Shown: positions 1 through 64,000 of the stretch, piece after piece
Numbering within the stretch: position 1 is the first letter of the stretch
Layout of the letters: each line of letters starts with the position of its first letter
IMG/VR virus record: IMGVR_UViG_3300023313_000001
Span: 124,001-188,000 of that record
Direction: 5' to 3' (one strand)
Length of the DNA stretch: 64,000 nt
Position numbers and translations under genes: made by a program
The notes under the pieces: generated by a model
Seen by the model: the letters and a program-made list of their open reading frames with translations, nothing else
Databases searched by the model: none
Told to the model about the DNA's origin: nothing

Positions 1-3000
1 GCCCAAAAGAAATAGGTAATGTCAGTATCAATACCATTTGTAGATATACGATTCTGTTGAGCATATCTGTAATCATATTTATATTGCACGTTTATAGTGA
101 GATCATCTTTGACTAACGGATCAAAAGCTAACTCATCTGTGGTAGGGATGTGTGACGGCAATATAATTGTTATAGTGTCAGCTTCCACAAAATCTATTGG
201 AATTATTATAGATCCAACGTTGACCACAGTGTAACTATGGAATAAGCCATTTCGGTAGATAGTGACAGTTTGACCATTTGAAATAGTTGGGGGCATTGTA
301 ATAGTCGTACCAGTAGATGTAGCAATATCTACTGTTAATATTACATCTTCAACTTCAGTCCATGGAGTATCAAACAATCCACTACCTCCTACACTCTGAT
401 CGCGTAATCTGGTGTACAGAGTACGTTTTGGAATGCCAGATATAGTTTTTCCACCTTGTTGTTGAGCTATAGTGTAAGTTTCATATGCAGATGGATGTAC
501 TGGTGATTCCACCCATTCGTACAAATTGATAGTACTCCAATCAGCTAACTTGCCCCAGGTGTTTATTCGGTGATCCACCTCTGGAATAATAGACTGGTCG
601 TAATAGTGGGTGTACCCTAATTTAGATGTATCCCACCAAACTTTCCCAACGTATGGTTGAAGCCATGCAGCGTTTCTGTCTACTTTAAACATGGTGAGGT
701 TATCCGTATAAAATGCTGGGTCATCCCCTTGATGAGTTACTATGGACTCAGCCGTGTGGTAATGATGACCTCGTGCAGGATCCCATACTGGAATATTTTT
801 CACATTGGTGTCAGATTTATAATCTATTAACTTGACTGGATTCAGCTTTGTTTTCGCTGGATTTAAACAATATGCAGTGTACGCTATCGACCCAGATATA
901 GGATTATCACTGAAGTGTATTATAGTTGAATTAACTCGTCTGTAATGAATTCCTTCTCGTAGAGTAGCGTTGCGAATACTAACATTAACAATATCCCCTA
1001 CCTGGGTATTGTTTAGAGTTATAGATAATCCGTCTAGTGACTCTTCGAAGTCGGTAGACGGTGTTCCGTTTACGTTAACTAACACACTATTTGCCCGTGT
1101 GATGATTGGTAGATTAAAGAATACAGTAAATGAACTAGATCCATTTGAAATATACTGAAGGGTATGGTTAGGTTGACTTGCAACAATGGTTGTAGCATCA
1201 CAAATCGTTGGAAGCTTTATATATCCTCCTCCAACTTCAACGTCAGTGAAGCTTATTGTGTCTGTTACTTCTGCATCAAAGAACAAGTTTGGTTCGTTAG
1301 TAAATATTTCACTAAGTTGGCCTGGTTGATTATACCATCTAGTATCGTCGGTCAGTTCAATCCGAATAAAGTTTGGTGGTGTTGGATCATCTGTTCCAAA
1401 ATGTAACATTAACTTGTCAGTCTGGGTGTCTGTGGATTGGAGCTTGATTTCTGGATACACTTGCGGTCTCGAATCACCATACTCAGCTAATTTGTATGCC
1501 CAAAATTCATCTACATTTGCATCAATGAATTGTCTAGAATTTATGAAAGCTTTTACCGCATTGGTAGATCCTTTTTGCTGGATTGCTCCTCTATAGAACA
1601 ATAGCTGGGATTTAGACGTGATTCCCATATTATCAAGGTAGTCCTTATGCTCAAATCCGATCAGTTTGCGTGCAGCAGATATCGCAGCAGAATCTTCATT
1701 TGCTACGTTAGTGTCAAAAAACATTTGAAGCTCATTCACTGCAGCCTCCATATTCTGATACATGTTATCACCTAACAAATAGTGGCCTCCTATGTTTGGT
1801 CGAAATGTTTGAGCAGACTGGCGTCTGAAATTGACACTAAGTCTATTAATGGATGATCCTAAAAATTCGTCAAATAATAGATTCCCTTCCACCGTGCGGG
1901 TGGATAACAGTATCGCATGCTCATACCCGTCTACGAATACATGCATGCCACCAATGTGGAGATTGTCTCTAGTAGATGTGGAAACAATAACATCGTTTGG
2001 TATTGTGGAATCCATTATAACTCTGCTAGAGGTATCCCCACGAAACACCTTAACGTGGTGTGGACTTACTGGTCTACCATATTGATCGTAGATTCCTTGT
2101 TGGTTACGGATATCAATGAACGGCCCCGTATGTAAGTCTGCTATAACTCCTATAGTGTGGTCATAATTAACCAAATTACGAAACGGGTTAACTTCGTGGA
2201 ATGTGGCTGGAGTTGGTACGTCAACTCTATACCCACCAATACTGTGGGTGCCTTGCCCTGAAGTTAGTATTTGTATTGGTGTTCCACCCACAGTAGATGC
2301 CAGTTGCAACGTAGATCCAACTACATTAACAACATAGTATACCCCATCTGCAGTAAATGGAGCTGGGAGTGTTCCAGTTGTAGATAGTTGAACTTCTGAT
2401 CCTAAGCTTAATGCCAATGGTTTTGTTCCAGTGATCATAAAGTTATCATTAATAGTATCGGCAAAAACATAATTCCATAATCCTAGAAATTCTACAGGAA
2501 GTTGATCAGACGCCATGCCTACATATAGTTGATCGATAAGTCTTTCAGTCTCCAACTGCCAGTTAATTGTACGACCATATTCTGTATCGATTTCACTGTA
2601 TTGAATTGTGTTGAAGTTAAACCCATGATCCTCTAAATATGATGTGTACCCATCTATAAGATTAATTACTCCTTGGATTCCGGCATAATCAGATCCTAAC
2701 GATGACACTATACTATTTGGAATAAATTCCAACACGTTAGTTTTATCTATTTCATAATGGTTCCATATATCATTGGTGTTTGATCCATTTAACGCTTTGA
2801 ACGATCCTTTAATTGTGGATGAATTTACTGAATATAATTTGATGGATTCCGTAGATGGATTGGGTGTTGTTATGCGAAAATCCCAATCGTTACCTTGGTT
2901 CACTGGAATTCTAACACCATTGTGTCGAAGGTTTGTTCCTACAGCACTAATTACCACGTTAAGTGCGTCAATGTAGCTGTCTTGTAGTCCAGGGGTACGT

Positions 3001-6000
3001 TTAGTTAGTACTGTGATATCCGACTCGTCTAATATGGACGAGTCTGTGGATATACTAATTACATTAGTATCAATGAATGCCCCAGATTGATATGCTAGTC
3101 TAGGTGTCCAGCTTTTCCACAATGTCTTAAAATCAGATGTGTTGGAGTCTAATGAGTTGAATCGTAAGTGTTCAATGTACCATTGATTAATACCATTAAC
3201 TTGTACTGGCTGACCATTTACTATGTCTCCGTGGAAAATAGTATCTCGGTGAGATGGTATTTTATTGGTGTCTGTATCAACAATCAGACCATCAATAGTT
3301 AATAAATTATTTCCCATTGCATAAAAAACAAAACGCATTGGTTGAGTTATGTATGCAATCTCAGCTAAATTATATCGATACAATATCGATCTACGCCAAG
3401 CATCTTCGGTTGGTCCATTGTCTCCAAACAAATATGGATCGTCTGCTGTGCTAGCTAGTGGAGCGTTGATCAACATAATTCCAGATTGTGCTGCAATAGC
3501 ATCATCTGCAACGATGGACGAGTTGTAATATGGAGGAAATAGATCGTCTGGACCGTATCCACCTTCGACTGTGGTATTATCAGTTACATTTACAGATAAT
3601 GCATTATATGTAGTTGCTTCTCCAGCAACTCCAGTGCTAATTAATCCATTAGGTAATTGTTTTCCTACGGGAACAATACCACTGGCGATAGTATTCCACA
3701 TCAACAATGACCAACGTCGGGTGGTTCCAGCGTATGTCAGACTCCACCAGGATGGTTCCACAGTATACCCCTGCAATACCCATGGTTCGAGATGTGGAAT
3801 TCTTGTGTTGTAAACGCCTTCGTATATGTCATACCATCGTGATGGAGGATTACTAATCCATTCTGTAGGAGTGTTTCCTGCGGCAATGTCATAGTCTACA
3901 ATATCCACTGATTTATAATTCCACGTGAAGGCATTGGTTGGGTCATAGTCTGATGCTAATGGGTTTACTATATGATATCGTTTTGCAAATTTTACAAATT
4001 GTTTAGTTTCATTTATAGCGAATTCACTATCAGAAGTTACCTGAGCGATATCATAGTTTAGTCCGGAAGGTACATTAGAATACAATCTGTTTTCCACTTC
4101 CAATAGTACATTTGCGTGGATTGTAGATAAGTCAATTAACATCCAAGCAGCTTCCTGGTCGACTGATACAACATATGTTCCAGCTATTTGTTCAAATAGC
4201 TGGTTTGTTGTTGTATTGTACCAAAAAACCCCGTCTGATGGATTAGTTGGAGCAGAACTACCTACACTAATCACATTGTATTTAAATAGCTCATTAGTAT
4301 CTGAAGAATAGTACATCCATCCTTTGGTAGCAGTTAACGGACGGGATGCTCTTGTGCCAGATGATGTGTTGGGTTGTTTGAGTATGGCTCCAATCATCTG
4401 ACGTTCAATAGTGTTTTCAAATTGTGGATTGGAAACATGTCCATCGTGGTGCCGAAGCTCAATTAACCCAATGCTTGAATCCACAACTAGTTTCGGTTCG
4501 ACTGCGTTTGTCAATTTAACATATGGTAACGTAGGAACCCAGTTACGTATACCCTTCCCAGTTAGTTCGTTATATGTTGTGCTGTCTCCAAATACATTGT
4601 CTCTAGCTCCATTAATCTCAAATCTACTAATAATGTGGTCGTTGATTGTGGATTGTAAATTCACTACAGAGCTGTCTGAAGTACTAGTGACTAATGTGAC
4701 CACATCCTCTTCAAAATAATCTCGCAGTATGTTCAATTGGTTGTCATACCTAATCATAGCAAATTCTAGTAACGTAGCTATAGTGACATTATCTACAAAC
4801 GTTGATGATATTAATGTATCAAATCCGTCATTATATTCCTTGATAAATCCACCCAACCCGTAATTCGGATTTAGTAATAATCGCCACCTGGTCTGTTCAT
4901 CATCGTTGAACCCTGGAGGACTAACTTGAGCTGATATTACCGATTTGAAGTGCTGATATAAGTCAACGCTGGTTAGTACACGGCGATTATCATGTTCGAG
5001 ATTATGGAACATTTGATCAGGAACTTCCCAGTCACCTGTGGGGTCACCCTGGGGAACCGTGTTACGATTTTTGTCTACATATTGTGGAACGTACTCTTCA
5101 TTATTGTTGCCATGGCGCCATATAGTATGCAATGTTGGAGTAGCATCTGTAGATTCGTCAAATTCACTATACGCAAACATCCCGTTAGTTGAAGAGTCTA
5201 ATAGTAGCTGCTCATAACTGAATACTGTACCAGACGATACTATTCGTTTATTAACTACAGAGTTCACTGGATAGGATGATGATTCCAAGAACTTCCACAA
5301 CGGAGTTGCTAGGTAACTTGTAGTTCCATCTAGGTTGTACATATTGAACAGTGGATATTGATTTGTAGTAGTTTTTTGTTGCTCCACTAATCTATAATTC
5401 ACTAAAGACTGGTATGTTGGAACGTATCCATCCACCGTCGAAGTTCGCAATTGGACTGATGCACGTCGTGCATCGGATTGTGCTGCTGGTCCCACTTCCA
5501 CTACAATTGTACCATATCCTATTCCTTCATAGAACACTATTGCATTCCCAGATACAACTTCATGATAAGTACCGTATTGACGCACACCATTTACATATAC
5601 CCTCAGCTCATTTGTGCCAACACTATAGGTTAAAGTTGATAAATTATATGTTAATGTTGTAGGACCTGTAGCTTCAAACGTTTCAGTTTCTGAAAGATAT
5701 AGCGGGTTGCCAGGTACTAGTGTATTATTAAGAGGTTGGTCGTTTACTGGAACGGCAGGATTGTTCCCATTGTATACCCAATGGTGGAAGAATCCTTTCC
5801 AGTCGTCCCCTCGAGAAGTATATCGTATTCCATGAATTCTTGTGTGATTGAATAATGCATCGCTCGGTAATGGAGCATCTAAAGTTGCAGTAATAACATT
5901 TCCGGATTGGGATATATTAACGATGGTGTAATATTGGAATGTTAACGTATTAACAAACTCAATGCTAATAGCTGCACCTATAACGAGATCCACAGACGCT

Positions 6001-7355
6001 GAAGGATATACACTAACGTCCACATCGAATGTATTATTCACCAAATCCAGTGCAGTGGTTGGGAACGTTTGATCCTCCGCTGCGAAAATCTCTTGGTCTG
6101 TGGGAGCATAGTCTACCACATTAAAAATATTGTCGTTCCCTTGATATATCCAATTATGTTGAGTATATGACCATTCGTTTAATTCAATAAATGGGCGGTA
6201 TTCCAGAATGGGTTGTTCTGCTTGTTTGATTAAACTTAGATTAACACCAGAAGGTATATCTGATATATGAGTCCAATGGTTCGATTTGGACCAAGGATCC
6301 TTCTGTAGTTGGAAGTTATACGGGTTTGGTATAGTTACTGAAGCAGTACCATCGTTCATATCCCAATTGCCGGTTACTTGAGGATCAATCCCAGTTAAGT
6401 CATATAAACTCACTGCAATTAACCCATCAGGGGAGTTGGGGTTAAGTCCACCCCCCATGACAAATACCTCTGTTTGATTTAAGACAGCATCGTACGTGGC
6501 TATTGCTACTTGATACAATCCGTTGTTATTTGTAGATTGAACTGCCTGAAAGGTGAATAGTGGAGTGATGTTGAACAACGCTACATAATTACCACTCAGT
6601 ATAAACGAGGATGACGTCATCGAAGATATTAATATTCCATCTAATGGACTGTCCCAGTCACCTTGAAATGTCGGATCCCACTGAAGTGCATCCCAACCGT
6701 CTGTATTGGTTTGATTTAAGGGATCACTTAACTGAATGTACTCTTTTTCCTCCACAATCAACACCAGTCCAGGATAGATTAACTCAATTTGTTGAGCTAA
6801 AGCGTCTTTGGACAGTCCAACTGGTTCTGCCATATATTGTAATACAAGGTCAGATAATCCTACGTTGTCGACGTATGCCTGATCGATTACCGTGCACAAT
6901 TGGTGCAACCGGTTACATATTGTGATATATTGTGGGGTGGTTTCACTCAACCAGTAATAATCTCGGTAGTTTACTGATTTATCAATATCTATAGGTGGAA
7001 TGAAATTAAATTCCAGAGCGTTGGCCCATTCGTTTACACGATCTCCGTTGACACCAAGTCTAACAGACTCTCTGATGATATCTTTAAATGATGATAGGTG
7101 ATCTACTGTTGCAATTTTATTATAAATTAACGGTTGCAGTTGGAACGCCTGACGGTGAGGATCGATTTCAGGTATTTGAGTTCCAGACCCCCCACTACCC
7201 ACAACCCCTACAATGTTGTCAATTTCGGGTTTAGTGAGGTATTTGTTAAACACATTATCAGCAAGTGCACGATTCACATCTGTTTGATAAACAGATGGTA
7301 ACATATCGAATATGTCTGTGAAAGGTTTAGAAAAGTCTGAATCTCTATTTGCCAT
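1..7355 (-). CDS. Giant baseplate wedge/structural protein (gp7-like position), >2450 aa, 3' end beyond the left edge
   Basis: ATG at 7355 (MANRDSDFSKPFTDIFDMLPSVYQT...FNFIPPIDIDKSVNYRDYYW). The same frame still reads as protein at the edge (...DTDITYFFW). It is absent from the ORF track, consistent with no in-frame stop in the window. Late promoter CATAAATA upstream; directly follows gp6. Confidence 0.8.
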   Translation of the reverse strand, partial: MANRDSDFSKPFTDIFDMLPSVYQTDVNRALADNVFNKYLTKPEIDNIVGVVGSGGSGTQIPEIDPHRQAFQLQPLIYNKIATVDHLSSFKDIIRESVRLGVNGDRVNEWANALEFNFIPPIDIDKSVNYRDYYWLSETTPQYITICNRLHQLCTVIDQAYVDNVGLSDLVLQYMAEPVGLSKDALAQQIELIYPGLVLIVEEKEYIQLSDPLNQTNTDGWDALQWDPTFQGDWDSPLDGILISSMTSSSFILSGNYVALFNITPLFTFQAVQSTNNNGLYQVAIATYDAVLNQTEVFVMGGGLNPNSPDGLIAVSLYDLTGIDPQVTGNWDMNDGTASVTIPNPYNFQLQKDPWSKSNHWTHISDIPSGVNLSLIKQAEQPILEYRPFIELNEWSYTQHNWIYQGNDNIFNVVDYAPTDQEIFAAEDQTFPTTALDLVNNTFDVDVSVYPSASVDLVIGAAISIEFVNTLTFQYYTIVNISQSGNVITATLDAPLPSDALFNHTRIHGIRYTSRGDDWKGFFHHWVYNGNNPAVPVNDQPLNNTLVPGNPLYLSETETFEATGPTTLTYNLSTLTYSVGTNELRVYVNGVRQYGTYHEVVSGNAIVFYEGIGYGTIVVEVGPAAQSDARRASVQLRTSTVDGYVPTYQSLVNYRLVEQQKTTTNQYPLFNMYNLDGTTSYLATPLWKFLESSSYPVNSVVNKRIVSSGTVFSYEQLLLDSSTNGMFAYSEFDESTDATPTLHTIWRHGNNNEEYVPQYVDKNRNTVPQGDPTGDWEVPDQMFHNLEHDNRRVLTSVDLYQHFKSVISAQVSPPGFNDDEQTRWRLLLNPNYGLGGFIKEYNDGFDTLISSTFVDNVTIATLLEFAMIRYDNQLNILRDYFEEDVVTLVTSTSDSSVVNLQSTINDHIISRFEINGARDNVFGDSTTYNELTGKGIRNWVPTLPYVKLTNAVEPKLVVDSSIGLIELRHHDGHVSNPQFENTIERQMIGAILKQPNTSSGTRASRPLTATKGWMYYSSDTNELFKYNVISVGSSAPTNPSDGVFWYNTTTNQLFEQIAGTYVVSVDQEAAWMLIDLSTIHANVLLEVENRLYSNVPSGLNYDIAQVTSDSEFAINETKQFVKFAKRYHIVNPLASDYDPTNAFTWNYKSVDIVDYDIAAGNTPTEWISNPPSRWYDIYEGVYNTRIPHLEPWVLQGYTVEPSWWSLTYAGTTRRWSLLMWNTIASGIVPVGKQLPNGLISTGVAGEATTYNALSVNVTDNTTVEGGYGPDDLFPPYYNSSIVADDAIAAQSGIMLINAPLASTADDPYLFGDNGPTEDAWRRSILYRYNLAEIAYITQPMRFVFYAMGNNLLTIDGLIVDTDTNKIPSHRDTIFHGDIVNGQPVQVNGINQWYIEHLRFNSLDSNTSDFKTLWKSWTPRLAYQSGAFIDTNVISISTDSSILDESDITVLTKRTPGLQDSYIDALNVVISAVGTNLRHNGVRIPVNQGNDWDFRITTPNPSTESIKLYSVNSSTIKGSFKALNGSNTNDIWNHYEIDKTNVLEFIPNSIVSSLGSDYAGIQGVINLIDGYTSYLEDHGFNFNTIQYSEIDTEYGRTINWQLETERLIDQLYVGMASDQLPVEFLGLWNYVFADTINDNFMITGTKPLALSLGSEVQLSTTGTLPAPFTADGVYYVVNVVGSTLQLASTVGGTPIQILTSGQGTHSIGGYRVDVPTPATFHEVNPFRNLVNYDHTIGVIADLHTGPFIDIRNQQGIYDQYGRPVSPHHVKVFRGDTSSRVIMDSTIPNDVIVSTSTRDNLHIGGMHVFVDGYEHAILLSTRTVEGNLLFDEFLGSSINRLSVNFRRQSAQTFRPNIGGHYLLGDNMYQNMEAAVNELQMFFDTNVANEDSAAISAARKLIGFEHKDYLDNMGITSKSQLLFYRGAIQQKGSTNAVKAFINSRQFIDANVDEFWAYKLAEYGDSRPQVYPEIKLQSTDTQTDKLMLHFGTDDPTPPNFIRIELTDDTRWYNQPGQLSEIFTNEPNLFFDAEVTDTISFTDVEVGGGYIKLPTICDATTIVASQPNHTLQYISNGSSSFTVFFNLPIITRANSVLVNVNGTPSTDFEESLDGLSITLNNTQVGDIVNVSIRNATLREGIHYRRVNSTIIHFSDNPISGSIAYTAYCLNPAKTKLNPVKLIDYKSDTNVKNIPVWDPARGHHYHTAESIVTHQGDDPAFYTDNLTMFKVDRNAAWLQPYVGKVWWDTSKLGYTHYYDQSIIPEVDHRINTWGKLADWSTINLYEWVESPVHPSAYETYTIAQQQGGKTISGIPKRTLYTRLRDQSVGGSGLFDTPWTEVEDVILTVDIATSTGTTITMPPTISNGQTVTIYRNGLFHSYTVVNVGSIIIPIDFVEADTITIILPSHIPTTDELAFDPLVKDDLTINVQYKYDYRYAQQNRISTNGIDTDITYFFW

Positions 7356-7382
7356 GAAGTTAGTCCCTATACGTATAAAGTA

Positions 7383-7390
7383 TATTTATG
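7383..7390 (-). promoter_or_regulatory. gp55-type late promoter (CATAAATA)
   Basis: Near match to the T4 late consensus TATAAATA, ~28 nt upstream of ATG 7355. Confidence 0.7.
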
Positions 7391-7425
7391 AGAGGGAAAC
7401 TCTAAGAAATTACTGCAGAATTGCT

Positions 7426-7453
7426 AAGGTTGAGGGGTGCACCCCTCAACCTT
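7426..7453. repeat. Perfect 28-bp palindrome/hairpin directly after the gp6 stop
   Basis: AAGGTTGAGGGGTGCACCCCTCAACCTT is its own reverse complement; no U-tract follows on the minus strand. Confidence 0.8.
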
Positions 7454-10400
7454 TCATGCTTGTCTAATATTGATCGCGTTGAGAGCGTCGACAATCTCTA
7501 TATCACTAACAGAGATGTCCACCTGCATTATCTCATCCTCTTTGGCAAAAACTTGGTATAAGTCTCCAAAATTATGTTGAGCATGTAATGGAACTAATAC
7601 AGTTGAGGATATTTCAGACGGCAGTTTGGATTGAATTTTAGTGTCTAATTCAGTGTAGAAAAAGGTTTCTCCAAACTCCCATTGAGACACCTCGAAGAAT
7701 TTTCTCACAATATTCACTATTCGAATTTTCAGCTGGTTATCTGTTAAAATTCTATTTTCTGACCTGACTACCTTAATTTTAGCTCGTAGTTCGGGATTAG
7801 ATTTCTCACCAATCAATATTTTAAATAACCCAGGATGCATTATCACTGTATCTGATATCATTTTATTATCTAATAATGACGAGTATGCACTTCGTAATTC
7901 AAATGGTGTAGGAGCTGCAGGTTCATCAGTAATCTCTCCAGATAGCCATCTAGCATACTCTGAGTAATAACTTCGCGTAATAACAAACATGTCGTTTATA
8001 TTAGTCGGAGATGGGTCTACCAGATTATATTGATCGGTGTGATGTAGCCATAGAAAGTTCAAATCTGTGCGACCATGTTCTCTACGGTATAGAGTTTGAG
8101 TGGGATCTCCGTACCATAGTGATAATATTTCTGGGGTGGTACTGACAATTTTAAATTTGTCTATAATAGTGTCTCTATTAAAATACACGTACTGACGTAT
8201 AGATATTGTAACTTCGGTGCTTGGCCCAACTCCACCATTTACTACAGTAATGCTATTAGCAATTCTACCCTTAACGATAATGAGTCCAGAGGATTGTCCA
8301 GTTGGTGCAACTATGGATGTTTTAATATTAGATAATGTTCCTGTAGGATCAGCTACGCTAATATCAGTTTCGATAAAGATATGTGTTTGGCCGGTGGCAA
8401 AAGTGATGTTGTTGACACGATACAGTCCTCTGTGACCGAGTTCTGGAGTTAAGATTGCTTCGACTAAATCTCCTACAGAGATTTCGCTCAGATAATTACC
8501 TGTCACTATAATTTCATTAGTAACATTGTTGAAACTTGCTATAGATATGCCATCTTCGTGCCACAACACATCTCCTTGATTTCCGACAACCACAATATCC
8601 CCAAGTCCAGTGATATACTCGCTAGGTAGTGGTATTACTTGGGTATTAGTGGAGAAGTCTACGGTTAGGACAACACTGATTGTAGTATCTAGTATTGTGG
8701 GCAACGTGATATCATCTGGAATAGTGTCATTATTCACATCTTGAGTTATAGTGATCACCTTATTTAGATCAGGAAGTCCTGCATCAGGAAGACCAGATTC
8801 AACACGACCTATATCTACGATGTTTAAGTGGATGTGATCAGTCAATAATTTAGATGGATCGTTGCTAGCATTAGCTTTCAATATAACAATCTCATCTCCA
8901 TTAGTGTTTAAACTATCAAACGTTAATACTGGTTTAACATTATTCTCATTGTAGAACCGTGTTGTATCACTCTCGGCAATCATATTGGTGCCACGGTAGG
9001 TTACTGTAAAACTAGTACCATCTGTTGCACGGTCTATTAGAAATAACCAAGGAGTAGTACTAGATGCATTTTGTACTGGAATCCACTCATATGGGTTAAT
9101 CCCAGTAGATGGGGTGTATGTTAATCCTACTGGCCACGGATATACAGTAAAATTGAATACATCTATTATAGCTTGTGATTCTACAGCAGTAAACTCACGT
9201 CTGTACTGAATAGTTGGGTAATCAATTAAGTGTTTTATATAGAAATCTACTGTTGATAATAGTGGCTCAACATAATTTTGTAGCAGCACATCACTAGTGA
9301 TGGTGCCAGGAGTTGATATTAGAGCTTCAGTATCTTTAAAATAGACAGCCAGATCATCGCCAAATAGTTTAACATCCTGATATGTGCTACTAGAGTCTGT
9401 AATATTTTCATAATTAGACTCACCAGCAAATGTACGATTTACCGTTCGTAGTTTTAAAATAGACGGATCTTGAAGCGGGAAGGTGTTGTAATCTCTCCCA
9501 TTAACCATGCGATCTTGAGTGTAGTATACTGAAGATGCTATTCGTCGTATTTGTTCAATATCTTCAGACGGAGAGTTATTTTGCAAGGAAGACACTAATG
9601 AAAAAGTGAAATTGAATGTTTGAGTACGATTATTACGATCTAAATACGTAAATGACCCAGGCTTATCCACAACACCATTTTTAGGTATATAGATTTCAGC
9701 ATCAACCGACGTTCTGTACCATATGTCAAATGTGCCAGATGGAATGTTTGAAAACTCTCCATCACCAAATACTAACCGAATGTTATCATTCTCTAAGGTT
9801 TCTATTTCATACTTCCCACGGATAGGATTAGTATTAAATATGATGTTTTGTGCGTTGGATAAATCTACTTCTATCCATTCCCCAGATCGTCCTTTAGCAC
9901 TAGACCCGTCATCTAATGTATCTCCTGTATCTGGATCAATATTATTAATCCAAACATCTGTTTCATTGATATTATCAATGTTGATATCAAATGTTTGATT
10001 TGGAATAACTCCATCAAACGATGTTGTAGTTTTTTGTAGGGTTCCTTGTTTGGTGTATAAAAAGAATCCTGTGGTAGATGATCCATCACCCAATCCATCT
10101 GAGCCATATAATATATTAAAAGCACCATTATTCTGTGGTCTAACTTCCTGAGGACCAAACTCTGTTAACGTGGATGATACTAATTCCATATTATAGTTAG
10201 TGTCAGAAATAGCTGTTTGGTATGATATAGTATTTTGTGCTATCGGTTGATTTATTAACGGATACAATTCGAACAAGATATCATTGACTTGTACTCGCTC
10301 ATTTGAGGATACAGTTCCAAAATCTTGCTCCAGTACTCTATTCATTATGAGAAAGAATTGATCCTTCCAATCAGAATTTGAAGTATCATTCCATTTGATA

Positions 10401-10807
10401 GTGCGATTACTTAGATTAACACCTTTAGAGTCAAAAATAGTCTCTGATGTAGTAATAGTGTCTAATCGTACTAGCCCTCTGGCTGGAACATTACGAGATG
10501 CTTTATATGATATAAATTTAGCTAAACGGAGCACTGATTGTTTACGTTCAGCAAAGTCCATGATGTTTTCATGAGCATTGATGTCATACCTATATGCAAG
10601 CAATTCACCTAGATATGCAAATAACTCAATAAGCGCAATAAATTCAGAACTCTCGATAAAATCATTGAAAGACTCAGGAAAATATACCTTAATATATTCA
10701 ATCATACTCTGTTTGATTGAGTAAAAATCAAATGCGTTGAAGTTTATATTTTGAAACGCCTCATACGTAACTTCAAATCCTTCTGCTTTAGATATCAATC
10801 TTGACAT
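7454..10807 (-). CDS. gp6: Baseplate wedge subunit, gp6-like (1117 aa)
   Basis: DFYSIKQSMIEYIK...FNDFIESSEFIALIELFAY...AERKQSVLRLAKFISY; LVFGDGEFSNIP; EDIEQIRRIASSVYYTQDRMVNGRDY. Confidence 0.85.
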   Translation of the reverse strand: MSRLISKAEGFEVTYEAFQNINFNAFDFYSIKQSMIEYIKVYFPESFNDFIESSEFIALIELFAYLGELLAYRYDINAHENIMDFAERKQSVLRLAKFISYKASRNVPARGLVRLDTITTSETIFDSKGVNLSNRTIKWNDTSNSDWKDQFFLIMNRVLEQDFGTVSSNERVQVNDILFELYPLINQPIAQNTISYQTAISDTNYNMELVSSTLTEFGPQEVRPQNNGAFNILYGSDGLGDGSSTTGFFLYTKQGTLQKTTTSFDGVIPNQTFDINIDNINETDVWINNIDPDTGDTLDDGSSAKGRSGEWIEVDLSNAQNIIFNTNPIRGKYEIETLENDNIRLVFGDGEFSNIPSGTFDIWYRTSVDAEIYIPKNGVVDKPGSFTYLDRNNRTQTFNFTFSLVSSLQNNSPSEDIEQIRRIASSVYYTQDRMVNGRDYNTFPLQDPSILKLRTVNRTFAGESNYENITDSSSTYQDVKLFGDDLAVYFKDTEALISTPGTITSDVLLQNYVEPLLSTVDFYIKHLIDYPTIQYRREFTAVESQAIIDVFNFTVYPWPVGLTYTPSTGINPYEWIPVQNASSTTPWLFLIDRATDGTSFTVTYRGTNMIAESDTTRFYNENNVKPVLTFDSLNTNGDEIVILKANASNDPSKLLTDHIHLNIVDIGRVESGLPDAGLPDLNKVITITQDVNNDTIPDDITLPTILDTTISVVLTVDFSTNTQVIPLPSEYITGLGDIVVVGNQGDVLWHEDGISIASFNNVTNEIIVTGNYLSEISVGDLVEAILTPELGHRGLYRVNNITFATGQTHIFIETDISVADPTGTLSNIKTSIVAPTGQSSGLIIVKGRIANSITVVNGGVGPSTEVTISIRQYVYFNRDTIIDKFKIVSTTPEILSLWYGDPTQTLYRREHGRTDLNFLWLHHTDQYNLVDPSPTNINDMFVITRSYYSEYARWLSGEITDEPAAPTPFELRSAYSSLLDNKMISDTVIMHPGLFKILIGEKSNPELRAKIKVVRSENRILTDNQLKIRIVNIVRKFFEVSQWEFGETFFYTELDTKIQSKLPSEISSTVLVPLHAQHNFGDLYQVFAKEDEIMQVDISVSDIEIVDALNAINIRQA

Positions 10808-10919
10808 GTTGTGTTGTCCTCGTAATACATTGTAAGTTTATTTGACCCTTAATCCCACAGGTGCACAATACACATGTATTATTGAATCATGGTTTAAGTA
10901 TTCAATCTGTCGATTGATA

Positions 10920-10927
10920 TATTTATG
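10920..10927 (-). promoter_or_regulatory. Late promoter (CATAAATA) upstream of gp6
   Basis: Motif in the gp25-gp6 intergenic gap. Confidence 0.55.
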
Positions 10928-10978
10928 TCCAGTGTGGATCTTATGTATTCACCCATTTCACCGGAACATAGTGTGGTG

Positions 10979-11362
10979 CTATCCGTTTCCCGTCTCTAAA
11001 TTGATCACAAAGCTTAAATCATTTACTATGTTTAATTCAATATATCTTAGCGTTACTGTTGCAATAATAGAGTTTTGATCATATGCAGGTACCACACTTA
11101 TTTTAATTTTTTCAACTCTAGGATCGTAGTCAATTACACGATCTAATTCGTCATGAATGTCTTCTACAAGTTCTACTGTGAGTGGCTCAAACGCCTTATT
11201 TGGAATATCTGTTCCCCATCCAGGCATCATTACGCGTTCATCTGTTTCAGTGTATATGTGGCTTAGTATATCTAGGTTAACTAAATCTTGGTTCGTAACA
11301 CTAAATGTCCCACCAAGAGTATTATAGTTGTGGGTGGAATACCCTTTATAGATTATGTCCAT
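10979..11362 (-). CDS. gp25: Baseplate wedge/sheath initiator, gp25-like
   Basis: YKGYST...DLVNLDILSHIYT..DERVMMPGWGT.I...FEPL...VIDYDPRV. Confidence 0.88.
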   Translation of the reverse strand: MDIIYKGYSTHNYNTLGGTFSVTNQDLVNLDILSHIYTETDERVMMPGWGTDIPNKAFEPLTVELVEDIHDELDRVIDYDPRVEKIKISVVPAYDQNSIIATVTLRYIELNIVNDLSFVINLETGNG

Positions 11363-11392
11363 TGGTTGGTGCCTCCAGTTGGTTATTTACAA

Positions 11393-13081
11393 TTAACGAT
11401 GCCATAGTGGGCCTCTAGTTCGATCTAGATCAACAACCCTCTTCATATTTCGTCCTACATCAGGATCATCATATTCTAGTTCAGCTGAATGAGTTAGGTT
11501 GGTATCTGGATCTTTAATGAACGTGCGTGCCCAGGGTTCATGTTTTGGAGTAATATTGGTCCAGAAAGCTAGTTCAGGATCTAATCCACCCCACAAAACT
11601 GGACTAGTGGATGTTGTTACAGATCCACCAGAATGAGATAATGTAACTTTAGGAACTTCTCCAATGCCAGATACGTGTTGTGTATAATTGTGTTCGTGTC
11701 CGTCTAATGAGTTGGAGCTGGTAGCGATATCTCCACCAGATTCGATATCACCACTAGCTTTAAGTGTTGCATTAAATTTAACATTGCCTCCACTATCCAA
11801 CACCATATTAGATCCTTTAATGGTGAAATCTGCAATACTCTCAATGTGGTATGCAGATGCTGCTTTTGTGTGAATTGTCCCACTGCTTTGAAGATGCATG
11901 TCCTGCTCACTTAGCGTAAACAGTTGTTGCTCTGTGCGAATGTGTAAATCTTTTGTTGCATGTAATCTGATTTCATCTTGAGATTCAACATGAATGCCCG
12001 TGGCAGCCGTCATACGAATAGACTTACCTGCGGTGAAATTAAGGTCTCCCTCAGCTCGCAAGGATATGGATTCCTGTGAGTACACATATATGTGTCCATC
12101 TGCATCCATCTCAATCCAATTTCTACCTTCGCTCGTGCTAACATATATTCTTTCGTTAGTATCGTCCATTATGATTTGGTGCCCAGTGGAAGATCTGAGG
12201 CGAATTCTATTGTTTTCAGGACGATCGTCTAGTGATATGGCATTAAACCCTGGAGTAGTGAAGCTGAGCACAGAAGACTCTAGATTATTGTCTGTATCCA
12301 TATATCGATCAACGTGGAATTTGTCGTCTGTTGTTTTTGTGGGGTCTGATCTACTGAGTGAATATCCTTGTCTGTATTTTAGATCCTGTCCTAGCGTGTT
12401 GTTGTTGTCCTCTATCAGTGTTTGTTGCTCTGTGTCGTGGATCTCTGACTCGGTCCCCGTGACCTTTCCGTTGTCTTGTTGGCGTTCTGCTGATATGCCA
12501 GATACCTGATAGTCTGCACCACGTGTTCTCCACTCATAATCCTTACTACCACGAAATGCCTTGTGAAGATTGGTGTATAGTGGTTCAATCGGTTGTTCTG
12601 CAGACGTTAGTGGACCATCCGGTCCGGTGTCTCCTGTCGGGGTTCTAGTGGAGTATCTCCCGTGAGGCATTGTGTGAGGAGTTGAGTCTGGATAAATACA
12701 TGCAAACCAAAATAAGTTGTTCGGGTCGTTATTGATTGAACACACTAGTACGTGAGCTCCTACTTTAGGGATTCCCCACATACCATACGCTACTCCTCCA
12801 GTCGATGCATCCCCGTAAGGTGTGTTTTTGGATTGTCCTATGCTTCCTGGACCAGATGTCCCCGTTTTATCCATTCCACCAAATGGAGATGCGTAGGACG
12901 CCCAAGCAAAGAAATTGAATTCATTCTTGAGGTTTTTGTCACTATATGATGATACGATGTGTACCTGTATCCGCCCCATTTGATCAGGATCATTGGTATT
13001 AACCACTTCTGCGCGCATTATAGTAGGAAGAGTGACATCTACCTCTTTGTTAGTAAAAAATTTATCTATAATTCCGTACAC
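11393..13081 (-). CDS. gp5: Baseplate central spike, gp5/VgrG-like (OB-fold + beta-helix, no lysozyme domain seen)
   Basis: AEVVNTNDPDQMGRIQV; WASYASPFGG; YGMWGIPKVGAHVLV; RIRLRSSTGHQIIMDDTNERIYV...WIEMDADGHI; C-terminal HEH and PKHEPW. Confidence 0.82.
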   Translation of the reverse strand: MYGIIDKFFTNKEVDVTLPTIMRAEVVNTNDPDQMGRIQVHIVSSYSDKNLKNEFNFFAWASYASPFGGMDKTGTSGPGSIGQSKNTPYGDASTGGVAYGMWGIPKVGAHVLVCSINNDPNNLFWFACIYPDSTPHTMPHGRYSTRTPTGDTGPDGPLTSAEQPIEPLYTNLHKAFRGSKDYEWRTRGADYQVSGISAERQQDNGKVTGTESEIHDTEQQTLIEDNNNTLGQDLKYRQGYSLSRSDPTKTTDDKFHVDRYMDTDNNLESSVLSFTTPGFNAISLDDRPENNRIRLRSSTGHQIIMDDTNERIYVSTSEGRNWIEMDADGHIYVYSQESISLRAEGDLNFTAGKSIRMTAATGIHVESQDEIRLHATKDLHIRTEQQLFTLSEQDMHLQSSGTIHTKAASAYHIESIADFTIKGSNMVLDSGGNVKFNATLKASGDIESGGDIATSSNSLDGHEHNYTQHVSGIGEVPKVTLSHSGGSVTTSTSPVLWGGLDPELAFWTNITPKHEPWARTFIKDPDTNLTHSAELEYDDPDVGRNMKRVVDLDRTRGPLWHR

Positions 13082-14859
13082 TATTTTTCCCCTTGAGTGG
13101 TTTGAGGAACACTTAATAGATCTAATTCTTGAGTGAATACTCCATGTTTAAATATTTGTTCCACAGCCAGTATAGTGTAATATCCAGTGTACCAAAACGG
13201 TTCAGTATAGGTCGATCCAACATCTACTGTTAAAGCAGAAGATTTTGGCATGCGAATGTTAATTTTACAAAACATTGGCACGTGTAGCCAGTTGCGCATT
13301 AATGTAGTGTTAGATATTGGGTCTGCTTTAGCTGTGATTTCAGACGGTAATACATTAAGGTCACTCATTAAATTGGGGTTACCAATAATAGTAATCTTTG
13401 ATTCAAGTGTTTCTAGCTCTGCATGTTGAGACATTGCCGATTGAAAATCTACCGCAGTTAATCCAGACTTTGCAGTCTTCTGTAGAATACGCTTATACCG
13501 TTCACTTGGAAATATAATACGGAGATTTTGATCTTTTTGATCTGTGTTTGTTACTCCCGAGTATATGGTGGATGCATTATCAATGTTGCTATCTGTAGTG
13601 CCTGTGTTTTGTGAAACACGCTCTTGATCATGAGACCCTGACGCTAGTTGTGCTTTTTGGTAATCTTGAAGTGATTTAGTTACCTCTAATAATTGAAAAA
13701 ATGCTAGTCCCATTTGCATTTTGATGTCAAATTCCACAATATCTATATTATTGCCAGTGTAAATATAATCGTATGTGAGGGTGTTATCTTTAGTGGTAAC
13801 ATTAATATTGTTATCTCCCAGTACTAGAGTCTCTGGCTGAGCATATCGACGAACAGTGTATACAACTTTTGCTGTGGTGTCGTTAGTGTTTAGCGTTGAG
13901 TGAATCTTAAAAATATATTTTGGATTGGCAGCTGCATCAGCTTTCACCTTTGTACACTTGTTCATTAGGTGAGTAATGGCTTGTTCAATATTCATTGATC
14001 TACCAAACACATATGTGCGTCTATTAGGCAAAAGTAAGTCATCAACCACATATTCTGGGGAATCATAGACGCCTTCCTCTAACACAATATCATATTCTAG
14101 TTTCCTAGCATCAGTATCCGCTTGATTTGTTTCTTTCAAGTAGTCATCGTATTCATTTTGTATTGCTGTAATTAGAGATTGAAATACGTATTTGAGAGTG
14201 TTCTTTTTAGGGATTGCAATCCCAGGAATTTTAAGATCCGAGAATTGTGGGATCTTAGCAGCACCATTAGATTGTCCAATAAATTCGAAAGTGTATTCAG
14301 CTCCACCAACATCAAAACTTCCCATCAGATTTGCCATGAAGAACATAATAGGTTTAAAGTTCGTTAAAAATCTAGGGGAGCCTTGATCTGTTTGTCCTAT
14401 GAAAATGGTCTTCAGCACCCAGGTAATTCCTGTTGGACCAGTACGTAAAGCGTTCCCAACATCATTGATTTTATTCATGAAGTTGATTCCTTTAGGCTCA
14501 AGAATATCGAACGATCCTTCAGTCGCCATAGTAGTTGCCTGTATGGTTTCATTGTTTACACTCTTCACCGATGGTATCACTAAAGTAGACCATTTAGCAT
14601 CTGATATGATAAACTCAGAATCTCTAGCACCATTAATCACAACTACATATTCACCATTATCTAATGGGCGAGTAATTACACCGCGTTCAACTCCATGATG
14701 TTGAAATACTTGGGAGTTGAAATCCCCGACATTATTAGTGGTGGTGGAGTTGTTGATAGTGCTTACCGACTCTGCGACTGCAGTAGAGCTACATGCAATC
14801 AAAATGTGATGGTATGAATAGCTTCTAAACTGATGAAGAGGATTATCTGTGTTGCTCAT
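13081..14859 (-). CDS. Baseplate hub protein (gp27-like)
   Basis: NPLHQFRSYSYH N-terminus, YDYIYTGNNIDIVEFDIK, ITIIGNP, YTGYYTILAVEQIFKHGVFTQELDL; lies between the gp53-like gene and gp5. Confidence 0.65.
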   Translation of the reverse strand: MSNTDNPLHQFRSYSYHHILIACSSTAVAESVSTINNSTTTNNVGDFNSQVFQHHGVERGVITRPLDNGEYVVVINGARDSEFIISDAKWSTLVIPSVKSVNNETIQATTMATEGSFDILEPKGINFMNKINDVGNALRTGPTGITWVLKTIFIGQTDQGSPRFLTNFKPIMFFMANLMGSFDVGGAEYTFEFIGQSNGAAKIPQFSDLKIPGIAIPKKNTLKYVFQSLITAIQNEYDDYLKETNQADTDARKLEYDIVLEEGVYDSPEYVVDDLLLPNRRTYVFGRSMNIEQAITHLMNKCTKVKADAAANPKYIFKIHSTLNTNDTTAKVVYTVRRYAQPETLVLGDNNINVTTKDNTLTYDYIYTGNNIDIVEFDIKMQMGLAFFQLLEVTKSLQDYQKAQLASGSHDQERVSQNTGTTDSNIDNASTIYSGVTNTDQKDQNLRIIFPSERYKRILQKTAKSGLTAVDFQSAMSQHAELETLESKITIIGNPNLMSDLNVLPSEITAKADPISNTTLMRNWLHVPMFCKINIRMPKSSALTVDVGSTYTEPFWYTGYYTILAVEQIFKHGVFTQELDLLSVPQTTQGEK

Positions 14860-14868
14860 TAATATAAC

Positions 14869-15192
14869 CTACCCATTAGTCACAGTGTTGGATAATAAAT
14901 CCATAAACAGTCTGGATGGTGTTGGAAGTAAAATAGTTTTACCAGCAACGAATTCTGTAGTTACGTCCAATATAGTGTTGTATTGAAGTACAAACCACAT
15001 AAGTTCTACATCACCATATTTGTCGTGTGCCACTAGCCAAGGCTTTTTATCACATCTAGCATCTATAGTGTAGGCCACATCGGTTTGGTGTTTAGGTAGT
15101 GCTCGACGTTGCCAGAACCCCAACCTCTCTTTAAAGACATCAGTAGATCCACCTTGGACATACCTAGAGTTTCGTCTATTTGTAGATTTCAT
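14869..15192 (-). CDS. Baseplate wedge protein, gp53/LysM-like
   Basis: YTIDARCDKKPWLVAHDKYGDVELMWFVLQYN...FVAGKTILLP. Confidence 0.75.
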   Translation of the reverse strand: MKSTNRRNSRYVQGGSTDVFKERLGFWQRRALPKHQTDVAYTIDARCDKKPWLVAHDKYGDVELMWFVLQYNTILDVTTEFVAGKTILLPTPSRLFMDLLSNTVTNG

Positions 15193-15194
15193 AG

Positions 15195-16031
15195 TTAGAA
15201 TCCTAGTAGTGTTCCTTGACGGAAATCAATTAAGTCAAATTGACTAAATTCACGTGGTGAGTGTGTTTCCATTAGCAGTATATCGATACTCATCACTGAT
15301 GGGAATGGTTGGTTGGTTTCTACAGTTTGAATATAATCCACATCAGTTGGATATGGTATACTTAAACTTGTCATCACCACTGGGATGTTTCTAATGTTAG
15401 TTTTTGTTTTATCTGTTAAATTGCTATATGCAGAAAATTGTAGTACTTCAGGAGGAGAGCCTAAAAGGTCGGCTGAGTATCCTCCTCTACCATTTGTAGT
15501 ATCAGTTTCCCCAAAAAACGGAACCATCCACGAACGTAATTGGTTTACCGTAGCTAGATTTTCTTCAGCTTCATACCCGTTACGAGATACCAATTTTATG
15601 CCAGACATGCTCCATGTTCTCGGGCCAGTATTGGTGTATATTTGGATAGATCCAGGTAGGTGGATTGGATCAAGAGCTTTGTATGATGCGGTTCTAGTTT
15701 CGCTGATATCAGGAGACACTCGAAATGCTACAACATCTTTGTTTAAAAAGGATTTCAATCTAACGGCAAATGGGTTAGATTCAAGAAATGCGTTGTGTCT
15801 GTCATTCCTATCTGTCATTGGTGCTGTGGCCGAATTTTGCGTAGAAGGAGCTGTGTTGGTCGATAACTGTAGTTGATCAACTGCAGTTACTTGAGATCCT
15901 GCTGTAGTGGGGTTGGCTGAGTCTACTACACTATTTATTGTGGCAATGGACGCTGCCGTAGTTAAAGATAGTTTGGTTGTGTTAGATTCAGTCGGCGTTC
16001 TTACCGATGATGCTATAATTGGATTTCCCAT
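15195..16031 (-). CDS. Baseplate tail-tube initiator/cap (gp48/gp54-like)
   Basis: Tube-fold-like motifs SPDISETRTASY..DPIH, LRSWMVPFFG, GSPPEVLQFSAY, NIPVVMTSLSIPYPTDVDY; heads the baseplate operon. Confidence 0.6.
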   Translation of the reverse strand: MGNPIIASSVRTPTESNTTKLSLTTAASIATINSVVDSANPTTAGSQVTAVDQLQLSTNTAPSTQNSATAPMTDRNDRHNAFLESNPFAVRLKSFLNKDVVAFRVSPDISETRTASYKALDPIHLPGSIQIYTNTGPRTWSMSGIKLVSRNGYEAEENLATVNQLRSWMVPFFGETDTTNGRGGYSADLLGSPPEVLQFSAYSNLTDKTKTNIRNIPVVMTSLSIPYPTDVDYIQTVETNQPFPSVMSIDILLMETHSPREFSQFDLIDFRQGTLLGF

Positions 16032-16054
16032 ATTGCGTCCTTGGTTGTGTATTA

Positions 16055-16062
16055 TATTTATT
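16055..16062 (-). promoter_or_regulatory. Late promoter (AATAAATA) of the baseplate operon
   Basis: Motif 24 nt upstream of ATG 16031. Confidence 0.55.
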
Positions 16063-16110
16063 GAAAGAGAGCTTAAAGGATCCCCCGCGTAAATACTGAC
16101 TCACCCATAG

Positions 16111-16139
16111 TTGTCCTTCGGCTCTGGATGTGGTATACT
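16111..16139 (+). promoter_or_regulatory. Sigma70-type promoter of the gp55-gp47-gp46 operon
   Basis: TTGTCC-N17-TATACT with extended -10 TG. Confidence 0.65.
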
Positions 16140-16166
16140 CAATAAAACCCAAAATAAGAGGATTGT

Positions 16167-16700
16167 ATGACCGATAAACCTACAAAAGCTGTGAAAACAG
16201 TTACCCCACGGAAGAAGCGGAAGAAAAAATATCTAAACAACGCAGACTTGTTGATTCAACTAGAATTGAGTAATGAGAAGGGTCGCATGACAGAGCTATT
16301 AGCTCACATGTTATTAACGTTAACCACTAGATATGCAAGTCAGGGGAATTTTGCTGGGTACTCGTACGTAGACGACATGAAAGCATATGCCATGTATATG
16401 ATATGTAGAACGTGGCATCGTTTCGATAAGAATAAAAGCAACAATCCCTTCGCATTTTTCACCCAGTGTATTAAACATTCATTTTATCAATTCCTAAATA
16501 AAGAGAAGCGACAACGTGTTATTCGTGATGAGTTGCTTGTATATTCAGGAATGAATCCGTCAAACACATACATCTCTGATTATGAAGATACTCTAAAAGA
16601 GGCTAAACAACAAGAAAACGTAGACTTGATGGATACTGTAGATATGGTGTCCTCTGTAGTAACAGACATTAATATCCAGTATGATGGAGCCTCAATTTAA
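16167..16700 (+). CDS. gp55: Late-transcription sigma factor, gp55-like
   Basis: YLNNADLL...NFAGYSYVDDMK...FDKNKSNNPFAFFTQCIKHSFYQFLNKEKRQ. Confidence 0.9.
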   Translation: MTDKPTKAVKTVTPRKKRKKKYLNNADLLIQLELSNEKGRMTELLAHMLLTLTTRYASQGNFAGYSYVDDMKAYAMYMICRTWHRFDKNKSNNPFAFFTQCIKHSFYQFLNKEKRQRVIRDELLVYSGMNPSNTYISDYEDTLKEAKQQENVDLMDTVDMVSSVVTDINIQYDGASI

Positions 16701-17775
16701 TATATTGGAGTTACCAGGAGCCATGAAAACAGGATATTTACTAACAGATATTCATTTCGGAAAGAAATCTAACTCAGCTATTCACAACCAGGATTGTATT
16801 GATTACTTATCCTGGTTTTGTGAGCAATTTAGAAATGATCCTAATGCTGATTATGTGGCATTCTTGGGGGATTGGCACGAAAACAGAACAGCTATAGATG
16901 TATCAACGCTAGACTATTCCTACCGCGGAGCTAAGATGCTGAATGATTTAGGGGTTCCAGTGTTTTTCCTCATAGGCAATCACGATTTAGGTACACGTGA
17001 TTCTAGGTCATTATACTCAACAATCCCATTTCACGAATTTAAAAATTTCACATTGGTACATAAGGAGCCTATGGTGGTAGACACCATAGATGGTGGATGT
17101 TTATTTGTACCATTTCTGATGGAAGATGAATATCCATCATTGCACCAATACACAGATGTTCCTGTGTGGATGGGGCATTTCGAGTTCAAAGGATTTGTAT
17201 TGACTGGGTACAATATCACATTAGATTATGGACCTGATATTAAAATGTTTAATAAACAGAAAGATATTTTGTCTGGTCATTTTCACCGACGACAGCAACA
17301 AAAAAACGTGACATATATTGGAAACACGTTCCCTATGGATTTTGGTGATGCTAATTTATTTGAACGAGGATTGACGGTCTACAACCATACTGATAATACT
17401 ATAAAGTTCGTTAATTGGACAGCTTGTCCCAAATATATTAAATGTACATTAAGTGATTTGTTAGATGGTAACCAACTATTGATGAATAATAGTTATGTGT
17501 TTGTGGATGTGGATATTCCAGTTAGTTATGAAGAACTAACTGCTATCGAAACCGTATACAATACGAAATACCAGTTGCGTGAGTTAAAATTAGACGAGTC
17601 ATCTAAATTTGTGGAAAGTTTGTTAGGTGATTCTGCTGAAGATGAAGACGATGATACTGAAGGTAAATCTACTGATGAATTAATTGTAGATATGTTAGGA
17701 CAGGTTGATGATACTAAGTTCGATTCGAATCTATTGATAACCATGTACAACAATGCGAGGATCAAAAATGAGTGA
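16681..17775 (+). CDS. gp47: Recombination endonuclease subunit (Mre11/SbcD-like)
   Basis: Metallophosphoesterase motifs TDIHFG, LGDWHENR, IGNHD, GHFE, SGHFH. Confidence 0.92.
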   Translation: MMEPQFNILELPGAMKTGYLLTDIHFGKKSNSAIHNQDCIDYLSWFCEQFRNDPNADYVAFLGDWHENRTAIDVSTLDYSYRGAKMLNDLGVPVFFLIGNHDLGTRDSRSLYSTIPFHEFKNFTLVHKEPMVVDTIDGGCLFVPFLMEDEYPSLHQYTDVPVWMGHFEFKGFVLTGYNITLDYGPDIKMFNKQKDILSGHFHRRQQQKNVTYIGNTFPMDFGDANLFERGLTVYNHTDNTIKFVNWTACPKYIKCTLSDLLDGNQLLMNNSYVFVDVDIPVSYEELTAIETVYNTKYQLRELKLDESSKFVESLLGDSAEDEDDDTEGKSTDELIVDMLGQVDDTKFDSNLLITMYNNARIKNE

Positions 17776-19708
17776 TGATTTAAAAATCCATAGTTTGTGG
17801 ATGCAGAATTTTATGTCATATGGCAATAAAGTAACGCATGTTCCATTAGATACTAAGGGAATGACCTTAATACGTGGAGTGAATTTAGACGATACAGTTA
17901 ATGGAATTGGTGCAAATGGTACCGGCAAATCGACCATTATTAACGCATTAGTGTATGCATTCTATGGAGAGGCTTTGGGTGATAGTAAGGTTGATGAGTT
18001 GATTAATGATGTCAATAAAAAGAGATGTATAGTTGGAGTTCGGTTTTCAATTGGTAAAACTGAATATTCCATAACCAGATATCGTAAAATGAAATCTGGT
18101 GCAGAGGGGACTTACACTAATATATTCATGAACGAAGATGTGGGGAAGGATGATAATGATAAATCTCGTAAAAATTTAGCTAAAGCTACCTTACTCGAAA
18201 CTAACAAGTTGACTAGAGATTTAGTTGGAATGCCCAAAGAGTTGTTCATTAGATTGGTAGTGTTCGATGCGGATGAGTTGCCTTTCTTGAAAATGAAAGC
18301 AGGTGACCAACGAGAGGTGATGGAACATCTATTCCAATTAACTATACTCTCAGAGAAAGCGGACGTCTTTCGTGAAGATCAACGTGGGACAAAGAAAGAG
18401 ATAGATATTCAAGAAAGTACTATATCAGTTTTAGAGAAACAAGTAGAGAATTATGAAATTCAAATATTAACAGCAAAGAAACGTATGGTTCAGTGGGAAC
18501 AAACTAGGGAGTCTACCTTAAACAATTATGACCTGGATTTGAAGGATTTAGATGATGTAGATATTGACCACGAACGTAAATTATTTGACGCTGTAGAACA
18601 AGCTGAAAAAGCTATTGTGGAGTTAAACACTAAAATCGCTGCTATCAAATTGAAAGCATCTGATTCCAAACATGCAATAGATCAAGCTGATAATGATGTA
18701 ACATTATTAAAATCTAAACACAACACTAAAGAATCGAAAATCAGTAGACTTAAAAGAAATATCACTAGATTGCAAGCAGAAATTGACACCCTAGCAAGTA
18801 ACAAATGTCCTGAGTGTTTACAGCCACTCCCAGATGTTGATGTTAAAATTGCTGAACGACAGTCACTTTTGGTTGATGATCAATCGATGATAGATGCCCT
18901 TATCGTAAAAAATGAAGACATTAATGAAAATATTACACAGTGTATATCCCATAGAGACCAAGCACAAACAACATATGATAATATCATTGCTGGTGTGAGT
19001 AGTTTACTCGATGAAATTAAAACGATAGAATGTGATAAGGTGACTCCTTCTGTTAGATCCAGAGATATATTAAATAAGATTGAATCTAAGAAAGATGCAG
19101 CTAAACTTAAAATATCTGAATTACAAAATGCTGAAAACCCTCACATTGAGGCATTCAATGAATTGAATGAGAAGGATATCGATGTGGTAGATTATGATGA
19201 AATTAACCATCTTAAAAAATTATTAGATCATCAAAAATTTTTATTAAAGTTACTAACTGATAAAAAATCATATATTAGACAGAGATTGGTGAATAAGAGG
19301 CTCCCATATCTTAACGAGAGATTGACAACCTACCTTAACCAACTTGGACTACCATACCAGGTAGAATTCCAAAGCGATTTAACAGCTAAAATCCTACGAA
19401 GGGGTCGAACTAAGAGTTTCAGTAACTTATCCCACGGACAACGAGCAAGAGTAAATTTTGCACTGTCTTTTGCATTCAGAGATGTTATGGAACGTGTACA
19501 TAGGAAGATTAACATATGTATTTTAGATGAGGTGTTAGATAAGGCCTTGTGTGCAGTTGGGGCTAATGCTGCAGTTAATATGATTAGTGAAAAGTGTAAG
19601 AGAGATAACCTCAATATTTTTACAATCACTCATAAAACAGAAATAGCTAATCGATTTGACCAAGTAATGACAGTCACCATGAAGCAAGGATTTTCAGAAA
19701 TATCATGA
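17768..19708 (+). CDS. gp46: Recombination ATPase subunit (Rad50/SbcC-like)
   Basis: QNFMSYGN, Walker A GANGTGKST, coiled coil with CPEC zinc hook, signature LSHGQ, Walker B ILDEVLD; start set to MSDDLK. Confidence 0.92.
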   Translation: MSDDLKIHSLWMQNFMSYGNKVTHVPLDTKGMTLIRGVNLDDTVNGIGANGTGKSTIINALVYAFYGEALGDSKVDELINDVNKKRCIVGVRFSIGKTEYSITRYRKMKSGAEGTYTNIFMNEDVGKDDNDKSRKNLAKATLLETNKLTRDLVGMPKELFIRLVVFDADELPFLKMKAGDQREVMEHLFQLTILSEKADVFREDQRGTKKEIDIQESTISVLEKQVENYEIQILTAKKRMVQWEQTRESTLNNYDLDLKDLDDVDIDHERKLFDAVEQAEKAIVELNTKIAAIKLKASDSKHAIDQADNDVTLLKSKHNTKESKISRLKRNITRLQAEIDTLASNKCPECLQPLPDVDVKIAERQSLLVDDQSMIDALIVKNEDINENITQCISHRDQAQTTYDNIIAGVSSLLDEIKTIECDKVTPSVRSRDILNKIESKKDAAKLKISELQNAENPHIEAFNELNEKDIDVVDYDEINHLKKLLDHQKFLLKLLTDKKSYIRQRLVNKRLPYLNERLTTYLNQLGLPYQVEFQSDLTAKILRRGRTKSFSNLSHGQRARVNFALSFAFRDVMERVHRKINICILDEVLDKALCAVGANAAVNMISEKCKRDNLNIFTITHKTEIANRFDQVMTVTMKQGFSEIS

Positions 19709-20001
19709 TACCAATTTATTTCAGTCCAGAAGAACAAGATGTCATACTAGACGTTATTGAATATACTTGCAATGATACTCATATGCAGAAGCCCATGTGG
19801 CAGAGTGTTATTGTTAGTATGGATGTCATAACTGATGTTATACTAGCCTCACATCACAAATTTGCTAATAATAGGTTTGTCGTAGATAATATAGATGCTA
19901 CAAATTTATATTGTGCAGTGCATAGGTTTTTAGATGTAAAGGTATTGGAACATCGATCTATGCTGCTTACCATTATAAGTAAGTTACAACATGCTTTGTA
20001 A
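19705..20001 (+). CDS. Hypothetical protein (98 aa)
   Basis: ATGA overlap with the gp46 stop. Confidence 0.55.
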   Translation: MIPIYFSPEEQDVILDVIEYTCNDTHMQKPMWQSVIVSMDVITDVILASHHKFANNRFVVDNIDATNLYCAVHRFLDVKVLEHRSMLLTIISKLQHAL

Positions 20002-20379
20002 GTTGACATAATGAGCTATTCCATTCAAATCGACAAACACCTTACCGCCGTTATTTTCAATCATTGCAGCAACCTGGCCTAATGATTTAGTCTGACCATC
20101 ATCGAATGCATTATCCTCACTATCCATGAAACAGAATAATGTTTTATCTGGCCTTTTATTGCTATCATCCACCACTTCAGCAATTGAATATACTCCAGTC
20201 ATCTCTGGGGTAATTACATATAAACAATAATCACAAAGTTCACGTTGTTTCATTTCTTCTACCATACATTCTGGTGTCCAATCTTCTACCACAGGGTTAA
20301 AGTAGTCAATCTCTAATAATGGTATCAATTGATCTCTCCATACCGAATTGTTGCATGTTCCACCTAAAAAAATCTGCAT
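19984..20379 (-). CDS. Nucleoside 2-deoxyribosyltransferase-like protein
   Basis: IFLGGTCN.SVWRDQLIP...YFNPVVEDW...LYVITPEMTGVYSIAEVVD; RBS GAGGAG. Confidence 0.8.
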   Translation of the reverse strand: MQIFLGGTCNNSVWRDQLIPLLEIDYFNPVVEDWTPECMVEEMKQRELCDYCLYVITPEMTGVYSIAEVVDDSNKRPDKTLFCFMDSEDNAFDDGQTKSLGQVAAMIENNGGKVFVDLNGIAHYVNLQSML

Positions 20380-20419
20380 AACATAAGCTCCTCTATTGTA
20401 ATATATATAATGGTTTTAC

Positions 20420-20448
20420 TTGATCTAGGCGTGTAATTTGGGTATAGT
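20420..20448 (+). promoter_or_regulatory. Sigma70-type promoter
   Basis: TTGATC-N17-TATAGT. Confidence 0.55.
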
Positions 20449-20476
20449 GCTATTTTAAGTGATAGGATTCATTTCA

Positions 20477-20887
20477 ATGTATTTAGCATACGAATTACCA
20501 CAAAGATTGCGTAATGCTCTAATAGAGCATTACCCACCACAATTTCCTAACATGATAGGGCATCATGTCACATTATCTGTAGGAATCTCTTCCACAATAT
20601 GTTTACCTAAGGATGGTGAGATTGTTGTTATTGGTCATCTCACCGATAATGATTCAATTGAATGTTTCTTAGTGACAGTTGATGGGAACGATAAGCATAG
20701 TAGCGATAGATATTATCATATTACATGGTCTATCAATCGTGCTAAAGGGCGAAAGCCAGTAGACTCGAATAGTATCATCACCAAATATAAGAATAAACTA
20801 TCTGGCGCTAATTTAACATTTACGAGTATAGATCTCAACCACCGTGAATTATTTTCACAAAAAGCATCTGCGAGGATATATAAATGA
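20477..20887 (+). CDS. 2H phosphoesterase-family protein
   Basis: Two HxT motifs (HHVTL, YHITW) followed by KPVDSN; start moved to the ATG after AGGA. Confidence 0.7.
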   Translation: MYLAYELPQRLRNALIEHYPPQFPNMIGHHVTLSVGISSTICLPKDGEIVVIGHLTDNDSIECFLVTVDGNDKHSSDRYYHITWSINRAKGRKPVDSNSIITKYKNKLSGANLTFTSIDLNHRELFSQKASARIYK

Positions 20888-21408
20888 TTTTTATTGATAT
20901 GGATGGAGTGATATGTGACTTCGATAACAAAGCTAAAGAGTTGATACACCAGTATAAAGGGCTGGCGGTACAATCATTAAGTGATGTTAAGAAAGGAACC
21001 ACGTGGGATGTAGTTAGACAGTACCAATCATCTGGGGGTCTATTTTGGTTAGACTTAGATGTTATGGACGGAACATATGATCTATTTAATCATTTAATCC
21101 AACACAATCAGCCATTTGAAATTTTATCTGCTGTGGGTAACAAAGGATTTAATGCAGATCCCCAGAAACGTGATTGGATTACTAAACACATCGATATGGT
21201 GTATGATAAGCAGCTCACAGTACATTTAGTGAAGTCTAGCACTGACAAAGCTAAGTATGTTCAGAGTAGTAGAGACATATTAATAGATGATAGATTGAAA
21301 TCTATTGACCCTTGGCGAGCTGCTGGGGGGACTGGAATATTACATGTTGACATGAAAACTACTATCAAGGAACTTACAAACATATTGAAGGCTAATGATG
21401 CAATTTAA
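20884..21408 (+). CDS. HAD-family 5'(3')-deoxyribonucleotidase
   Basis: IFIDMDGVICDF, ILSA, ILIDDR...WRAAGGTGILH. Confidence 0.85.
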   Translation: MIFIDMDGVICDFDNKAKELIHQYKGLAVQSLSDVKKGTTWDVVRQYQSSGGLFWLDLDVMDGTYDLFNHLIQHNQPFEILSAVGNKGFNADPQKRDWITKHIDMVYDKQLTVHLVKSSTDKAKYVQSSRDILIDDRLKSIDPWRAAGGTGILHVDMKTTIKELTNILKANDAI

Positions 21409-21541
21409 AAAACGTTCAGGTTTAGCATTATTATTAGTTATAGTGAATACAGCAGCTCTAACTATCCATCCAAATATAGGATCTCTTATTGGGTTAATCA
21501 CCAGTGGAATATTATGCATGGTCAACATGCATACTGAATAA
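21395..21541 (+). CDS. Small predicted membrane protein (48 aa), below the ORF-track cutoff
   Basis: MMQFKKRSGLALLLVIVNTAALTIHPNIGSLIGLITSGILCMVNMHTE: basic N-terminus, two hydrophobic segments, overlaps the upstream stop. Confidence 0.5.
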   Translation: MMQFKKRSGLALLLVIVNTAALTIHPNIGSLIGLITSGILCMVNMHTE

Positions 21542-21568
21542 CCTACTCATCTACTTTCACCAGTATTT

Positions 21569-21600
21569 TCTCATAATAAATATACATTATTATGAGAGGA
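21569..21600 (+). promoter_or_regulatory. Late promoter (AATAAATA 21575-21582) inside an 11-bp hairpin overlapping the resolvase RBS
   Basis: TCTCATAATAA (21569-21579) / TTATTATGAGA (21587-21597); RBS GAGAGGA 21594-21600. Confidence 0.65.
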
Positions 21601-21607
21601 TACATAT

Positions 21608-22123
21608 ATGGCATCTAAAAGTAAGACAAAAGGTAGTGCATTTGAAAATGTTATTGCCAAAATGCTTAACACTGTATATAACACAAAAGAATTTTCCAGG
21701 TGTCCACTAAGTGGAGCATGGATGGGACGATCTAATGCGGCTAAACGATCTGGAGTTAACGCAGCTGCACAAGAGACTCTCAGAGGAGACTTAATCACCC
21801 CAGATAGTTTTCCATTTGTCATTGAATGTAAGTCATACCACGATTCTCCTTCCTATAACGGAATCATTCAGGGTGCAGACCGTATGCTGGATAAGTGGTT
21901 AAAAGAAGTTGAGTTCGATGCAACTCAAGCTAATAAAATGCCGATGTTATGGTTTAAAACTACCCGAAAAGGGACATTTGTGGCATTTCCGAAATTATCG
22001 ATAACAGGTGACTTTTCCGAAGTGTTTGACTATGTTCTGTTGTACAGAAACTACATCATCATTAGTCAACAATCGTTTTGTAACGAATTCTCGAATATTT
22101 CTGAAGGAAAATACACAATTTAA
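21608..22123 (+). CDS. Holliday junction resolvase, PD-(D/E)XK Hjc-like
   Basis: SKTKGSAFENVIAK...FSRCPLSGA...GDLITP...FVIECKSY. Confidence 0.8.
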   Translation: MASKSKTKGSAFENVIAKMLNTVYNTKEFSRCPLSGAWMGRSNAAKRSGVNAAAQETLRGDLITPDSFPFVIECKSYHDSPSYNGIIQGADRMLDKWLKEVEFDATQANKMPMLWFKTTRKGTFVAFPKLSITGDFSEVFDYVLLYRNYIIISQQSFCNEFSNISEGKYTI

Positions 22124-22134
22124 TATATAGTTAG

Positions 22135-22162
22135 TTGACATTACCAAATTACTAGGTGTAAT
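22135..22162 (+). promoter_or_regulatory. Sigma70-type promoter reading into the non-coding element
   Basis: Perfect -35 TTGACA (22135-22140); imperfect -10 TGTAAT (22157-22162). Confidence 0.5.
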
Positions 22163-22165
22163 GTG

Positions 22166-22738
22166 TCGACTCAGAGGGCAGCTGTGGTGCTGAAATCATC
22201 ATGAATGGCAAAGGCTAGACGAAAATCATCTCATATTGAGAGAGCTCTCCCTTCTTCAACGAAGGTGCCATAATTAATTTAATAGATTAATTATAATTAC
22301 AAAAAAGGATAAGTAGATCTACTAGACACCTGATCTATGCCGATCGTTGGGCAAAGCATATTATAATCAACAGGTATGAGAATACTGAAGGTTGCTGTCC
22401 TCATCGAGGTGTGTTTAACAATACACTAACCAAAACGAGTGTCTATAACTATGTACATCAGAAATGAATATCAGAAATGAATAATGGTCAATGTAATGTT
22501 GATCCGGTATGCCCACCCCCGCATCCCGATAGGGGGATAATTAATAATTTTAAATTACTTTTTACTTTCGAAATTGCTTACTAAGTAATTAATAAAAAGT
22601 GAGACAGACCTAGTGCAGTGAGCTTATATAGCGAATGCAGTGAGCTATATAGGTCGCGCACAGGTCTCAAATTGCGGAGTGAAACGCAGCAATTTGTAAT
22701 AGTTGCAATGATAGACATTACGTTGTATACTGAGTTGA
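22166..22738 (+). ncRNA. Putative ~570-nt structured non-coding element (unknown ncRNA and/or replication origin)
   Basis: No credible ORF; terminal stem 22166-22174/22730-22738, long-range stem 22175-22182/22394-22401 and many local hairpins. Confidence 0.55.
22457..22482 (+). repeat. 13-bp tandem direct repeat x2
   Basis: ATCAGAAATGAAT ATCAGAAATGAAT. Confidence 0.85.
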
Positions 22739-22768
22739 AGAACAGATTAAATCTATAAGGTAACTCAA

Positions 22769-23374
22769 ATGAGCATATATGCATTTAGTATTAAAGAAAA
22801 CTCCGAGCAATTTGGATGGAGAATATTCCCATCATATTTTACCCCTGAAGAATGTAAGCAACTGATAACTGACCATTCTAATGAAACGCCCTGGGATGGT
22901 GGAGTAGTTAATCAACCAAATGCAACCACTGATGAAAGCCAGTCTAATGTGCTCAAATCAATTCGTAATGTCACTATCAAGACTGTTACGGTTGAAACAT
23001 GTCCTTGGATATTCGATAAAATGAACTCATTAGTTTGGGGAGTAAATGAAGCCTACCAATTTGAACTGACTGGATTTATGGAAGACATGCAACTGCTCCA
23101 TTACGGAGATGACATAGGTGGTGGGCATTATAAGTGGCATCAAGACTGGGGACCTGCATACCTATCAACTCGCAAGTTAACTATCATTGTACAACTAACA
23201 GATCCCGCTGAGTATGATGGATGTCAAACAGAAGTCAGTTGCAATGGAATAGCTCCTCAAGGAATAGGGGATGTAGTTGTATTCCCATCATTCATGCCAC
23301 ATCGAGTACTTGAATTAACCAAAGGAAATCGAGATGCCCTAGTCGCATGGGTTAATGGGCCTCCATATAAATAG
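22769..23374 (+). CDS. 2OG-Fe(II) oxygenase (prolyl-hydroxylase/PKHD-like)
   Basis: HYKWHQD, RKLTIIVQL, VVVFPSFMPHRV, GNRDALVAW. Confidence 0.88.
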   Translation: MSIYAFSIKENSEQFGWRIFPSYFTPEECKQLITDHSNETPWDGGVVNQPNATTDESQSNVLKSIRNVTIKTVTVETCPWIFDKMNSLVWGVNEAYQFELTGFMEDMQLLHYGDDIGGGHYKWHQDWGPAYLSTRKLTIIVQLTDPAEYDGCQTEVSCNGIAPQGIGDVVVFPSFMPHRVLELTKGNRDALVAWVNGPPYK

Positions 23375-23431
23375 ACTTCATATATACAATGTATTATAAA
23401 TATAACATTGGTAAAAATGGAGAGTCATGGA

Positions 23432-23740
23432 ATGAACTTACAAGATTTATATGAAGGCAGAGAAGATAAAGTATTACAATTAGTACAAACAGAATTATGG
23501 CCAATTATGGATCCATTAAAAATGACCCTTAAAAATGGCCAAACCGTTATGAAACGAGATAAGGATGGATCTATTCTCAAAAAATCCATCGAAAAAGCAA
23601 TAGAAATCATTAAGCAATATAAAGGTGACCATGCTGAACGTCATATAAGAGCTGTTCAAGCTCTTACAGACTACAGAGATGTACAAACCATGTTGACCAA
23701 CGTACTACTTCACGGTGATGGACATGGAGTAGTACGCTAA
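23432..23740 (+). CDS. Hypothetical late protein, possible internal head protein
   Basis: TATAAATA at 23395, RBS GGAG, start MNLQDLYEG. Confidence 0.6.
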   Translation: MNLQDLYEGREDKVLQLVQTELWPIMDPLKMTLKNGQTVMKRDKDGSILKKSIEKAIEIIKQYKGDHAERHIRAVQALTDYRDVQTMLTNVLLHGDGHGVVR

Positions 23741-23758
23741 GTACTCGCTGAAAAATGC

Positions 23759-23947
23759 TCAGTAGACAGGATTGGATCTCTTACCTTCCACAGTAAGTCT
23801 CTCCTCTACAAAATCTCCTATCATCTGCCGTTCTGCATAGGTTCTATTCAACATATCATTATATTGTATTGAACCTCGCATGAAATACACCAACTGGATT
23901 ACGTCTTTGATAATACCACGTACTTCTCCTTGATATCGCTTAAACAT
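23759..23947 (-). CDS. gp51-like hub/tail assembly chaperone C-part, probably made by -1 frameshift from the upstream gene
   Basis: LVYFMRGSIQYNDMLNRTYAERQMIGDFVEERL; frame is open back to the T7 run at 23989-23995. Confidence 0.65.
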   Translation of the reverse strand: MFKRYQGEVRGIIKDVIQLVYFMRGSIQYNDMLNRTYAERQMIGDFVEERLTVEGKRSNPVY

Positions 23948-23982
23948 ATCACGAACATCATCAGGTGTACCATTCTTCAGCG

Positions 23983-24825
23983 TTATGTAAAAAAACTCAT
24001 TGGATTTAATGGAGTGACAATCGTCAGTCTATCCCCACAATCCTTACAATCCTGTCTAAATGTTGTATCAGCTCCCCATACTGTTATCAAATCAATAGTG
24101 TTATTGATTTGGCGTATCTGGGGCAACGGTAATACCTTCACCCAATCGTGGATGAATTCACGGCTATGAATTACTTGCGCTTCGGTATTGCCGTTAGTTT
24201 GAGCTGGTATGACGACTTTCACAATCAGACCGGCCAATTGGGACACCATCTCATTATTTATTTCTTCAGGGGTTAGCTCTCTATCAGGATCTATTGTAGC
24301 CATCATATCGACTACAGCATCATATCTCATTGGTGATATGAACACATGTTTACCATCATCCATTACGCATTTATATTCATTATTCAACCTAGTGGTGTCT
24401 AAGTTTTTAACCTGAGATATGAAAGTGTTAATAGACACATCATATTTGTGCTCCTTCGCTCCTTCACAATTATGTGTGTGAAGCACTGCAACACTATCAC
24501 CGAATGATACACTACGTAAACATATCAACAAATAATCTACATCCTTAGCTAGTAGCCTCATAGGTTTGATTACATCTGGAATACATCTAGCAAATATCTG
24601 TTTAATAGCCTCGCCTGAAAATAACATATCTGGTGTTTTAATTATAATTTCATCTAAGGCTGTCATTGGATATACATGCAATTCTCCGTTCTGAACACTG
24701 GGTGCTAACTCTCCATCATTATAGAACAATCCACTGGATGGTAACTGAAAAGTCTCTCCAGGAATTCTTCCAGACACCAAAAGTGGGTTAACAACACTAC
24801 TTGGTTGTGTGGTATTATCTATCAT
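23983..24825 (-). CDS. gp26-like baseplate hub/tail assembly chaperone
   Basis: FQLPSSGLFY, VYPMTALDEI, DVDYLLICLRSVSFG, C-terminal CKDC...NPMSFF. Confidence 0.78.
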   Translation of the reverse strand: MIDNTTQPSSVVNPLLVSGRIPGETFQLPSSGLFYNDGELAPSVQNGELHVYPMTALDEIIIKTPDMLFSGEAIKQIFARCIPDVIKPMRLLAKDVDYLLICLRSVSFGDSVAVLHTHNCEGAKEHKYDVSINTFISQVKNLDTTRLNNEYKCVMDDGKHVFISPMRYDAVVDMMATIDPDRELTPEEINNEMVSQLAGLIVKVVIPAQTNGNTEAQVIHSREFIHDWVKVLPLPQIRQINNTIDLITVWGADTTFRQDCKDCGDRLTIVTPLNPMSFFT

Positions 24826-24855
24826 TAATATTCTCCATTGTGTGTATTAGTCTAC

Positions 24856-24895
24856 TATTTATGAGGGATTAAACAAAGGACGTCCCTCATAAATA
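24856..24895. promoter_or_regulatory. Back-to-back late promoters forming a perfect 13-bp inverted repeat
   Basis: TATTTATGAGGGA-N14-TCCCTCATAAATA. Confidence 0.75.
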
Positions 24896-24923
24896 CCGAA
24901 TAACTACTCATGGGAATCGTTGG

Positions 24924-27854
24924 ATGACATCACTTACCAAACAAGAAGCTGCATTAATCGCGGATGAAATTAAGAAAGCAATGACTAAATTGCTGGTGAG
25001 TCACCAAACGTTCCTTTCAGATATGTCTAATGAGAGAGGTTCTCGTCGTCCATCCAAAGGTAAGAATGGGGAGTCCTCATCATCTAGTATGAACATCAAT
25101 CGTAGATTGACTGGGTCTATTAAAAATTTAAACTCTGCTGTTGGAAAATCGTCTGATCTGTTTGCATCTCTGAACACGCAGCTCAAACAATCCACAAAGA
25201 ATAGTAAACAGGATAATGTTGTCGGTGGTGCACAACAGCGTAGAGTACAAAAAAACCAACTTAGGTATCTCAAGTTTATGGCTCGTAGTGCCAATGATAC
25301 TAAACACTTATCAGACTCATATTCCAAATCTGCATCATCGGTTGAAAAAAGTGGTAAAAAAGTTAAAGGTGAGCTAACTACTTTTGGACAAGCCCTAGAG
25401 AAGTATGGAACTCAGTTACTATCTAAAGTTGGTGTAGGTAAGGGAGTTGCTACCATATTCTCAGACCTCCAACAGGCTATGTCTACTAGTAACATGTATG
25501 ATGTTGAAGCTACCAATGTAGCAGCGTTGCAAATGGGGATAACTGTAAAAGATTTGATATCACTACAATCATCCTATAGAACTGATGCGTTACGTTCAGC
25601 AGATGGTATTACTGCTTGGACAGAAAATCTTCGTAAATCACAATATGACCTACTAACCTTCACTGGAAATACCAAAGACGCCGCCAAAGCCGCTGCTGCA
25701 ATACGATCTACCGTAATGGATGCAGGTATATCCTTTAAAGAGGCAACTAAAGTAATAGGGTCTGGTAAAGATGGATTAGTTGGACAGTTAAAGAAATTAT
25801 CTAGTGCAACAGGGATGACTATAATGGGCCTCAATGATGGAATGAAATCTATCATATCAGGAGACGAAACTCGTTACATGCTTCAAAAAATGGATAAGAG
25901 TCAACGCGGAAAGTTTTTATCCGACCAGGCTAAATCAGCTCAACAATACACGTTACTTACCGGAAGTTGGGAGAAGGCTAGAGAGTTGGTTATAGCCCAA
26001 CAAAATGAAGGTAAAAAGACGTTCAAAGAACGTTATATTGCAGCAGCAAAACTACAAGCAGCTGCTGTTCGAACTGGGATGGGTGTTGAAGACGCTCAAC
26101 GCATGAGTACGCTCTTTATAAAAAATCCATCACAACGTAATGCTGACGAACAATTGGAGTTGACCAAGCTTCAGAGTAGATTGCACAACAACGTAAGCTT
26201 AATGACGGGAAGTGGGGATGCTCACACAGAGATGATGGGTAACGTTATTATGGACCAATTAGGTGTTAGTGACGTTGGTAACAAAAATTTAACCACATAC
26301 ACTGAGCTTAACCAACAATCTACAGAAAGACACTCTCGTCAAAATATATCAGCTATTATGGATGGTAACTCGTTAGCAAAGTCTACACTCACCATCCAAC
26401 AACAGATTTGGAACACATTAGACAATGGGTTCGTGCAGATGGTTGCTGGATTTGCTGTGCTAGCCCTAAAGGATAAAATAAACCCTCTGGAGCTATTCAG
26501 AAAGAGTGTTGATGGTACCAAAGGCGGATTTATGCGCAATGCTAAAGCAGCTAAACTACGTATGGGTAAGAGACTCGGACGAGTTGGCAAGCTTGCTGGA
26601 CTAGCAGCAGAGGGCGGCACTATTGGTAAAGCACTATTAAAAGGAATTGGTAAAGGAGGAATTGCAGGATTGGCGTCTATGGGGGTCAATGCAGCAGTAG
26701 ATTATGGAATAGACCCACACACCTCTAACCAGGCCACAGCAAAAAATGGGTTAACAGGAGCTATATCTGGAGCAGGATATGGTGCAATGATAGGTTCTGT
26801 AATTCCAGTAATAGGAACTGCTGTGGGAGCTGCTGTAGGAGGAGTTATTGGGGGTATAGTCGGATTATTAGAAGATACTAAAACAGACCGTCAATTTACT
26901 GCTGAAGCTCAACAAGCTGAACTTCATAATAAACTAGCAATATATGATGCTGAGATGACAAACGTTAAAAAACGCCAACAAGCTGAACTAGAGGGAATGT
27001 CTGACATTTTTACTCGTCGTCAAGAAGCAATGGATAATCATGACTACAAAGAAGCAGCCAGACAGCAACTCGAAATTGATAATGTAAGAGAAAGACACTC
27101 AGCTGAAATGGAGTTAATCACCAAACAACGTGCAGCTGCACAAGAATTAAGCTCTATCTATAGTGAAATGTCTAAATCAGAAGGGGACTATAGCAAATTC
27201 CAGGCTGCGTTTGCTGATGCTGACGAAATGAATTGGATTCCGTGGCAGCATCAAATAGACACAGGTGAGTTGAAAGATCAAACTGGAATGGGTGCACAAG
27301 AGCTCCTATCTAAGGTACTCCAACACGGATCCCAACTCAACATAACTGATAAGGAAAAAATGGAAATCAGTGATGCACTATTCTCAGGAGCTGAACTAGA
27401 GGGGGACAGATTCCATGATATATTCACTGCACTCAGAGAAGGTATGAAAAAAGAATATCAGCAATCGAAAACTAAACTAGACGATCGATTACAACAATCT
27501 AGTTCTGCACTTAAGGATGCTAAATCAGCCAAATCCAACTATGACAGAACCCATATTGCCCCATCAACTCCATCCAGGCTTAAGCCAGTGTTAGAAGAAT
27601 TGACGCGCCCTAACAATGCAGAGAACACAAAAAAAATGATCGACGGGTTGACATTAACCCCAGCAGAACGAACTAATGCAGACACCAACAAAGATGGAAA
27701 GTTAGGAGCAGATGAAAAACTGGCTTACATTGCTGATCTATTAGAACGCACACTTAGTGCAAACGAACGAAACTTCACTATTACCCAAGACCAAGCTGAA
27801 AAAGCGTTGGCGATAAGTCGTAAAAATAAAAAACGCGGAATGGTTGCAGAATAA
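24924..27854 (+). CDS. Tape measure protein (976 aa)
   Basis: Long Ala/Gln/Lys-rich helical protein with Gly-rich hydrophobic segment GAGYGAMIGSVIPVIGTAVGAAVGGVIGG; lies between chaperone and portal genes. Confidence 0.7.
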   Translation: MTSLTKQEAALIADEIKKAMTKLLVSHQTFLSDMSNERGSRRPSKGKNGESSSSSMNINRRLTGSIKNLNSAVGKSSDLFASLNTQLKQSTKNSKQDNVVGGAQQRRVQKNQLRYLKFMARSANDTKHLSDSYSKSASSVEKSGKKVKGELTTFGQALEKYGTQLLSKVGVGKGVATIFSDLQQAMSTSNMYDVEATNVAALQMGITVKDLISLQSSYRTDALRSADGITAWTENLRKSQYDLLTFTGNTKDAAKAAAAIRSTVMDAGISFKEATKVIGSGKDGLVGQLKKLSSATGMTIMGLNDGMKSIISGDETRYMLQKMDKSQRGKFLSDQAKSAQQYTLLTGSWEKARELVIAQQNEGKKTFKERYIAAAKLQAAAVRTGMGVEDAQRMSTLFIKNPSQRNADEQLELTKLQSRLHNNVSLMTGSGDAHTEMMGNVIMDQLGVSDVGNKNLTTYTELNQQSTERHSRQNISAIMDGNSLAKSTLTIQQQIWNTLDNGFVQMVAGFAVLALKDKINPLELFRKSVDGTKGGFMRNAKAAKLRMGKRLGRVGKLAGLAAEGGTIGKALLKGIGKGGIAGLASMGVNAAVDYGIDPHTSNQATAKNGLTGAISGAGYGAMIGSVIPVIGTAVGAAVGGVIGGIVGLLEDTKTDRQFTAEAQQAELHNKLAIYDAEMTNVKKRQQAELEGMSDIFTRRQEAMDNHDYKEAARQQLEIDNVRERHSAEMELITKQRAAAQELSSIYSEMSKSEGDYSKFQAAFADADEMNWIPWQHQIDTGELKDQTGMGAQELLSKVLQHGSQLNITDKEKMEISDALFSGAELEGDRFHDIFTALREGMKKEYQQSKTKLDDRLQQSSSALKDAKSAKSNYDRTHIAPSTPSRLKPVLEELTRPNNAENTKKMIDGLTLTPAERTNADTNKDGKLGADEKLAYIADLLERTLSANERNFTITQDQAEKALAISRKNKKRGMVAE

Positions 27855-27879
27855 TGCAAGTAACACCCTACAATGCAAC

Positions 27880-27887
27880 TATAAATA
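27880..27887 (+). promoter_or_regulatory. Late promoter TATAAATA (portal)
   Basis: Exact T4 late consensus upstream of ATG 27921. Confidence 0.75.
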
Positions 27888-27920
27888 CATACACATATAT
27901 TAATTCAATGAGACAAACCT

Positions 27921-29594
27921 ATGCAACCTAAGTGGACAGGATATTTTAAAGTTGTAGAGCCCCAGAGTGACACTGTAAAAGTAACAGATAACATGTCCAC
28001 TGATGCTTCTGCATACAATAACTACAGTTGGTACCAACGATTAGTCCACGGATCATCGTCACGTATATCTAGGTATCAAGAATATGATGTAATGGACCAG
28101 GATGTTGACGTATCTCGTGCACTAGACTTGATATCGGAAGAGATGACCAACCGCAACGCTAAAACTGGACTAGCATTGGATGTTAATTTAACGCTTGAAG
28201 ATGGTCGTCAAGTATCTGACAGCCTAGTTGCCACAATTCGTGTTGCACTCAAACACTGGTGTATTATGCATAAAATGAATATTAAATTATTCGACATTGC
28301 TCGTCACACTATCAAATATGGTGACCTATTTTTTAGAAAAATTGAAGGACAACAAAAATGGGAATATATTAACAGTAAACACGTTATTGCAGCAGTAGTT
28401 GACTCTGAAGATGTTACTAAAATTGTAGCCTATCAGATCCGTAAGGATGTAAAAAAGCCTAGACAGAATGCAGGCGGAAGTGTACCTGTCCACCAAGAAT
28501 ATGAAACTGAAATCGTCCCAGCCCCTGAAGTTGTCAGATTCACCCTAAACGATGATATGTCAGATATGGCTCCATTTGGGGAGTCTGTACTCTCACAAGT
28601 GTATCGTGTACAAAAACAAAAAGAACTACTAGAAGATGCGATTGTAATTTACAGAGTCCAACGAGCCCCAGAGAGACGGGTATTTTACATTGATGTTGGG
28701 AAAATGCCACCACAACGAACTAAACAATATTTAGAAACTATCAAAAACGAAATCCGTCAAAAGAAGGTTCCATCAATTAATGGAGGAACTGCTAACATTG
28801 ACTCCACCTATAATCCTCAAAGTATGTCTGAAGACTTTTACTTCGCTCAACGCCCCAATGGTGCAGGTTCTAGAGTGGAAACACTTCCAGGTGGCCAAAA
28901 TTTGGGAGAGTTATCTGACTTAGAATATTTTAGATCCAAAGTAATGGAAGGTCTTCGAATTCCTCCATCCTATATCCCAAATTTCGAAACCCAAGATTCT
29001 GCTGGGGCATTCAATGATGGTAATGTTGGAACAGCATATATGCAAGAGATCCAATTTTTGAAGTATGTCGATAGATTGCAACAGCATATCAACGAGGTAC
29101 TGGATATAGAGTTCAAACGATTCATGAAGGATTTAGATATCCACATTGATGAAACTATGTATCAAATTAAACTCCCTCAACCTACAAACTTTGAAAAATA
29201 TAAAGAAGCTGCTGTCGATGGTGAGTTACTTACACAATTTGGTAATGCGGATGGTGTAGAATACATGTCCAAACGATTTGTGATGTCGCGATATTTAAAA
29301 CTATCTCCAGATGAGATTGCTACCAACGAAATGTTGTTACGACAGGAGCGTGGAATGGATCCCCAAGACGGAAAAGCCTTGGTTAAATTATATAATCCTG
29401 ATCTCATGGATATGGAGGCTCCTGAGGAACCTGACTCCCCTGGGGGTGGCTTTGGTGGGGGTGGTGGCTTTGGTGACGGTGGGCTGGATGATGATATGGA
29501 TGACGATGAACCCGCTGACGATACTAGTGCAATAACAGATAAAGCATCTGAGGATACTACACCAACAGATACAAAAGACGCCAATACACCATAA
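27921..29594 (+). CDS. gp20: Portal protein
   Basis: LLEDAIVIYRVQRAPERRVFYIDVGKMP; EDFYFAQR...VETLPGGQNLGELSDLEYF. Confidence 0.95.
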   Translation: MQPKWTGYFKVVEPQSDTVKVTDNMSTDASAYNNYSWYQRLVHGSSSRISRYQEYDVMDQDVDVSRALDLISEEMTNRNAKTGLALDVNLTLEDGRQVSDSLVATIRVALKHWCIMHKMNIKLFDIARHTIKYGDLFFRKIEGQQKWEYINSKHVIAAVVDSEDVTKIVAYQIRKDVKKPRQNAGGSVPVHQEYETEIVPAPEVVRFTLNDDMSDMAPFGESVLSQVYRVQKQKELLEDAIVIYRVQRAPERRVFYIDVGKMPPQRTKQYLETIKNEIRQKKVPSINGGTANIDSTYNPQSMSEDFYFAQRPNGAGSRVETLPGGQNLGELSDLEYFRSKVMEGLRIPPSYIPNFETQDSAGAFNDGNVGTAYMQEIQFLKYVDRLQQHINEVLDIEFKRFMKDLDIHIDETMYQIKLPQPTNFEKYKEAAVDGELLTQFGNADGVEYMSKRFVMSRYLKLSPDEIATNEMLLRQERGMDPQDGKALVKLYNPDLMDMEAPEEPDSPGGGFGGGGGFGDGGLDDDMDDDEPADDTSAITDKASEDTTPTDTKDANTP

Positions 29595-29622
29595 ATAAAT
29601 GACATAACACAGGATTTTTACA

Positions 29623-30258
29623 ATGAAATCAGAAATTTTAATAGAAACACTAATGCCGTCTGAAAGCAACATGATAGTTGAAACTACTCAAACAGCAGAT
29701 AAATCATTATGGTTGAGTGGAATATTTATGCAAAGTGACATGCAGAATCGTAATGGTCGCACCTACCCGATGAGTGAGATCACTAAAGCAGTGAATGAAG
29801 CTAATGAGCGTATCAAAGAATCTAATGGAATCTTTGGCGAGCTCGATCACCCACAATCATTAACTATCAACTTAGATCGCATTTCGCATGTAATTACTGA
29901 GATGAAAATGGTTGGTGCAAACGCTGTAGGAAAAGCTAAAATAATTGCCGACACACCAATGGGTGGAATAGCTAAAGCATTAATCGAATCGGGTGCTAAA
30001 GTTGGGGTAAGCTCACGCGGTGCAGGTCAAGTTAATGAAAGTATAGTCACAGATTTCGCGTTCGTCACAGTAGATCTAGTGGCACAACCCTCAGCCCCTG
30101 GCGCTGTACCGAACAGCATATATGAATCACTGGATACGTCTAAAAACGGCAAAGAGATTCTCACGCTATCTGAACAAATTCAACAAGACCCACGAGCTCA
30201 AGAATTCATGAAAAAAGAAATCTTGGGATTTCTCGCTGAAATGAATTGGCGAAAATGA
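29623..30258 (+). CDS. gp21: Prohead protease
   Basis: GIFMQSDMQNRNGRTYP, GELDHP, GVSSRGAG, DLVAQPSAPGA. Confidence 0.95.
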   Translation: MKSEILIETLMPSESNMIVETTQTADKSLWLSGIFMQSDMQNRNGRTYPMSEITKAVNEANERIKESNGIFGELDHPQSLTINLDRISHVITEMKMVGANAVGKAKIIADTPMGGIAKALIESGAKVGVSSRGAGQVNESIVTDFAFVTVDLVAQPSAPGAVPNSIYESLDTSKNGKEILTLSEQIQQDPRAQEFMKKEILGFLAEMNWRK

Positions 30259-30641
30259 TATTGTCTGGTATAATCTACCAAGCATGTCTGGCACTAACAA
30301 TACAAGCACCACAGCAAAACAAAAAGTTTGGATGACCACCACACCATCCAAACTTGACGCTGTCTGAATTGGCTCATTAGATGAAATTGCTAAGAAAATA
30401 TACAGAACAAGATTATCCAACTATAGGATAACTGATCCCCAAGTAACATCCTCAATTATACCTAGACCTATTGAGTCTAATATGATACTATCCATTTAGG
30501 CACCCAGTATGTGGGCAGCTATATATGTTAAAACTATAAAAACATGAATATTCTATTAGGGGTATACTTCACCTAACTAATTGATTCTACACGATTAGTT
30601 GTGGGTATAATATACATATCTCACCATTAAAATCAATGAGT

Positions 30642-30649
30642 TATAAATA
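30642..30649 (+). promoter_or_regulatory. Late promoter TATAAATA (scaffold-capsid operon)
   Basis: Exact consensus upstream of RBS AGGAG and ATG 30686. Confidence 0.75.
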
Positions 30650-30685
30650 TTCGGACATACTAGTTATAATCCACAGGAGAACACG

Positions 30686-31624
30686 ATGGACGAATTATTA
30701 AAAAAATTGCTAGAGGCTGAAATTCTTACTAATGAAACAAAGGAAGAATTGTCTGAAGCATTTACCAAACACATTACAAAAGCTTTAGCTGAAGCTAAAG
30801 ACGAAACCGAAGCACAAGTACGTGCTGATCTAACTGAACAATGGATTAAAGAACGAGAAGTTCTCATTGAAGCAATTGATGGTAAAGTTGGTCAGTTCTT
30901 AACCACAGAACTAGATGACCTAAAGGAAGACGTAAGTCGTTTCCGTGATCTAGAAGCAGAATACGCTGAAAAGATTGTGGAGTCACGTGCATCTATGGGT
31001 GAAGAGCTTAAAGATGACATGGCTAAATTGGTAGAATCCATTGATGGATTCCTACAAGCGCAATTGGTTATTGAATTTAAAGAGTTGCATGAAGACATTG
31101 AAGAGGTTAAGAAAAACCAATTCGGTCGTAAAATTTTTGAATCATTCATGTCAGAATTCAACACCAACTTTGTGGATGAAGAATCTGTACAAGCAAAATT
31201 ACATGAGGCTACAACTAAATTAGATGAAGCCAACACCAAAATTAAAGCAGCTGCAATTAACAACGCAGCACTAATACGCGAAGCTAAAATGACAGAGTTA
31301 TTGGCACCTCTTAATGGGTATCAACGTGAAGTGATGGGAACAATTCTTGAGCCCACAGCCACTGCCAAACTTGATGAAACATACAAAAAATTCATCGGCC
31401 GCATATTAACTGAATCTGTAACACCATCCTCAGGGAAGGAAAAAATAGTACTTGCTGAGAGTGATACAAGAAAACGACCAAAAAAATCCAGAACTCAGGT
31501 GAAGGAATCACGGGTCTCTATAAAAAGTGGAAACCGCGCAGAATCTGCAGTGGAAACGATTACTGAAGGGTCATTATCGGCCAAAGACGTTGCCGCACTT
31601 CGCCGTATGTCCGGTATCCGCTAA
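30686..31624 (+). CDS. gp22: Prohead core scaffold protein
   Basis: Acidic coiled coil with FGRKIFESF; between protease and capsid genes. Confidence 0.85.
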   Translation: MDELLKKLLEAEILTNETKEELSEAFTKHITKALAEAKDETEAQVRADLTEQWIKEREVLIEAIDGKVGQFLTTELDDLKEDVSRFRDLEAEYAEKIVESRASMGEELKDDMAKLVESIDGFLQAQLVIEFKELHEDIEEVKKNQFGRKIFESFMSEFNTNFVDEESVQAKLHEATTKLDEANTKIKAAAINNAALIREAKMTELLAPLNGYQREVMGTILEPTATAKLDETYKKFIGRILTESVTPSSGKEKIVLAESDTRKRPKKSRTQVKESRVSIKSGNRAESAVETITEGSLSAKDVAALRRMSGIR

Positions 31625-31661
31625 TAAATAAAAGTACTATTAACATTCTTAGGAGTTAAAC

Positions 31662-33041
31662 ATGAACATTTTTGAAAATTGGGAAGAAACTAAAACAGTG
31701 ATTATGGATGGACTGTCTGCAAAGCAGCAAGACATCATTAGTCCTCTGTTAGAGAATCAAAAGAACTACTTACTTAATGAAACAGCTGCGGCTGGTTCAG
31801 TAGATGCACATAGCATTGCTGGATTTCGTAAAGTATTAATACCAATGATACGTCGTATCATTCCTGGTACAATCGCAAGTGAATTAGTTGGTGTTCAACC
31901 AATGTCTGGTCCTGTTGGATTAGTTTATTCACTTCGTTTTAAATATAATGACGCTGTTGCACGTGCAGGCGATCCAAATGGAAACATCGCTGCTGGTGAT
32001 GAAATCTTTGGTAACTCTTCACCAATCGGTCGTTTCTACTCAGGTGGAACTGATACAGCTGCTCCAGCTGGTGCCGGTGGTTTTGACGCACAACGTGATG
32101 TATCTGACCTACAAGATGGATCAGTATTAGCTGGAACTGCAGCTGTTGCTGGTATCCCTTCTGGAGATGCTTGGGGATCAAGCCTTGACATTAACGCAAC
32201 TACTGCTCATCGTTCATTTGGTGGATCTGGTAGCTTCATGGAAGGATCTGGCGGTCGTCAAATCAGTCTTGAAATCATCAGCCAAGCAGTTGAAGCTGGA
32301 TCTCGTAAATTGCAAAGTGGTTGGACCATCGAAGCAATGCAAGATCTTAACGCTCAACACGGTCTGGACATTGAATCAGAAATGACTCAAGCAATGTCTG
32401 CAGAAATCGTACAAGAGATTGACAACGAAATCATTGGTGACCTTACAGCTCTTGCTGGTACTGTTACTACTTTTGATGGATCTGTTCCTGCTGGACCAGC
32501 TTTCTACCAACCAGCTTTTGTTGGTGATAGATTTGCTAATCTTGGCGTACAAATCAACTGGGTGGCTAACGAGATTGCTCGTAAGACTCGTCGTGGTGCT
32601 GGTAACTTCATCGTTGTATCTCCAATGATCGTAAGCTTACTACAATCTGCTGCTAAGTCTGTATTTGCTCCTGCAATTGACGGTTCATTCAAAGGTCCTA
32701 ATAACACTATGTTAGTTGGTACTTTAAATGGAACAATCAAAGTATACTCTTATTTGTGGAATCAATCACAACCTACAAGTGCCACTCCTGCTGGAACTGG
32801 TAATGATACAATTCTTGTTGGTTATAAAGGTGGAAATGGAGAGACTGATTCTGGTTATTTCTATTGCCCTTACATTCCATTAATGAGTTCTGGTGTTGTA
32901 ATGAATCCTGTAACTTTCCAACCTGCCATCTCTTTGATGACTCGTTATGGTAAGACTACATTCACTAACAGTACTACATCATTAGGGAATTCTGCTGACT
33001 ACTACGGCAAGATTAATGTTACCACATTAAGCTTCGCTTAA
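31662..33041 (+). CDS. gp23: Major capsid protein (459 aa)
   Basis: LIPMIRRIIPGTIASELVGVQPMSGPVG, SRKLQSGWTIEAMQDL, TRRGAGNFIV, YFYCPYIPL, MTRYG. Confidence 0.96.
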   Translation: MNIFENWEETKTVIMDGLSAKQQDIISPLLENQKNYLLNETAAAGSVDAHSIAGFRKVLIPMIRRIIPGTIASELVGVQPMSGPVGLVYSLRFKYNDAVARAGDPNGNIAAGDEIFGNSSPIGRFYSGGTDTAAPAGAGGFDAQRDVSDLQDGSVLAGTAAVAGIPSGDAWGSSLDINATTAHRSFGGSGSFMEGSGGRQISLEIISQAVEAGSRKLQSGWTIEAMQDLNAQHGLDIESEMTQAMSAEIVQEIDNEIIGDLTALAGTVTTFDGSVPAGPAFYQPAFVGDRFANLGVQINWVANEIARKTRRGAGNFIVVSPMIVSLLQSAAKSVFAPAIDGSFKGPNNTMLVGTLNGTIKVYSYLWNQSQPTSATPAGTGNDTILVGYKGGNGETDSGYFYCPYIPLMSSGVVMNPVTFQPAISLMTRYGKTTFTNSTTSLGNSADYYGKINVTTLSFA

Positions 33042-33049
33042 TTAGTTGT

Positions 33050-33079
33050 AAAAGCCCGCATATAATGCGGGCTTTTTTT
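33050..33079 (+). terminator. Rho-independent terminator after the capsid gene
   Basis: AAAAGCCCGCAT-ATA-ATGCGGGCTTTTTTT. Confidence 0.9.
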
Positions 33080-33181
33080 AATCAACAAGGTAATAGTGGG
33101 GGCAAACACGGCAATACCGTAGAATGTTATATCAATGGCACATATAATAACATAGATACATTAATTGGAATTATAATAAGT

Positions 33182-34807
33182 ATGAGCTACCCACTAAGAT
33201 TGAAAAACATTGGTATAACGTTAATTGATCAATACACAACCGCAAAAGCTCACCACAGAATGAGATGTGACTCATGTAACCACGTATGGTCTGCCACTCC
33301 CATATCCAAACTACAAAACTACAAAAAATACAAAACCAACGGGTGTCCTGCATGTCATACTCACCGAAAGCGAACATTAGCTGATAAGATAAATCGTAAA
33401 AATATATCCAAAATGGAATCGTTGGGTTTCTCCATACAAAGTGAATACACTACATATAAGTCACCGATAGTGGTACGTAATAATAACTGTAATCATACTT
33501 GGACTACTACTCCAGAACGTATAATAGGATCTAATGTAAAATGTAAAATATGCAACGATTTAATCAAACAAACGAGGTTTACCATCCAAAATGCCAAACG
33601 CAAACAAACTTTCAACGATACAGCATCTGATTGGGAGCGCTACAAATCAGATGTACGCAAAAAAACAGAGCAACAGTTCATCCAACACCAATCCACACTT
33701 AATCCGAACAACCATCCTCGAGGTTTGGCTGGGTTGGAAGGGGTGTATCAACTAGATCACATTATCTCTGTGAAATGGTGTTTTGAGAATGATGTACCCT
33801 ATGATAAATGTAGTGATGTATCTAATTTACAATTCATACCGTGGCAACAAAACCTGCATAAAAAGCACCGAATGATAACAGACTATATACCCAAATCAAT
33901 CCAACCATTCTTCATAGATAATCACAGTTCAGCAAATTGTTTATTTGGCATACGTAAACTATTAACAGATAATGATATTATATTTCAGAAAGATGTACGT
34001 GTGTTGAACCCCTATAAGGTAGATATATTCATACCATCTACCGACACAGCTATACGTGTGTATGATATCAACACTGAATGTGAACAAAACATAATGTCCA
34101 CCAACATTCAACGCAACATCATTAAGATAGCAGAAAAACGGAATATTAGATTGATACAATTATTCAGTGATGAATGGATATCCAACCCAGAATTAATCGC
34201 AAGTAAAATACTACACATATGTAAAATGGGTACTACTCAGACTAGAATTCATGCTAGAAAATGTACCATACGCGAAATTAACTCATCTATCAAAAATGAA
34301 TTTCTAAATATGTATCATATACAAGGAACCGATAGATCACAAATATCAATCGGAGCTTATTATGGTGATAAATTAGTGTCTGTCATGACCTTCTCCAAAC
34401 CCAGAAAGATGATGGGACGAAGCCCAGTAGCAGGAGTATGGGAATTGAGTAGGTTGACTACTGATACCCATTTTAGAATACCAGGCATTGCATCCAAACT
34501 GTTAACTTATTTTAAACGCAACCATCGTTGGTCGAAAATTTATAGTTATGCTGACGCTAGGTGGAGCATTGGTAATGTGTATGAACAATTGAAATTTGTT
34601 AAAACACATCACAACAAACCATCTTACTGGTATGTTGTGGATGGTGTACGAAAACATAGATGGGGGTACCGTAAGGATTCTATACGAGAAAGATTTCCAC
34701 ATGTGTACCATAAATCTAAAACTGAGTATGAAATGATGTTAGAATTAGACATAGATCGTATATGGGATGCGGGTACAATCTTGTATCAAATAAATCGTAA
34801 ACAATGA
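33182..34807 (+). CDS. Free-standing endonuclease: Zn-ribbons + HNH + degenerate Vsr-like + Mom/GNAT-like domain
   Basis: CDSCNHVW/CPAC ribbons; LDHIIS...NLQFIPWQQNLHK; IHARKC...HIQG...WELSRL...SYADARWS...RIWDAG. The ORF-track start lies inside the terminator, so the start was moved. Confidence 0.72.
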   Translation: MSYPLRLKNIGITLIDQYTTAKAHHRMRCDSCNHVWSATPISKLQNYKKYKTNGCPACHTHRKRTLADKINRKNISKMESLGFSIQSEYTTYKSPIVVRNNNCNHTWTTTPERIIGSNVKCKICNDLIKQTRFTIQNAKRKQTFNDTASDWERYKSDVRKKTEQQFIQHQSTLNPNNHPRGLAGLEGVYQLDHIISVKWCFENDVPYDKCSDVSNLQFIPWQQNLHKKHRMITDYIPKSIQPFFIDNHSSANCLFGIRKLLTDNDIIFQKDVRVLNPYKVDIFIPSTDTAIRVYDINTECEQNIMSTNIQRNIIKIAEKRNIRLIQLFSDEWISNPELIASKILHICKMGTTQTRIHARKCTIREINSSIKNEFLNMYHIQGTDRSQISIGAYYGDKLVSVMTFSKPRKMMGRSPVAGVWELSRLTTDTHFRIPGIASKLLTYFKRNHRWSKIYSYADARWSIGNVYEQLKFVKTHHNKPSYWYVVDGVRKHRWGYRKDSIRERFPHVYHKSKTEYEMMLELDIDRIWDAGTILYQINRKQ

Positions 34808-34847
34808 ACTGGGGATAAATACTTCAACAGGAAAATAGGAGGCTAAT

Positions 34848-35132
34848 ATGAGTTTATCATATGACCTATCAGCATATGTGGGATCTGTAATATCTGTGAT
34901 GATAGGATATAATGTAGAAATCATTGGGGAGATTGTAACTACAGATCTTCAAAGTGGATGTCTTGTAATGAAAAACATTAGAAGGTTTGATTCAGCTACT
35001 GGTAACCTAACAAAGTGGGTACACTCAATTGATGATATCACTCCAGTTGATATTGGGTTATCCCAAGATAAATTTTTTATGATACCTTCGACATCAATAT
35101 TAGCAGCATACCATGCTATAACATTTGTTTAA
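34848..35132 (+). CDS. Sm/LSm-like small protein
   Basis: YVGSVISVMIGYNVEIIGEIVTTDLQSGCLVMKNIRR fits an Sm1 pattern; GATAAATA and AGGAGG upstream. Confidence 0.55.
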   Translation: MSLSYDLSAYVGSVISVMIGYNVEIIGEIVTTDLQSGCLVMKNIRRFDSATGNLTKWVHSIDDITPVDIGLSQDKFFMIPSTSILAAYHAITFV

Positions 35133-35193
35133 CAGTTGAATTGGTAATATTGATCGCTGATAATAAATCCCTAACAGCACTACGGAGAATCAT

Positions 35194-35475
35194 ATGAATG
35201 GCATATTAGATGGAAAGTTAACAGCAGTAGAATTTGCACGGTTTTTGGAAGAGACTGTACCAGAGTTTTACGCTTATGGATTGCATCACAAGCTGACATT
35301 GATGGAAACCTTAAAAATATTACATATAGAGACCTTTTGTAATGAAAAGGATGTCTTCCAACAATCCACATCACTAAACGATGAGGAATTGCATAGGTAC
35401 CTTCACTCAATGAAGCTTGCAGTGACGTTAAATGTTAGTAGATTAGAGATTTTATACGGCGGCCTATCTAAGTAA
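35194..35475 (+). CDS. Hypothetical protein (93 aa)
   Basis: RBS GGAG; fills the intergenic gap. Confidence 0.6.
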   Translation: MNGILDGKLTAVEFARFLEETVPEFYAYGLHHKLTLMETLKILHIETFCNEKDVFQQSTSLNDEELHRYLHSMKLAVTLNVSRLEILYGGLSK

Positions 35476-35505
35476 CCACTCACACTATGTAAGAAAAGGG
35501 TTTAA

Positions 35506-35844
35506 ATGAAGACATTATCGTTCAAAGAATATATAGAATCTAAATCTCAACTACACACAGCTATCCAACAAGATCCTATCCATGTTGGTGTATATGAGGT
35601 TTATAAGTACTGTCGTATAGCTACAGGGCAAACGAAGCAACTTAGAGAGTATTATAACCTAAAACCCAAGCAACTAATCCGAGTGAAATGGAAGTACCAT
35701 GACATTGACCAGCTACCCGATCCTATGGGAGTGACAATACCCCATCTGAACGAATCGGAGGATCGTGATGTTCTGATTCCTGTGTTCCATACTGGTGAGC
35801 GACTGATCAAGTGGTTACAAACAAACACTAAAGAACTAAGCTAG
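35506..35844 (+). CDS. Hypothetical protein (112 aa)
   Basis: MKTLSFKEYIES N-terminus; RBS AAGGG. Confidence 0.65.
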   Translation: MKTLSFKEYIESKSQLHTAIQQDPIHVGVYEVYKYCRIATGQTKQLREYYNLKPKQLIRVKWKYHDIDQLPDPMGVTIPHLNESEDRDVLIPVFHTGERLIKWLQTNTKELS

Positions 35845-35908
35845 CACAACCCCAGAACAAACTCACTGATAACGTCATAAATACTCCAAAACTATTGGAG
35901 CAATTTAC

Positions 35909-38797
35909 ATGTCAGTTTTCGATCAATATGCAGACACCCCTTACCAAATATTAAACGAAGGGGAACAGATCACTATTAAGTTGGACAGAACTAGTCCAAC
36001 TACTGGTAAAATCACCTGGAATATTCCTGACAATAGTGCTGGCTGTGCAGCAAACGTTCCTCCAGTATACAATGGTATAGTAATAACGCTAGATACCACT
36101 CAAACGTCCGTAAAAAAGCGTCCTGTAGATGGAACCAAATACATCGCAGACCCAACTGGAGACCTCAATCTTCACGTTGGCGACAGAATTGATACAGCAC
36201 TAGTGGTAGGAGCAGTATATGGGGATACCACAACAACATCCATCAACGTTACCAACCTAGACCCAACTATTGCATATTTTGTATCTGGCCACGCAGTCGA
36301 CAGTACAAATAGATACCACCTATCTGGAGTACATTCATACTCTGTAAGTTTTGGCAACCCAGAAGATGTTAGCACAGCTGCTCACCAACAAATCATAGTT
36401 GGACCAGCTGGAATTGGTGTACTTCCAACTGATCCAATAGGATTAGATCCACTAACAACATACACAGTAGATGCTATACTAGATAACGACGCTAAACATA
36501 CGTTCACCTTTGACGGATCCACAATACTATCATATCAAGACCTTATAGATAGTCTATCCTTACAGTCCAAATTGCTAGACAATCCACTACAATCTCCAGC
36601 CATTCCAAACATAGGAATGTACTATTTCAATGCCACCACCAATGAACTATCTTCATGGAATGGTGTAACACATGATTCACAAATTGTACTAATTGAAGAG
36701 ACTGCACCCAACGCACAAAGTATTGGGGATGTATGGTATGACACAGTCAACTCATCGTTGCTTGAGTGGGATGGAACCAACTGGATCCCCCAATCATATA
36801 TTACATACAGCAAGGATCCACGTATTGTGGAATGTGACGATTTATGGTATGACCCGATTAATCAAGTGGTCCACATCTGGACTGGGACTGTATGGGTTCC
36901 AACTACATTTTATACCCAACTAGTAGATCCAGCATTAGCAACACCACTAACTTGTGCAGCACATTGGTTTAATGACCTAACAAATACATTATATGTATAT
37001 GATGACACCTGCTCAAAATGGAATCAGACCCTAGCACTGCTTTGGGATACTGATCCCACAATGTTGACAATCGGCAACAAGTGGTTTGATGAATTAAACA
37101 ACACATTGAATGAGTGGACTGGTGCCAGTTGGGCTATCATTCCTGTGACTATCAGCGAACCTCAACCCACCACTGTCCCTCCTGGTGGATATTGGTACAA
37201 ACCATCCACCATGGAGTTGTTTACAGAGAGTTTGGGGACGTTTACTCTAACTCCTGTATTAGTATGGAACACCGATCCAACCCAACCAACTGCAGGCCAG
37301 CTATGGTGGAATGAATTGACTGACGTGCTATCCCAATGGGACTCATTGTCCTCAATGTGGGACCCAGTAACTTCATTTTTTATCCAAGATTTAGACCCTA
37401 CATTACCTCCAAATATCTCCATAGGAAGCATCTGGGATGATTCGTCTGTGTTCAAAAAGTGGGACGGCTCAGAGTGGGTAGTAGTTGAAATAATTGAACT
37501 ACCTATTCAACCAAATAATATATCTCCAGGTAGGTACTGGTACAATACTAGTACATCTCAATACTTAGAGTGGGATGGAACCACTTGGATAGTAAAAGAG
37601 ACCACTATGTCTGCAGCAGATCCGTACACACCAATCGTTGGAAATTTCTGGTACCAACCATCTACTAACACATTAAATGTATTTGATGGCACTCAGTACA
37701 ATCCTATAACATTCTCGTCTGTTCCACTAACTCCTGCCATAGGATATGTATACTTTGACACATCATTAAATGAACTCAGAACCTGGAATGGATACGGATG
37801 GCAAAATGCTGAACCAAAGTTCACAGTAGCCTGGATTAACAATAATCAATGTATTCAACTGACCACGACACTCTTAGGAAGTTTTGCAAGAATCGACTTT
37901 GGGAACAGCTCTAACCCTCCAGCTTTCTTTAATGCGTTTCAACCAGCTGCTGTTCTTAAAAATGCGATCAGAGGTGGGGATGGACAGTCAACAACATCTT
38001 CATACTACGAAATTGGGGTAGGAGATGATGGCACTCAGGATGAACGCCGTGAACTGATCGACTCAATTCGCCACCAATTTGGATACCCTACAATCGAAGT
38101 GGAACTTACTAAGCAACAAATGAGTTATGCCATAGATGGGGCGTTAGAGTCTATACGTAAACGTTCTGGAATGGCTTATAAACGTGGCTTCTACTTCCTA
38201 GATCTAAAACCACACCAACAACAATACAAATTAACAGATAAACGCAGCGGATTCAATAGAATTGTAGAAGTACTAGACATTCACAGAATAACATCTGCCT
38301 TTTTATCTAATGCAGAGGGACAGGGGGTATATGGTCAATTAGCCCTACAGCATTTATATCAAATGGGGACGTTCGATTTAATCAGTTATCACTTAGTCTC
38401 ACAATATATTGATACAATGGAGCAATTATTTGCATCTAAAGTATTATTCGACTGGAATGAGGACAACAGAACTCTATCAACATTCAAAGATTTTTATAAA
38501 GAAGAACGTGTATTGATTGAAGTTGTTGTAGAGCGTACTGAGCAAAATCTAATGAAAGATAGATACTTAAAAAGTTGGATTGAAAAATACGCTATGGTTC
38601 AATGTCGTATCAACCTAGCAGAGATAAGAGGCAAATACGCTGGTTTACCTGGATCCGGAGGAGGAGTGTCCCTTAATGCAGCTGAATTGTCAGCACGTGC
38701 TGATGCCGATTTAATTGACCTGTATGAACAAATCGATGACTATGTAGCTAACAATCCTGAAGAGTATGGGATGGGTTCCACCTTCGTTCTGGGGTAA
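35909..38797 (+). CDS. gp13: Neck/adaptor protein gp13-like with long Trp-rich repeat insertion (962 aa)
   Basis: C-terminal FGYPTIEVELTKQQMSYAIDGALE...WIEKYA...AEIRGKYAGLPGSGGGVSLNA; late promoter CATAAATA 35876. Confidence 0.78.
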   Translation: MSVFDQYADTPYQILNEGEQITIKLDRTSPTTGKITWNIPDNSAGCAANVPPVYNGIVITLDTTQTSVKKRPVDGTKYIADPTGDLNLHVGDRIDTALVVGAVYGDTTTTSINVTNLDPTIAYFVSGHAVDSTNRYHLSGVHSYSVSFGNPEDVSTAAHQQIIVGPAGIGVLPTDPIGLDPLTTYTVDAILDNDAKHTFTFDGSTILSYQDLIDSLSLQSKLLDNPLQSPAIPNIGMYYFNATTNELSSWNGVTHDSQIVLIEETAPNAQSIGDVWYDTVNSSLLEWDGTNWIPQSYITYSKDPRIVECDDLWYDPINQVVHIWTGTVWVPTTFYTQLVDPALATPLTCAAHWFNDLTNTLYVYDDTCSKWNQTLALLWDTDPTMLTIGNKWFDELNNTLNEWTGASWAIIPVTISEPQPTTVPPGGYWYKPSTMELFTESLGTFTLTPVLVWNTDPTQPTAGQLWWNELTDVLSQWDSLSSMWDPVTSFFIQDLDPTLPPNISIGSIWDDSSVFKKWDGSEWVVVEIIELPIQPNNISPGRYWYNTSTSQYLEWDGTTWIVKETTMSAADPYTPIVGNFWYQPSTNTLNVFDGTQYNPITFSSVPLTPAIGYVYFDTSLNELRTWNGYGWQNAEPKFTVAWINNNQCIQLTTTLLGSFARIDFGNSSNPPAFFNAFQPAAVLKNAIRGGDGQSTTSSYYEIGVGDDGTQDERRELIDSIRHQFGYPTIEVELTKQQMSYAIDGALESIRKRSGMAYKRGFYFLDLKPHQQQYKLTDKRSGFNRIVEVLDIHRITSAFLSNAEGQGVYGQLALQHLYQMGTFDLISYHLVSQYIDTMEQLFASKVLFDWNEDNRTLSTFKDFYKEERVLIEVVVERTEQNLMKDRYLKSWIEKYAMVQCRINLAEIRGKYAGLPGSGGGVSLNAAELSARADADLIDLYEQIDDYVANNPEEYGMGSTFVLG

Positions 38798-38856
38798 TAT
38801 TGTAGTCCACTCAGTCTACTTTTAGTATAATTGATTATCTAAATTAGGAGAGCAAT

Positions 38857-39936
38857 ATTAAAAAAATCACACACCAGGAATATGTTAATTGGATTCGCGT
38901 TAATAGACCTGAATATGAGGTAGTTGACCAGTACATCAACACCTCTACGAAAATAACCCACAGACATATTCCAACTAACCATACTTGGATGTGTTCTCCT
39001 GATAAATTCAAACGTGGAGTGTCTCATCCATATATCTCCAGAAAAACTCCAATGAGGGTAAGTCAGGATGATTATTGTGAATGGGTGAAAACAAATCGTC
39101 CAGAGTTTAAAGTATTGGGAACATATGTAAATATTAAAACAAAAATTCTTCACGTTCACACACTAACATCTACCTTATGGAATTGCACTCCAAATAAGTT
39201 CAAGAACTACCACAACCCTCCATCATTCACCAACAACGATCGTATAACTAATGAATCATACGATAAATTTTTAATAGACAATAACATTGAATTAGAACGA
39301 GTTGGGAATGTAACACGTAAGATGAACATACTAGAACATAAATCTACAAGCACAGGCGTTCGTGTTAATGTACGCCCAAGCACCATCTACCTAAACAGAC
39401 GTTATGATATAAGCAAAATACGCAATAAATCAGATTATGTAATGTGGTTAAAGACTCACAGACCAGAGTATGAACTGATTGGGGAATATACTACATCTCA
39501 TACTAAAACTATCCACAAGCACATCCCTACAGGAGTAGAATGGAATGTCAAACCCAATAATATTCAACAAGGTCAATGTAGTCCGCATCTATCAACTAAT
39601 GGATATTCAAAACGATCCATACAGTGGATGAATTTCATCAGCCAACAAGAAGGAATTGATATACAGCATGCTGAAAATGGTGGAGAGTACACTATACCAA
39701 ATGTAGGTAAGGTTGATGGATATAATGCTGACCATAACATAGTATTTGAGTACCACGGTGACTTCTGGCATGGTAACCCTGCAATTTACAACCCAACAGA
39801 TACGAATCCGATAAGTCATAAAACGTATGGTCAATTGTATGAGCACACTAAGATCCGTGATAACAATATTGTGGAACAAGGCTACACGCTAATTACGATT
39901 TGGGATAGCCAACTGGATTATATTCTGCAACCATAA
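38857..39936 (+). CDS. Free-standing Vsr/PD-(D/E)XK-like endonuclease with N-terminal repeats; probable ATT start
   Basis: W...NRPE(Y/F) repeats; KVDGYN...VFEYHGDFWHGNP...GYTLITIWDS; frame open from 38848, AGGAG 6 nt before ATT 38857. Confidence 0.7.
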   Translation: MKKITHQEYVNWIRVNRPEYEVVDQYINTSTKITHRHIPTNHTWMCSPDKFKRGVSHPYISRKTPMRVSQDDYCEWVKTNRPEFKVLGTYVNIKTKILHVHTLTSTLWNCTPNKFKNYHNPPSFTNNDRITNESYDKFLIDNNIELERVGNVTRKMNILEHKSTSTGVRVNVRPSTIYLNRRYDISKIRNKSDYVMWLKTHRPEYELIGEYTTSHTKTIHKHIPTGVEWNVKPNNIQQGQCSPHLSTNGYSKRSIQWMNFISQQEGIDIQHAENGGEYTIPNVGKVDGYNADHNIVFEYHGDFWHGNPAIYNPTDTNPISHKTYGQLYEHTKIRDNNIVEQGYTLITIWDSQLDYILQP

Positions 39937-39969
39937 ATAGTATAACAATTACAATTCGAGAAAATAGCA

Positions 39970-41517
39970 ATGGCCAAAAATAGATTCAATATTAACCAAA
40001 CCGACTTTGCATGTAAGTCATGGCAGTTAACAAAAGCTAACGATATTGGTATCATTGATCAATATGGTGGTGAAGCCTTAGCTATTGGTGGTGCAGATTT
40101 AAATATATTTAAGTTACTCGGCGTGCATGAACAAGGTAAACTAGTTGATCTGACTGGAAATGGGGTTCCCATATCTGGTGGCACCGCTGGGGGATACACT
40201 GCATCGAACGCATTTATATCATCCACCTGTAACAATATATGGCGCTCATCCCAACAAGGACTCAATGATATAATAACAAATGCATACATTGGATATAATT
40301 TTGGAACTCCAAAATTGGACAATGGTAGAACTAGATATGGTGTGGATGTAGATATAAAAGAACACATTACCACTATCAAAATCCAACAAAGCTCCAACCC
40401 AGCGCGTCGTGTAACCTCTGCTAGAGTTGAACGGTCTGATGATGGCATAACTTGGCTTGGTGTTGCAATTGTATCTATTCCCGATGATGAACATCTAAAC
40501 CAAATCAGTTTCAAACAATCTGCAGCAACTAGGTATTGGAGACTTCGACCACTATCCTTTACTGGGACAGACGCAGATTTCTGGGAAATTATCACTCTGG
40601 AGTTAATCGATTGGGATGAAACAAACCTATTTCAGGTACAAGACGACTACGGATGGATAGAAAATAGAGATCGTGACTACGCAGATAAATCCATAACCAT
40701 TAAGGGGTTTTATGACCTGTATGAAAAGGAATCAGATCTGACACAATGGGGATTTGGAGCAACTGGCAGTTTGTATTACATGACTGTCAATTTTAATGAT
40801 GTGGTGAACAGAATTGGACGCCCTTTAGTTATAGGGGATATAATGGAAGTGCCCAGTGAGGCAATGTTTGACCCAAATATGACATCTATACAAAAATATC
40901 TCGAGGTCACTGATGTAAGTTGGTCGGCAGAAGGGTATGCGCCAGGGTGGCAACCAACTTTGCTACGAGTAATTGCTGAACCTATGTTAGCTAAACAAGA
41001 AACTCAGGATATAATAGGACACATGGCAGGAGCGATCGACCAAAGTGGACTATTGGAAATCGACCAGTCTAAATATTCCGAATTAGCAACTAACCAAAGT
41101 GAGCGAGCTAGAGAAAAGGCTGAACAAGAGGTACCACTACGTGGTGGAGATTCATCTGGACTAACATCATTTGAACAAGATGAAATAGCTCATTACCAAG
41201 ACTCCAATATAAACATTTCTAAAATAAGTGTTAACCAAAAAGGGCTATACGTTGAAGATGGCATCCCTAAAAACGGCGACTCCTATACTGAAGGGAACGA
41301 CTTCCCCCCAACTCCCAGTGACGGAGATTATCATAGACTAACATACAATGGGTTAGCGGAAGGAATGCCACCACGATTACATAGATTCTCTATTAAAAAA
41401 GGACGTTGGATATTCCTAGAAGCAGATAGGCGTGTCGAGTATGACCCCCAAAAACCTTCTTTACAAACTCTAAAAAATAGTAGAGATGCGATTTCAATGA
41501 AAAATTTGGGTAAATAA
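39970..41517 (+). CDS. gp14: Head-closure neck protein gp14-like with inserted discoidin-like domain
   Basis: GGADLNIFKLLGVHEQG, ENRDRDY, DLTQWG, RIGRPLVIGDIME, VSWSAEGY.PGW.PTL; late promoter CATAAATA 39932. Confidence 0.72.
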   Translation: MAKNRFNINQTDFACKSWQLTKANDIGIIDQYGGEALAIGGADLNIFKLLGVHEQGKLVDLTGNGVPISGGTAGGYTASNAFISSTCNNIWRSSQQGLNDIITNAYIGYNFGTPKLDNGRTRYGVDVDIKEHITTIKIQQSSNPARRVTSARVERSDDGITWLGVAIVSIPDDEHLNQISFKQSAATRYWRLRPLSFTGTDADFWEIITLELIDWDETNLFQVQDDYGWIENRDRDYADKSITIKGFYDLYEKESDLTQWGFGATGSLYYMTVNFNDVVNRIGRPLVIGDIMEVPSEAMFDPNMTSIQKYLEVTDVSWSAEGYAPGWQPTLLRVIAEPMLAKQETQDIIGHMAGAIDQSGLLEIDQSKYSELATNQSERAREKAEQEVPLRGGDSSGLTSFEQDEIAHYQDSNINISKISVNQKGLYVEDGIPKNGDSYTEGNDFPPTPSDGDYHRLTYNGLAEGMPPRLHRFSIKKGRWIFLEADRRVEYDPQKPSLQTLKNSRDAISMKNLGK

Positions 41518-41518
41518 T

Positions 41519-42649
41519 ATGGTACATCGTAATAGGTTTATTACTAAATCTACAAAGGTGCACAATCACAAATATGATTATTCATTTGTTGAGTACAAAA
41601 ACACCCACACTCACGTAACCATCGTGTGTCCAAAACACGGAAAATTTTCCCAACTACCCATGTGTCATGTGAGAGGTGAAGGGTGTGCCCAATGTTTTGG
41701 TAACACTAGAAAAACCACAGAAGAGTTTATACATACAGCCTCTCAAATTCACAAGGGAAGGTATGACTATTCGTTGGTAGAGTATATAAATGTTAAAACT
41801 AAAGTTGACATTATTTGCAAACACCATGGGGTATTTAAACAGTCGCCAGACCACCATATTAATAAAAAAGGTGGGTGTGCTAAATGTGCGGGTAATGTTG
41901 TTAAAACTACCCCCGAATTTATATCAAAAGCCTTAAAAATCCACGGAGCTGCATACGATTATTCTGAAGTTACATACATCAATAGTAAAACACCTGTGCG
42001 GTTGAAATGCTCTAAGCATGGGATATTTACAATCACACCAGAGCAACATATACTCAAACATGGTGGATGTGGCAAATGTTCACCCACATTTCCCAGCAAT
42101 ACTACTAACTTTATTCAACGTGCCACAAACGTACATAATCACAAATATGATTATTCATTAGTTGAGTATAAAAATATCGACACTCCAATAACTATAATCT
42201 GTCCAAAACACGGAAAATTTACAACATCTCCCAAAATACATTTAAGAGGATCTCAATGTAAACAATGTTATTTAGATCAGAAAGTAGGATCATATACTGT
42301 AGATAGATTTAGATGCGATCCTGCGTTAGCTCAATCATCAGGATATGTATATGCAGTGGAGTTAACAGATTTGTCGTCCACTAAATTTATCAAGATTGGT
42401 ATATCCACCAACTATAAAAAACGCATCAATCAATACGTTAAAATGAACCCAAATGTATTACATTTACATAAATCCACTTTAAAAGATGTTTTTGGTACTG
42501 AACAACAACTATTGCAATTGTTGGCAAATGAAAAATATGATCCCCAAAACAGTTTTGGTGGACATACTGAGTGTGTCCAGTACAATGATTATACTATAAA
42601 TACTATAAACTCAACATTTAACAACCTGGTGGAACGATGTCAAACATAG
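41519..42649 (+). CDS. Free-standing GIY-YIG (T5orf172-like) endonuclease with four Cys/His repeats
   Basis: 4x H..(K/R/A)YDYS.V.Y.N..T.V...C.(K/H)HG.F...P..H....C..C; GYVYAVEL...FIKIGISTNYKKR. Confidence 0.78.
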   Translation: MVHRNRFITKSTKVHNHKYDYSFVEYKNTHTHVTIVCPKHGKFSQLPMCHVRGEGCAQCFGNTRKTTEEFIHTASQIHKGRYDYSLVEYINVKTKVDIICKHHGVFKQSPDHHINKKGGCAKCAGNVVKTTPEFISKALKIHGAAYDYSEVTYINSKTPVRLKCSKHGIFTITPEQHILKHGGCGKCSPTFPSNTTNFIQRATNVHNHKYDYSLVEYKNIDTPITIICPKHGKFTTSPKIHLRGSQCKQCYLDQKVGSYTVDRFRCDPALAQSSGYVYAVELTDLSSTKFIKIGISTNYKKRINQYVKMNPNVLHLHKSTLKDVFGTEQQLLQLLANEKYDPQNSFGGHTECVQYNDYTINTINSTFNNLVERCQT

Positions 42650-43419
42650 AAACGTACTTTTATGATGAACAGTTTAAACGATATGCTCTACAGTTTAACG
42701 CAATCTTCAGTGGATTGCAAGTAATGGTTGGCAAATCAGCAACTTCAGATGAAAAATTAATTTCAGTACCGATCATCTATGGGTCGCAAGATCGAGTAGC
42801 ATCGGCCGCAGCCCATGGACACACTCAAAACAAACACCTGAGAGTTCCCATGATGTCGTCTAACTTGGTTAATTTTGATATAGCTAATGATAGAATGAAA
42901 GGCACTGGTGCTACAAAACGTGAAGTATTTGTTCCATTGGGTGGAGTTCTTCCAAATGATGCCAAAGTAGTTCGTACCCGTATGGCAGTTCCGTACGATT
43001 TAACGTTCGATTTAAGCATATACACCAGCAATAAAGATCAGCAATTTCAGATACTGGAACAGATACTAGTGTTGTTTGATCCTATTCTCCAAATTCAAAC
43101 ATCAGAAGCACACTTAGATCCCACTAAAATATCAACTGTTGAAATTATCAGTATTAACCCAGAAGAATCATTTCCACCTGGAACTGAATCACGTGTAATT
43201 GTTACTACAATACAGTTTAAAATAGACGCATACATCACCATCCCAGCCACAGTTAAAACTGACGTTGTACAACAGATATACGCCCGCATATCCACTATAT
43301 CAGATGCTCACGTAGGCATAGTCCAATCAGATGGTACTGCAAACGCGGATATCCCTGCGTTGTATGATGAGTTAGGAATTGAACCAACCATAATTGCCAC
43401 TGCATTTATTGATAACTAA
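42637..43419 (+). CDS. gp15: Tail terminator/sheath stabiliser
   Basis: YFYDEQFKRY, VPIIYG, VPYDLTFDLSIYTSNKDQQFQILEQILVLFDP. Confidence 0.88.
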   Translation: MSNIETYFYDEQFKRYALQFNAIFSGLQVMVGKSATSDEKLISVPIIYGSQDRVASAAAHGHTQNKHLRVPMMSSNLVNFDIANDRMKGTGATKREVFVPLGGVLPNDAKVVRTRMAVPYDLTFDLSIYTSNKDQQFQILEQILVLFDPILQIQTSEAHLDPTKISTVEIISINPEESFPPGTESRVIVTTIQFKIDAYITIPATVKTDVVQQIYARISTISDAHVGIVQSDGTANADIPALYDELGIEPTIIATAFIDN

Positions 43420-45173
43420 GTTTGCTCCCAGCCCCAAACATCATTCCCGCAGTCCCATATTCGGTCATAGTTATTGACTTGCATATTTTCCCACTCAGTC
43501 ATGGTAGAATCAAACGTCGCTAGCTTGTCTTTAAGTTTATGTTTCTGAAAAACGTTCCTAGACATCAATATATTGGTATCACCTTGAATGTTAAAGTAAA
43601 AATAATTAGGTTTTGATGTGTGGGAATAAGTAAATCCAAGCTGTCCATATAATCCACCTGTATTCCAGCGCTTATCAGAATACGTTATAATTGATTTGGG
43701 GTGCTGTGATTTTAAGAAATGTTTAAATAATCTACTGGCTCCTCCCACCACTCCACAACCCATTCGGTTACTATACCGAAGTAACTCATACTCATAATTT
43801 TTGGAAAACCGACTCTTCCCGAAAGTCATACATGCAACAATTTCACCATTGTGGGATAATCCATAATTATATCTTGATCCACACGACCCCTGAATATGAT
43901 TGGCTGATAGAAAGTCTCCTTTCTCCTTAACGGTTAACTCCACTATATTACACTGTCTCGCATAAATGCGACTTGATAAACCTAATAGATTACGTATACG
44001 TGATTTACATATATCATTATTGTACACCCATTCTGATGAAAATATTTGAACTAATCTCACACCAAGCTTGTTACACATATCAGTTTTATTAATGTGGTAT
44101 CTACTGTTTTTACCAGCCAGCTCACTATGCCAACAGACTCCATTATACTCAATAGCGATGTTTAAATCGGGTATGTATATGTCTAATTCCTGTGGAGCAA
44201 TAACGTTTCTAGTGTTAGATATAACTGTTTCCGAGTAAATGACTTTAATAAACGCCAATATTTCAGACTCTGCTACAGATGTAGCAGATTTGTTGAAACT
44301 AATATTAGATCCTTCTGTTATAGTATGGATGTAAGGAAGCGTAGTGTGTAATATGTGTGCTAGTTCAGATTTTGATAAATTATACTCCTTTACAATATCC
44401 TCCACCCAAGACCTGTTAGTTAATATAGTAGATGGATCAACATCCGCATACTGTTTTCGGAGGTCATCTAACACTTCACTGAACCGCTGTGACTTGGTGA
44501 TATTGTGTTTCTGTAGATTTGCTCTTACAAAATACGTGCTAGTATTGTGGCTATCTACCAGTTGATCAATAGTTTTATTGTTAATGATGTATTCGTTATA
44601 TAAGTAATCATAGCTATCAAATAGTTTACGTAGGTGTGGATCCACCATACTCCCAGCGAAAGTGGTTGCACCATATCGTCTTAGGTTGGTGATAGCAGAC
44701 TTTGCTGCTGCTACATCATCTGTGCCATTTTTAACTTTAGTAGCTCTAATTTTAGCTGCTATCGTTGGGTCTTTAGCTGGAATTTCAACTCCATATCTAG
44801 CCATATTGGTGATGGATGCTTGGGTTCTGTTGTTGAAATTTTCGTCACCGTATCTGAGTTTTTTCGTCTCTTTTACACGTTTCACATTATTAGGATCCTT
44901 CCAAGCACAATTATGACTGCAATACTGTTTGAATACACTATTTCGATAATCATAATTAGTAACATTATCACACATACCACATGCAGGCCTGGCAGTATGA
45001 CCATCCATCAGCACTCTGATTTTTAGCTTCATATCGTCACCTTCAATAAAATCTGTTGCATCATGTATTAATGAACAGACCCCAGGATTTTTATCTAATA
45101 TACTTTGGAACTTAGGATTTAACTTATGTTTGGATGTTATTATGTTTATATTACGAAGAATGTCCAAGTTCAT
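43416..45173 (-). CDS. Free-standing endonuclease, Vsr-like + Mom/GNAT-like fusion
   Basis: CGMC/YCSHNC, RYG repeats, ELDIYIPDLNIAIEYNGVCWHS, IYARQC...YELLRY...GGASRL...TYSDKRWN...RIWDCG. Confidence 0.78.
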   Translation of the reverse strand: MNLDILRNINIITSKHKLNPKFQSILDKNPGVCSLIHDATDFIEGDDMKLKIRVLMDGHTARPACGMCDNVTNYDYRNSVFKQYCSHNCAWKDPNNVKRVKETKKLRYGDENFNNRTQASITNMARYGVEIPAKDPTIAAKIRATKVKNGTDDVAAAKSAITNLRRYGATTFAGSMVDPHLRKLFDSYDYLYNEYIINNKTIDQLVDSHNTSTYFVRANLQKHNITKSQRFSEVLDDLRKQYADVDPSTILTNRSWVEDIVKEYNLSKSELAHILHTTLPYIHTITEGSNISFNKSATSVAESEILAFIKVIYSETVISNTRNVIAPQELDIYIPDLNIAIEYNGVCWHSELAGKNSRYHINKTDMCNKLGVRLVQIFSSEWVYNNDICKSRIRNLLGLSSRIYARQCNIVELTVKEKGDFLSANHIQGSCGSRYNYGLSHNGEIVACMTFGKSRFSKNYEYELLRYSNRMGCGVVGGASRLFKHFLKSQHPKSIITYSDKRWNTGGLYGQLGFTYSHTSKPNYFYFNIQGDTNILMSRNVFQKHKLKDKLATFDSTMTEWENMQVNNYDRIWDCGNDVWGWEQT

Positions 45174-45324
45174 TTTAGATATGTTCCAGTTACCGTGTCA
45201 GATGAGTATTTATACATACAATTATATATTACTTTTTGAATACCAACAACATAAATATATTTCTACAGGTAACACCGTTTTTGTTGGTCGAACTAACTAT
45301 CAGCATACACAAAGGAGAAAAATA

Positions 45325-47082
45325 ATGCCTACACTTATATCACCAGGAGTATCCGTCACAGTAACTGATGAGTCATTCTACGTCCCGGCATCAGCCCCTA
45401 CAGTTCCTATGATAATCATAGCTACTGCAGAGAATAAATTACAACCTAATGGAATTAGTGCTGCAATAGGAACTCAAGAACATGATGTTATTCGAACTGT
45501 AACTTCACTAACTCAAAGTTCACAACTTTATGGGATTCCGAAATTCTTACAGACTGTAAGTGGTGAAGCTCAGCATGGAGACGCACGCAACGAGTATGGA
45601 TTGCTAGCATTAAACCAATTCTTAGGAATAGGTAATCGTGCGTATGTAGTCCGAGCAAACGTGAATTTAAACGATGACAGAAACGACATCATCAACATGT
45701 GGCTAGCCAGAACTAATGCAGCTGCTATCAATATTGAAGTACTATCCCAAGAATTCATTAACGAATTTAATGCTGCTAATGGGTATGTTACAGGCAATCC
45801 CCTATTCAAAGAGACTATTACTCGAGTAGAACTAGTTACACTAATGAACCAGGTAATGGTTGCTGTGTATGACAGTTATAACTTTAATAGCACTATTTTT
45901 GAAACAGATTTCGAGTCTAACCACAACCCACTGCTAGGTGGCACGGCTGCCCTCAACGTGTATGATGCAACATACACTACTGTAGTAGCATCGTTCCTAG
46001 GGTTTGAGGGAGCTGCTCTTGACTGGGAAACTAACAGCTTGGGATCGTTTGTTGGTCATACTACCGAATGGCTACCATCAGAAGCAAATACATTCTTGTC
46101 GGGCTTAGCTGATGACTTCGCATTCACTGTTGAATTTCTTAATTCAACAAGTCTAGGTGCAAATGATCCAGCTCGTCGATCAGCCATCGTTACCGCATTA
46201 CAAGCAACTGTAAATTCCCCAGATATTAGATCTGAAGCATACGAATTCAACTTAGTCTTATGTCCAGGATACCACGAACTCGTTGATGAAATGGCTACCT
46301 TAGTAACCGATATTTCGAATGAAGCTGTGGTAATAGCAGATTCTCCAATGAACATGGATCCTGATGCTGTTGTAGTATGGATGGATGATCCAGTCAGTGG
46401 TCGAGTATACAACGCAAATGTTGCATACTACTACAGTCATGGGTATGGCTCTAATTTAGATGGCACCAACGTTCTCGGAGCAGCATCTGGAGTTGCATTG
46501 CGTACCATTGCATTTAGTGACGATACTACTAGTGCAGTTTGGTTTGCACCTGCTGGTGCCCAACGTGGCGTAGTCACTGGCGTATCTCAAATGGGTTATT
46601 ACACTGGAATTGCTGGATCAGCGACCCAGTTCAATGAAGCGGTACTTAACGTAGGTCAACGCGACAATATGTATAAGGACCCTACCAAACTAAACCCAAT
46701 AACATTTTTACCAGGTCGTGGTATTGTAGTGATGGGTCAAAAAACGTCTCCAGCAACCGCTAGCGCACTAGATCGTATAAATGTTGTTAGATTGATGGCT
46801 CACATCAAACGTCAATTACGCAAAAATACATTTGCGTTTGTTTTCGAACCTAACGATCAGTTAACCAGAGATAATCTCAAAGCGATGGTGGACAACTTCC
46901 TAGGAGATTTGGTTGTTCGTAGAGGCTTATATGATTTCGCCTCGGTATGCGATGAGTCAAATAATACTCCAGACAGAGTAGATCGAAATGAAATGTACAT
47001 AGACATAGCACTCAAACCTGTTAAGGCAGCCGAGTTCATATATGTGCCAATCCGCGTTCTATCAACTGGTGCTAGTTTGTAA
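45325..47082 (+). CDS. gp18: Contractile tail sheath protein (585 aa)
   Basis: MPTLISPGVSVTVTDES, WFAPAGAQRG, MGQKT...SALDRINVVRL, FVFEPND, CDESNNTP, KPVKAAEFIY; RBS AAGGAG and CATAAATA 45250 fix the start. Confidence 0.95.
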   Translation: MPTLISPGVSVTVTDESFYVPASAPTVPMIIIATAENKLQPNGISAAIGTQEHDVIRTVTSLTQSSQLYGIPKFLQTVSGEAQHGDARNEYGLLALNQFLGIGNRAYVVRANVNLNDDRNDIINMWLARTNAAAINIEVLSQEFINEFNAANGYVTGNPLFKETITRVELVTLMNQVMVAVYDSYNFNSTIFETDFESNHNPLLGGTAALNVYDATYTTVVASFLGFEGAALDWETNSLGSFVGHTTEWLPSEANTFLSGLADDFAFTVEFLNSTSLGANDPARRSAIVTALQATVNSPDIRSEAYEFNLVLCPGYHELVDEMATLVTDISNEAVVIADSPMNMDPDAVVVWMDDPVSGRVYNANVAYYYSHGYGSNLDGTNVLGAASGVALRTIAFSDDTTSAVWFAPAGAQRGVVTGVSQMGYYTGIAGSATQFNEAVLNVGQRDNMYKDPTKLNPITFLPGRGIVVMGQKTSPATASALDRINVVRLMAHIKRQLRKNTFAFVFEPNDQLTRDNLKAMVDNFLGDLVVRRGLYDFASVCDESNNTPDRVDRNEMYIDIALKPVKAAEFIYVPIRVLSTGASL

Positions 47083-47112
47083 TATAAGCTTGACCACAAT
47101 ATCAATATAGAG

Positions 47113-47151
47113 TATAAATACCTCAATAAAGTGATTTATTGAGGTATTTTT
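47113..47151 (+). promoter_or_regulatory. Late promoter overlapping a 15-bp hairpin that covers the downstream RBS (may also terminate sheath mRNA)
   Basis: TATAAATA 47113-47120; AAATACCTCAATAAA-GTGA-TTTATTGAGGTATTT 47116-47149. Confidence 0.75.
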
Positions 47152-47153
47152 AT

Positions 47154-48752
47154 ATGCAGGAAACGATACCATGCCAGATATGTGGAAAACACATGAAATG
47201 TATTGGGTGGAGACATTTACAACAACACAACACCACAGTTGACATATACAAACAACAATTTCCACAATCTCCTTTAAGGTCAGAAGCATCTACAGCTAGA
47301 AAATCGAAGTCTGCAAAACTTGCAAACGCCTCACGCAAGGGAGTAGCTAGATCTGATGTTGTGAAAACAAAAATATCACAAGCAAATAAAGGGAAGGATG
47401 CTTGGAATAAAGGCATAGGTATGTCTGACACTCAAAAACAAACACTTTCACAAACCAAGAAAGACCAATACGCAAATGGATCTACTATCCACTGGAATAC
47501 AGGCAATATAACTCCAAACGACGTCAAGAAAAAAATATCAGAAACAGCACTATCCCAATGTCGTACATACAGTGAACCTAGTAAACAAAAAAGACAATCT
47601 ACTATGCAGCAAAAATACGACGATGGATGGGTTCATCCTAGTCATCGTCCAGAGGTGCTTCAGCAACGCAAAAAAACAATGTTCGAACGATACGGCGTAG
47701 ATAATTTTATGCAACAACACATCAACCATTCGGTATTGTTAAAACTTAACGACCGTACCTGGTTAGAAGACCAACACATCACCCAACATAAACCAATCAC
47801 TCAAATTTGTAAGGATTTAGGATTACATTGGAAAAACAGCAATGCTATGGTTAAATCCCGGTTGCTTAAATTTGATATACCACAACAATATGACTTCTCA
47901 TGCTCTTATCCTGAACGTGAACTTAGAGACCTATTAACGGAATGGAATATACCCTTCATAGGGAATGATAGGACTCAGATTAAACCCAAAGAATTGGATA
48001 TATACATTCCATCCAAGTCAATAGCTATTGAATATTGTGGATTGATATGGCACTCGGATGCGTTTGTAGATAAGAACTACCACAAATTAAAAATGGAGCT
48101 ATGTGCTGCAGTAGGAATTAAGTTAATTACTATTTTTGAAGACGAGTGGTTGCATTGTCGTGATATAGTGATAAGTAAACTTCAACAGATACTTGGAATA
48201 TCAAACGATCAACGTATTTTTGCTCGCAACTGTAGTGTTATAGAAATTGAACACCAAACTGCTAAAGAGTTTCTGAACACTAATCACATTCAAGGATATG
48301 GACCATCTAGTATCAACTTAGGGTTGCATTATAATTCGGAATTAGTGGCAGTGGCAGCATATAAACGTGACGGATCCAGTGACTTTATACTAAACAGATT
48401 TGCAACATCGTGTAGTGTGATTGGCGGATTTACTAAGCTTGAACGGTACTTTGATCGTAATTACCATCCTACAATGGTGTCAACATTTGCTGACATGAGA
48501 TGGAGTATTGGAGACTTATACAAAAATACTGGATACACCTTAGTTAACCTGTTGCGTCCAGATTATGCATACATCGACAAATCTTCATTCACTAGAATAC
48601 ATAAATTCAACTTTCGACACCACAATTTACATAATATGTTGGACGTATACGACCCATTACTTAGCGAAACCGAGAATACCAGAGCTAATGGGATACACCG
48701 AATTTATAACTGTGGTTTAATGAAGTTTCAACGTACTAATATGTCCGAATAG
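47154..48752 (+). CDS. Free-standing endonuclease: C2H2 finger + NUMOD3-like + Vsr-like + Mom/GNAT-like
   Basis: CQICGK...HLQQH; KISQANKGKDAWNKG; ELDIYIPSKSIAIEYCGLIWHS; IFARNC...TFADMRWS...RIYNCG. Confidence 0.78.
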   Translation: MQETIPCQICGKHMKCIGWRHLQQHNTTVDIYKQQFPQSPLRSEASTARKSKSAKLANASRKGVARSDVVKTKISQANKGKDAWNKGIGMSDTQKQTLSQTKKDQYANGSTIHWNTGNITPNDVKKKISETALSQCRTYSEPSKQKRQSTMQQKYDDGWVHPSHRPEVLQQRKKTMFERYGVDNFMQQHINHSVLLKLNDRTWLEDQHITQHKPITQICKDLGLHWKNSNAMVKSRLLKFDIPQQYDFSCSYPERELRDLLTEWNIPFIGNDRTQIKPKELDIYIPSKSIAIEYCGLIWHSDAFVDKNYHKLKMELCAAVGIKLITIFEDEWLHCRDIVISKLQQILGISNDQRIFARNCSVIEIEHQTAKEFLNTNHIQGYGPSSINLGLHYNSELVAVAAYKRDGSSDFILNRFATSCSVIGGFTKLERYFDRNYHPTMVSTFADMRWSIGDLYKNTGYTLVNLLRPDYAYIDKSSFTRIHKFNFRHHNLHNMLDVYDPLLSETENTRANGIHRIYNCGLMKFQRTNMSE

Positions 48753-48828
48753 TTAAATCAATAGATCTTTCAACTCAACGCTAGTATAGTATAATATCAA
48801 ATGTGTGAAATATTTAGGAGATATTGCT

Positions 48829-49143
48829 ATGGACATTAACATCCAACTACAAGAACTACATAATAAAAACGATACTATAGGGAATAGTATCAATGAAGGC
48901 ATAATGCAAGCATTCAACAATCTGGATGATTCTGATAGAGAATACATTCAAAATGAGATCCAAGAAGGAGTGATGATTGCATTGGTAGATCACTTCATGG
49001 CAAACGAGATTACAGACTTCCGAGCAACATGTGACTCGACTAACAATCAAGATGTCGCAAATACCATCAATGTAGATGTGTGGTTTACTATGGCTGGAGA
49101 GACATCCGAAACCCATATATCACGGACATGTACCATCTGTTGA
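48829..49143 (+). CDS. Stand-alone protein resembling the tail-sheath C-terminal domain
   Basis: EITDFRATCDSTNNQDVANTINVDVWF vs sheath GLYDFASVCDESNNTPDRVDRNEMYIDIAL; RBS AGGAG. Confidence 0.55.
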   Translation: MDINIQLQELHNKNDTIGNSINEGIMQAFNNLDDSDREYIQNEIQEGVMIALVDHFMANEITDFRATCDSTNNQDVANTINVDVWFTMAGETSETHISRTCTIC

Positions 49144-49168
49144 CATAATCGGTTGATTTGAGTAGACT
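49140..49168 (+). promoter_or_regulatory. Sigma70-type promoter
   Basis: TTGACA-N17-TAGACT. Confidence 0.65.
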
Positions 49169-49231
49169 TATGTTCTCCCAAATTGTTCAACGTAACAATT
49201 TGGATTAACTCACTAACCGAAGGTAATACTC

Positions 49232-49468
49232 ATGACATCAAGTAATAACTCTAATAGTAAATCCAACAAGACCACTGTAATTAACCGAATCACTGCGTAT
49301 CTGGGCGGTCGAAAAACCAATGCAACCACTGTACAAATTATAAAAGCTGTTGGTGGTAATGTAGGAACGGTTAAAGCTCGATTATCCGACCTAACTCGCT
49401 CAGGAACTATCACTCGTGTGCTCAAGCAAAATAATGGCAAAAATGTGCCTACGTTCACTTTAAACTAA
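49232..49468 (+). CDS. Small basic winged-helix DNA-binding protein
   Basis: RITAYL...ATTVQIIKAVGGNVGTVKARLSDLTRSGTITRV...TFTL. Confidence 0.65.
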   Translation: MTSSNNSNSKSNKTTVINRITAYLGGRKTNATTVQIIKAVGGNVGTVKARLSDLTRSGTITRVLKQNNGKNVPTFTLN

Positions 49469-49504
49469 TCCAACTCCACAAGTAACCGCTGTATAAAAAG
49501 ACAA

Positions 49505-51181
49505 CTACATGTTGTCTTTTTTATTCCACACCCATACTGAATTACCACAATCCCAGATCCTGTCATAGCCATTGTTTACCATATTATCCCATTCCGTCAA
49601 TTCTACATCAAACATCTGTAGTCTATCTTTCAACTTATGTTTTTGGAATTGCATTCTACTGAACAAAACCAACCGATCTGAATTGTGGAAATACATATAA
49701 TTCGGTGGACTATAATGACTGAAACTGAAACTCAATTGCCCATACATAGCTCCAGTGTTCCACGATCTATCAGCGTATGACACTACAGACGATGGGTGGA
49801 TTTGTCTAATAAAATGTTTGAATAATTTAGATGCCCCACCAACCACTGTGGAGTCAATTTTTGAACAATACCTCAATAACTCGTACTCGTATTTGTTAGA
49901 GAATCTACTTTTACCAAACGTCATACATGCCACCAACTCACTACCATACATTAACCCGTATCGCACATGAGACTTACATGCCCGCTGTAGGTGGTTAACA
50001 TCTACAAAAATATTAGCAGCCTTAGAGCTAAGTTCTACAATAGTAGTTGACCGTCCATAGATTCTACTACCTGATACTCCCAATTTAGCTCGGATCCTTG
50101 ATTTTACCACAGACTGGTGCAGCACCCACTGGTCCTGGCGTAAATGTATCAACTGTATTCCTTGAGTATTACACATTTTGGTCTTCATCAAATGGTAATC
50201 TTTCGTCTTTCCTTTTGAGTCAGAATGCCAATATATTCCATTAAACTCTATTGCGATACCATGGTCTGGCAACACTATATCTAACTCATATGGTTTAATA
50301 ATACTCCGAACATGTCTATTTACTGTTACATTTAATGACTCCAAAAAAGAACAAACTTCGTTTTCTCCAGTAGAGTTGGATGATGACACCGGTAAATCGA
50401 AATATTTGAATCTGGACGTTAATAATGGTTGTGACACGTTTAATGTTTTCGCAATTTCTGTCAACGATCGTCCCTGCATATGTTGATCCAATAACCATTT
50501 CGGGTCATGCAGTTTTTCATATACATCTATCCAGTCATCTCCATTAAATCCCGTATATCTTGCCCAGGTAGCAGCACGTTCATATAACTCTCCCGAATGT
50601 AGGTGGTGTACACGAGTATGAGAGATCTGTTCTCGAACAGAATCCGTCATGGCATGTGTGGTACCGTAACGTTCCATACATGTTTGTTGTTTTTTATCTT
50701 GAGATTGAGTAGACGACACATTCCATTCGGTACCATACTTACGTAAATTAGTTTGCTTTAACTTAGCTTGCACTTGGGTAGACTGTAAAGCATGCTTTAC
50801 TCCCAACACGTTAAATCTATCTTCAGCCACCCTATGGGTCATTTTAAAATAATTGTCTACACCATAATGGTTCATAGTCGTCTGTTTACGCTTAGTTAAT
50901 AAATCACCACCCTCATGTACACATTTATTTGAGCAAAATTTGCGATATTCGTGTGTTGAATCATTCCAAGTAACTGTGCCAACCTTACAATGGGAACACA
51001 CTACCAACTCAGATTCCTTATGTATAATATGCCACATTCGCTGTCTCAGCCCAGATTTTATTGGTAGAAACAAGGTAGCCTTTTTAATAACATCATATTT
51101 TACGGTATTTAACTTGATCCAAGACCTAAAATTTGACAATGCTGATAGTTCTATAATTATTTCTTGTAATTTGTGGTCCAT
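49505..51181 (-). CDS. Free-standing endonuclease, Vsr-like + Mom/GNAT-like fusion
   Basis: CSHC/FCSNKC, (K/R)YG repeats, ELDIVLPDHGIAIEFNGIYWHS, ACMTFGKSRFS.KYEYELLRY, SYADRSWN, RIWDCG. Confidence 0.78.
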   Translation of the reverse strand: MDHKLQEIIIELSALSNFRSWIKLNTVKYDVIKKATLFLPIKSGLRQRMWHIIHKESELVVCSHCKVGTVTWNDSTHEYRKFCSNKCVHEGGDLLTKRKQTTMNHYGVDNYFKMTHRVAEDRFNVLGVKHALQSTQVQAKLKQTNLRKYGTEWNVSSTQSQDKKQQTCMERYGTTHAMTDSVREQISHTRVHHLHSGELYERAATWARYTGFNGDDWIDVYEKLHDPKWLLDQHMQGRSLTEIAKTLNVSQPLLTSRFKYFDLPVSSSNSTGENEVCSFLESLNVTVNRHVRSIIKPYELDIVLPDHGIAIEFNGIYWHSDSKGKTKDYHLMKTKMCNTQGIQLIHLRQDQWVLHQSVVKSRIRAKLGVSGSRIYGRSTTIVELSSKAANIFVDVNHLQRACKSHVRYGLMYGSELVACMTFGKSRFSNKYEYELLRYCSKIDSTVVGGASKLFKHFIRQIHPSSVVSYADRSWNTGAMYGQLSFSFSHYSPPNYMYFHNSDRLVLFSRMQFQKHKLKDRLQMFDVELTEWDNMVNNGYDRIWDCGNSVWVWNKKDNM

Positions 51182-51239
51182 AGCATAAATACCTCATATA
51201 ACCAAACAGTGCTACATATTATATAGGAGCAGTTAACCA

Positions 51240-51827
51240 ATGGCTACAATCAACAACATGGGTATTCCTGGAGTTGGAACAGGGATCCTTCAACCAAAAC
51301 TTAAAAACAGATGGCGTGTGACGTTCATCGGTATAGGTGCCGAAGGAGCTAGTTCTCAACCGTTATCTATGCAAGCTGTAACTATCACTAGACCTAGCTT
51401 AACATTTCAGGAAGTCGAATTACATCGATACAACTCTCGAGCGTATGTTGCTGGAAAGCATGAGTGGGAAATGTGCCAAGTTACATTGGAAGACGATGTT
51501 ACAGGATCTGCATCAAAGGTGATTAGTGACCAGATCTCGAAGCAACAATTCTTAATTGGCGCCGAAGGTCCATTCCTCGGAGCTGCTGAAGAAGGTTCCA
51601 TTTACAAATTTGCCACAAAAATAGAGATGCTGGATGGACAAGAACAATCAATCGAACGATGGGTGCTACAAGGTTGTTTTATTCAACAAGCAGACTACAC
51701 TGATCTAGATTTTGGTACAAGTGAAGCAGTAATGATCAACTTATCTCTTCGATTTGACCATGCGTTCCAAGAAATTGCTGGATACTCTGCAGGAGAAGGT
51801 GTGGCCCTTGGTGGTGCTGGCGCATAA
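51240..51827 (+). CDS. gp19: Tail tube protein
   Basis: ILQPKLKNRWRVTF, ITRPSLTF...YNSRAYVAGKHEW, ERWVLQGCFI, LSLRFDHA; late promoter CATAAATA 51184. Confidence 0.85.
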   Translation: MATINNMGIPGVGTGILQPKLKNRWRVTFIGIGAEGASSQPLSMQAVTITRPSLTFQEVELHRYNSRAYVAGKHEWEMCQVTLEDDVTGSASKVISDQISKQQFLIGAEGPFLGAAEEGSIYKFATKIEMLDGQEQSIERWVLQGCFIQQADYTDLDFGTSEAVMINLSLRFDHAFQEIAGYSAGEGVALGGAGA

Positions 51828-51848
51828 CCCTGTTAACTACATCGTAGT

Positions 51849-51875
51849 AAAAAAAGCCCCATTGGGGCTTTTTTT
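51849..51875 (+). terminator. Rho-independent, potentially bidirectional terminator
   Basis: AAAAAAAGCCCC-ATT-GGGGCTTTTTTT. Confidence 0.9.
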
Positions 51876-51914
51876 ATACCTGCATAAATACCATAAATAA
51901 CTGGAGAAGTGTAC

Positions 51915-53390
51915 ATGTCATCTAACCCTGCATGTGATACATTAGAAGCTGCTAAAACTCAAGCATTCAACGATGCGATAAATTATAAAGACGCCTTTGG
52001 AAGTCCATCAACATGGACTGATGCTGTTTGGACAGAATATAATAGACTGATATCTATATACAACGATCGTAGCGCAGAATATGTGGATTGTTTGTTGGGT
52101 AAAAGTAAGAGCCCCGAGACACTTGCAGCTGAAGCTCGTGGGGACGATGGATCTCAACAAACACGAATATCCGCTGCCGGAAATGCGAGTGGACAACAGA
52201 CCCCTTGTGACCCAGCCAAATCTAGCGGAAATAACCCAGCATCACTAACTATCGTAGATCGTGCAAAAAATGCCTTTGGTAAATCTATAGGTCAACAAGC
52301 ATTCAATATGATACAAGATAAAGTGCCTGCATTCGCTGTAGGTGCTAATGTTAACTCAAACGTACGCGCGTTGGCAGATGCTGTGAATTCTGGGGTATCT
52401 AGTTATGCCACTTCAGGTGTTAACGCAGCTTTGGGAGACGTATACTCAGCAGCAGGAATCAATCCAAATGTGCTCCCAGCTAATCCAAATCAAGCGTCCA
52501 TCTTTGATAGTGGTAATACTGCTGCAAATTTTTTAGCAGACAGAATGATAGCAGGTACCATTGAAGCTGCTGATCTACCTGCTCCCATCAGTGCATTATC
52601 TAATATGGCTAATGTACAGCAAGCATCATCTGAAGTATCCACAGATATCACTTCACCTGGATGTGGAGTTAGTGCGTATGCACGTGACCTAATTGAATAC
52701 GCTCCAAAACACAATTTTATGTTTTTTGTGGAATTCACGTTTAACTCAGATTACACAGATATGGGAATTAAACGCCATCACAATACAGCATCAGATATCA
52801 AATTTCACATGTTAAGTCGCCAATTTACCAGACCTAACGTTAGTGTGGAGTATGAAGATGTTAATATGTACAACTTTCATACTAAGGTAGCTAAACGTGT
52901 GGTGTACGATCCCCTAAACATTAAGCTGTTTGATGATATTAAAAATGAATCCATTGTATTTTTAGAAAAATATCTCAAAGCTCGTAGTCCAGTGGCCAGG
53001 TATGACACCAATGGTTTATACGAAACAGCTGGAATGGATTATCAGTCTGCTAATGATGGCAACTTAACTGGATTAAACAACACTCAAGGATCATCGGCTT
53101 CTATGGGAGGGTATGTGAATGATAATAGATCTATACTCAAGCAAATCAGTGTGTATCATATATTTGGCGGTGGAAATAAAGTGAATAGATACACCTTCAT
53201 TAATCCAAAAATAATGCAATTTGATATGAGTGACTTTGATATGGAAAATGGCACAGAACCTGCGTCAATCGATATCCAAGTGGCATATGATTCAATGTTT
53301 ATTGAATCAGGACTCGACGTGTCCCTCAGTCAATTGGATCACGATTCTAGATTGGGTAAACGATTCCTAGGTAAATTTGGAAAACAGTAA
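51915..53390 (+). CDS. Tail-tube-like baseplate protein with N-terminal extension
   Basis: C-half PKHNFMFFVEF, RPNVSVEYEDVNMYN, YDPLNIKLFDD, FINPKI, IQVAYD; tandem CATAAATA at 51883 and 51892. Confidence 0.65.
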   Translation: MSSNPACDTLEAAKTQAFNDAINYKDAFGSPSTWTDAVWTEYNRLISIYNDRSAEYVDCLLGKSKSPETLAAEARGDDGSQQTRISAAGNASGQQTPCDPAKSSGNNPASLTIVDRAKNAFGKSIGQQAFNMIQDKVPAFAVGANVNSNVRALADAVNSGVSSYATSGVNAALGDVYSAAGINPNVLPANPNQASIFDSGNTAANFLADRMIAGTIEAADLPAPISALSNMANVQQASSEVSTDITSPGCGVSAYARDLIEYAPKHNFMFFVEFTFNSDYTDMGIKRHHNTASDIKFHMLSRQFTRPNVSVEYEDVNMYNFHTKVAKRVVYDPLNIKLFDDIKNESIVFLEKYLKARSPVARYDTNGLYETAGMDYQSANDGNLTGLNNTQGSSASMGGYVNDNRSILKQISVYHIFGGGNKVNRYTFINPKIMQFDMSDFDMENGTEPASIDIQVAYDSMFIESGLDVSLSQLDHDSRLGKRFLGKFGKQ

Positions 53391-53392
53391 CT

Positions 53393-53836
53393 ATGGCGAA
53401 ATCTAAAACTGGATGGATGCAAGGACTATACACTCCAAACCACCCTGAAAAATATAAAGGTGATTTATCCAAAATCGTTTTTAGATCCTCGTGGGAGCTA
53501 ACCTTTGCTAAATTCCTGGATGGCAATCCAAATGTACTAGAGTGGGCCTCTGAAGAATTCCATATCCCGTATTTTAATCCAATCAAACAAAAAAATTCTC
53601 GATATTACCCTGATTTCTGGGTTAAATATAAAAACAAACATGGTGATATAATCCAAGAAGTGGTAGAAATAAAACCAAGCAACCAAGTCCAACGCCCGAA
53701 ACGAAATAATAAATACGAACAAGCCACGTGGTATACCAACATGGCTAAGTGGGAAGCAGCAATTCAATTCTGTAAGGGAAGAGGTTTAAAATTCCGAGTG
53801 CTTACAGAAAAAAGCATATTCAAAAATGGGAAATAA
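53393..53836 (+). CDS. gp4: Head completion nuclease (TnsA-N-like)
   Basis: PEKYKGD...FRSSWEL...WASEE..IPY...YYPDF...EIKP. Confidence 0.9.
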   Translation: MAKSKTGWMQGLYTPNHPEKYKGDLSKIVFRSSWELTFAKFLDGNPNVLEWASEEFHIPYFNPIKQKNSRYYPDFWVKYKNKHGDIIQEVVEIKPSNQVQRPKRNNKYEQATWYTNMAKWEAAIQFCKGRGLKFRVLTEKSIFKNGK

Positions 53837-53842
53837 CACTAA

Positions 53843-54382
53843 ATGACTGATAATTTCGATAATTTTCAAAAGCAACAACTAGTTGAGAAACAAATACCTC
53901 ACCCGTGTGAGACTGTATTTGATATTGAAGATGGTTCAACAACTATTGTATCAGCCCCCCCAAGAACTACCAACTTAGTACAGCCAGACCACTACGATAC
54001 TAAAGATCAGGAAATTGAAGAACAATTCCAAGAAATATATGATAAGTCTATGGACACATTCGATGACATGCAGCGAGACATGGAGGGTATTGAAGGTAAG
54101 TACAAAGCTAGGAATGGTGAAGTTAGCGTGGCATTTTTAAACACTGCACTTAATGCTGCTAAAGAAAAAGCTCGTGTAAAAGAGCACAAAGATAAACTAT
54201 CACCACTACCAAATGATGGTAAGGTTGTGAATAACACTCAAATTAACGTATCCACTTCAGACATCATTAAAATGTTAGCTGATCGCAGAGATCCTGCGAA
54301 CAACTATGTCCCAGATGAGGAAGATCTTGTCACCCCACAAAGGACCACCATAAAAAGAAAGAAGAAAGATGATCCATCATAA
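53843..54382 (+). CDS. Probable terminase small subunit
   Basis: Helical core (EVSVAFLNTALNAAKEK) and VVNNTQINVSTSDIIKML tail; between gp4 and the large terminase. Confidence 0.6.
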   Translation: MTDNFDNFQKQQLVEKQIPHPCETVFDIEDGSTTIVSAPPRTTNLVQPDHYDTKDQEIEEQFQEIYDKSMDTFDDMQRDMEGIEGKYKARNGEVSVAFLNTALNAAKEKARVKEHKDKLSPLPNDGKVVNNTQINVSTSDIIKMLADRRDPANNYVPDEEDLVTPQRTTIKRKKKDDPS

Positions 54383-54441
54383 ATACTTTTGAACACACGC
54401 AAATAAGTGCGCAAACATTACCTTTCTAGGAGATACACTAA

Positions 54442-54876
54442 ATGAACACCAATACTGAAAATCGTCAACACTTACGCAAAATGCTAGATGCCATCATCAA
54501 TGAAGATATGGATACAGCCAAAACAGCCTTCCATGACTATGTAGTCAACCGATCTAAAACTATCCTAGAAATGGACTGTTGTGATCCAGTAGGCGGTACT
54601 GGAACAGCTGACCCAAAATCAGCTAAAGGCTCTAGCGATGTAAAAGCTTCCATGAGTAAAACTGCAAAAGATGAAATCGCTAAAAAAGGTGAAGCAAAAG
54701 CTGATCCAAAGGCTGCTAAAGGCTCCAAGGATGTGAAAAGTACTATGAAACGTGGTAAGGCTATTCCTAAAAAAGGTGAAGCAAAATCTGATCCAAAGGC
54801 TGCTAAAGGCTCAAAGGATGTTGAAGGTACCATGAAAAAAGCTGATGATAAAAACATCACTGGTAAGAAAAACTAA
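54442..54876 (+). CDS. Prohead core-like (gp67-like N-terminus) protein with Lys/Ala-rich repeats
   Basis: LRKMLDAIINEDMDTAKTAFHDYVVNRSKTILE then 3x DPK(S/A)AKGS.DV; late promoter CATAAATA 54378. Confidence 0.6.
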   Translation: MNTNTENRQHLRKMLDAIINEDMDTAKTAFHDYVVNRSKTILEMDCCDPVGGTGTADPKSAKGSSDVKASMSKTAKDEIAKKGEAKADPKAAKGSKDVKSTMKRGKAIPKKGEAKSDPKAAKGSKDVEGTMKKADDKNITGKKN

Positions 54877-54902
54877 AAGAATTCCCTGCTACCTTAGGGT
54901 AT

Positions 54903-54940
54903 AAACCATATCAGTTTCACGATTGATATGGTTTTTCTTT
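54903..54940 (+). terminator. Probable terminator hairpin
   Basis: AAACCATATCAG...TTGATATGGTTTTTCTTT. Confidence 0.6.
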
Positions 54941-55005
54941 ATGTGGAAGGTCAGCAACACCCGTCAGTACGGTAAATACTACAACATCGATAGGTATAGT
55001 TCACA

Positions 55006-55755
55006 ATGAATAAAACTCTCAACACGTTATTAGCTCACTTCACTTCGGAACAAAACTGGTGGGACCAGTTCCATCTAGCATACCTGATGAATCCCACAGC
55101 ATTCATAGAAGACTGTATCACACTAAATACAGCCCCTATACAATTACTTCAGCATCAACGTGACCTCGTTGAAATATATGAATATCATGACCATGTGTAT
55201 GTTGCATCTGCTAGACAAGTGGGGTTATCTACAATAAACAATGCATTTATGCTTTGGCAATGTGTATTCCAACACGACACATCTATTCAAATTTTTGCAC
55301 AAGACGATACTGGAGCATGTGATCTGAGAACAATACGGCAAATGTATGACTCTCTACCTAACCAAGTACGAGCTAGAGTGAAAATTCAACTTCATAAAAC
55401 TACTCATGGAATACTATCGTTCGACAATGGGTCCTCTATCACTGTACTGTCAACCAGTTTCAATGCTCTGCATGGCATCCCACCAGCAGATGTACTACAC
55501 ATAGTACGTCCATCTATGTTTTCTACCAAAAACTTACAAGAAGTAGAACAAGCGTTGATACACCCAACTGTTCATGCTGGTGGATCAATACAAGTCACCG
55601 ATTGCATCAATGCTAACCTAGAGTTAATAAACACGCATGCTATGTTTGCTTGTAAAATTCCATGGAACGTGGTGCCTGGACGAGATCAACAATTCAAAGA
55701 CGACACTATTCGCAGAATAGGACAGCAAGCCTGGAATGACGACTATGGGGATTAA
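55006..55755 (+). CDS. Degenerate paralog of the terminase large-subunit ATPase domain
   Basis: SARQVGLST (Walker A K->L), FDNGSSI, VLHIVRP at the Walker B position, IPWNVVPGRDQQFK. Confidence 0.75.
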   Translation: MNKTLNTLLAHFTSEQNWWDQFHLAYLMNPTAFIEDCITLNTAPIQLLQHQRDLVEIYEYHDHVYVASARQVGLSTINNAFMLWQCVFQHDTSIQIFAQDDTGACDLRTIRQMYDSLPNQVRARVKIQLHKTTHGILSFDNGSSITVLSTSFNALHGIPPADVLHIVRPSMFSTKNLQEVEQALIHPTVHAGGSIQVTDCINANLELINTHAMFACKIPWNVVPGRDQQFKDDTIRRIGQQAWNDDYGD

Positions 55756-55757
55756 AT

Positions 55758-57443
55758 GTGGCTAAAAATATAAATATAAAAAAAGCATACACTACCCAAG
55801 ACCTCTCAACTGAACAGATTACAGAAATCGACAGATGTATGTACGGGTGCATTAACCAGACCACTGGCATCCAGGAATGTGGGCCTATATACTTTGCCAA
55901 AAATTATGTTAGAATCCAACACCCCAAACGTGGAGATGTACCATTTCTATTATATCCATACCAAGAAAAAATGATGGACACATATCTCAACAACAATAAA
56001 GTGGTGGTGTTATCTGCTCGCCAAACAGGAAAGGAACAGCCACATACTGCACGTATAGCCACTCCTACCGGTTGGGTCACTATGGGGGACATTCAGCCTG
56101 GGGATACCGTATTGACTCCTGATGGTAGCACGTCAACAGTCATCCAAAAACATCCTCAAGGAACTAAGCAAGTCTATCGTATTACGTTTGACGATGGGTC
56201 GTTTGCTGAATGTGGAATTGATCATTTATGGAGTTGTAATATTCATGATAGATTATCTTCCGACACTAGCACCAGTACAGTGCCAACATCTGAATTAATT
56301 ACAATGATGGATAACGATCACGTATACCAATATCGCATAGACATACCTCTAGTGGATGTAGTCAATTTTAATGAGCAACAATTGACAATGGACCCGTTTG
56401 AGCTTGGTGTGCAATTGCGAACAAATACATCTTCACAATCTCACATACCAGAAGTATACTTACGTAGTTCACCAAACCAACGTACAGCATTATTGAACGG
56501 ATTGATATCCAATAAATCCATCAGCAAGAAATTTACTGTTTCTCATATAACCTCAAAACAACTACGGTCAGACATCCAACAACTAGTATGGAGTCTAGGT
56601 GGTACCTGTTCATATAATACAACAAGTGAACAAGACGATACTGTGTACGAACTGTATATAGAACCACCATCACTATCAGGTACACTTAAACGAACAATTA
56701 TATCTATCAATGCTGTGAGACACGAACAATCATCGTGTATATCAATCGATCACCCAAAACAGTTGTATATCACAGACAATTTCACTGTCACACATAACAG
56801 CATAACATCCGCCATATTTTTATTGTGGTTTGCTATGTTTAATCCTGATAAGACATTATTAATCGCAGCCAACAAAAACGATCTAGCCATTGAGATGATT
56901 CAACGTATCCAGTACGCATATGAGTTCTTACCCATGTGGTTGAAACCTGGGGTTACTGACGACGGTTGGAATAAACATAGTATAAAATTTGATAACAAAT
57001 CTCGCATTGTTTCTACTGCAACATCTGCTAACTCTGGTCGTGGTATGTCTATATCGCTTTTGTATTTGGATGAATTTGCGTTTGTAGCACCAAACATTCA
57101 AGAAGAATTTTGGACCTCAATTCTACCAACATTATCTACTGGTGGTGCTTGTATAATGTCGTCCACACCAAACGGAGCAGTGGATAAGTTTGCTAGCATT
57201 TGGCGTGCAGCCAATATGGAAAATAATACTGATGGTCTGTTGTTTAAGGCTATTGAAGTCAAATGGGACGAACCACCAGGACGAGGCGAACAATTTAAGC
57301 GTGATCATATTGTAATGTTGGGTGAACTTAAATGGGCTCAGGAATATGAGTGTTGCTCAGGTGATACTGTAGTAACATTACAGGATGCTGTTGGTAATAT
57401 ATTGCAAAAAACGCTAAAGGAACTATACAGTGAGTTGGGTTGA
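55758..57443 (+). CDS. gp17: Terminase large subunit, N-terminal ATPase part, with cis intein and split-intein IntN
   Basis: LYPYQ, SARQTGK|intein|SITSA, GRGMSISLLYLDEFAFV, SSTPNG, WAQEYE|CCSGDT... Confidence 0.93.
   Translation: MAKNINIKKAYTTQDLSTEQITEIDRCMYGCINQTTGIQECGPIYFAKNYVRIQHPKRGDVPFLLYPYQEKMMDTYLNNNKVVVLSARQTGKEQPHTARIATPTGWVTMGDIQPGDTVLTPDGSTSTVIQKHPQGTKQVYRITFDDGSFAECGIDHLWSCNIHDRLSSDTSTSTVPTSELITMMDNDHVYQYRIDIPLVDVVNFNEQQLTMDPFELGVQLRTNTSSQSHIPEVYLRSSPNQRTALLNGLISNKSISKKFTVSHITSKQLRSDIQQLVWSLGGTCSYNTTSEQDDTVYELYIEPPSLSGTLKRTIISINAVRHEQSSCISIDHPKQLYITDNFTVTHNSITSAIFLLWFAMFNPDKTLLIAANKNDLAIEMIQRIQYAYEFLPMWLKPGVTDDGWNKHSIKFDNKSRIVSTATSANSGRGMSISLLYLDEFAFVAPNIQEEFWTSILPTLSTGGACIMSSTPNGAVDKFASIWRAANMENNTDGLLFKAIEVKWDEPPGRGEQFKRDHIVMLGELKWAQEYECCSGDTVVTLQDAVGNILQKTLKELYSELG
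56034..56798 (+). mobile_element. Class-3 cis intein (255 aa) with decayed LAGLIDADG domain, inserted in Walker A
   Basis: EQPHTARIATPTGW...CGIDHLW...SSCISID...FTVTHN|S. Confidence 0.88.
57351..57440 (+). mobile_element. Split intein N-fragment (30 aa)
   Basis: CCSGDTVVTLQDAVGNILQKTLKELYSELG-stop after extein QEYE. Confidence 0.85.
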
Positions 57444-59061
57444 TGTTTATAAGTCATTAACATACTTAGTTGATGAGTTTAAACACAAACCTCCATCAAG
57501 TAACTTTAGTAGGTGGCGAACTGAGGAATTCCACTTATTGAAAGAAGCTACATCATTTTTATCAGATGCTGCATCTGCCAGTGAGCGGTTGTGGTACATT
57601 GATCATAGACAACACCATGCAACTTTGTGCAGAATATGTAATAAAAACTTATTATCGTGGATTAATAAAGAACGAGATTACAGAGCCACATGCGGTAAAT
57701 GTAATGGTAAACTACCTGCAACTGCAGCTAAACGCAAAGCAACTATGCTGGAAAGATATGGTGTTGAAAGTTATACTCAGCATGACCAATTCAATGACAA
57801 ACGTATATCTACCAATCAACAACAGTATGGAACTGATTGGGGACTTCAATGTCCACACATTCAAGATAAACGCAAAAGTACCATGATGGAACGATATGGT
57901 GCTGAAAACACTTTACAGTCGCCTGTACTAAAACAAAAAGTCATTAATACTCTTCAACAAAAATATAATGTCAAACATAATTCACAAACAACACATTGGC
58001 GTGAGTCTGTAAGGCAAACTTTTCTTGAAAACCTGGGTGTTGAACATAATACCCAACTTCAAATAGACCCAGTATCGTTAATTAAGTTAAATGATCGGAA
58101 TTATCTAAAATCAAAACATATCACTGAACAAATTCCACTACATGTTATAGCCAAGGAATTACAAGTTAACCAAACCACAGTAGCCAATTATTTTAGAAAA
58201 CACGATATAACTATTCAACGATTTCCGAAATCATATGGTGAGCGAACACTAAGCGAATTTATCCAACAACTAGGAATAATTGTAATAAATGGAGATAGAT
58301 CAATAATCCAACCATACGAATTAGATATTGTATTACCTGAACATAAAATAGCCATAGAATACTGTGGTTTATTCTGGCACTCTGAAACTTGTGGAAAAGA
58401 CAAACGATACCATGAAATGAAAATGAAGTTAGCTAATGCAGCAGGGTACAGACTGTTAACAATATATGAAGATGAGTGGGTTAAACGAACCAACCAAGTC
58501 AAGAATAAAATTAAACATATGTTAGGAATGTCTGTGGATAAAGTATATGCTAGAAAATGTACTGTCGAACTAGTAGACAACAAGCAGGAATTTTTCGATA
58601 AACACCACATCCAAGGATCAGGTCCAGGCAGCATAACATTCCAGTTAGTGGTGAATGAACGACCTTGTGCCATGATGACATTTATTCAATGTAAAAACCA
58701 ATCTTTCTATTTGAACAGATATGCAACATCAATGAGTGTCGTCGGTGGTTTTAGTAAATTGTTGAAACACTTCGAAAAAAATATTAAATGGTCTAAAATA
58801 ATATCATTTGCAGACCTGAGGTGGAGTGATGGTAATTTATATCGTCAGTGTGGTTTTGAACTGGATGGAATAATCCCACCTGATTATTATTACTCACCCA
58901 ATGGCGTAGATCGATACCATAAATCTAATTATAGACATGCACAATTACCTAAGCGATTAGCTAACTACGATCCAACCAAAACTGAATGGGAAAATTGTGA
59001 TGTCAATGGAATTCATCGTATTTGGGATTGTGGTAAAATGAGGTTTGTGAGATATGCCTGA
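57430..59061 (+). CDS. Endonuclease (Vsr-like + Mom/GNAT-like) between the two split-intein halves
   Basis: CRIC/CGKC, ERYG repeats, ELDIVLPEHKIAIEYCGLFWHS, VYARKC...SFADLRWS...RIWDCG; overlaps both flanking ORFs. Confidence 0.8.
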   Translation: MSWVDVYKSLTYLVDEFKHKPPSSNFSRWRTEEFHLLKEATSFLSDAASASERLWYIDHRQHHATLCRICNKNLLSWINKERDYRATCGKCNGKLPATAAKRKATMLERYGVESYTQHDQFNDKRISTNQQQYGTDWGLQCPHIQDKRKSTMMERYGAENTLQSPVLKQKVINTLQQKYNVKHNSQTTHWRESVRQTFLENLGVEHNTQLQIDPVSLIKLNDRNYLKSKHITEQIPLHVIAKELQVNQTTVANYFRKHDITIQRFPKSYGERTLSEFIQQLGIIVINGDRSIIQPYELDIVLPEHKIAIEYCGLFWHSETCGKDKRYHEMKMKLANAAGYRLLTIYEDEWVKRTNQVKNKIKHMLGMSVDKVYARKCTVELVDNKQEFFDKHHIQGSGPGSITFQLVVNERPCAMMTFIQCKNQSFYLNRYATSMSVVGGFSKLLKHFEKNIKWSKIISFADLRWSDGNLYRQCGFELDGIIPPDYYYSPNGVDRYHKSNYRHAQLPKRLANYDPTKTEWENCDVNGIHRIWDCGKMRFVRYA

Positions 59062-59413
59062 TAAGATGAAATATAATACAACTGGTTATCAAATACTAAC
59101 AGATAGTGGGTTCAGACCGTTTGTGGGCATATCAATGATGGGAAAACAGATGCTCCTAAAGTTTGAGTTCAACGATGGAACATCAATTGAAGTTACTCCA
59201 GGCCATAAATTTATCTATAACACCAAACTGATTGACGGTGAGATTGTAGGTGTACCTATTCATGCAAACGTGTTGTCAGTGGGTGATCAAATATCCACGA
59301 TGGATGGCGAAGTTGAGATCGTAAGTATATGTGAAAGCACTGACCAGCAAACGTACGATTTAATTGAGGTTGGTGATCACAAGTATAAAACTAACTCAGT
59401 AATATCCCACAAC
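59054..59413 (+). mobile_element. Split intein C-fragment (~120 aa)
   Basis: YQILTDSGFRPF...VTPGHKF (block B TxxH)...TYDLIEV...NSVISHN|C. Confidence 0.88.
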
Positions 59414-60175
59414 TGTGAATTTTTATCATCAGATCCATTGTTAATAGATTCCATGGTGATTGGACAACTGGAAAGTAATGTCAGCTTACCTATCCGCGAA
59501 GATATGGGATTTAAATTTTGGAAACAACTACTCCCAAATAAAACATATTTAATTGGAGTCGATCCGGCAACTGGATCTGGTGAGGATTTTTCTACAATAC
59601 TAGTATATGATTTTCAAGATCTATCCATGGTTGCAGAATGGCGGTCAAACACCATGTCGTCCCCTCAATTGTATGCTGCACTCAAATTGGTACTCAAACA
59701 AATCGAATCGCACCAAAGTATGGCATATTTCTCAATAGAAAACAATGGTGTGGGAGAGGGGGTGATTGCGTTATATGAAAATGACGAAAAATTACCGGAA
59801 AATTGTGAGTTTGTATCTGAAGAAGGCGGAAACCGATTGGGCATGCGGACTGAAAGTCGTGTCAAACTACGAACATGTATGGTGATGAAACAATTAGTTG
59901 AATCTGGAAAAATAGAGATTAAATCTGAAATGATGCTGCGTGAATTGAAAAGTTACGTGTCCACTAGAGGATCGTACGCTGCTCAAATAGGTGCAACAGA
60001 TGATCTTATATCTGCATTGCTAATTGTACTCAGACTATTATCAGAGATGGCAACGTATGAACAACGAGCTCATGAATTGATGAACCAATATGATGATATT
60101 GGTTCATTTAGTGCTGAAGATACAGAGGGAGTATATGATGATGATAAATTTATTCCGGACAGCTTTGTTTTTTAA
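59054..60175 (+). CDS. gp17: Split-intein IntC fused to the terminase large-subunit nuclease domain
   Basis: SHN|CEFLSSD, YLIGVDPATGSGEDFS, IENNGVGEG, GATDDLISAL. Confidence 0.92.
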   Translation: MPDKMKYNTTGYQILTDSGFRPFVGISMMGKQMLLKFEFNDGTSIEVTPGHKFIYNTKLIDGEIVGVPIHANVLSVGDQISTMDGEVEIVSICESTDQQTYDLIEVGDHKYKTNSVISHNCEFLSSDPLLIDSMVIGQLESNVSLPIREDMGFKFWKQLLPNKTYLIGVDPATGSGEDFSTILVYDFQDLSMVAEWRSNTMSSPQLYAALKLVLKQIESHQSMAYFSIENNGVGEGVIALYENDEKLPENCEFVSEEGGNRLGMRTESRVKLRTCMVMKQLVESGKIEIKSEMMLRELKSYVSTRGSYAAQIGATDDLISALLIVLRLLSEMATYEQRAHELMNQYDDIGSFSAEDTEGVYDDDKFIPDSFVF

Positions 60176-60224
60176 TATAACCCAAGTATAGTCACAATAT
60201 CATTTACTAACACAGAACATTCCA

Positions 60225-61337
60225 ATGTCTACTACTTACAAATACCAGTTTGAAGAATTCTATACCAATTTCCAACAGATGTATCTATTCCAACGTATGG
60301 TGAACACCACTGAAAATACCCATTGGCATCGGGAAGATAATGTTGGAGTTCATACCAACATGGTAGTACAAGAGTACATTCAACGATCACCTAAACGATG
60401 GTCACGAGCAGACTACCTAGGTGCAATTGCCTGTGCATTCCACGATGTTGGAAAACCCAACGCAGAACAGTACATCCAAGATAGTAGTGGAGGCCATAAC
60501 ACTTACAAAGGCCATGAACAGATATCAGCTAGAAAATTTGAACTATTTACATCAGATAATCCAGATTGGCTCTTGCTAGATCCGATGGACATTGCAGCAG
60601 TTTGTTGGATGATACAACACCATCTACCATACAGAACTACTAAAACACATAAATTAAATGCCCTCAAGACTACGGCAACATTCTTTAATGTTTTCGACCA
60701 ATTCCTTCGTTTGGTAATGTCTGATCAATATGGTCGTGTATCAGATGACCACGACTTAAATAAGTTATCATTGATGGAGTGGATCATGCAGTTCATATTT
60801 AAATCCACTAATAAAGAATGTTGGTTGAATATTCATAGTAAACCAATAGTATACATGTTAGTGGGGGCATCTAGTTCTGGTAAGTCTACCTTAACAAAAC
60901 AATTACTACAAGAACACGGAGCATATAATGTGTCTGTGTTCAACATGGATAAATGTAGATTAGATTGGTATTCATTAGATGACTCTAATAATTCTGAGTT
61001 GGATAGATACCAGTACGCTTTCAAACAATCATGTGATGATCCAGATTTTACCAAACGGACAAATTCTGTATTCACAGACATGCTGCAAACTCAGAAAACT
61101 GTGATAGTTGACAACATGAATCTCACATCTAAATCCAGAAAGCGCATCTTTACGGAAGCTGCTAACAATGGATACCACGTTATCAGTATTGTCATGCAGA
61201 CTCCTTTATCTACTTTATGTGACCGTAACGAACTACGTGGAGATAGATCCCTCCCGAACGACCTTCTCATAAATATGTATTCCAGACTATCGTATCCAAC
61301 CATAGCTACAGAATGTCATGAAATTAGGGTGAATTAA
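60225..61337 (+). CDS. HD-domain phosphohydrolase fused to a P-loop polynucleotide-kinase-like domain
   Basis: WHREDNVGVHT, AFHDVGKP, GHEQISA, QHH; GASSSGKST, VIVDNMNL, RNELR. Confidence 0.8.
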   Translation: MSTTYKYQFEEFYTNFQQMYLFQRMVNTTENTHWHREDNVGVHTNMVVQEYIQRSPKRWSRADYLGAIACAFHDVGKPNAEQYIQDSSGGHNTYKGHEQISARKFELFTSDNPDWLLLDPMDIAAVCWMIQHHLPYRTTKTHKLNALKTTATFFNVFDQFLRLVMSDQYGRVSDDHDLNKLSLMEWIMQFIFKSTNKECWLNIHSKPIVYMLVGASSSGKSTLTKQLLQEHGAYNVSVFNMDKCRLDWYSLDDSNNSELDRYQYAFKQSCDDPDFTKRTNSVFTDMLQTQKTVIVDNMNLTSKSRKRIFTEAANNGYHVISIVMQTPLSTLCDRNELRGDRSLPNDLLINMYSRLSYPTIATECHEIRVN

Positions 61338-61338
61338 T

Positions 61339-61842
61339 ATGACTGTGAGGTTACCAATAGAAATGATGCTAGAAAGTTCCATGGATGATCTAATCTCATC
61401 CACAACTCAAGCATTTCCTGACCGATCGGAAAAAGTAAACAATGTTAGAATAACAAACAAAACCTATCAGAAATTAGATGGAGATAAGTTACTGGTGAAG
61501 GCCAAGTGTGCTGGAGAAACAAATGATTACGATACACAGGTGTTATATAATTCAGTACAATATGTAGAGGGAGGAAATCCCGAATCTATCACACTAAATG
61601 GTGGATTCAATATTCTACCGATTTCATCCGACTCCGACGTCAAAGTTGGCTGTACTTGTTTAGATTTCCATTGGACATTTGCTTGGCAAAATTCTAGTGA
61701 TGGTAGCTTAATGGGAGATCCACCGTCCCCATACCAACGAAAGACTGATAGAGCACCCCGTAACCCAACCAACGCGATTGGATTATGTAAACATCTACTC
61801 AAGCTACATGCAGATATGACGGCTGAGGGGCTACTTGGATAA
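61339..61842 (+). CDS. SWIM-like zinc-finger protein
   Basis: VKVGCTCLDF...NP....GLCKHL. Confidence 0.65.
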   Translation: MTVRLPIEMMLESSMDDLISSTTQAFPDRSEKVNNVRITNKTYQKLDGDKLLVKAKCAGETNDYDTQVLYNSVQYVEGGNPESITLNGGFNILPISSDSDVKVGCTCLDFHWTFAWQNSSDGSLMGDPPSPYQRKTDRAPRNPTNAIGLCKHLLKLHADMTAEGLLG

Positions 61843-61843
61843 G

Positions 61844-62467
61844 TTACTTATCCAATTCTTTTAATAATAGCTTAACCTTTCTATCCTTTTTGCCTTTATC
61901 ACTGAGTTGTTCATACGGATGGTCAGTCTTGAAAAACTGGTATCCGTTTGGTAACACTTGGTTTACTGGAACCTCATCCAGACCCTCAGTCACACTAGCT
62001 TTCTTCGTATCAGACTTTTTGGGTGCGGAAGTAGACTTTTTCTTCTCAGCAGACTTTTTCTTTTCAGCAGACTTCTTCTTCCCAGTAGAATCTTTGATCT
62101 TTATGGTATCTTTCCCACCCTTAATTGGTTTTGGTGTTTTGATCGGTGGAACTTCCACTGAAGGAGCTATCTCAATACTATTTTTCCCAACAACCAGAAG
62201 GTTTCCCTTAACTGGTTCAAAATAAAAATCATCTACTATAACACATAATACATATTTGTACTTACCTTCGTCTAATAATTCCTTAGGGATAGTTGTTTTC
62301 CAACGTACACCAGACACATGACTACACTGGATGGTGTAATGCAACGTCGTAGATACAGCAACGTCTAATATTACTCTACCAGTTTTAATGTCCAACCCTT
62401 GGGCTGTTGCATCAAACTCAAACTTATTGTCTATATTGCGACCTACAGTAATATCTTCCATTGTCAT
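61844..62467 (-). CDS. Hypothetical protein with Lys-rich repeat
   Basis: Beta-rich N-half; KKKSAEKKKSAEKKKS. Confidence 0.7.
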   Translation of the reverse strand: MTMEDITVGRNIDNKFEFDATAQGLDIKTGRVILDVAVSTTLHYTIQCSHVSGVRWKTTIPKELLDEGKYKYVLCVIVDDFYFEPVKGNLLVVGKNSIEIAPSVEVPPIKTPKPIKGGKDTIKIKDSTGKKKSAEKKKSAEKKKSTSAPKKSDTKKASVTEGLDEVPVNQVLPNGYQFFKTDHPYEQLSDKGKKDRKVKLLLKELDK

Positions 62468-62901
62468 CTCTTCATTTTGATTATTATATTAGCTATCTTT
62501 CGACTAAATGTCGATACTGATGTTGATATTGATTGTAATGTCTTATTCACTACGTTTATAGCATTCACAATATGGTCAGCTCTCTTTTTATCAACAACAT
62601 ATTCCCGTTGTATTGTTTTCTTGTTAATTCCGACAACTATAGTTACTAGGCGCTTCTCTCGAATTGCTGCATCTCGCTTTTCCTTTTCATCATCCTCAAC
62701 ATCGTTCCTTTGATATGGATATGATTGTATTATACCAGCTACAGCAGATCCAGGCCTTACATGAGACCCTCCCCCGCCAGCAGAGGTTGGTGGAGACTGT
62801 ACTGGAGTTACAATGCATTTTAAATGGAACGGTCCATATATCAACGTGTTACAAGCAGGTCCACCTAAACCATTGGTTAACATTCCACCCATAGAATCCA
62901 T
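62464..62901 (-). CDS. Hypothetical protein (145 aa)
   Basis: Start and stop overlap both neighbours. Confidence 0.65.
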   Translation of the reverse strand: MDSMGGMLTNGLGGPACNTLIYGPFHLKCIVTPVQSPPTSAGGGGSHVRPGSAVAGIIQSYPYQRNDVEDDEKEKRDAAIREKRLVTIVVGINKKTIQREYVVDKKRADHIVNAINVVNKTLQSISTSVSTFSRKIANIIIKMKR

Positions 62902-63476
62902 TATACTGGCACGCGCTCACAGACTTCAGCAACGCTAGGTGCTCCCGTTCCATCAAATAGGTTAAACACCTGCAGTGGAGTTACACCGTCATTATCATAT
63001 ACAGTCAATGTTTTAGCTACCTTATCTATCATGGTTCTATTACTCTCGTACTTTACCAGTAGAGTCACTAGTGACATCATACTCACTACATCTAATCTTA
63101 ACTGATCCACATTCGCATCAATGGCATTAACAGCCTCACCAAACGTACCAACTGTGATGTGGTCCACTTTAGGAGCATCCCATAACGAAACTGCAATATC
63201 CTCACTAAAACTTTCATTTGCAGCTATTTGATACCGCTCACTAGCTGGCAATGAAATACCTCCGTCAGATCTAAACACATAATTGTTGATCTGATCATAT
63301 GTAGCGAAGTCGTATTTGTAAAAACCATCCCCAACTTCAACCATTGGATCATCTGCGATTACCAAGGTTTGAGTCCCAGGAGTAACGATCCATCCGCGAA
63401 TAGTTGGAGACAACCCTAATGCCGGGGCACCATTCGATGAAAAAAAAGATGTAATCAATTTTGGTTGCATAAACAT
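62901..63476 (-). CDS. Hypothetical, probably virion protein (191 aa)
   Basis: MVEVGDGFYKYDF, TLTVYDNDGVTPL; late motif CATAAATA on the minus strand at 63495-63502. Confidence 0.7.
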   Translation of the reverse strand: MFMQPKLITSFFSSNGAPALGLSPTIRGWIVTPGTQTLVIADDPMVEVGDGFYKYDFATYDQINNYVFRSDGGISLPASERYQIAANESFSEDIAVSLWDAPKVDHITVGTFGEAVNAIDANVDQLRLDVVSMMSLVTLLVKYESNRTMIDKVAKTLTVYDNDGVTPLQVFNLFDGTGAPSVAEVCERVPV

Positions 63477-63623
63477 GTTCTCATTTATTTGACGTATTTA
63501 TGTAAATACTTTCTTTAGCAACTATAAATACATTAAACATATGAATTGATATTGCACAATACCACCATCACGAGATAGTGCTATTCAATGATAACATAAC
63601 AACTACACTCGGATCAGTATTAT

Positions 63624-63986
63624 ATGTCAATCATACAAACACAACCAGTCGGACAACCAGGCGGTTCAACAGTATTCACAAGAAAACTGTATATTGTTCC
63701 TCCTACAGCGACTCAGGGTGTGGATAGTGTGGACATTACTACTACGATAGCTGCTAAATGGATGGTATCTATTCGAAATGTAGTCACGAATGATACTAAC
63801 GTATTTGAAGTGATGGCAGTACATAATAATGCTGCAGCACTACATAATATATCAAATGAAGTTGGACAGCACATAGCAACATTTGTGAATGTTGATGTGT
63901 TCGGGTCATTCATGGTGCTAGAAATAACTAATAATATAACAGATAACATAGAAGTACGCGTACAAAACATAACAATGCAACTATAA
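63624..63986 (+). CDS. Hypothetical, probably virion protein (120 aa)
   Basis: Beta-rich; TATAAATA at 63523 upstream. Confidence 0.65.
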   Translation: MSIIQTQPVGQPGGSTVFTRKLYIVPPTATQGVDSVDITTTIAAKWMVSIRNVVTNDTNVFEVMAVHNNAAALHNISNEVGQHIATFVNVDVFGSFMVLEITNNITDNIEVRVQNITMQL

Positions 63987-64000
63987 ATATCATGGTAACA

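What the first reader, a model, noticed from the sequence alone, without database searches (positions are those of the whole stretch)
22135..22738. Promoter-led, ORF-free ~570-nt element closed by a terminal stem: candidate new large phage ncRNA
Seen: the longest non-coding gap in a tightly packed region, starting right after a TTGACA promoter. Its first bases TCGACTCAG (22166-74) pair with CTGAGTTGA (22730-38) and enclose the whole element. AGGGCAGC (22175-82) pairs with GCTGTCCT (22394-401). Nested stems include ATGGCA/TGCCAT (22205-10/22266-71), CCTTC/GAAGG, an AT-rich hairpin (~22270-94), ACCTG/CAGGT, TATGC/GCATA and ACTTTTTA/TAAAAAGT (22557-64/22593-600). TAGACAC (22323-29)/GTGTCTA (22439-45) would cross the second stem as a pseudoknot. 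Both long-range stems need G.U pairs on the + strand, which favours that strand. I see no tmRNA, RNase P, SRP or intron core motifs. Inference: an undescribed multi-domain RNA, possibly a replication primer (next finding).
Basis: partly seen in the sequence, partly recalled or inferred. Interest (0 to 1): 0.82.

Follow-up and report, generated by a model that had tools for sequence, protein, structure and literature searches.

The report
New large structured RNA in phages
The 645-base gene-free gap holds a previously undescribed, roughly 530-nucleotide folded RNA with its own promoter.

Summary
Twelve further distinct metagenomic phage loci keep an ORF-poor gap of about 470-1000 nt near the same PDDEXK nuclease gene. 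These gaps share sequence blocks and covarying helices.

- **Shared core (13 loci):** a hairpin plus H-type pseudoknot (22486-22536), and hairpins capped by a GA/AC-GNA-GU/GA motif (two in tandem in most loci; 22601-22697 in the window).
- **5' domain (9 loci):** a 230-nt multi-helix domain (22174-22402).
- **Covariation:** 5' half 91% paired against 39-46% in slid controls, with 21 of 37 pairs compensatory. There are 77 G.U cells against 10 A.C cells, which places the RNA on the + strand.
- **Promoter:** a sigma70-type promoter, GTTGAC(A/T)-N17/18-(-10), is conserved in 6 lineages just upstream.
- **Not supported:** the terminal closing stem and the pseudoknot TAGACAC/GTGTCTA are specific to the window. 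The long-range stem AGGGCAGC/GCTGTCCT competes with a better supported local helix (22174-79 with 22244-49).
- **No match:** nothing in Rfam 15, GenBank phages, IMG/VR or GTDB genomes.
- **Gaps in evidence:** no transcript data exist, and the replication-primer idea is untested.

Verdict: a new, modular family of large phage ncRNA. Its function is inferred only.

The parts
21608..22123 (+). Upstream gene: PDDEXK_15 (Hjc-like) endonuclease, 171 aa. Used as the synteny anchor.
   Evidence: Pfam PF24608, E 1.6e-26. Homologues at 44-73% identity.
22135..22164 (+). Sigma70-type promoter: -35 TTGACA (22135-40), 18-nt spacer, -10 TAATGT (22159-64). Predicted start is about 22170-72, 2-4 nt before the first helix.
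   Evidence: GTTGAC(A/T)-N17/18-(TAATGT/TATGAT/CATTAT/TATAAT) stands at the same place in the window, L037, L039, L040, L045 and L051. Read directly from the sequences; not confirmed by transcript data.
22174..22249 (+). 5' junction of domain A. Helix P1alt (GAGGGC 22174-79 with GCUCUC 22244-49) encloses P2 (22183-89/22197-203), a mini-hairpin (22207-09/22214-16) and P4 (22229-32/22238-41).
   Evidence: P1alt is 100% paired in 9 sequences, with 5 of 6 columns compensatory. P2 is 98% paired, with 4 of 7 compensatory. P4 has 4 of 4 compensatory.
22250..22306 (+). P5 (CCUUC 22250-54 with GAAGG 22261-65), the AGGUGCC box, P6 AT-rich hairpin (22270-78/22286-94) with conserved loop UUUAAUAGA, then a conserved ACAAAAA stretch (22300-06).
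   Evidence: On the structure-blind alignment P5 is 90% paired with 3 of 6 pairs compensatory, and P6 has 7 of 11 compensatory. On the model-fitted alignment P5 is 89% paired with 5 of 6 compensatory.
22307..22402 (+).
   Evidence: Blocks are invariant in 8 sequences. For the long-range stem, the inner 7 bp are about 96% paired, mostly through wobble-compatible changes plus one compensatory change. It overlaps P1alt by 4 nt and is absent in L052.
22408..22485 (+). Hairpin P9 (22408-27) and a purine-rich variable linker. The linker holds two 13-nt direct repeats (22451-76) that are specific to this genome.
   Evidence: The linker is poorly conserved apart from an A/G-rich GAAUGAAU-like stretch before the next hairpin.
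22486..22536 (+). Core module, present in all 13 distinct loci. Hairpin Pa (22486-22504) abuts stem Pb (CGGUAUGC 22505-12 with GCAUCCCG 22521-28). The C-rich loop of Pb (22513-20) pairs with the G-run 22532-36 after AUA, giving an H-type pseudoknot.
   Evidence: 88.8% of cells paired against 27-58% in slid controls. Pb has 4 compensatory pairs. Pseudoknot pair 45-62 is U.G in 6, C-G in 3 and U-A in 3. Pa is a hairpin of different sequence in at least 10 of 13. The 10-mer CGWTAGRGGG occurs once per locus and nowhere else in 463 kb.
22537..22600 (+). A/U-rich spacer (about 80% AT) with a local hairpin (ACUUUUUA/UAAAAAGU).
   Evidence: An AT-rich spacer follows the G-run in every homologue; the hairpins in it are not alignable.
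22601..22697 (+). Tandem 3' hairpins H1 (22601-68, long) and H2 (22668-97). H1 is capped by the conserved motif GA-AU-GCA-GU-GA (22633-43). The family consensus is GA-AC-GNA-GU-GA: tandem G.A pairs, 2 bp and a GNA triloop.
   Evidence: Capped hairpin is 92% paired against 30-37% slid, with 7 of 9 pairs compensatory. The motif is confined to this element in all loci.
22703..22768 (+). Promoter-like site for the next gene (TTGCAA-N17-TATACT, 22703-31) and its ribosome-binding region.
   Evidence: A -10-like box 25-40 nt before the start codon recurs in the homologues.
22769..23374 (+). Downstream gene: 2OG-Fe(II) oxygenase, 201 aa.
   Evidence: Pfam PF13640, E 1.4e-10. Downstream neighbour in 10 of the 12 loci that reach a downstream gene, but not in L050 or L051.

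Best explanation
The gap encodes a stand-alone, modular structured non-coding RNA of about 530 nt (roughly 22171 to 22697, + strand). It is transcribed early by host sigma70 RNA polymerase from its own promoter.

Shown:
- The region is under selection as an RNA secondary structure.
- A 3' core is shared by all 13 distinct loci. It consists of a hairpin stacked on an H-type pseudoknot with an invariant CG(A/U)UAG + G-run, an AU-rich spacer, and hairpins capped by tandem G.A pairs and a GNA triloop (two in tandem in most loci).
- An accessory 230-nt multi-helix 5' domain is present in 9 of the 13.
- In that 5' domain two mutually exclusive pairings of the same 5' strand are both maintained. One is the local P1alt, which can form first during transcription. 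The other is a long-range helix with an invariant strand 220 nt downstream, which is more stable in the full-length RNA.

Inferred:
- The RNA ends at, or is processed at, the long tandem hairpins just before the next gene's own promoter.
- It acts as an RNA in trans. Its invariant junction and loop nucleotides would bind a protein or ligand partner, and the 5' domain may rearrange during or after synthesis.
- The molecular target is unknown.
For: Synteny-conserved ORF-poor gap of about 470-1000 nt in 12 further distinct loci.

Nucleotide blocks are conserved although the flanking proteins are only 50-73% identical.

Covariation:
- 5' half of domain A, on a structure-blind MAFFT alignment: 37 pairs, 91.3% paired against 39-46% slid, 21 compensatory pairs, 0 of 500 shuffles as high.
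- A covariance model built from 8 sequences finds the divergent L052 copy (35 bits, E 1e-5), which adds further compensatory changes.
- Pseudoknot module.
- Capped hairpin.

Strand: 77 G.U cells against 10 A.C cells, so 90.6% paired on the + strand and 77.7% on the minus strand.

Promoter: -35 and -10 with fixed spacing conserved in 6 lineages, 3-20 nt before the first helix.

The downstream gene differs in L050 and L051 while the core is kept, and a second promoter-like box precedes the next gene.

There is no conserved ORF: short translated matches occur in every frame and on both strands.

The P1 and P1alt conformers lie within 2-10 kcal/mol of each other.
Against: - No transcript evidence. 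The only RNA runs from the source study are tiny and do not hold the region.
- No canonical intrinsic terminator (U-tract) follows H1/H2, so read-through into the next gene, meaning a leader role, is not excluded.
- All loci are related phages found through one anchor gene. The compensatory changes therefore come from a limited number of independent events, and co-occurrence statistics are weak.
- The L041/L047/L057 clade lacks the recognisable promoter at that position and has a terminator-like hairpin directly before domain A.
- The trans-acting function is pure inference.
Confidence: 0.55

Rival explanations
1. Cis-acting leader. The RNA would be the long 5' untranslated region of the early transcript for the downstream gene(s). 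Domain A would act as a sensing aptamer that switches between P1 and P1alt. The pseudoknot and hairpins would act as an expression platform, a processive antitermination signal or a processing signal.
For: - Same orientation as the flanking genes in every locus, with no U-tract terminator before the next ORF.
- Two conserved, mutually exclusive helices are typical of switches.
- Domain A is found only where a 2OG-Fe(II) oxygenase gene follows (9 loci), and is absent from L050, L051 and L059, which lack that gene.
Against: - The conserved core precedes unrelated genes in L050 and L051.
- L044 has the oxygenase gene but no detectable domain A.
- The aptamer-like domain lies about 370 nt from the start codon.
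- No helix sequesters the ribosome-binding site or forms a terminator.
- A separate promoter-like box sits between H2 and the ORF.
- Synteny among relatives makes the co-occurrence non-independent.
Confidence: 0.22
2. Origin-of-replication transcript. An early-promoter RNA would form a persistent RNA-DNA hybrid and prime leading-strand synthesis. RNA folding would decide whether the hybrid forms, as in ColE1 RNA II or the R-loop origins of T4.
For: - Early-type promoter.
- A conserved G-run followed by an AT-rich stretch of about 60-100 nt that could serve as an unwinding element.
- Alternative conserved folds.
- A size similar to ColE1 RNA II (from my own knowledge).
- T4 oriE depends on an early promoter, and T4 origins use transcripts as primers (PMC3016281).
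- The locus is 1-2 kb from baseplate genes, as T4 oriE is (from my own knowledge).
Against: - R-loop formation at T4 oriF needs no specific sequence (PMC3016281), so the extensive covariation is unexplained by this model.
- There is no inflection of GC skew at the element.
- The transcription-strand switch of the window is at about 16.1 kb, not here.
- There are no conserved iterons; the 13-nt repeats are specific to the window.
- Nothing here tests replication.
Confidence: 0.1
3. DNA-level or passive element. This would be a spacer holding the terminator of the upstream gene, protein-binding sites and the promoter of the next gene, or the remnant of a decayed gene or mobile element, with no function as a folded RNA.
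For: - H1 and H2 stems are almost all Watson-Crick, so they could also form in DNA (alignment A6).
- Hairpins stand next to promoters.
- A distant relative (L059) keeps only one capped hairpin in a 275-nt gap.
Against: - 77 G.U against 10 A.C cells.
- Compensatory changes in at least 7 helices.
- An RNA-type pseudoknot, tandem G.A pairs, and GNRA or UUCG-like loops.
- Blocks stay invariant across lineages whose proteins are about 60% identical.
- No conserved reading frame.
- No other copies in the window or in any collection.
Confidence: 0.05

Closest known systems
ROOL, GOLLD and OLE: the large 'ornate' bacterial and phage-borne ncRNAs (PMC5737381; PMC12286853)
   Same: - Size class (about 500-800 nt).
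- Many covarying helices and pseudoknots.
- Highly conserved junction nucleotides.
- Carried by phages or prophages (GOLLD, ROOL).
- Function not deducible from context.
- Found by comparative analysis of long intergenic regions.
   Different: - No sequence or structure match: Rfam 15 gives no hit at E up to 10 in the window or in 5 homologues.
- No tRNA genes nearby: none in 64 kb.
- Very narrow distribution: 13 metagenomic phage loci.
- Modular, with an optional 5' domain.
- Whether it forms multimeric assemblies like those RNAs is unknown.
ColE1 RNA II pre-primer and the T4 origin transcripts oriF, oriG and oriE (PMC3016281)
   Same: - Promoter-led, non-coding transcript of about 0.5 kb.
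- Alternative folds.
- A G-run followed by AT-rich DNA.
- Early-promoter dependence, as reported for T4 oriE.
   Different: - No evidence of origin activity, hybrid formation or RNase H processing.
- T4 R-loop origins need no conserved RNA structure.
- No antisense regulator was identified.
- No skew signal.
Riboswitches and processive-antitermination leaders (for example HK022 put, EAR)
   Same: - Structured RNA starting a few nucleotides after a promoter.
- Conserved, mutually exclusive helices.
- An H-type pseudoknot.
   Different: - Far larger.
- The downstream gene is not constant.
- No terminator or Shine-Dalgarno-sequestering helix.
- No Rfam riboswitch or leader match.
phi29 pRNA and other phage-encoded stable RNAs
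   Same: A phage-encoded, promoter-led structured RNA that works as RNA.
   Different: pRNA is 174 nt, specific to phi29-like podoviruses, and acts at the portal. There is no similarity or packaging context here.

Membership tests
Any Rfam 15 family (including ROOL, GOLLD, OLE, group I/II introns, RNase P, tmRNA, 6S, riboswitches) | Covariance-model score at or above the family gathering threshold | tested here: not met
   No match at gathering threshold in the whole window. With E up to 10, only chance snoRNA-type hits appear in 21900-23000. No hit inside the element in 5 homologous loci. ARAGORN finds no tRNA or tmRNA.
Conserved structured ncRNA (generic criteria) | Homologous region in several genomes, with compensatory base changes above controls | tested here: met
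   13 distinct loci. Searches give 89-99% of cells paired against 27-58% in slid controls, and 0 of 500 shuffles reach the observed covariation score.
Conserved structured ncRNA (generic criteria) | Strand-specific signal (G.U tolerated, A.C not) | tested here: met
   77 G.U against 10 A.C cells in 520.
Conserved structured ncRNA (generic criteria) | Detected as a discrete transcript | not testable with these tools
   No listed RNA run holds the region. Three small metatranscriptomes from the source study gave no laid reads.
Stand-alone RNA gene | Own promoter and own 3' end | tested here: inconclusive
   The promoter consensus is conserved in 6 lineages. The 3' end is inferred from the tandem hairpins H1/H2, which have no U-tract, and the terminator scan finds nothing there.
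Riboswitch or cis-regulatory leader | Constant association with one gene family, and an expression platform overlapping a terminator or the ribosome-binding site | tested here: not met
   The core precedes unrelated genes in L050 and L051. No terminator or Shine-Dalgarno-sequestering helix was found. Domain A alone does track the oxygenase gene, in 9 of the 10 loci that carry that gene downstream.
R-loop or primer-RNA replication origin (T4 oriF/G type, ColE1 type) | Promoter plus downstream AT-rich unwinding element | tested here: inconclusive
   A promoter and an AT-rich stretch (22537-22600) exist, but AT-rich spacers are common in a genome with 36% GC.
R-loop or primer-RNA replication origin (T4 oriF/G type, ColE1 type) | Origin activity, persistent hybrid, compositional-skew shift | tested here: not met
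   No skew inflection at 22.1-22.7 kb. Origin activity and hybrid formation cannot be tested here.
Intrinsic terminator | GC-rich hairpin followed by a U-tract | tested here: not met
   No terminator-like site in 22124-22768 on the + strand. The sequences after H2 are not U-rich in the homologues.
Protein-coding gene, possibly recoded or decayed | An open frame under some genetic code, or a conserved peptide | tested here: not met
   TAA, TAG and TGA occur in all six frames. Translated similarity between homologues is confined to short blocks in every frame and on both strands.

The most novel reading that the evidence does not exclude
The element is a folding-controlled replication pre-primer of a giant T4-like phage. 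In this reading, the choice between the co-transcriptional P1alt fold and the long-range P1 fold decides whether the conserved G-run and AU-rich segment stays hybridised to the template and primes DNA synthesis. It would be a phage counterpart of ColE1 RNA II, and a sequence-defined model for early-promoter origins such as T4 oriE. An equally unexcluded alternative is that, like ROOL and GOLLD, it self-assembles into an RNA-only multimer.
Probability: 0.1. Interest if true: 0.9.

Novelty: new variant of a known kind. Interest (0 to 1): 0.7.

Why it matters
Large, intricately folded non-coding RNAs are rare, and each class found so far (OLE, GOLLD, ROOL, HEARO/omega RNAs) has led to new biology.

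This one is supported by strong covariation. It has a clear modular anatomy and an apparently bistable 5' domain. It sits among early nucleotide-metabolism and recombination genes of uncultured jumbo phages, so it could be a new phage tool for take-over, regulation or replication.

It is about 530 nt long and has a sigma70-type promoter, so it can be synthesised and tested directly by probing, cryo-EM, pull-downs and expression in a laboratory host.

Tried and rejected
- **Rfam, three searches:** no family matched. ARAGORN found nothing.
- **GenBank phages:** megablast and blastn gave no match. tblastn with the 976-aa neighbour gave none. The closest cultured relatives by the SbcC-like protein are only about 31% identical: RsoM2USA and PA5oct.
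- **IMG/VR:** only the window's own contig carries the element. The first DNA pattern hit three unrelated coding regions by chance. The pseudoknot patterns found nothing.
- **GTDB genomes:** two pattern scans found nothing.
- **Metagenome scan:** gave two more loci, L057 (new) and L058 (nearly identical to L047).
- **RNA evidence:** none was listed, and laying four runs showed only DNA contigs of the source sample.
- **Recoded or decayed gene:** rejected.
- **Repeat or mobile element:** rejected, with no other copy in the window or loci.
- **Capped hairpin as a general terminator of these phages:** rejected, because it occurs only in this element.
- **GTTGAC as a genome-wide enriched promoter word:** not enriched.
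- **Domain A in L044, L046, L050, L051, L059:** not found, even with filters off or with nhmmer.
- **ORF-poor 1-7453:** explained by a giant minus-strand ORF.
- **Literature:** searches found no description of this element.

Full report
**Setting.** The window is bases 120001-184000 of a 229.5-kb IMG/VR contig from a microbial-mat metagenome. It is a jumbo T4-like myovirus. It carries gp47/gp46-type SbcCD nuclease, NT5C, a T4 baseplate protein and other such genes. Its closest cultured relatives are only about 31% identical in the SbcC-like protein. The finding lies between a PDDEXK_15 (Hjc-like) nuclease gene (21608-22123) and a 2OG-Fe(II) oxygenase gene (22769-23374), both on the + strand.

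**Checking the observation.**
- The 645-nt gap has TAA, TAG and TGA stops in all six frames.
- It is the longest non-coding stretch of the window. The next gap is 243 nt, and the apparently empty first 7.4 kb is a giant minus-strand ORF that runs off the window.
- The + strand of 22166-22738 folds to -159.9 kcal/mol (z -5.05 against dinucleotide shuffles). The minus strand gives z -3.1.
- Rfam 15 gives nothing at gathering threshold, and only chance snoRNA-type hits at E up to 10.
- There are no tRNA or tmRNA genes, no other copy in the window, and no match among 50,697 GenBank phages.

**Relatives.**
- The nuclease protein has relatives at 44-73% identity on long metagenomic contigs.
- I fetched their contexts and ran one DNA-pattern scan of metagenomes. 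This gave 12 further distinct loci beside the window, 13 in all.
- In 10 of the 13 loci the order nuclease, gap, 2OG oxygenase is kept. In the window's nearer relatives the neighbours further out match as well.
- The gap stays ORF-poor and long, at 574-998 nt.
- L050 and L051 have a different arrangement: one or two small genes after the nuclease, unrelated genes after the gap, and terminase nearby. They still carry part of the element.
- L046 ends before any downstream gene.
- A more distant phage, L059 (44% identity), has only a 275-nt gap with one capped hairpin.
- Translated similarity between the gaps is limited to short blocks in all frames and on both strands, so no peptide is conserved.

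**Anatomy from comparison: promoter.** GTTGAC(A/T), a 17-18-nt spacer and a -10 box (TAATGT, TATGAT, CATTAT or TATAAT) are conserved in the window, L037, L039, L040, L045 and L051. The predicted start lies 3-20 nt before the first helix. In L037 the promoter lies inside the end of the nuclease gene.

**Anatomy from comparison: domain A (22174-22402).**
- It is present in 8 sequences, plus a divergent ninth (L052). A covariance model built without L052 found that copy (35 bits, E 1e-5).
- On a structure-blind MAFFT alignment of the 5' half, six helices (37 pairs) are 91.3% paired against 39-46% when partners are slid by 1-3 columns.
- 21 pairs show changes on both sides (0 of 500 shuffles reach this), and the covariation score is 0.468 against 0.187.
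- With L052 added, the alignment has 27 compensatory pairs.
GAGGGC (22174-79) pairs with GCUCUC (22244-49). I call it P1alt. It is 100% paired in 9 sequences, with 5 of 6 columns compensatory.
- P1alt closes a junction made of P2, a three-pair mini-hairpin and P4.

- AGGGCAGC/GCTGTCCT is conserved in potential. The inner 7 bp are about 96% paired, the changes are wobble-compatible, and there is one compensatory change.
- It shares 4 nt with P1alt, so the two cannot both form fully.
- It has no counterpart in L052.
- Constrained folding makes the long-range form 2-10 kcal/mol more stable in the complete domain. P1alt can nevertheless form after only 77 nt have been transcribed.
- ATGGCA/TGCCAT is 89% paired, with one compensatory change and one mismatch. 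The same UGCC box pairs 100% of the time with a second conserved GGCA box at 22350-57.
- I read this as a domain with two evolutionarily maintained, alternative folds. Which fold is functional is not settled.

**Anatomy from comparison: core (22486-22697), present in all 13 loci.**
- Hairpin Pa has a different sequence in each lineage and abuts stem Pb.
- The C-rich loop of Pb pairs with a G-run that follows the invariant CG(A/U)UAG.
- On a MAFFT alignment of 13 sequences, 88.8% of cells pair against 27-58% in slid controls.
- Pb has 4 compensatory pairs. The pseudoknot pair 45-62 runs C-G, U.G, U-A.
- In L050 the C-run lies after the G-run instead of in the loop. This also argues that the G-run needs a C-rich partner.
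- An AU-rich spacer follows.
- In most loci two adjacent hairpins (H1 long, H2 shorter) come next. They are capped by GA-AC-GNA-GU-GA: tandem G.A pairs, two base pairs and a GNA triloop. The capped hairpin is 92% paired against 30-37% slid, with 7 of 9 pairs compensatory.
- Both the 10-mer of the pseudoknot and the capped hairpin occur once per locus, and nowhere else in 463 kb of related phage DNA.

**Strand.** Over 520 paired cells there are 77 G.U and 10 A.C. The structure therefore works on the + strand (90.6% paired) and not on the minus strand (77.7%).

**What fails.**
- The terminal stem 22166-74/22730-38 is strong in the window (-13.3 kcal/mol, z -3.2). None of 7 homologues can close the element in that way (z -0.9 to +1.7).
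- Its 3' arm lies in the promoter-like site of the next gene (22703-31).
- The proposed pseudoknot TAGACAC/GTGTCTA is not better than shuffles in any sequence.
- The 13-nt direct repeats at 22451-76 are specific to the window.

**Mechanism.** Two things are shown: the region is selected as a folded + strand RNA with a conserved promoter, and its modules are conserved independently. The core occurs without domain A in 4 loci.

I infer a stand-alone early transcript that ends or is processed at H1/H2, which are long stems that could be RNase III-type sites, and that acts through its invariant junctions and loops on an unknown partner. My reasons for preferring this to a leader role are:
- the downstream gene changes while the core stays;
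- a second promoter-like box precedes the next gene;
- no helix masks a ribosome-binding site or forms a terminator.

A leader or switch role remains a serious rival. There is no U-tract terminator, domain A tracks the oxygenase gene, and two exclusive helices are conserved.

T4 oriE depends on an early promoter and T4 origins use transcripts as primers (PMC3016281). ColE1 RNA II is a folded pre-primer of about 550 nt with a G-run (from my own knowledge). However, there is no skew signal here, there are no conserved iterons, and R-loop origins do not require conserved RNA structure.

No transcript data could be obtained.

**Comparison and novelty.** The nearest known kind is the small set of large ornate ncRNAs, some of them phage-borne: ROOL, GOLLD and OLE (PMC5737381, PMC12286853). 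This element shares their size class, complexity and lack of obvious function. It matches none of them, is not next to tRNA genes, and has a much narrower distribution. It is found only in metagenome assemblies, once in IMG/VR, and never in GTDB genomes. Literature searches found no description of it. I rate it a new family within a known kind.

**Limits.**
- There are only 9 domain-A sequences and 13 core sequences.
- All were found through one anchor gene or one pattern.
- They belong to perhaps 7-8 lineages.
- No R-scape-type significance test was run.
- The ends of the RNA are not mapped.

Noticed in passing
L041 about 4330-4560; L047 5560-5800; L057 930-1060 (minus strand); copies also in L042, L043, L048, L049, L058: One clade carries an extra stretch of about 370 nt upstream of domain A. 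It holds 3-5 hairpins whose stems differ but whose loops share GGUGUGACAGC. GACAGC is complementary to the invariant GCUGUC strand at the 3' end of domain A. A GC hairpin with a GNRA or UUCG-like loop and a U-rich tail follows, directly before domain A. The motif is absent from the window.
   Followed up: partly
L044 1452-4517; L037 and L038 1-2957: The SbcC-like (gp46-type) gene is about 1011-1021 aa and carries a LAGLIDADG_3 hit in these relatives, against 651 aa in the window (17753-19708). This suggests an intein or a homing-endonuclease insertion in some lineages.
   Followed up: no
window 1-7453, minus strand: One frame of the minus strand has only 3 stops over 7.4 kb, all in the 600 nt next to 7453. 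A giant ORF of more than about 2,200 codons therefore runs off the left end of the window. It is not listed by the ORF tool, so the region looks falsely empty.
   Followed up: partly
L059 2844-3118: A more distant relative (nuclease 44% identical) lacks the RNA. It keeps one hairpin capped by ACGAAGU (3033-3052) and has the word AAGTACTTGA three times in the gap. A helicase gene replaces the oxygenase gene.
   Followed up: partly
L045 5654-6061, minus strand; L044 5507-5686: The gene calls of the source assemblies place a 135-aa reverse ORF over the element in L045, and a 59-aa ORF at the start of the gap in L044. Neither ORF is conserved in the other loci, so both are probably spurious calls.
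   Followed up: partly
window 22451-22476: Two tandem 13-nt repeats (ATGTACATCAGAA / ATGAATATCAGAA) lie in the linker between domain A and the pseudoknot. They are not conserved in any homologue.
   Followed up: yes
window 30421-30663: This is the second-longest stretch without an ORF of 45 aa or more (243 nt). I did not examine it.
   Followed up: no

What the first reader, a model, noticed from the sequence alone, without database searches (positions are those of the whole stretch)
22530..22725. 3' part carries DNA-style GNA-triloop hairpins and lies near an apparent GC-skew switch: candidate replication origin or terminus
Seen: after a very AT-rich tract (22538-22600) come TATATAGC-GA-AT-GCA-GT-GA-GCTATATA (22625-51) and AAATTGC-GGA-GT-GAA-AC-GCA-GCAATTT (22669-95), with TGCAGTGAGCT repeated (22614-24, 22636-46). 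Established: GNA triloops, tandem sheared G.A pairs and GGA-type zippers are especially stable in ssDNA, and T4 and ColE1 start replication from transcript R-loops. Hand counts in 60-nt lines of plus-strand genes give G/C 14/4 (18001) and 18/4 (19501) on the left versus 12/12 (23041), 12/14 (28021) and 8/15 (36481) on the right. Most genes also point away from the 16-23 kb area. Inference: the transcript forms an R-loop and the displaced + strand folds into priming signals. Caveats: few lines were sampled, and under usual bacterial polarity this switch would mark a terminus.
Basis: partly seen in the sequence, partly recalled or inferred. Interest (0 to 1): 0.7.

Follow-up and report, generated by a model that had tools for sequence, protein, structure and literature searches.

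The report
Conserved GA/GNA hairpins ending phage RNA
The hairpins are real and conserved: they form the tail of a previously undescribed, about 530-base structured non-coding RNA locus of uncultivated T4-like jumbo phages, which sits within a few kb of a genuine strand-composition switch, but whether they work as RNA or as single-stranded DNA in replication is not settled.

Summary
Observation confirmed and extended. They lie in a 645-nt gene-free gap (22124-22768) of a T4-like jumbo-phage record of 229.5 kb. Thirteen relatives from independent assemblies keep this gap. Each has 1-2 hairpins whose apex is 5'-GA, 1-5 pairs, GNA triloop, 1-5 pairs, GA-3'. In 12 copies the apex reads GAAYGNAGUGA, with 9 of 11 bases invariant, while the stems covary. 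The strict motif occurs once in the whole record.

Upstream on the same strand are a conserved sigma-70-type promoter, a covarying multi-helix domain, and a hairpin plus G-run module. No Rfam family matches.

The skew claim also holds, but only at third codon positions. The plus-strand-referred GC3 skew is positive on the left and negative on the right for genes of both orientations. The cumulative maximum is at 22,000. That polarity marks a terminus, not an origin.

My reading is that the hairpins are the 3' module of a new early ncRNA (about 0.55). A DNA-level role as an R-loop origin or priming signal stays open (about 0.2). Neither transcription nor replication could be tested directly.

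The parts
22134..22163 (+). Sigma-70-type promoter of the non-coding transcript: TTGACA (22134-39), 18-nt spacer, TAATGT (22158-63). The inferred start is near 22168-22171.
   Evidence: Sequence. The same arrangement is seen in relatives: L036 has TTGACA-N18-TATGAT, and L038, L039 and L043 have TTGACT-N17-CATTAT. The start site is inferred, not mapped.
22174..22353 (+). 5' domain helices: P1 (22174-79 with 22244-49), P2 (22184-89 with 22197-202), P4 (22250-54 with 22261-65), P5 (22266-69 with 22350-53).
   Evidence: RNAalifold on 7 relatives gives 41 pairs, 14 of them with compensatory double changes. These sequence blocks occur only in the 7-8 'core family' relatives.
22354..22504 (+). Variable middle region. 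It holds the conserved UGCUGUCC block (about 22393-22400), a candidate long-range partner of the G-run, and the small hairpin P7 (22489-22501).
   Evidence: The pairing of this block with the G-run is predicted, with one-sided changes only.
22505..22536 (+). P8 hairpin (22505-12 with 22521-28), with the C-rich loop CCACCCCC, followed by AUA and the G-run (TAGGGGG, 22530-36). This is a probable H-type pseudoknot, and with the tail hairpins it is the most widely conserved module.
   Evidence: Alignment of 12 relatives. P8 has 3 pairs with double changes and a G.U at its third pair in 9 of 12. Loop-to-G-run pairing is 83%, with C-G, U.G and U-A all seen at one pair.
22538..22604 (+). A+T-rich linker (85.7% A+T over 22538-22600) that contains a predicted hairpin (about 22560-22604, inner stem 22572-22590).
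   Evidence: The 60 nt after the G-run are 63-90% A+T in 12 of 13 relatives, against 59-68% for their loci. A hairpin of different sequence sits there in most relatives.
22606..22667 (+). Tail hairpin 1, a long imperfect stem. Its top is GCTTATATAGC / GCTATATAGGT (22622-22654) and its apex is GAATGCAGTGA (22633-22643): G.A and A.G tandem, A-U, U.G, then a GCA triloop. The direct repeat TGCAGTGAGCT (22614-24, 22636-46) lies in it.
   Evidence: The covariance model of the motif scores it 29.2 bits; it is one of the 12 hairpins the model was built from, so that match is by construction, but no other strong match occurs elsewhere in the window. The apex is shared with 11 hairpins of relatives.
22668..22696 (+). 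Tail hairpin 2: CAAATTGC / GCAATTTG stem with apex GGAGT-GAA-ACGCA (a GAA triloop closed by U-A, then G-C, A.G, G-C, G.A). This is a variant of the motif in which the two G.A pairs are separated by a G-C pair.
   Evidence: It is related to the GAG(U)-GNA-(A)CGA apices of L038 hairpin 1 and L167.
22703..22731 (+). Promoter-like site TTGCAA-N17-TATACT for the downstream 2OG-Fe(II) oxygenase gene (22769-23374).
   Evidence: Consensus scan. -10-like TATACT or TATAAT elements lie at the same place in L036, L038 and L039. This is a consensus match only.
21775..27995 (.). Interval holding the switch of + strand-referred third-codon-position GC skew, from positive on the left to negative on the right. 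The cumulative maximum is at 22,000.

Best explanation
The two hairpins are the 3' module of a previously undescribed structured non-coding RNA of about 530 nt. Host RNA polymerase transcribes it rightwards from a conserved early-type sigma-70 promoter at 22134-63.

The RNA has four parts: a multi-helix 5' domain; a compact hairpin whose C-rich loop can pair with the following G-run; an A/U-rich linker with a small hairpin; and then one or two long hairpins. Each long hairpin is capped by tandem G.A/A.G pairs, a 1-5 bp helix and a GNA triloop.

The cap sequence is held almost constant while every stem pair drifts with compensation. I therefore infer that the cap is a sequence-specific docking site for a protein, or for another part of the RNA. 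I also infer that the long stems fix and protect the 3' end of the RNA, or separate it from the downstream message.

Shown: the locus, its non-coding nature, its conservation, the covariation, the strand specificity and the promoter motif. Inferred: that it is transcribed, where it ends, and what binds the cap.

The nearby strand-composition switch is real. I take it to mark where replication forks usually converge in this phage, and to be near the RNA locus through conserved gene order rather than through function.
For: - The gap is non-coding. Every one of the six frames has at least 11 stops, of all three kinds, and indels among relatives are not in threes.
- All relatives found through the flanking PDDEXK gene keep a 470-1000 nt gene-free gap, except the most distant one.
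- RNAalifold finds 14 of 41 pairs with compensatory changes.
- P8 has double changes and a conserved G.U pair.
- The tail-hairpin stems covary while the 11-nt apex is fixed.
- The + strand folds better than the - strand: z = -6.15 against -3.6 for the whole gap, and for the tail.
- G.U pairs occur next to the tandem G.A (L038, L039), and a U.G closes the window's triloop.
- A promoter is conserved in position and orientation.
- The motif is unique in the 229.5-kb record, so it is not a general terminator or repeat.
- The RNA form of the tail is more stable than the DNA form, at -39.9 against -23.9 kcal/mol.
Against: - No transcript evidence exists. No listed RNA run holds the locus, and three small metatranscriptomes of the same study gave no contig on it.
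- Every hairpin apex I read in the tails carries a GNA triloop, mostly closed by C-G. This cap is known above all from single-stranded DNA signals (G4 origin, RSF1010 ssiA, N4 promoters; PMC13037366, PMC4496689). Some members of the 5' domain use typical RNA tetraloops instead (CUUCGG in L041, CGAAAG in L036).
- No U-tract terminator follows the hairpins in most relatives.
- Proximity to a replication-type skew switch (2-lnL interval about 6 kb, out of 229 kb) would be a coincidence under this reading.
- No partner for the cap is identified.
Confidence: 0.55

Rival explanations
1. Replication origin of the R-loop type. The early transcript forms a persistent hybrid in the A+T-rich tract after the G-run. 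The displaced + strand folds into GNA/G.A mini-hairpins that resist SSB and recruit primase or helicase. The structured 5' RNA plays the part that RNA II folding plays in ColE1.
For: - The layout is an early promoter, a long structured RNA, a conserved G-run and an A+T-rich tract, kept in 12 of 13 relatives.
- The hairpins are specific to the + strand, which is the strand an R-loop would displace.
- C-GNA-G caps are the ones documented at the G4 origin, at RSF1010 ssiA (bound by RepB' primase) and at N4 promoters (PMC13037366, PMC4496689).
- T4 oriF and oriG consist of a promoter plus an A+T-rich unwinding element. oriE depends on an early promoter, and several T4 origins lie at shifts of strand composition and near late-gene regions (PMC3016281).
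- The motif is single-copy in the record, and a strand-asymmetry switch lies within about 0-5 kb.
Against: - The skew polarity is that of a terminus. A fork primed by this RNA runs rightwards and should make the + strand G-rich on the right, but it is C-rich there.
- T4 R-loop origins need no specific RNA structure (PMC3016281). Here about 400 nt of helices covary.
- The RNA copy of the hairpins is more stable than the DNA copy.
- G.U or G.T pairs sit in and next to the cap.
- Both hairpins lie on one strand only.
- No iterons or initiator gene were noticed in the gap or its flanking genes.
Confidence: 0.2
2. A cis-acting leader or boundary element of the downstream message. The hairpins act in the same transcript as the 2OG-Fe(II) oxygenase gene, as a processing site (RNase III-type long stems), an attenuator or an antitermination signal at the early/late gene boundary.
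For: - The hairpins sit directly upstream of the next gene and its promoter-like site.
- The stems reach 17-27 bp in relatives (L043, L040, L169), which is the size of RNase III substrates.
- The locus lies between early-type genes (gp55, gp47, gp46, nucleotide enzymes) and structural genes.
Against: - In L167 and L168 the module precedes different, unrelated small genes.
- The downstream gene has its own promoter-like element after the hairpins.
- A fixed 11-nt cap is not needed for RNase III.
- The large 5' domain is unexplained by this reading.
Confidence: 0.1
3. A DNA site acting where forks converge or where recombination occurs. The long palindromes extrude as cruciforms or hairpins. They are then handled by the structure-specific nucleases encoded just upstream, the PDDEXK 'resolvase-like' protein and gp46/gp47 (SbcCD-like).
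For: - The skew polarity marks a convergence point near here.
- The PDDEXK_15 gene is adjacent, and the gp47 and gp46 genes lie 2.4-5.4 kb upstream.
- Long near-perfect inverted repeats occur in several relatives.
Against: - The conserved features (GNA loop, G.A pairs, G.U pairs) exist on one strand only, and a cruciform would need both.
- Adjacency to PDDEXK is partly an artefact of how the relatives were found.
- No known terminus system looks like this.
Confidence: 0.07

Closest known systems
T4 oriF/oriG (and oriE) R-loop origins
   Same: A promoter reading into an A+T-rich tract. Location near a shift of strand composition and next to late genes. Dependence on an early promoter, as described for oriE (PMC3016281).
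   Different: T4 origins are about 100 bp, need no conserved RNA fold or hairpins, and have no sequence motif in common. Here a covarying RNA of about 400 nt and fixed hairpin caps are present, and the skew polarity is opposite to that expected for an origin.
ColE1 RNA II pre-primer
   Same: About 550 nt of structured transcript running into the putative initiation region. A G-run is important for hybrid formation in ColE1 (my own knowledge, not tested here).
   Different: No sequence or Rfam similarity. No antisense RNA I-type partner is evident. It sits in a phage, not a plasmid, and function is untested.
DNA mini-hairpins GCGNAGC at single-strand initiation signals (G4 origin, RSF1010 ssiA) and N4 virion-polymerase promoters
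   Same: A GNA triloop closed by C-G, with a sheared G.A in the loop. Strand-specific. Recognised by primase or polymerase in those systems (PMC13037366, PMC4496689).
   Different: Those hairpins have short stems and no tandem G.A below the loop. N4 promoters occur several times per genome, whereas this motif is single-copy. Here the hairpins continue an RNA structure and contain wobble pairs.
Large ornate phage-associated non-coding RNAs (ROOL, GOLLD)
   Same: Several hundred nucleotides, many covarying helices, carried by phages, function unknown (PMC12286853).
   Different: No match to their Rfam models. A different host group (T4-like jumbo phages from mats and other metagenomes). The GA/GNA-capped tail has no counterpart that I know of.
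K-turn / K-loop (box C/D-type) tandem G.A motifs
   Same: 5'-GA/GA-3' tandem pairs followed by a short helix and a loop. The non-canonical stem GAAC/GUGA resembles GAUG/CUGA.
   Different: The defining 3-nt bulge before the G.A pairs is absent in nearly all copies. No L7Ae-type protein was looked for systematically.

Membership tests
Any Rfam 15 RNA family | Match to a curated covariance model | tested here: not met
   No hit at gathering score in the 64-kb window. Only noise (E > 5) in 22050-22850. No hit in the gaps of 7 relatives at E <= 0.05.
T4-type R-loop origin | [quoted passage not shown] | tested here: met
   TTGACA-N18-TAATGT at 22134-63, and an 86% A+T tract at 22538-22600. However, the tract lies about 370 nt from the promoter, not adjacent as in oriF.
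T4-type R-loop origin | Persistent RNA-DNA hybrid and initiation of DNA synthesis at the site | not testable with these tools
   This needs infected cells. Only assembler contigs of one DNA run were available, and their depth was flat at 183-407.
Replication origin, by compositional criterion | Cumulative GC skew minimum (+ strand C-rich on the left, G-rich on the right) | tested here: not met
   The opposite is found. GC3 skew is +0.075/+0.102 on the left and -0.118/-0.236 on the right, with a cumulative maximum at 22,000.
Replication terminus, by compositional criterion | Cumulative GC skew maximum, independent of gene orientation | tested here: met
   Caveats: the record is about 65% complete, the switch coincides with the early/late gene boundary, and 4-fold-degenerate sites give a plateau from -4 to 24 kb rather than a peak.
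DNA mini-hairpin (GCGNAGC type) | GNA triloop closed by a C-G pair on a G-C pair | tested here: inconclusive
   C-GNA-G is present in 11 of 12 type-A caps. The next pair is A-T, not G-C, and the window copy is closed by T.G. Stability as DNA was not measured.
K-turn | 3-nt bulge between a canonical stem and the tandem G.A stem | tested here: not met
   The outer stem abuts the G.A pairs directly in 10 of 12 copies.
Intrinsic terminator | G+C-rich hairpin followed at once by a U-run | tested here: not met
   No terminator-like site in 21500-23500. Among relatives, only L044 hairpin 2 is followed by a U-run.

The most novel reading that the evidence does not exclude
A clade of uncultivated T4-like jumbo phages carries a ColE1-like, RNA-programmed replication element. 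In this reading a folded early RNA, a G-run and an A+T-rich tract set up an R-loop. Conserved GA/GNA mini-hairpins on the displaced strand then serve as a primase or helicase entry site. This would be the first sequence-defined, structure-defined origin module shared across T4-like phages.
Probability: 0.15. Interest if true: 0.85.

Novelty: categorically new. Interest (0 to 1): 0.62.

Why it matters
If the locus is an RNA, it adds a new large structured RNA class to the few known from phages (ROOL, GOLLD). It also brings an unusual, sharply conserved hairpin cap that should make a binding partner easy to fish out.

If the hairpins act as DNA, they would give T4-like phages their first conserved origin-type signal. 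T4 origins share no motif (PMC3016281).

Either way, the analysis shows that this jumbo phage has an orientation-independent strand asymmetry with a defined switch point. This implies fixed fork directions rather than purely random recombination-primed replication.

Tried and rejected
- **Known RNA family.** Rejected.
- **tRNA or tmRNA in the window.** None.
- **Hidden protein gene or stop-codon recoding in the gap.** Rejected.
- **Genome-wide hairpin type (terminator, REP-like element, N4-type promoter).** Rejected, because the motif is single-copy.
- **Partner RNA of the phage's Ro60 protein.** Unlikely. Y-RNA-like hits lie next to that gene, 100 kb away.
- **Hammerhead core or K-turn.** Read by eye against the consensus; neither fits.
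- **Assembly chimera as the cause of the skew switch.** Rejected. Independent assemblies keep the same gene order across the site.
- **Gene class alone as the cause of the skew switch.** Rejected as the sole cause. Both orientations switch sign. An early-type helicase and a homing endonuclease on the right are negative, and + strand tail-fibre genes on the left are near zero. Gene class still adds to the signal.

Searches that led nowhere:
- GenBank phages by DNA.
- IMG/VR by flanking proteins and by two patterns. All 137 pattern loci (120 + 17) were chance matches.
- The metagenome pattern scan gave one true relative among 77 hits.
- RNA runs.
- Literature search for the cap sequence.
- The skew contrast within +/-4 kb in relatives is weak, at +0.021 against -0.053, because the flanks are too short.

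Full report
**Context.** The window is bases 124,001-188,000 of a 229.5-kb linear IMG/VR virus record that CheckV rates about 65% complete. A microbial-mat DNA run holds it. The genes around the finding are T4-like:
- late sigma factor gp55, then gp47 and gp46 (SbcD/SbcC-like), at 16167-19708;
- a nucleoside deoxyribosyltransferase-like gene and a 5' nucleotidase;
- a PDDEXK_15 nuclease at 21608-22123;
- a 645-nt gap;
- a 2OG-Fe(II) oxygenase at 22769-23374;
- a baseplate hub on the - strand, then portal and adaptor genes.

The nearest cultured phages are jumbo myoviruses (RsoM2USA, PA5oct) at about 31% identity in gp46. GenBank phages hold no DNA match.

**The observation.**
- The stretch 22598-22700 folds into a 62-nt hairpin (22606-22667) and a 29-nt hairpin (22668-22696).
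- The z-scores are -6.4 (DNA parameters) and -4.7 (RNA) on the + strand, against -3.9 on the - strand.
- The apex of the first hairpin is GAATGCAGTGA. This forms a G.A and A.G tandem, then A-T, then T.G, then a GCA triloop.

**The gap is a conserved non-coding locus.**
- All six frames carry at least 11 stops of all three kinds.
- Homologues of the PDDEXK protein at 50-73% identity led to contigs from independent assemblies.
- Twelve of these, plus one from a metagenome pattern scan, keep a gene-free gap of 470-1000 nt at the same place.
- Indels among them are not in threes.

**Upstream RNA structure.**
- A sigma-70-type promoter is conserved in position and direction. It reads TTGACA-N18-TAATGT in the window, TTGACA-N18-TATGAT in L036, and TTGACT-N17-CATTAT in L038, L039 and L043.
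- RNAalifold on seven relatives predicts 41 pairs, 14 of them with compensatory double changes. Helices P1, P2, P4 and P8 are especially well supported.
- The whole gap folds with z = -6.15 on the + strand and -3.6 on the - strand.
- The 5' domain blocks are shared by only 7-8 'core' relatives.
- Five more distant relatives (L040, L044, L167, L168, L169) keep only the 3' module. That module is hairpin P8 with a C-rich loop, the sequence UCGWUAG followed by a G-run, a linker, and the capped hairpins.
- P8 has three pairs with double changes and a G.U at its third pair in 9 of 12 sequences. Loop-to-G-run pairing holds in 83% of cells.

**The hairpin cap.**
- Folding the tails of all 13 relatives shows one or two hairpins each with the same architecture. 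A long ordinary stem is followed by 5'-GA...GA-3' tandem mismatches, then 1-5 Watson-Crick pairs, then a GNA triloop (GAA, GCA, GGA or GUA).
- Twelve copies read GAAYGNAGUGA, with nine invariant bases.
- Their outer stems show double changes at six of six positions. None of 500 shuffles reaches the observed score, and slid registers collapse to 28-41% pairing.
- Variants are GAG(U)-GNA-(A)CGA (window hairpin 2, L038, L167) and doubled GAAUGA...GAAUGA forms (L039, L041, L044, L045).
- The strict motif occurs once in the 229.5-kb record (0-2 in shuffles) and 3 times in 1.9 Mb of unrelated loci.
- A covariance model finds no other strong copy in the window, and the whole locus is single-copy.
- No Rfam family matches the window or seven relatives. 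The cap sequence appears in no relevant paper.

**The skew.**
- Raw cumulative GC skew does not inflect at 22-23 kb.
- Third-codon positions referred to the + strand tell a different story. Left of record 146 kb the skew is +0.075 +/- 0.010 for 138 + genes and +0.102 +/- 0.016 for 32 - genes. Right of it, it is -0.118 +/- 0.012 for 73 + genes and -0.236 +/- 0.028 for 18 - genes.
- The sign therefore follows position, not gene orientation, which is the signature of replication-type asymmetry.
- The cumulative curve peaks at window 22,000. A two-segment model gains 124 lnL, with its best break at 27,302 and a 2-lnL interval of 21,775-27,995.
- Gene class adds to the signal. Late structural genes are about 0.1-0.2 more C-rich at third positions than early genes.
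- Gene class cannot explain the signal alone. An early-type helicase and a homing endonuclease on the right are negative. Plus-strand tail-fibre genes on the left are near zero. The - strand baseplate hub at 23983-24825 has the sign expected for the right arm.
- Independent assemblies share the gene order across the site, so a chimera is excluded.
- The polarity is that of converging forks. About 30% of huge phages show such bidirectional patterns (PMC7162821).
- The record is incomplete, so the partner switch is not seen.

**Weighing RNA against DNA.**

For RNA:
- continuity with about 400 nt of covarying structure on the same strand, downstream of a conserved promoter;
- wobble pairs in and beside the cap;
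- a conserved G.U in P8;
- greater stability of the RNA form of the hairpins.

For DNA:
- every hairpin apex I read in the tails carries a GNA triloop, mostly C-G-closed, which is the hallmark of DNA mini-hairpins at the G4 origin, RSF1010 ssiA and N4 promoters (PMC13037366, PMC4496689);
- some 5' domain members use RNA-typical UUCG and GAAA loops instead;
- the G-run followed by an A+T-rich tract resembles a promoter-plus-unwinding-element origin (PMC3016281);
- the site is single-copy and close to the asymmetry switch.

Against an origin specifically:
- a fork primed by this transcript would run rightwards and should leave the + strand G-rich on the right, which is the opposite of what is seen.

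I could not obtain transcript or replication evidence. No listed RNA run holds the locus, and the only DNA run is kept as contigs with flat depth.

**Verdict.** There is a conserved, strand-specific hairpin signal next to a real strand-asymmetry switch. However, the polarity is that of a terminus, and the simplest reading of the hairpins is as the tail of a new early structured RNA. I put about 0.55 on the RNA module, 0.2 on an R-loop or ssDNA origin element, 0.1 on a leader or processing role, and 0.07 on a DNA site for structure-specific nucleases.

Noticed in passing
Outside the window: record 41,461-43,388 (L285 7462-9389): The phage encodes a Ro60-like protein (TROVE plus vWA domains). 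Two sub-threshold YrlA (Y RNA-like) hits lie directly upstream of it (32.9 and 27.5 bits; gathering score 69).
   Followed up: partly
Outside the window: record about 50,450-51,025 (L285 16455-17025), and L285 2534-3369: A phage-borne permuted tmRNA (114.6 bits; tag peptide ANDNFFATAIAA), together with tRNA-Cys, tRNA-Lys and tRNA-Met genes.
   Followed up: no
window 43416-45173 (-), 49505-51181 (-); record 72,889-74,577 (-), 106,922-108,814 (+), 197,849-199,519 (+): At least five paralogous HNH homing endonuclease genes of about 560-630 aa (phrog_3339) are scattered on both strands.
   Followed up: partly
L036 1-1957, L037 1-1957 and L040 452-3517: The gp46/SbcC homologues of these relatives are 1011-1021 aa and carry a LAGLIDADG_3 hit, which looks like an intein-type insert. 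The window copy (17753-19708) is 651 aa without it.
   Followed up: no
L041 4281-4640, L045 4502-4890, L225 (same gap, upstream of the ncRNA promoter): Four to five tandem hairpins share the conserved loop GGUGUGACAGC. This is a second, different repeated hairpin motif, absent from the window.
   Followed up: no
L042 (ends at 5221) and L044 (ends at 4972): Two relatives' contigs break off inside the non-coding gap. This may reflect assembly trouble at the long palindromes or local diversity.
   Followed up: no
Outside the window: record 224,732-225,994 (-): A 420-aa gene with no family match has an extreme coding-strand third-position GC skew of +0.62.
   Followed up: no
window 22614-22624 and 22636-22646: The exact 11-nt direct repeat TGCAGTGAGCT is peculiar to the window. 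One copy is the 3' half of the cap and the other lies in the 5' arm of the long stem, as if the cap had been partly duplicated.
   Followed up: partly

What the first reader, a model, noticed from the sequence alone, without database searches (positions are those of the whole stretch)
23759..24000. Probable -1 programmed frameshift fusing the gp26-like and gp51-like ORFs (lambda G/GT logic in a T4-like module)
Seen on the minus strand: ...ATG AGT TTT TTT ACA TAA. The heptamer T TTT TTT (23995-23989) fits the X XXY YYZ slippery pattern. The -1 frame is open from there (YITLKNGTPDDVRD) into the 62-aa ORF, whose own ATG lacks a clear RBS. Predicted products are 280 aa and ~355 aa. The pair abuts the tape measure gene. 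Established: frameshifted tail-assembly chaperones flank tape-measure genes in many long-tailed phages. Inference: these ORFs are G/T equivalents.
Basis: partly seen in the sequence, partly recalled or inferred. Interest (0 to 1): 0.65.

Follow-up and report, generated by a model that had tools for sequence, protein, structure and literature searches.

The report
Frameshifted hub chaperone gene (gp26/gp51)
A T4-related giant phage very probably makes a short (gp26-like) and a long (gp51-like) tail-hub assembly chaperone from one gene by a -1 ribosomal slip, a signal conserved in every relative checked and so far annotated as two separate genes.

Summary
On the minus strand, a 280-aa ORF (23983-24825, Pfam T4_baseplate, the gp26/gp51 family) ends AGT TTT TTT ACA TAA. 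The heptamer T TTT TTT (23995-23989) is in X XXY YYZ phase. The -1 frame runs 76 more codons to 23759, giving a 355-aa product.

A T7 run alone is not unusual here (20 in the window, 26 expected). Conservation is the evidence. All 80 distinct related genes (window, six named jumbo phages, viral contigs at 26-45% identity) have an in-phase slippery heptamer, mostly T TTT TTC or T TTT TTT. All have a conserved 68-84 aa -1 extension. No in-frame fusion appears among 119 homologues. The internal ATG is not conserved.

S-PM2, HTVC008M and KVP40 carry the same signal, and probably Vi01. RefSeq lists the small ORF as a separate mini "gp51".

The extension matches the C-terminal tail of T4 gp51 (Gp51_C). 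T4 has two family genes (26 and 51); eight other phage genomes have one each, seven of them with the signal. A tree puts gp26 and gp51 as sister paralogues.

The three best structural matches of the N-terminal domain are the three solved tail assembly chaperones. The lambda G/GT reading is therefore supported, but no trans-frame protein has been observed.

The parts
23983..24825 (-). Zero-frame ORF, 280 aa (P0001): the short, gp26-like hub assembly chaperone. It has an N-terminal domain with a tail-assembly-chaperone-like fold (residues about 11-118) and a probable zinc ribbon (H118, C120, C260, C263 conserved).
   Evidence: Pfam PF12322 E 9.1e-13, 48.8 bits against a cut-off of 24.5. phrog_150 baseplate hub. 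AlphaFold2 model pLDDT 90.2. VIA-align top three are TAC structures. Conserved residues from alignment A3.
23989..23995 (-). Slippery heptamer T TTT TTT in X XXY YYZ phase, one codon (ACA) before the zero-frame stop TAA at 23985-23983.
   Evidence: Sequence. Homologous in-phase heptamers in 80 of 80 distinct relatives. The P-site Phe codon is TTT in 77 of 77, and the preceding codon ends in T in 77 of 77.
23759..23989 (-). -1 frame extension: 76 codons (Y I T L K ... P V Y) plus the TGA stop. It is a helical Gp51_C-like tail.
   Evidence: Translation. tblastn finds it in the -1 frame of XacN1, Xoo-sp13 and PA5oct-like phages. Alignment A4. hhalign to the gp51 tail, E 1.4e-5 with shuffle controls at 0.018 or worse. 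Atlas Gp51_C clusters. AF2 pLDDT 93, helices 10-38, 44-48 and 52-70.
23759..24825 (-). The whole recoded gene. Its trans-frame product is 355 aa (279 residues of frame 0 plus 76 of frame -1): the long, gp51-like form.
   Evidence: The profile of trans-frame products aligns with the gp51 profile to both C-termini (probability 94.7%, E 5.8e-8).
23759..23947 (-). The 62-aa ORF that gene callers report. It is most likely not a separate gene but the distal part of the -1 extension.
   Evidence: Amino-acid conservation runs from the slip site, upstream of this ATG. The first ATG in the -1 frame lies more than 30 codons after the slip, or is absent, in 42 of 80 relatives, and an SD-like motif occurs in 5 of 80.
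24856..24863 (-). T4-late-promoter-like box CATAAATA, 31 nt upstream of the gene's ATG. It is one arm of a 13-nt inverted repeat (24856-24868 and 24883-24895).
   Evidence: Sequence. YATAAATA occurs 26 times against 15.6 expected, reached by 0 of 100 shuffles, mostly just upstream of structural genes. Promoter function is inferred.
24888..24895 (+). Mirror CATAAATA box, 28 nt upstream of the divergent 976-aa ORF.
   Evidence: Inferred.
24924..27854 (+). 976-aa ORF, a candidate tail tape measure protein. It is divergent from the chaperone gene and followed by the portal gene (27921..29594).
   Evidence: Glycine-zipper segment at 604-665. 23 of the 30 nearest ESM-Atlas clusters are TMP_3 and 4 are PhageMin_Tail, score 0.91. 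The positional equivalents in PBECO4 and PA5oct are virion structural proteins. There is no significant similarity to T4 gp29, so this is a lead only.

Best explanation
The stretch 23759-24825 (minus strand) is one late gene of the T4 gp26/gp51 'baseplate hub assembly chaperone' family, read in two ways. Most ribosomes terminate at TAA 23985-23983 and make a 280-aa gp26-like protein. A minority slip back one base on U UUU UUU (23995-23989), with both tRNA-Phe re-pairing perfectly. They then read 76 more codons in the -1 frame and make a 355-aa protein whose added helical tail corresponds to the C-terminal domain of T4 gp51 (Gp51_C).

Shown here: the sequence signal; its conservation in phase; the conserved coding of the -1 frame; the homology of the tail to gp51; and the count of one family gene in other phage genomes (seven of the eight examined carry the frameshift signal) against two in T4.

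Inferred: that the slip is ribosomal and of low efficiency. Also inferred is that the pair works like lambda gpG/gpGT, with an abundant short form and a rare long form that together chaperone the tape measure and hub during tail initiation and are not kept in the virion. On this reading T-even phages replaced the frameshift by a duplication into gene 26 (short) and gene 51 (long, historically called 'catalytic').
For: Family: PF12322. T4 gp26 and gp51 both match PF12322 over its full length, and gp51 has about 48 extra C-terminal residues.

Conservation: seven named phages at 24-38% identity all have T TTT TT(T/C) in phase, 1-10 codons before the stop, and a 70-82 aa -1 extension. In viral contigs, 79 of 79 assessable loci do too. 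Of these, 78 have a canonical in-phase heptamer near the stop and L037 has G TTT TTT. The +1 frame is mostly under 25 aa. Over 80 distinct ORFs the P-site codon is TTT in 77 of 77 (background 70%) and the preceding codon ends in T in 77 of 77. Nearly all of the 119 homologues (236-329 aa) end NPxxFF plus 1-3 residues, and none is an in-frame fusion of about 350 aa. The two 'LF' exceptions keep C CTT TTT A and the extension.

Other lineages: S-PM2, HTVC008M and KVP40 each have one PF12322 gene with an in-phase heptamer and a -1 tail. Vi01 has one such gene with a non-canonical site.

Tail homology: hhalign E 1.4e-5, against a best of 0.018 in 30 column shuffles. The Atlas gives Gp51_C clusters at score 0.92. 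The KVP40 RefSeq note says the small ORF resembles the gp51 C-terminus.

Gene counts: T4 has 2. XacN1, PA5oct, Atu_ph07 and PBECO4 have 1 each.

Tree: gp26 and gp51 are sisters (support 93/85), nested among frameshift-type genes.

Chaperone role: the Leiman 2010 review lists both gp26 and gp51 as hub assembly chaperones and says gp51 is absent from the particle (PMC3004832).

Synteny: KVP40 has tail tube, gp26, mini 'gp51', then a 656-aa ORF, which is the canonical tube-G-T-tape measure order.

Downstream RNA: the 70 nt after the heptamer fold better than shuffles in relatives (mean z -1.8; -16.6 against -10.6 kcal/mol for control windows in the same ORFs).
Confidence: 0.8

Rival explanations
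1. The same two proteins arise by transcriptional slippage. RNA polymerase adds one extra U on the T run, and standard translation of that mRNA gives the identical 355-aa product.
For: The window has a T7 run. A few relatives have T8 or T9 (7 of 80). The window lacks a downstream stimulatory hairpin. The predicted protein would be identical, so sequence alone cannot separate the two mechanisms.
Against: The run is only T6 in 49 of 80 genes and T5 in the two CTT TTT variants. Three use A AAT TTT, which has no long homopolymer. The site is in X XXY YYZ phase in every canonical case, a constraint that ribosomal tandem slippage needs and polymerase slippage does not. About half of the relatives have a hairpin, with pairing beginning a median of 2-5 nt after the heptamer, the usual place for a frameshift stimulator.
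Confidence: 0.08
2. These are two independent genes, as annotated in public records. The 62-aa ORF is translated from its own ATG at 23947, perhaps by re-initiation after the TAA 36 nt upstream, as a free mini-gp51.
For: Gene callers and RefSeq annotate such small ORFs separately (S-PM2p208 'gp51', KVP40.0327, XacN1 ORF316, PBECO4 gp526). The ATG exists in the window.
Against: There is no SD-like motif in the window, and only 5 of 80 relatives have one. The first ATG in the -1 frame is more than 30 codons downstream, or absent, in 42 of 80, which would delete the conserved first helix. Amino-acid conservation starts right at the slip site, upstream of the ATG. The heptamer and its phase would have no reason to be conserved. 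In T4 the homologous tail is covalently part of gp51.
Confidence: 0.04
3. It is a sequencing or assembly error in a homopolymer, or a recently broken pseudogene of a normally in-frame 355-aa gene.
For: One extra T in the run would fuse the frames, and homopolymers are error-prone.
Against: The same frame relation holds in all 80 distinct relatives, which come from many studies and platforms. No in-frame fusion is seen among 119 homologues. An independent assembly at about 190x depth gives the same T7.
Confidence: 0.01

Closest known systems
Lambda gpG/gpGT and their counterparts (HK97 gp13 tail assembly chaperone, P2 E/E+E'): the conserved -1 frameshift in tail assembly chaperone genes (Xu, Hendrix and Duda 2004, cited from the reference lists seen)
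   Same: There is a slippery heptamer near the 3' end of a small late gene. A short product and a C-terminally extended -1 product share their N-terminus. The signal is conserved across very divergent homologues. The gene is next to a long tape-measure-like gene. The N-terminal domain resembles the solved TAC fold. In T4 the homologues act as chaperones and gp51 is not in the virion.
   Different: There is no sequence membership in any Pfam TAC family. The protein is about twice as long as a typical TAC and has an extra probable zinc-ribbon domain. The heptamer is U UUU UU(U/C), not G GGA AAG. In this window the gene is divergent from, not upstream of, the tape-measure candidate. Binding to the tape measure or the tube is untested.
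T4 gp26 (208 aa) and gp51 (249 aa), baseplate hub assembly chaperone and catalyst
   Same: It is the same Pfam family, PF12322. The short product corresponds to gp26 in architecture: the domain only, ending just after a conserved FF. The long product corresponds to gp51: the domain plus a Gp51_C tail.
   Different: T4 encodes the two forms from two divergent paralogous genes, with no slippery site at the end of gene 26 (GAG TTC TTT GAG TTA CTA TAA, followed by gene 25). Here one gene plus a frameshift gives both. Identity to T4 is only 16-20%.
The mini 'gp51' ORFs annotated after gp26 in T4-like cyanophages and KVP40 (S-PM2p208, 57 aa; KVP40.0327, 55 aa)
   Same: It has the same position, the same -1 frame relation to gp26, the same in-phase T TTT TTC, and the same similarity to the gp51 C-terminus.
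   Different: Those records treat the ORF as an independent gene. No slippage or join is annotated, and I found no paper proposing it.

Membership tests
PF12322 T4_baseplate (gp26/gp51 hub assembly chaperones) | Match to the family HMM above Pfam's gathering score | tested here: met
   48.8 bits against a cut-off of 24.5, E 9.1e-13, profile positions 41-218 of 219. The nearest ESM-Atlas structural cluster is PF12322 with TM 0.79.
PF12322 T4_baseplate (gp26/gp51 hub assembly chaperones) | gp51-type C-terminal tail (Pfam 38 PF28602 Gp51_C) on the long form | tested here: met
   The Pfam HMM itself is not in the local library. Profile-profile comparison of the extension with the gp51 tail gives E 1.4e-5 and probability 80%, against column shuffles of 0.018 or worse. 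The full-length comparison gives E 5.8e-8. Five of the 30 nearest Atlas clusters carry Gp51_C.
Programmed -1 ribosomal frameshift site | X XXY YYZ heptamer in the zero-frame phase | tested here: met
   T TTT TTT at 23995-23989.
Programmed -1 ribosomal frameshift site | -1 frame open and conserved as protein; site and frame relation conserved in homologues; no in-frame versions | tested here: met
   80 of 80 distinct genes, plus S-PM2, HTVC008M, KVP40 and Vi01. Alignment A4. None of 119 homologues is fused.
Programmed -1 ribosomal frameshift site | Stimulatory element (downstream hairpin or pseudoknot, or upstream SD-like sequence) | tested here: inconclusive
   The window has none (z -0.04 and +0.84). 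About half of the relatives have a significant hairpin, with pairing beginning a median of 2-5 nt downstream. Lambda G/GT also works without one (own knowledge).
Programmed -1 ribosomal frameshift site | Trans-frame protein observed | not testable with these tools
   There are no proteomic or ribosome-profiling data. The RNA run from the same sample has no coverage.
Tail assembly chaperone of the lambda G/GT type | TAC fold | tested here: inconclusive
Tail assembly chaperone of the lambda G/GT type | Sequence membership in a TAC family | tested here: not met
   The N-terminal 120 residues hit only PF12322 at E up to 10. The PDB sequence search with profile A3 found no TAC.
Tail assembly chaperone of the lambda G/GT type | Gene lies between the tube gene and the tape measure gene, on the same strand | tested here: not met
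   In the window the gene is divergent from the 976-aa tape-measure candidate, and the tube gene is 27 kb away. The canonical order does hold in KVP40 (tube, gp26, mini gp51, 656-aa ORF), and in S-PM2 a long ORF follows.
Tail assembly chaperone of the lambda G/GT type | Binds the tape measure (shared part) and the tube protein (extension); absent from virions | not testable with these tools
   One complex prediction (extension plus tube protein) gave no verdict. For T4, absence of gp51 from the particle comes from the literature.

The most novel reading that the evidence does not exclude
The gp26/gp51 family is the long-sought tail assembly chaperone pair of the whole T4 superfamily. On this reading the -1 frameshift is ancestral and still used by jumbo Rak2/PA5oct/XacN1-like phages, cyanophages, pelagiphages, KVP40-like and probably Vi01-like phages. 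T-even phages alone resolved it into two genes by duplication. That would explain why gp51 behaves 'catalytically': it would be the counterpart of the rare GT form. It would also mean that thousands of roughly 60-aa 'gp51' or hypothetical ORFs in databases are mis-called fragments.
Probability: 0.5. Interest if true: 0.75.

Novelty: new member of a known kind. Interest (0 to 1): 0.62.

Why it matters
The conserved G/GT frameshift is a hallmark of long-tailed phages, but to my knowledge T4, the best-studied contractile-tail phage, has no recognised equivalent. The roles of gp26 and gp51 in hub assembly have stayed vague. If this reading holds, three things follow.

- It gives gp26 and gp51 a concrete mechanistic model: a short-to-long chaperone ratio acting on the tape measure, testable in T4 genetics.
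- It shows a natural case in which a frameshift was replaced by gene duplication.
- It corrects a systematic annotation error. Mini 'gp51' genes and unnamed ORFs of about 60 aa occur in cyanophages, KVP40-like and jumbo phages, and in large metagenomic protein clusters.

It also adds U UUU UUY next to a stop codon as a widespread bacterial-virus frameshift site, useful for training frameshift predictors.

Tried and rejected
- Megablast of the locus against the phage collection found no match.
- The search for related loci with the seven-phage alignment A2 failed because no stretch was conserved enough. It worked with the closer alignment A3.
- BLASTP of the extension against T4 gp51 found nothing; only profile-profile comparison shows the relation.
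- The PDB sequence search with profile A3 gave no meaningful hit.
- Foldseek against the PDB gave nothing (TM about 0.1).
- BFVD and Atlas structure searches return only the family itself.
- The tape-measure candidate has no tblastn hit in phages. It has no significant BLASTP similarity to T4 gp29 or to the RsoM2USA positional equivalent, and only a weak C-terminal match to PBECO4 gp524. KVP40.0326 against gp29 is not significant.
- Complex prediction of the -1 extension with the tail tube protein (51240..51827) gave no verdict, score 0.00. It is evidence neither for nor against binding.
- The Rfam scan of 23650-24950 found nothing.
- The terminator scan found none after the gene.
- There are no RNA reads for the locus.
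- phiRSL1's distant family member (389 aa, below the Pfam cut-off) has no heptamer and no -1 tail, so the signal is not universal for all distant relatives.
- Three guesses at an identifier for the KVP40 genome paper found nothing. What that paper says about the small ORF is known to me only through the RefSeq note.
- No other genetic code was used.

Full report
**1. What is in the sequence**

On the minus strand a 280-aa ORF (23983..24825) ends ATG AGT TTT TTT ACA TAA. The run T TTT TTT occupies 23995-23989 and is phased as X XXY YYZ: TTT at 23994-23992 would sit in the P site and TTT at 23991-23989 in the A site. After a one-base backward slip the next codon is TAC (23989-23987). The -1 frame then stays open for 76 codons, to TGA at 23761-23759.

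The 62-aa ORF called at 23759..23947 is simply the distal part of this -1 frame. A T7 run is not unusual in this window: there are 20 against 26 expected. So the heptamer alone means nothing. An independent assembly of the source sample (a microbial mat metagenome, depth about 190) reproduces the stretch, T7 run included.

**2. What the gene is**

The 280-aa protein belongs to Pfam PF12322, T4_baseplate (48.8 bits against a cut-off of 24.5), and to PHROG 150, 'baseplate hub'. The window comes from a 229.5-kb viral record, about 65% complete. It carries T4-type structural genes:

- portal at 27921..29594;
- prohead protease and major head protein;
- sheath at 45130..47082, tube at 51240..51827, and terminase.

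A T4-late-promoter-like motif, YATAAATA, is enriched (26 against 15.6 expected, reached by 0 of 100 shuffles) and sits upstream of many of these genes. Two copies lie back to back in the 98-nt gap between the chaperone gene and the divergent 976-aa ORF.

The closest named relatives are jumbo phages: RsoM2USA (36% identity by tblastn), XacN1, Xoo-sp13, PA5oct, Atu_ph07 and the PBECO4/Rak2 group.

**3. The frameshift signal is conserved across the family**

tblastn with the -1 extension finds it in XacN1, Xoo-sp13 and PA5oct-like phages, always one base back from the frame of the hub ORF. Reading the DNA of six named phages shows the same in-phase heptamer, T TTT TTT or T TTT TTC, at the homologous NPxxFF motif. 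It lies 1-10 codons before the stop, and a 70-82 aa -1 extension follows.

A scan of viral contigs found 586 relatives. I fetched 80 (26-45% identity), of which 79 could be assessed. All 79 have a slippery site near the stop and a -1 extension of 68-84 aa. In 78 it is a canonical in-phase heptamer at the stop; in L037 it is G TTT TTT. The +1 frame is mostly closed within 25 codons.

Over 80 distinct ORFs:

- the P-site Phe codon is TTT in 77 of 77 (TTT is 70% of Phe codons elsewhere in the same genes);
- the preceding codon ends in T in 77 of 77;
- three genes use A AAT TTT.

Nearly all of the 119 database homologues of 236-329 aa end NPxxFF plus one to three residues, and none is an in-frame fusion of about 350 aa. 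The two that end LF have C CTT TTT A and still carry the conserved -1 extension. This pattern excludes a sequencing error or pseudogene. It also shows selection at the nucleotide level for a slippery site in a fixed phase.

**4. Independent initiation is unlikely**

Amino-acid conservation in the -1 frame begins at the slip site, upstream of the window's ATG (alignment A4). Across 80 genes:

- the first ATG in the -1 frame is more than 30 codons after the slip, or absent, in 42;
- an SD-like motif precedes it in only 5;
- the -1 frame is open for a median of only 8 codons upstream of the slip.

**5. Ribosomal or transcriptional slippage**

The protein would be the same either way. I favour ribosomal slippage for three reasons. 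The T run is only six long in 49 of 80 genes and five in two others. Three genes have A AAT TTT. The phase is fixed, which polymerase slippage would not need.

In about half of the relatives the 60-70 nt after the heptamer form a hairpin significantly more stable than shuffles (mean z about -1.8; mean -16.6 against -10.6 kcal/mol for control windows in the same ORFs). Pairing begins a median of 2-5 nt after the heptamer. The window itself and its nearest relatives have no such structure, and Rfam finds nothing. Its efficiency is therefore unknown and probably low. Only RNA and protein data can settle this.

**6. Relation to T4 gp26 and gp51**

T4 gp26 (208 aa) and gp51 (249 aa) both match PF12322 end to end. 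gp51 carries about 48 further C-terminal residues, which newer Pfam releases call Gp51_C, PF28602.

A profile of 76 -1 extensions aligns with a profile of 92 gp51 tails at E 1.4e-5 (probability 80%). Thirty column-shuffled controls do no better than 0.018, and the reversed control gives 0.035. The profile of whole trans-frame products aligns with the gp51 profile through both C-termini at E 5.8e-8. Independently, five of the 30 nearest ESM-Atlas clusters to the extension are 'putative Gp51' with Gp51_C. The other 25 are unnamed viral clusters of about 60 aa.

So the short product has the architecture of gp26 and the long one that of gp51. T4 gene 26 ends without a slippery site and is followed by gene 25.

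Family gene counts:

| Genome | PF12322 genes |
|---|---|
| T4 | 2 |
| XacN1, PA5oct, Atu_ph07, PBECO4 | 1 each |
| S-PM2, HTVC008M, KVP40, Vi01 | 1 each |

The last four also carry the signal:

| Phage | End of the zero frame |
|---|---|
| S-PM2 | TCT TTT TTC GCA TAA |
| HTVC008M | AGT TTT TTT TAA |
| KVP40 | GAT TTT TTC GTA TAA |
| Vi01 | GAA ATT TTC ATT TAA (non-canonical) |

Each has a -1 tail of about 55-60 aa containing the …P(W/Y/F)ER… motif of gp51. In Vi01 that motif is degenerate.

RefSeq annotates those tails as a separate mini 'gp51 baseplate hub assembly catalyst'. The KVP40 note says the ORF resembles 40 residues at the C-terminus of T4 gp51. No record annotates slippage.

A maximum-likelihood tree of 39 family members puts T-even gp26 (98/97) and gp51 (100/99) as sister clades (93/85). 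They sit inside a 100/100 group with the frameshift-type genes of Vi01, KVP40, S-PM2 and HTVC008M. The jumbo-phage frameshift clade is on the other side. With the caveat that the root is only a midpoint, the simplest history is an ancestral frameshift that the T-even lineage replaced by duplication.

**7. Is it a G/GT equivalent?**

The AlphaFold2 model of the short form is confident (pLDDT 90.2). Foldseek finds nothing in the PDB. An exhaustive alignment against 48,161 representative chains ranks three structures first, all over model residues 11-118:

It fits three other points. The T4 literature lists gp26 and gp51 as hub assembly chaperones and says gp51 is not in the particle (PMC3004832). 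KVP40 has the order tube, gp26, mini gp51, long ORF. In the window a 976-aa ORF with tape-measure-like language-model features lies next door, although it is transcribed divergently and has no detectable similarity to T4 gp29.

The extension folds as a helical hairpin (pLDDT 93). One complex prediction of the extension with the tube protein gave no verdict.

**8. Novelty**

The kind is known: a conserved -1 frameshift in tail assembly chaperone genes. I could not find any paper, among the 8.4 million searched, that places such a frameshift in the gp26/gp51 family or explains the mini 'gp51' ORFs this way. Subscription journals are largely outside that library, so prior mention cannot be excluded. 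I file it as a new member of a known kind.

**9. Verdict**

- The frameshift interpretation is well supported by comparative evidence (about 0.8 for ribosomal -1 frameshifting, and about 0.9 for some form of recoding that joins the two frames).
- The gp26/gp51 correspondence is well supported.
- The G/GT functional analogy is plausible (about 0.5-0.6) and experimentally untested.

Noticed in passing
window 33065..34807(+), 38989..39936(+), 41519..42649(+), 43416..45173(-), 47139..48752(+), 49505..51181(-): At least six large ORFs (315-585 aa) matching HNH or homing-endonuclease PHROGs (phrog_3339, 559, 681) are interspersed among the head and tail structural genes. That is an unusually dense set of apparently free-standing homing endonucleases.
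   Followed up: partly
window 55006..55755(+) and 55758..57443(+): Two adjacent ORFs both hit large-terminase PHROGs. The second also hits helicase-loader and primase-like families in its N-terminal part. The terminase gene may be split or carry an insertion such as an intein or intron.
   Followed up: no
window 24856-24868 and 24883-24895: A perfect 13-nt inverted repeat holds two divergent CATAAATA boxes, between the chaperone gene and the 976-aa ORF. YATAAATA is enriched in the window (26 against 15.6 expected) and precedes many structural genes, so it looks like a T4-type late promoter.
   Followed up: partly
window 51909..53390(+): A 493-aa ORF directly after the tail tube gene carries a tube-protein-like domain only in its C-terminal half (phrog_4542, residues 265-466). 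It is a second, extended tube paralogue.
   Followed up: no
window 22769..23374(+): A 2OG-Fe(II) oxygenase gene (PF13640; phrog_61) converges on the 3' end of the chaperone gene. It is an auxiliary-metabolic type gene inside the structural region.
   Followed up: no
L099 (Salmonella phage Vi01), L037, L090, L091: These have non-canonical slip sites with the conserved -1 tail retained: Vi01 GAA ATT TTC ATT TAA, L037 ACG TTT TTT ATG (G TTT TTT), and L090 and L091 C CTT TTT A. This suggests that re-pairing of the A-site or single tRNA-Phe is the essential step.
   Followed up: partly
P0001 residues 118, 120, 260, 263 (window about 24472-24466 and 24048-24037, minus strand): H118, C120, C260 and C263 are invariant or nearly so across 57 homologues, and lie on paired beta-hairpins in the model. 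This is a probable zinc ribbon joining two distant parts of the chain. In other relatives the first pair reads CPxC.
   Followed up: no
public records: S-PM2p208, KVP40.0327, XacN1 ORF316, Xoo-sp13_287, PBECO4 gp526; ESM-Atlas clusters of 58-62 aa: The -1 tail is annotated as an independent small protein ('gp51', 'predicted ORF' or 'hypothetical') in named phage genomes. Such ORFs form several large metagenomic clusters of about 60-aa proteins. In PA5oct it is not annotated at all.
   Followed up: yes
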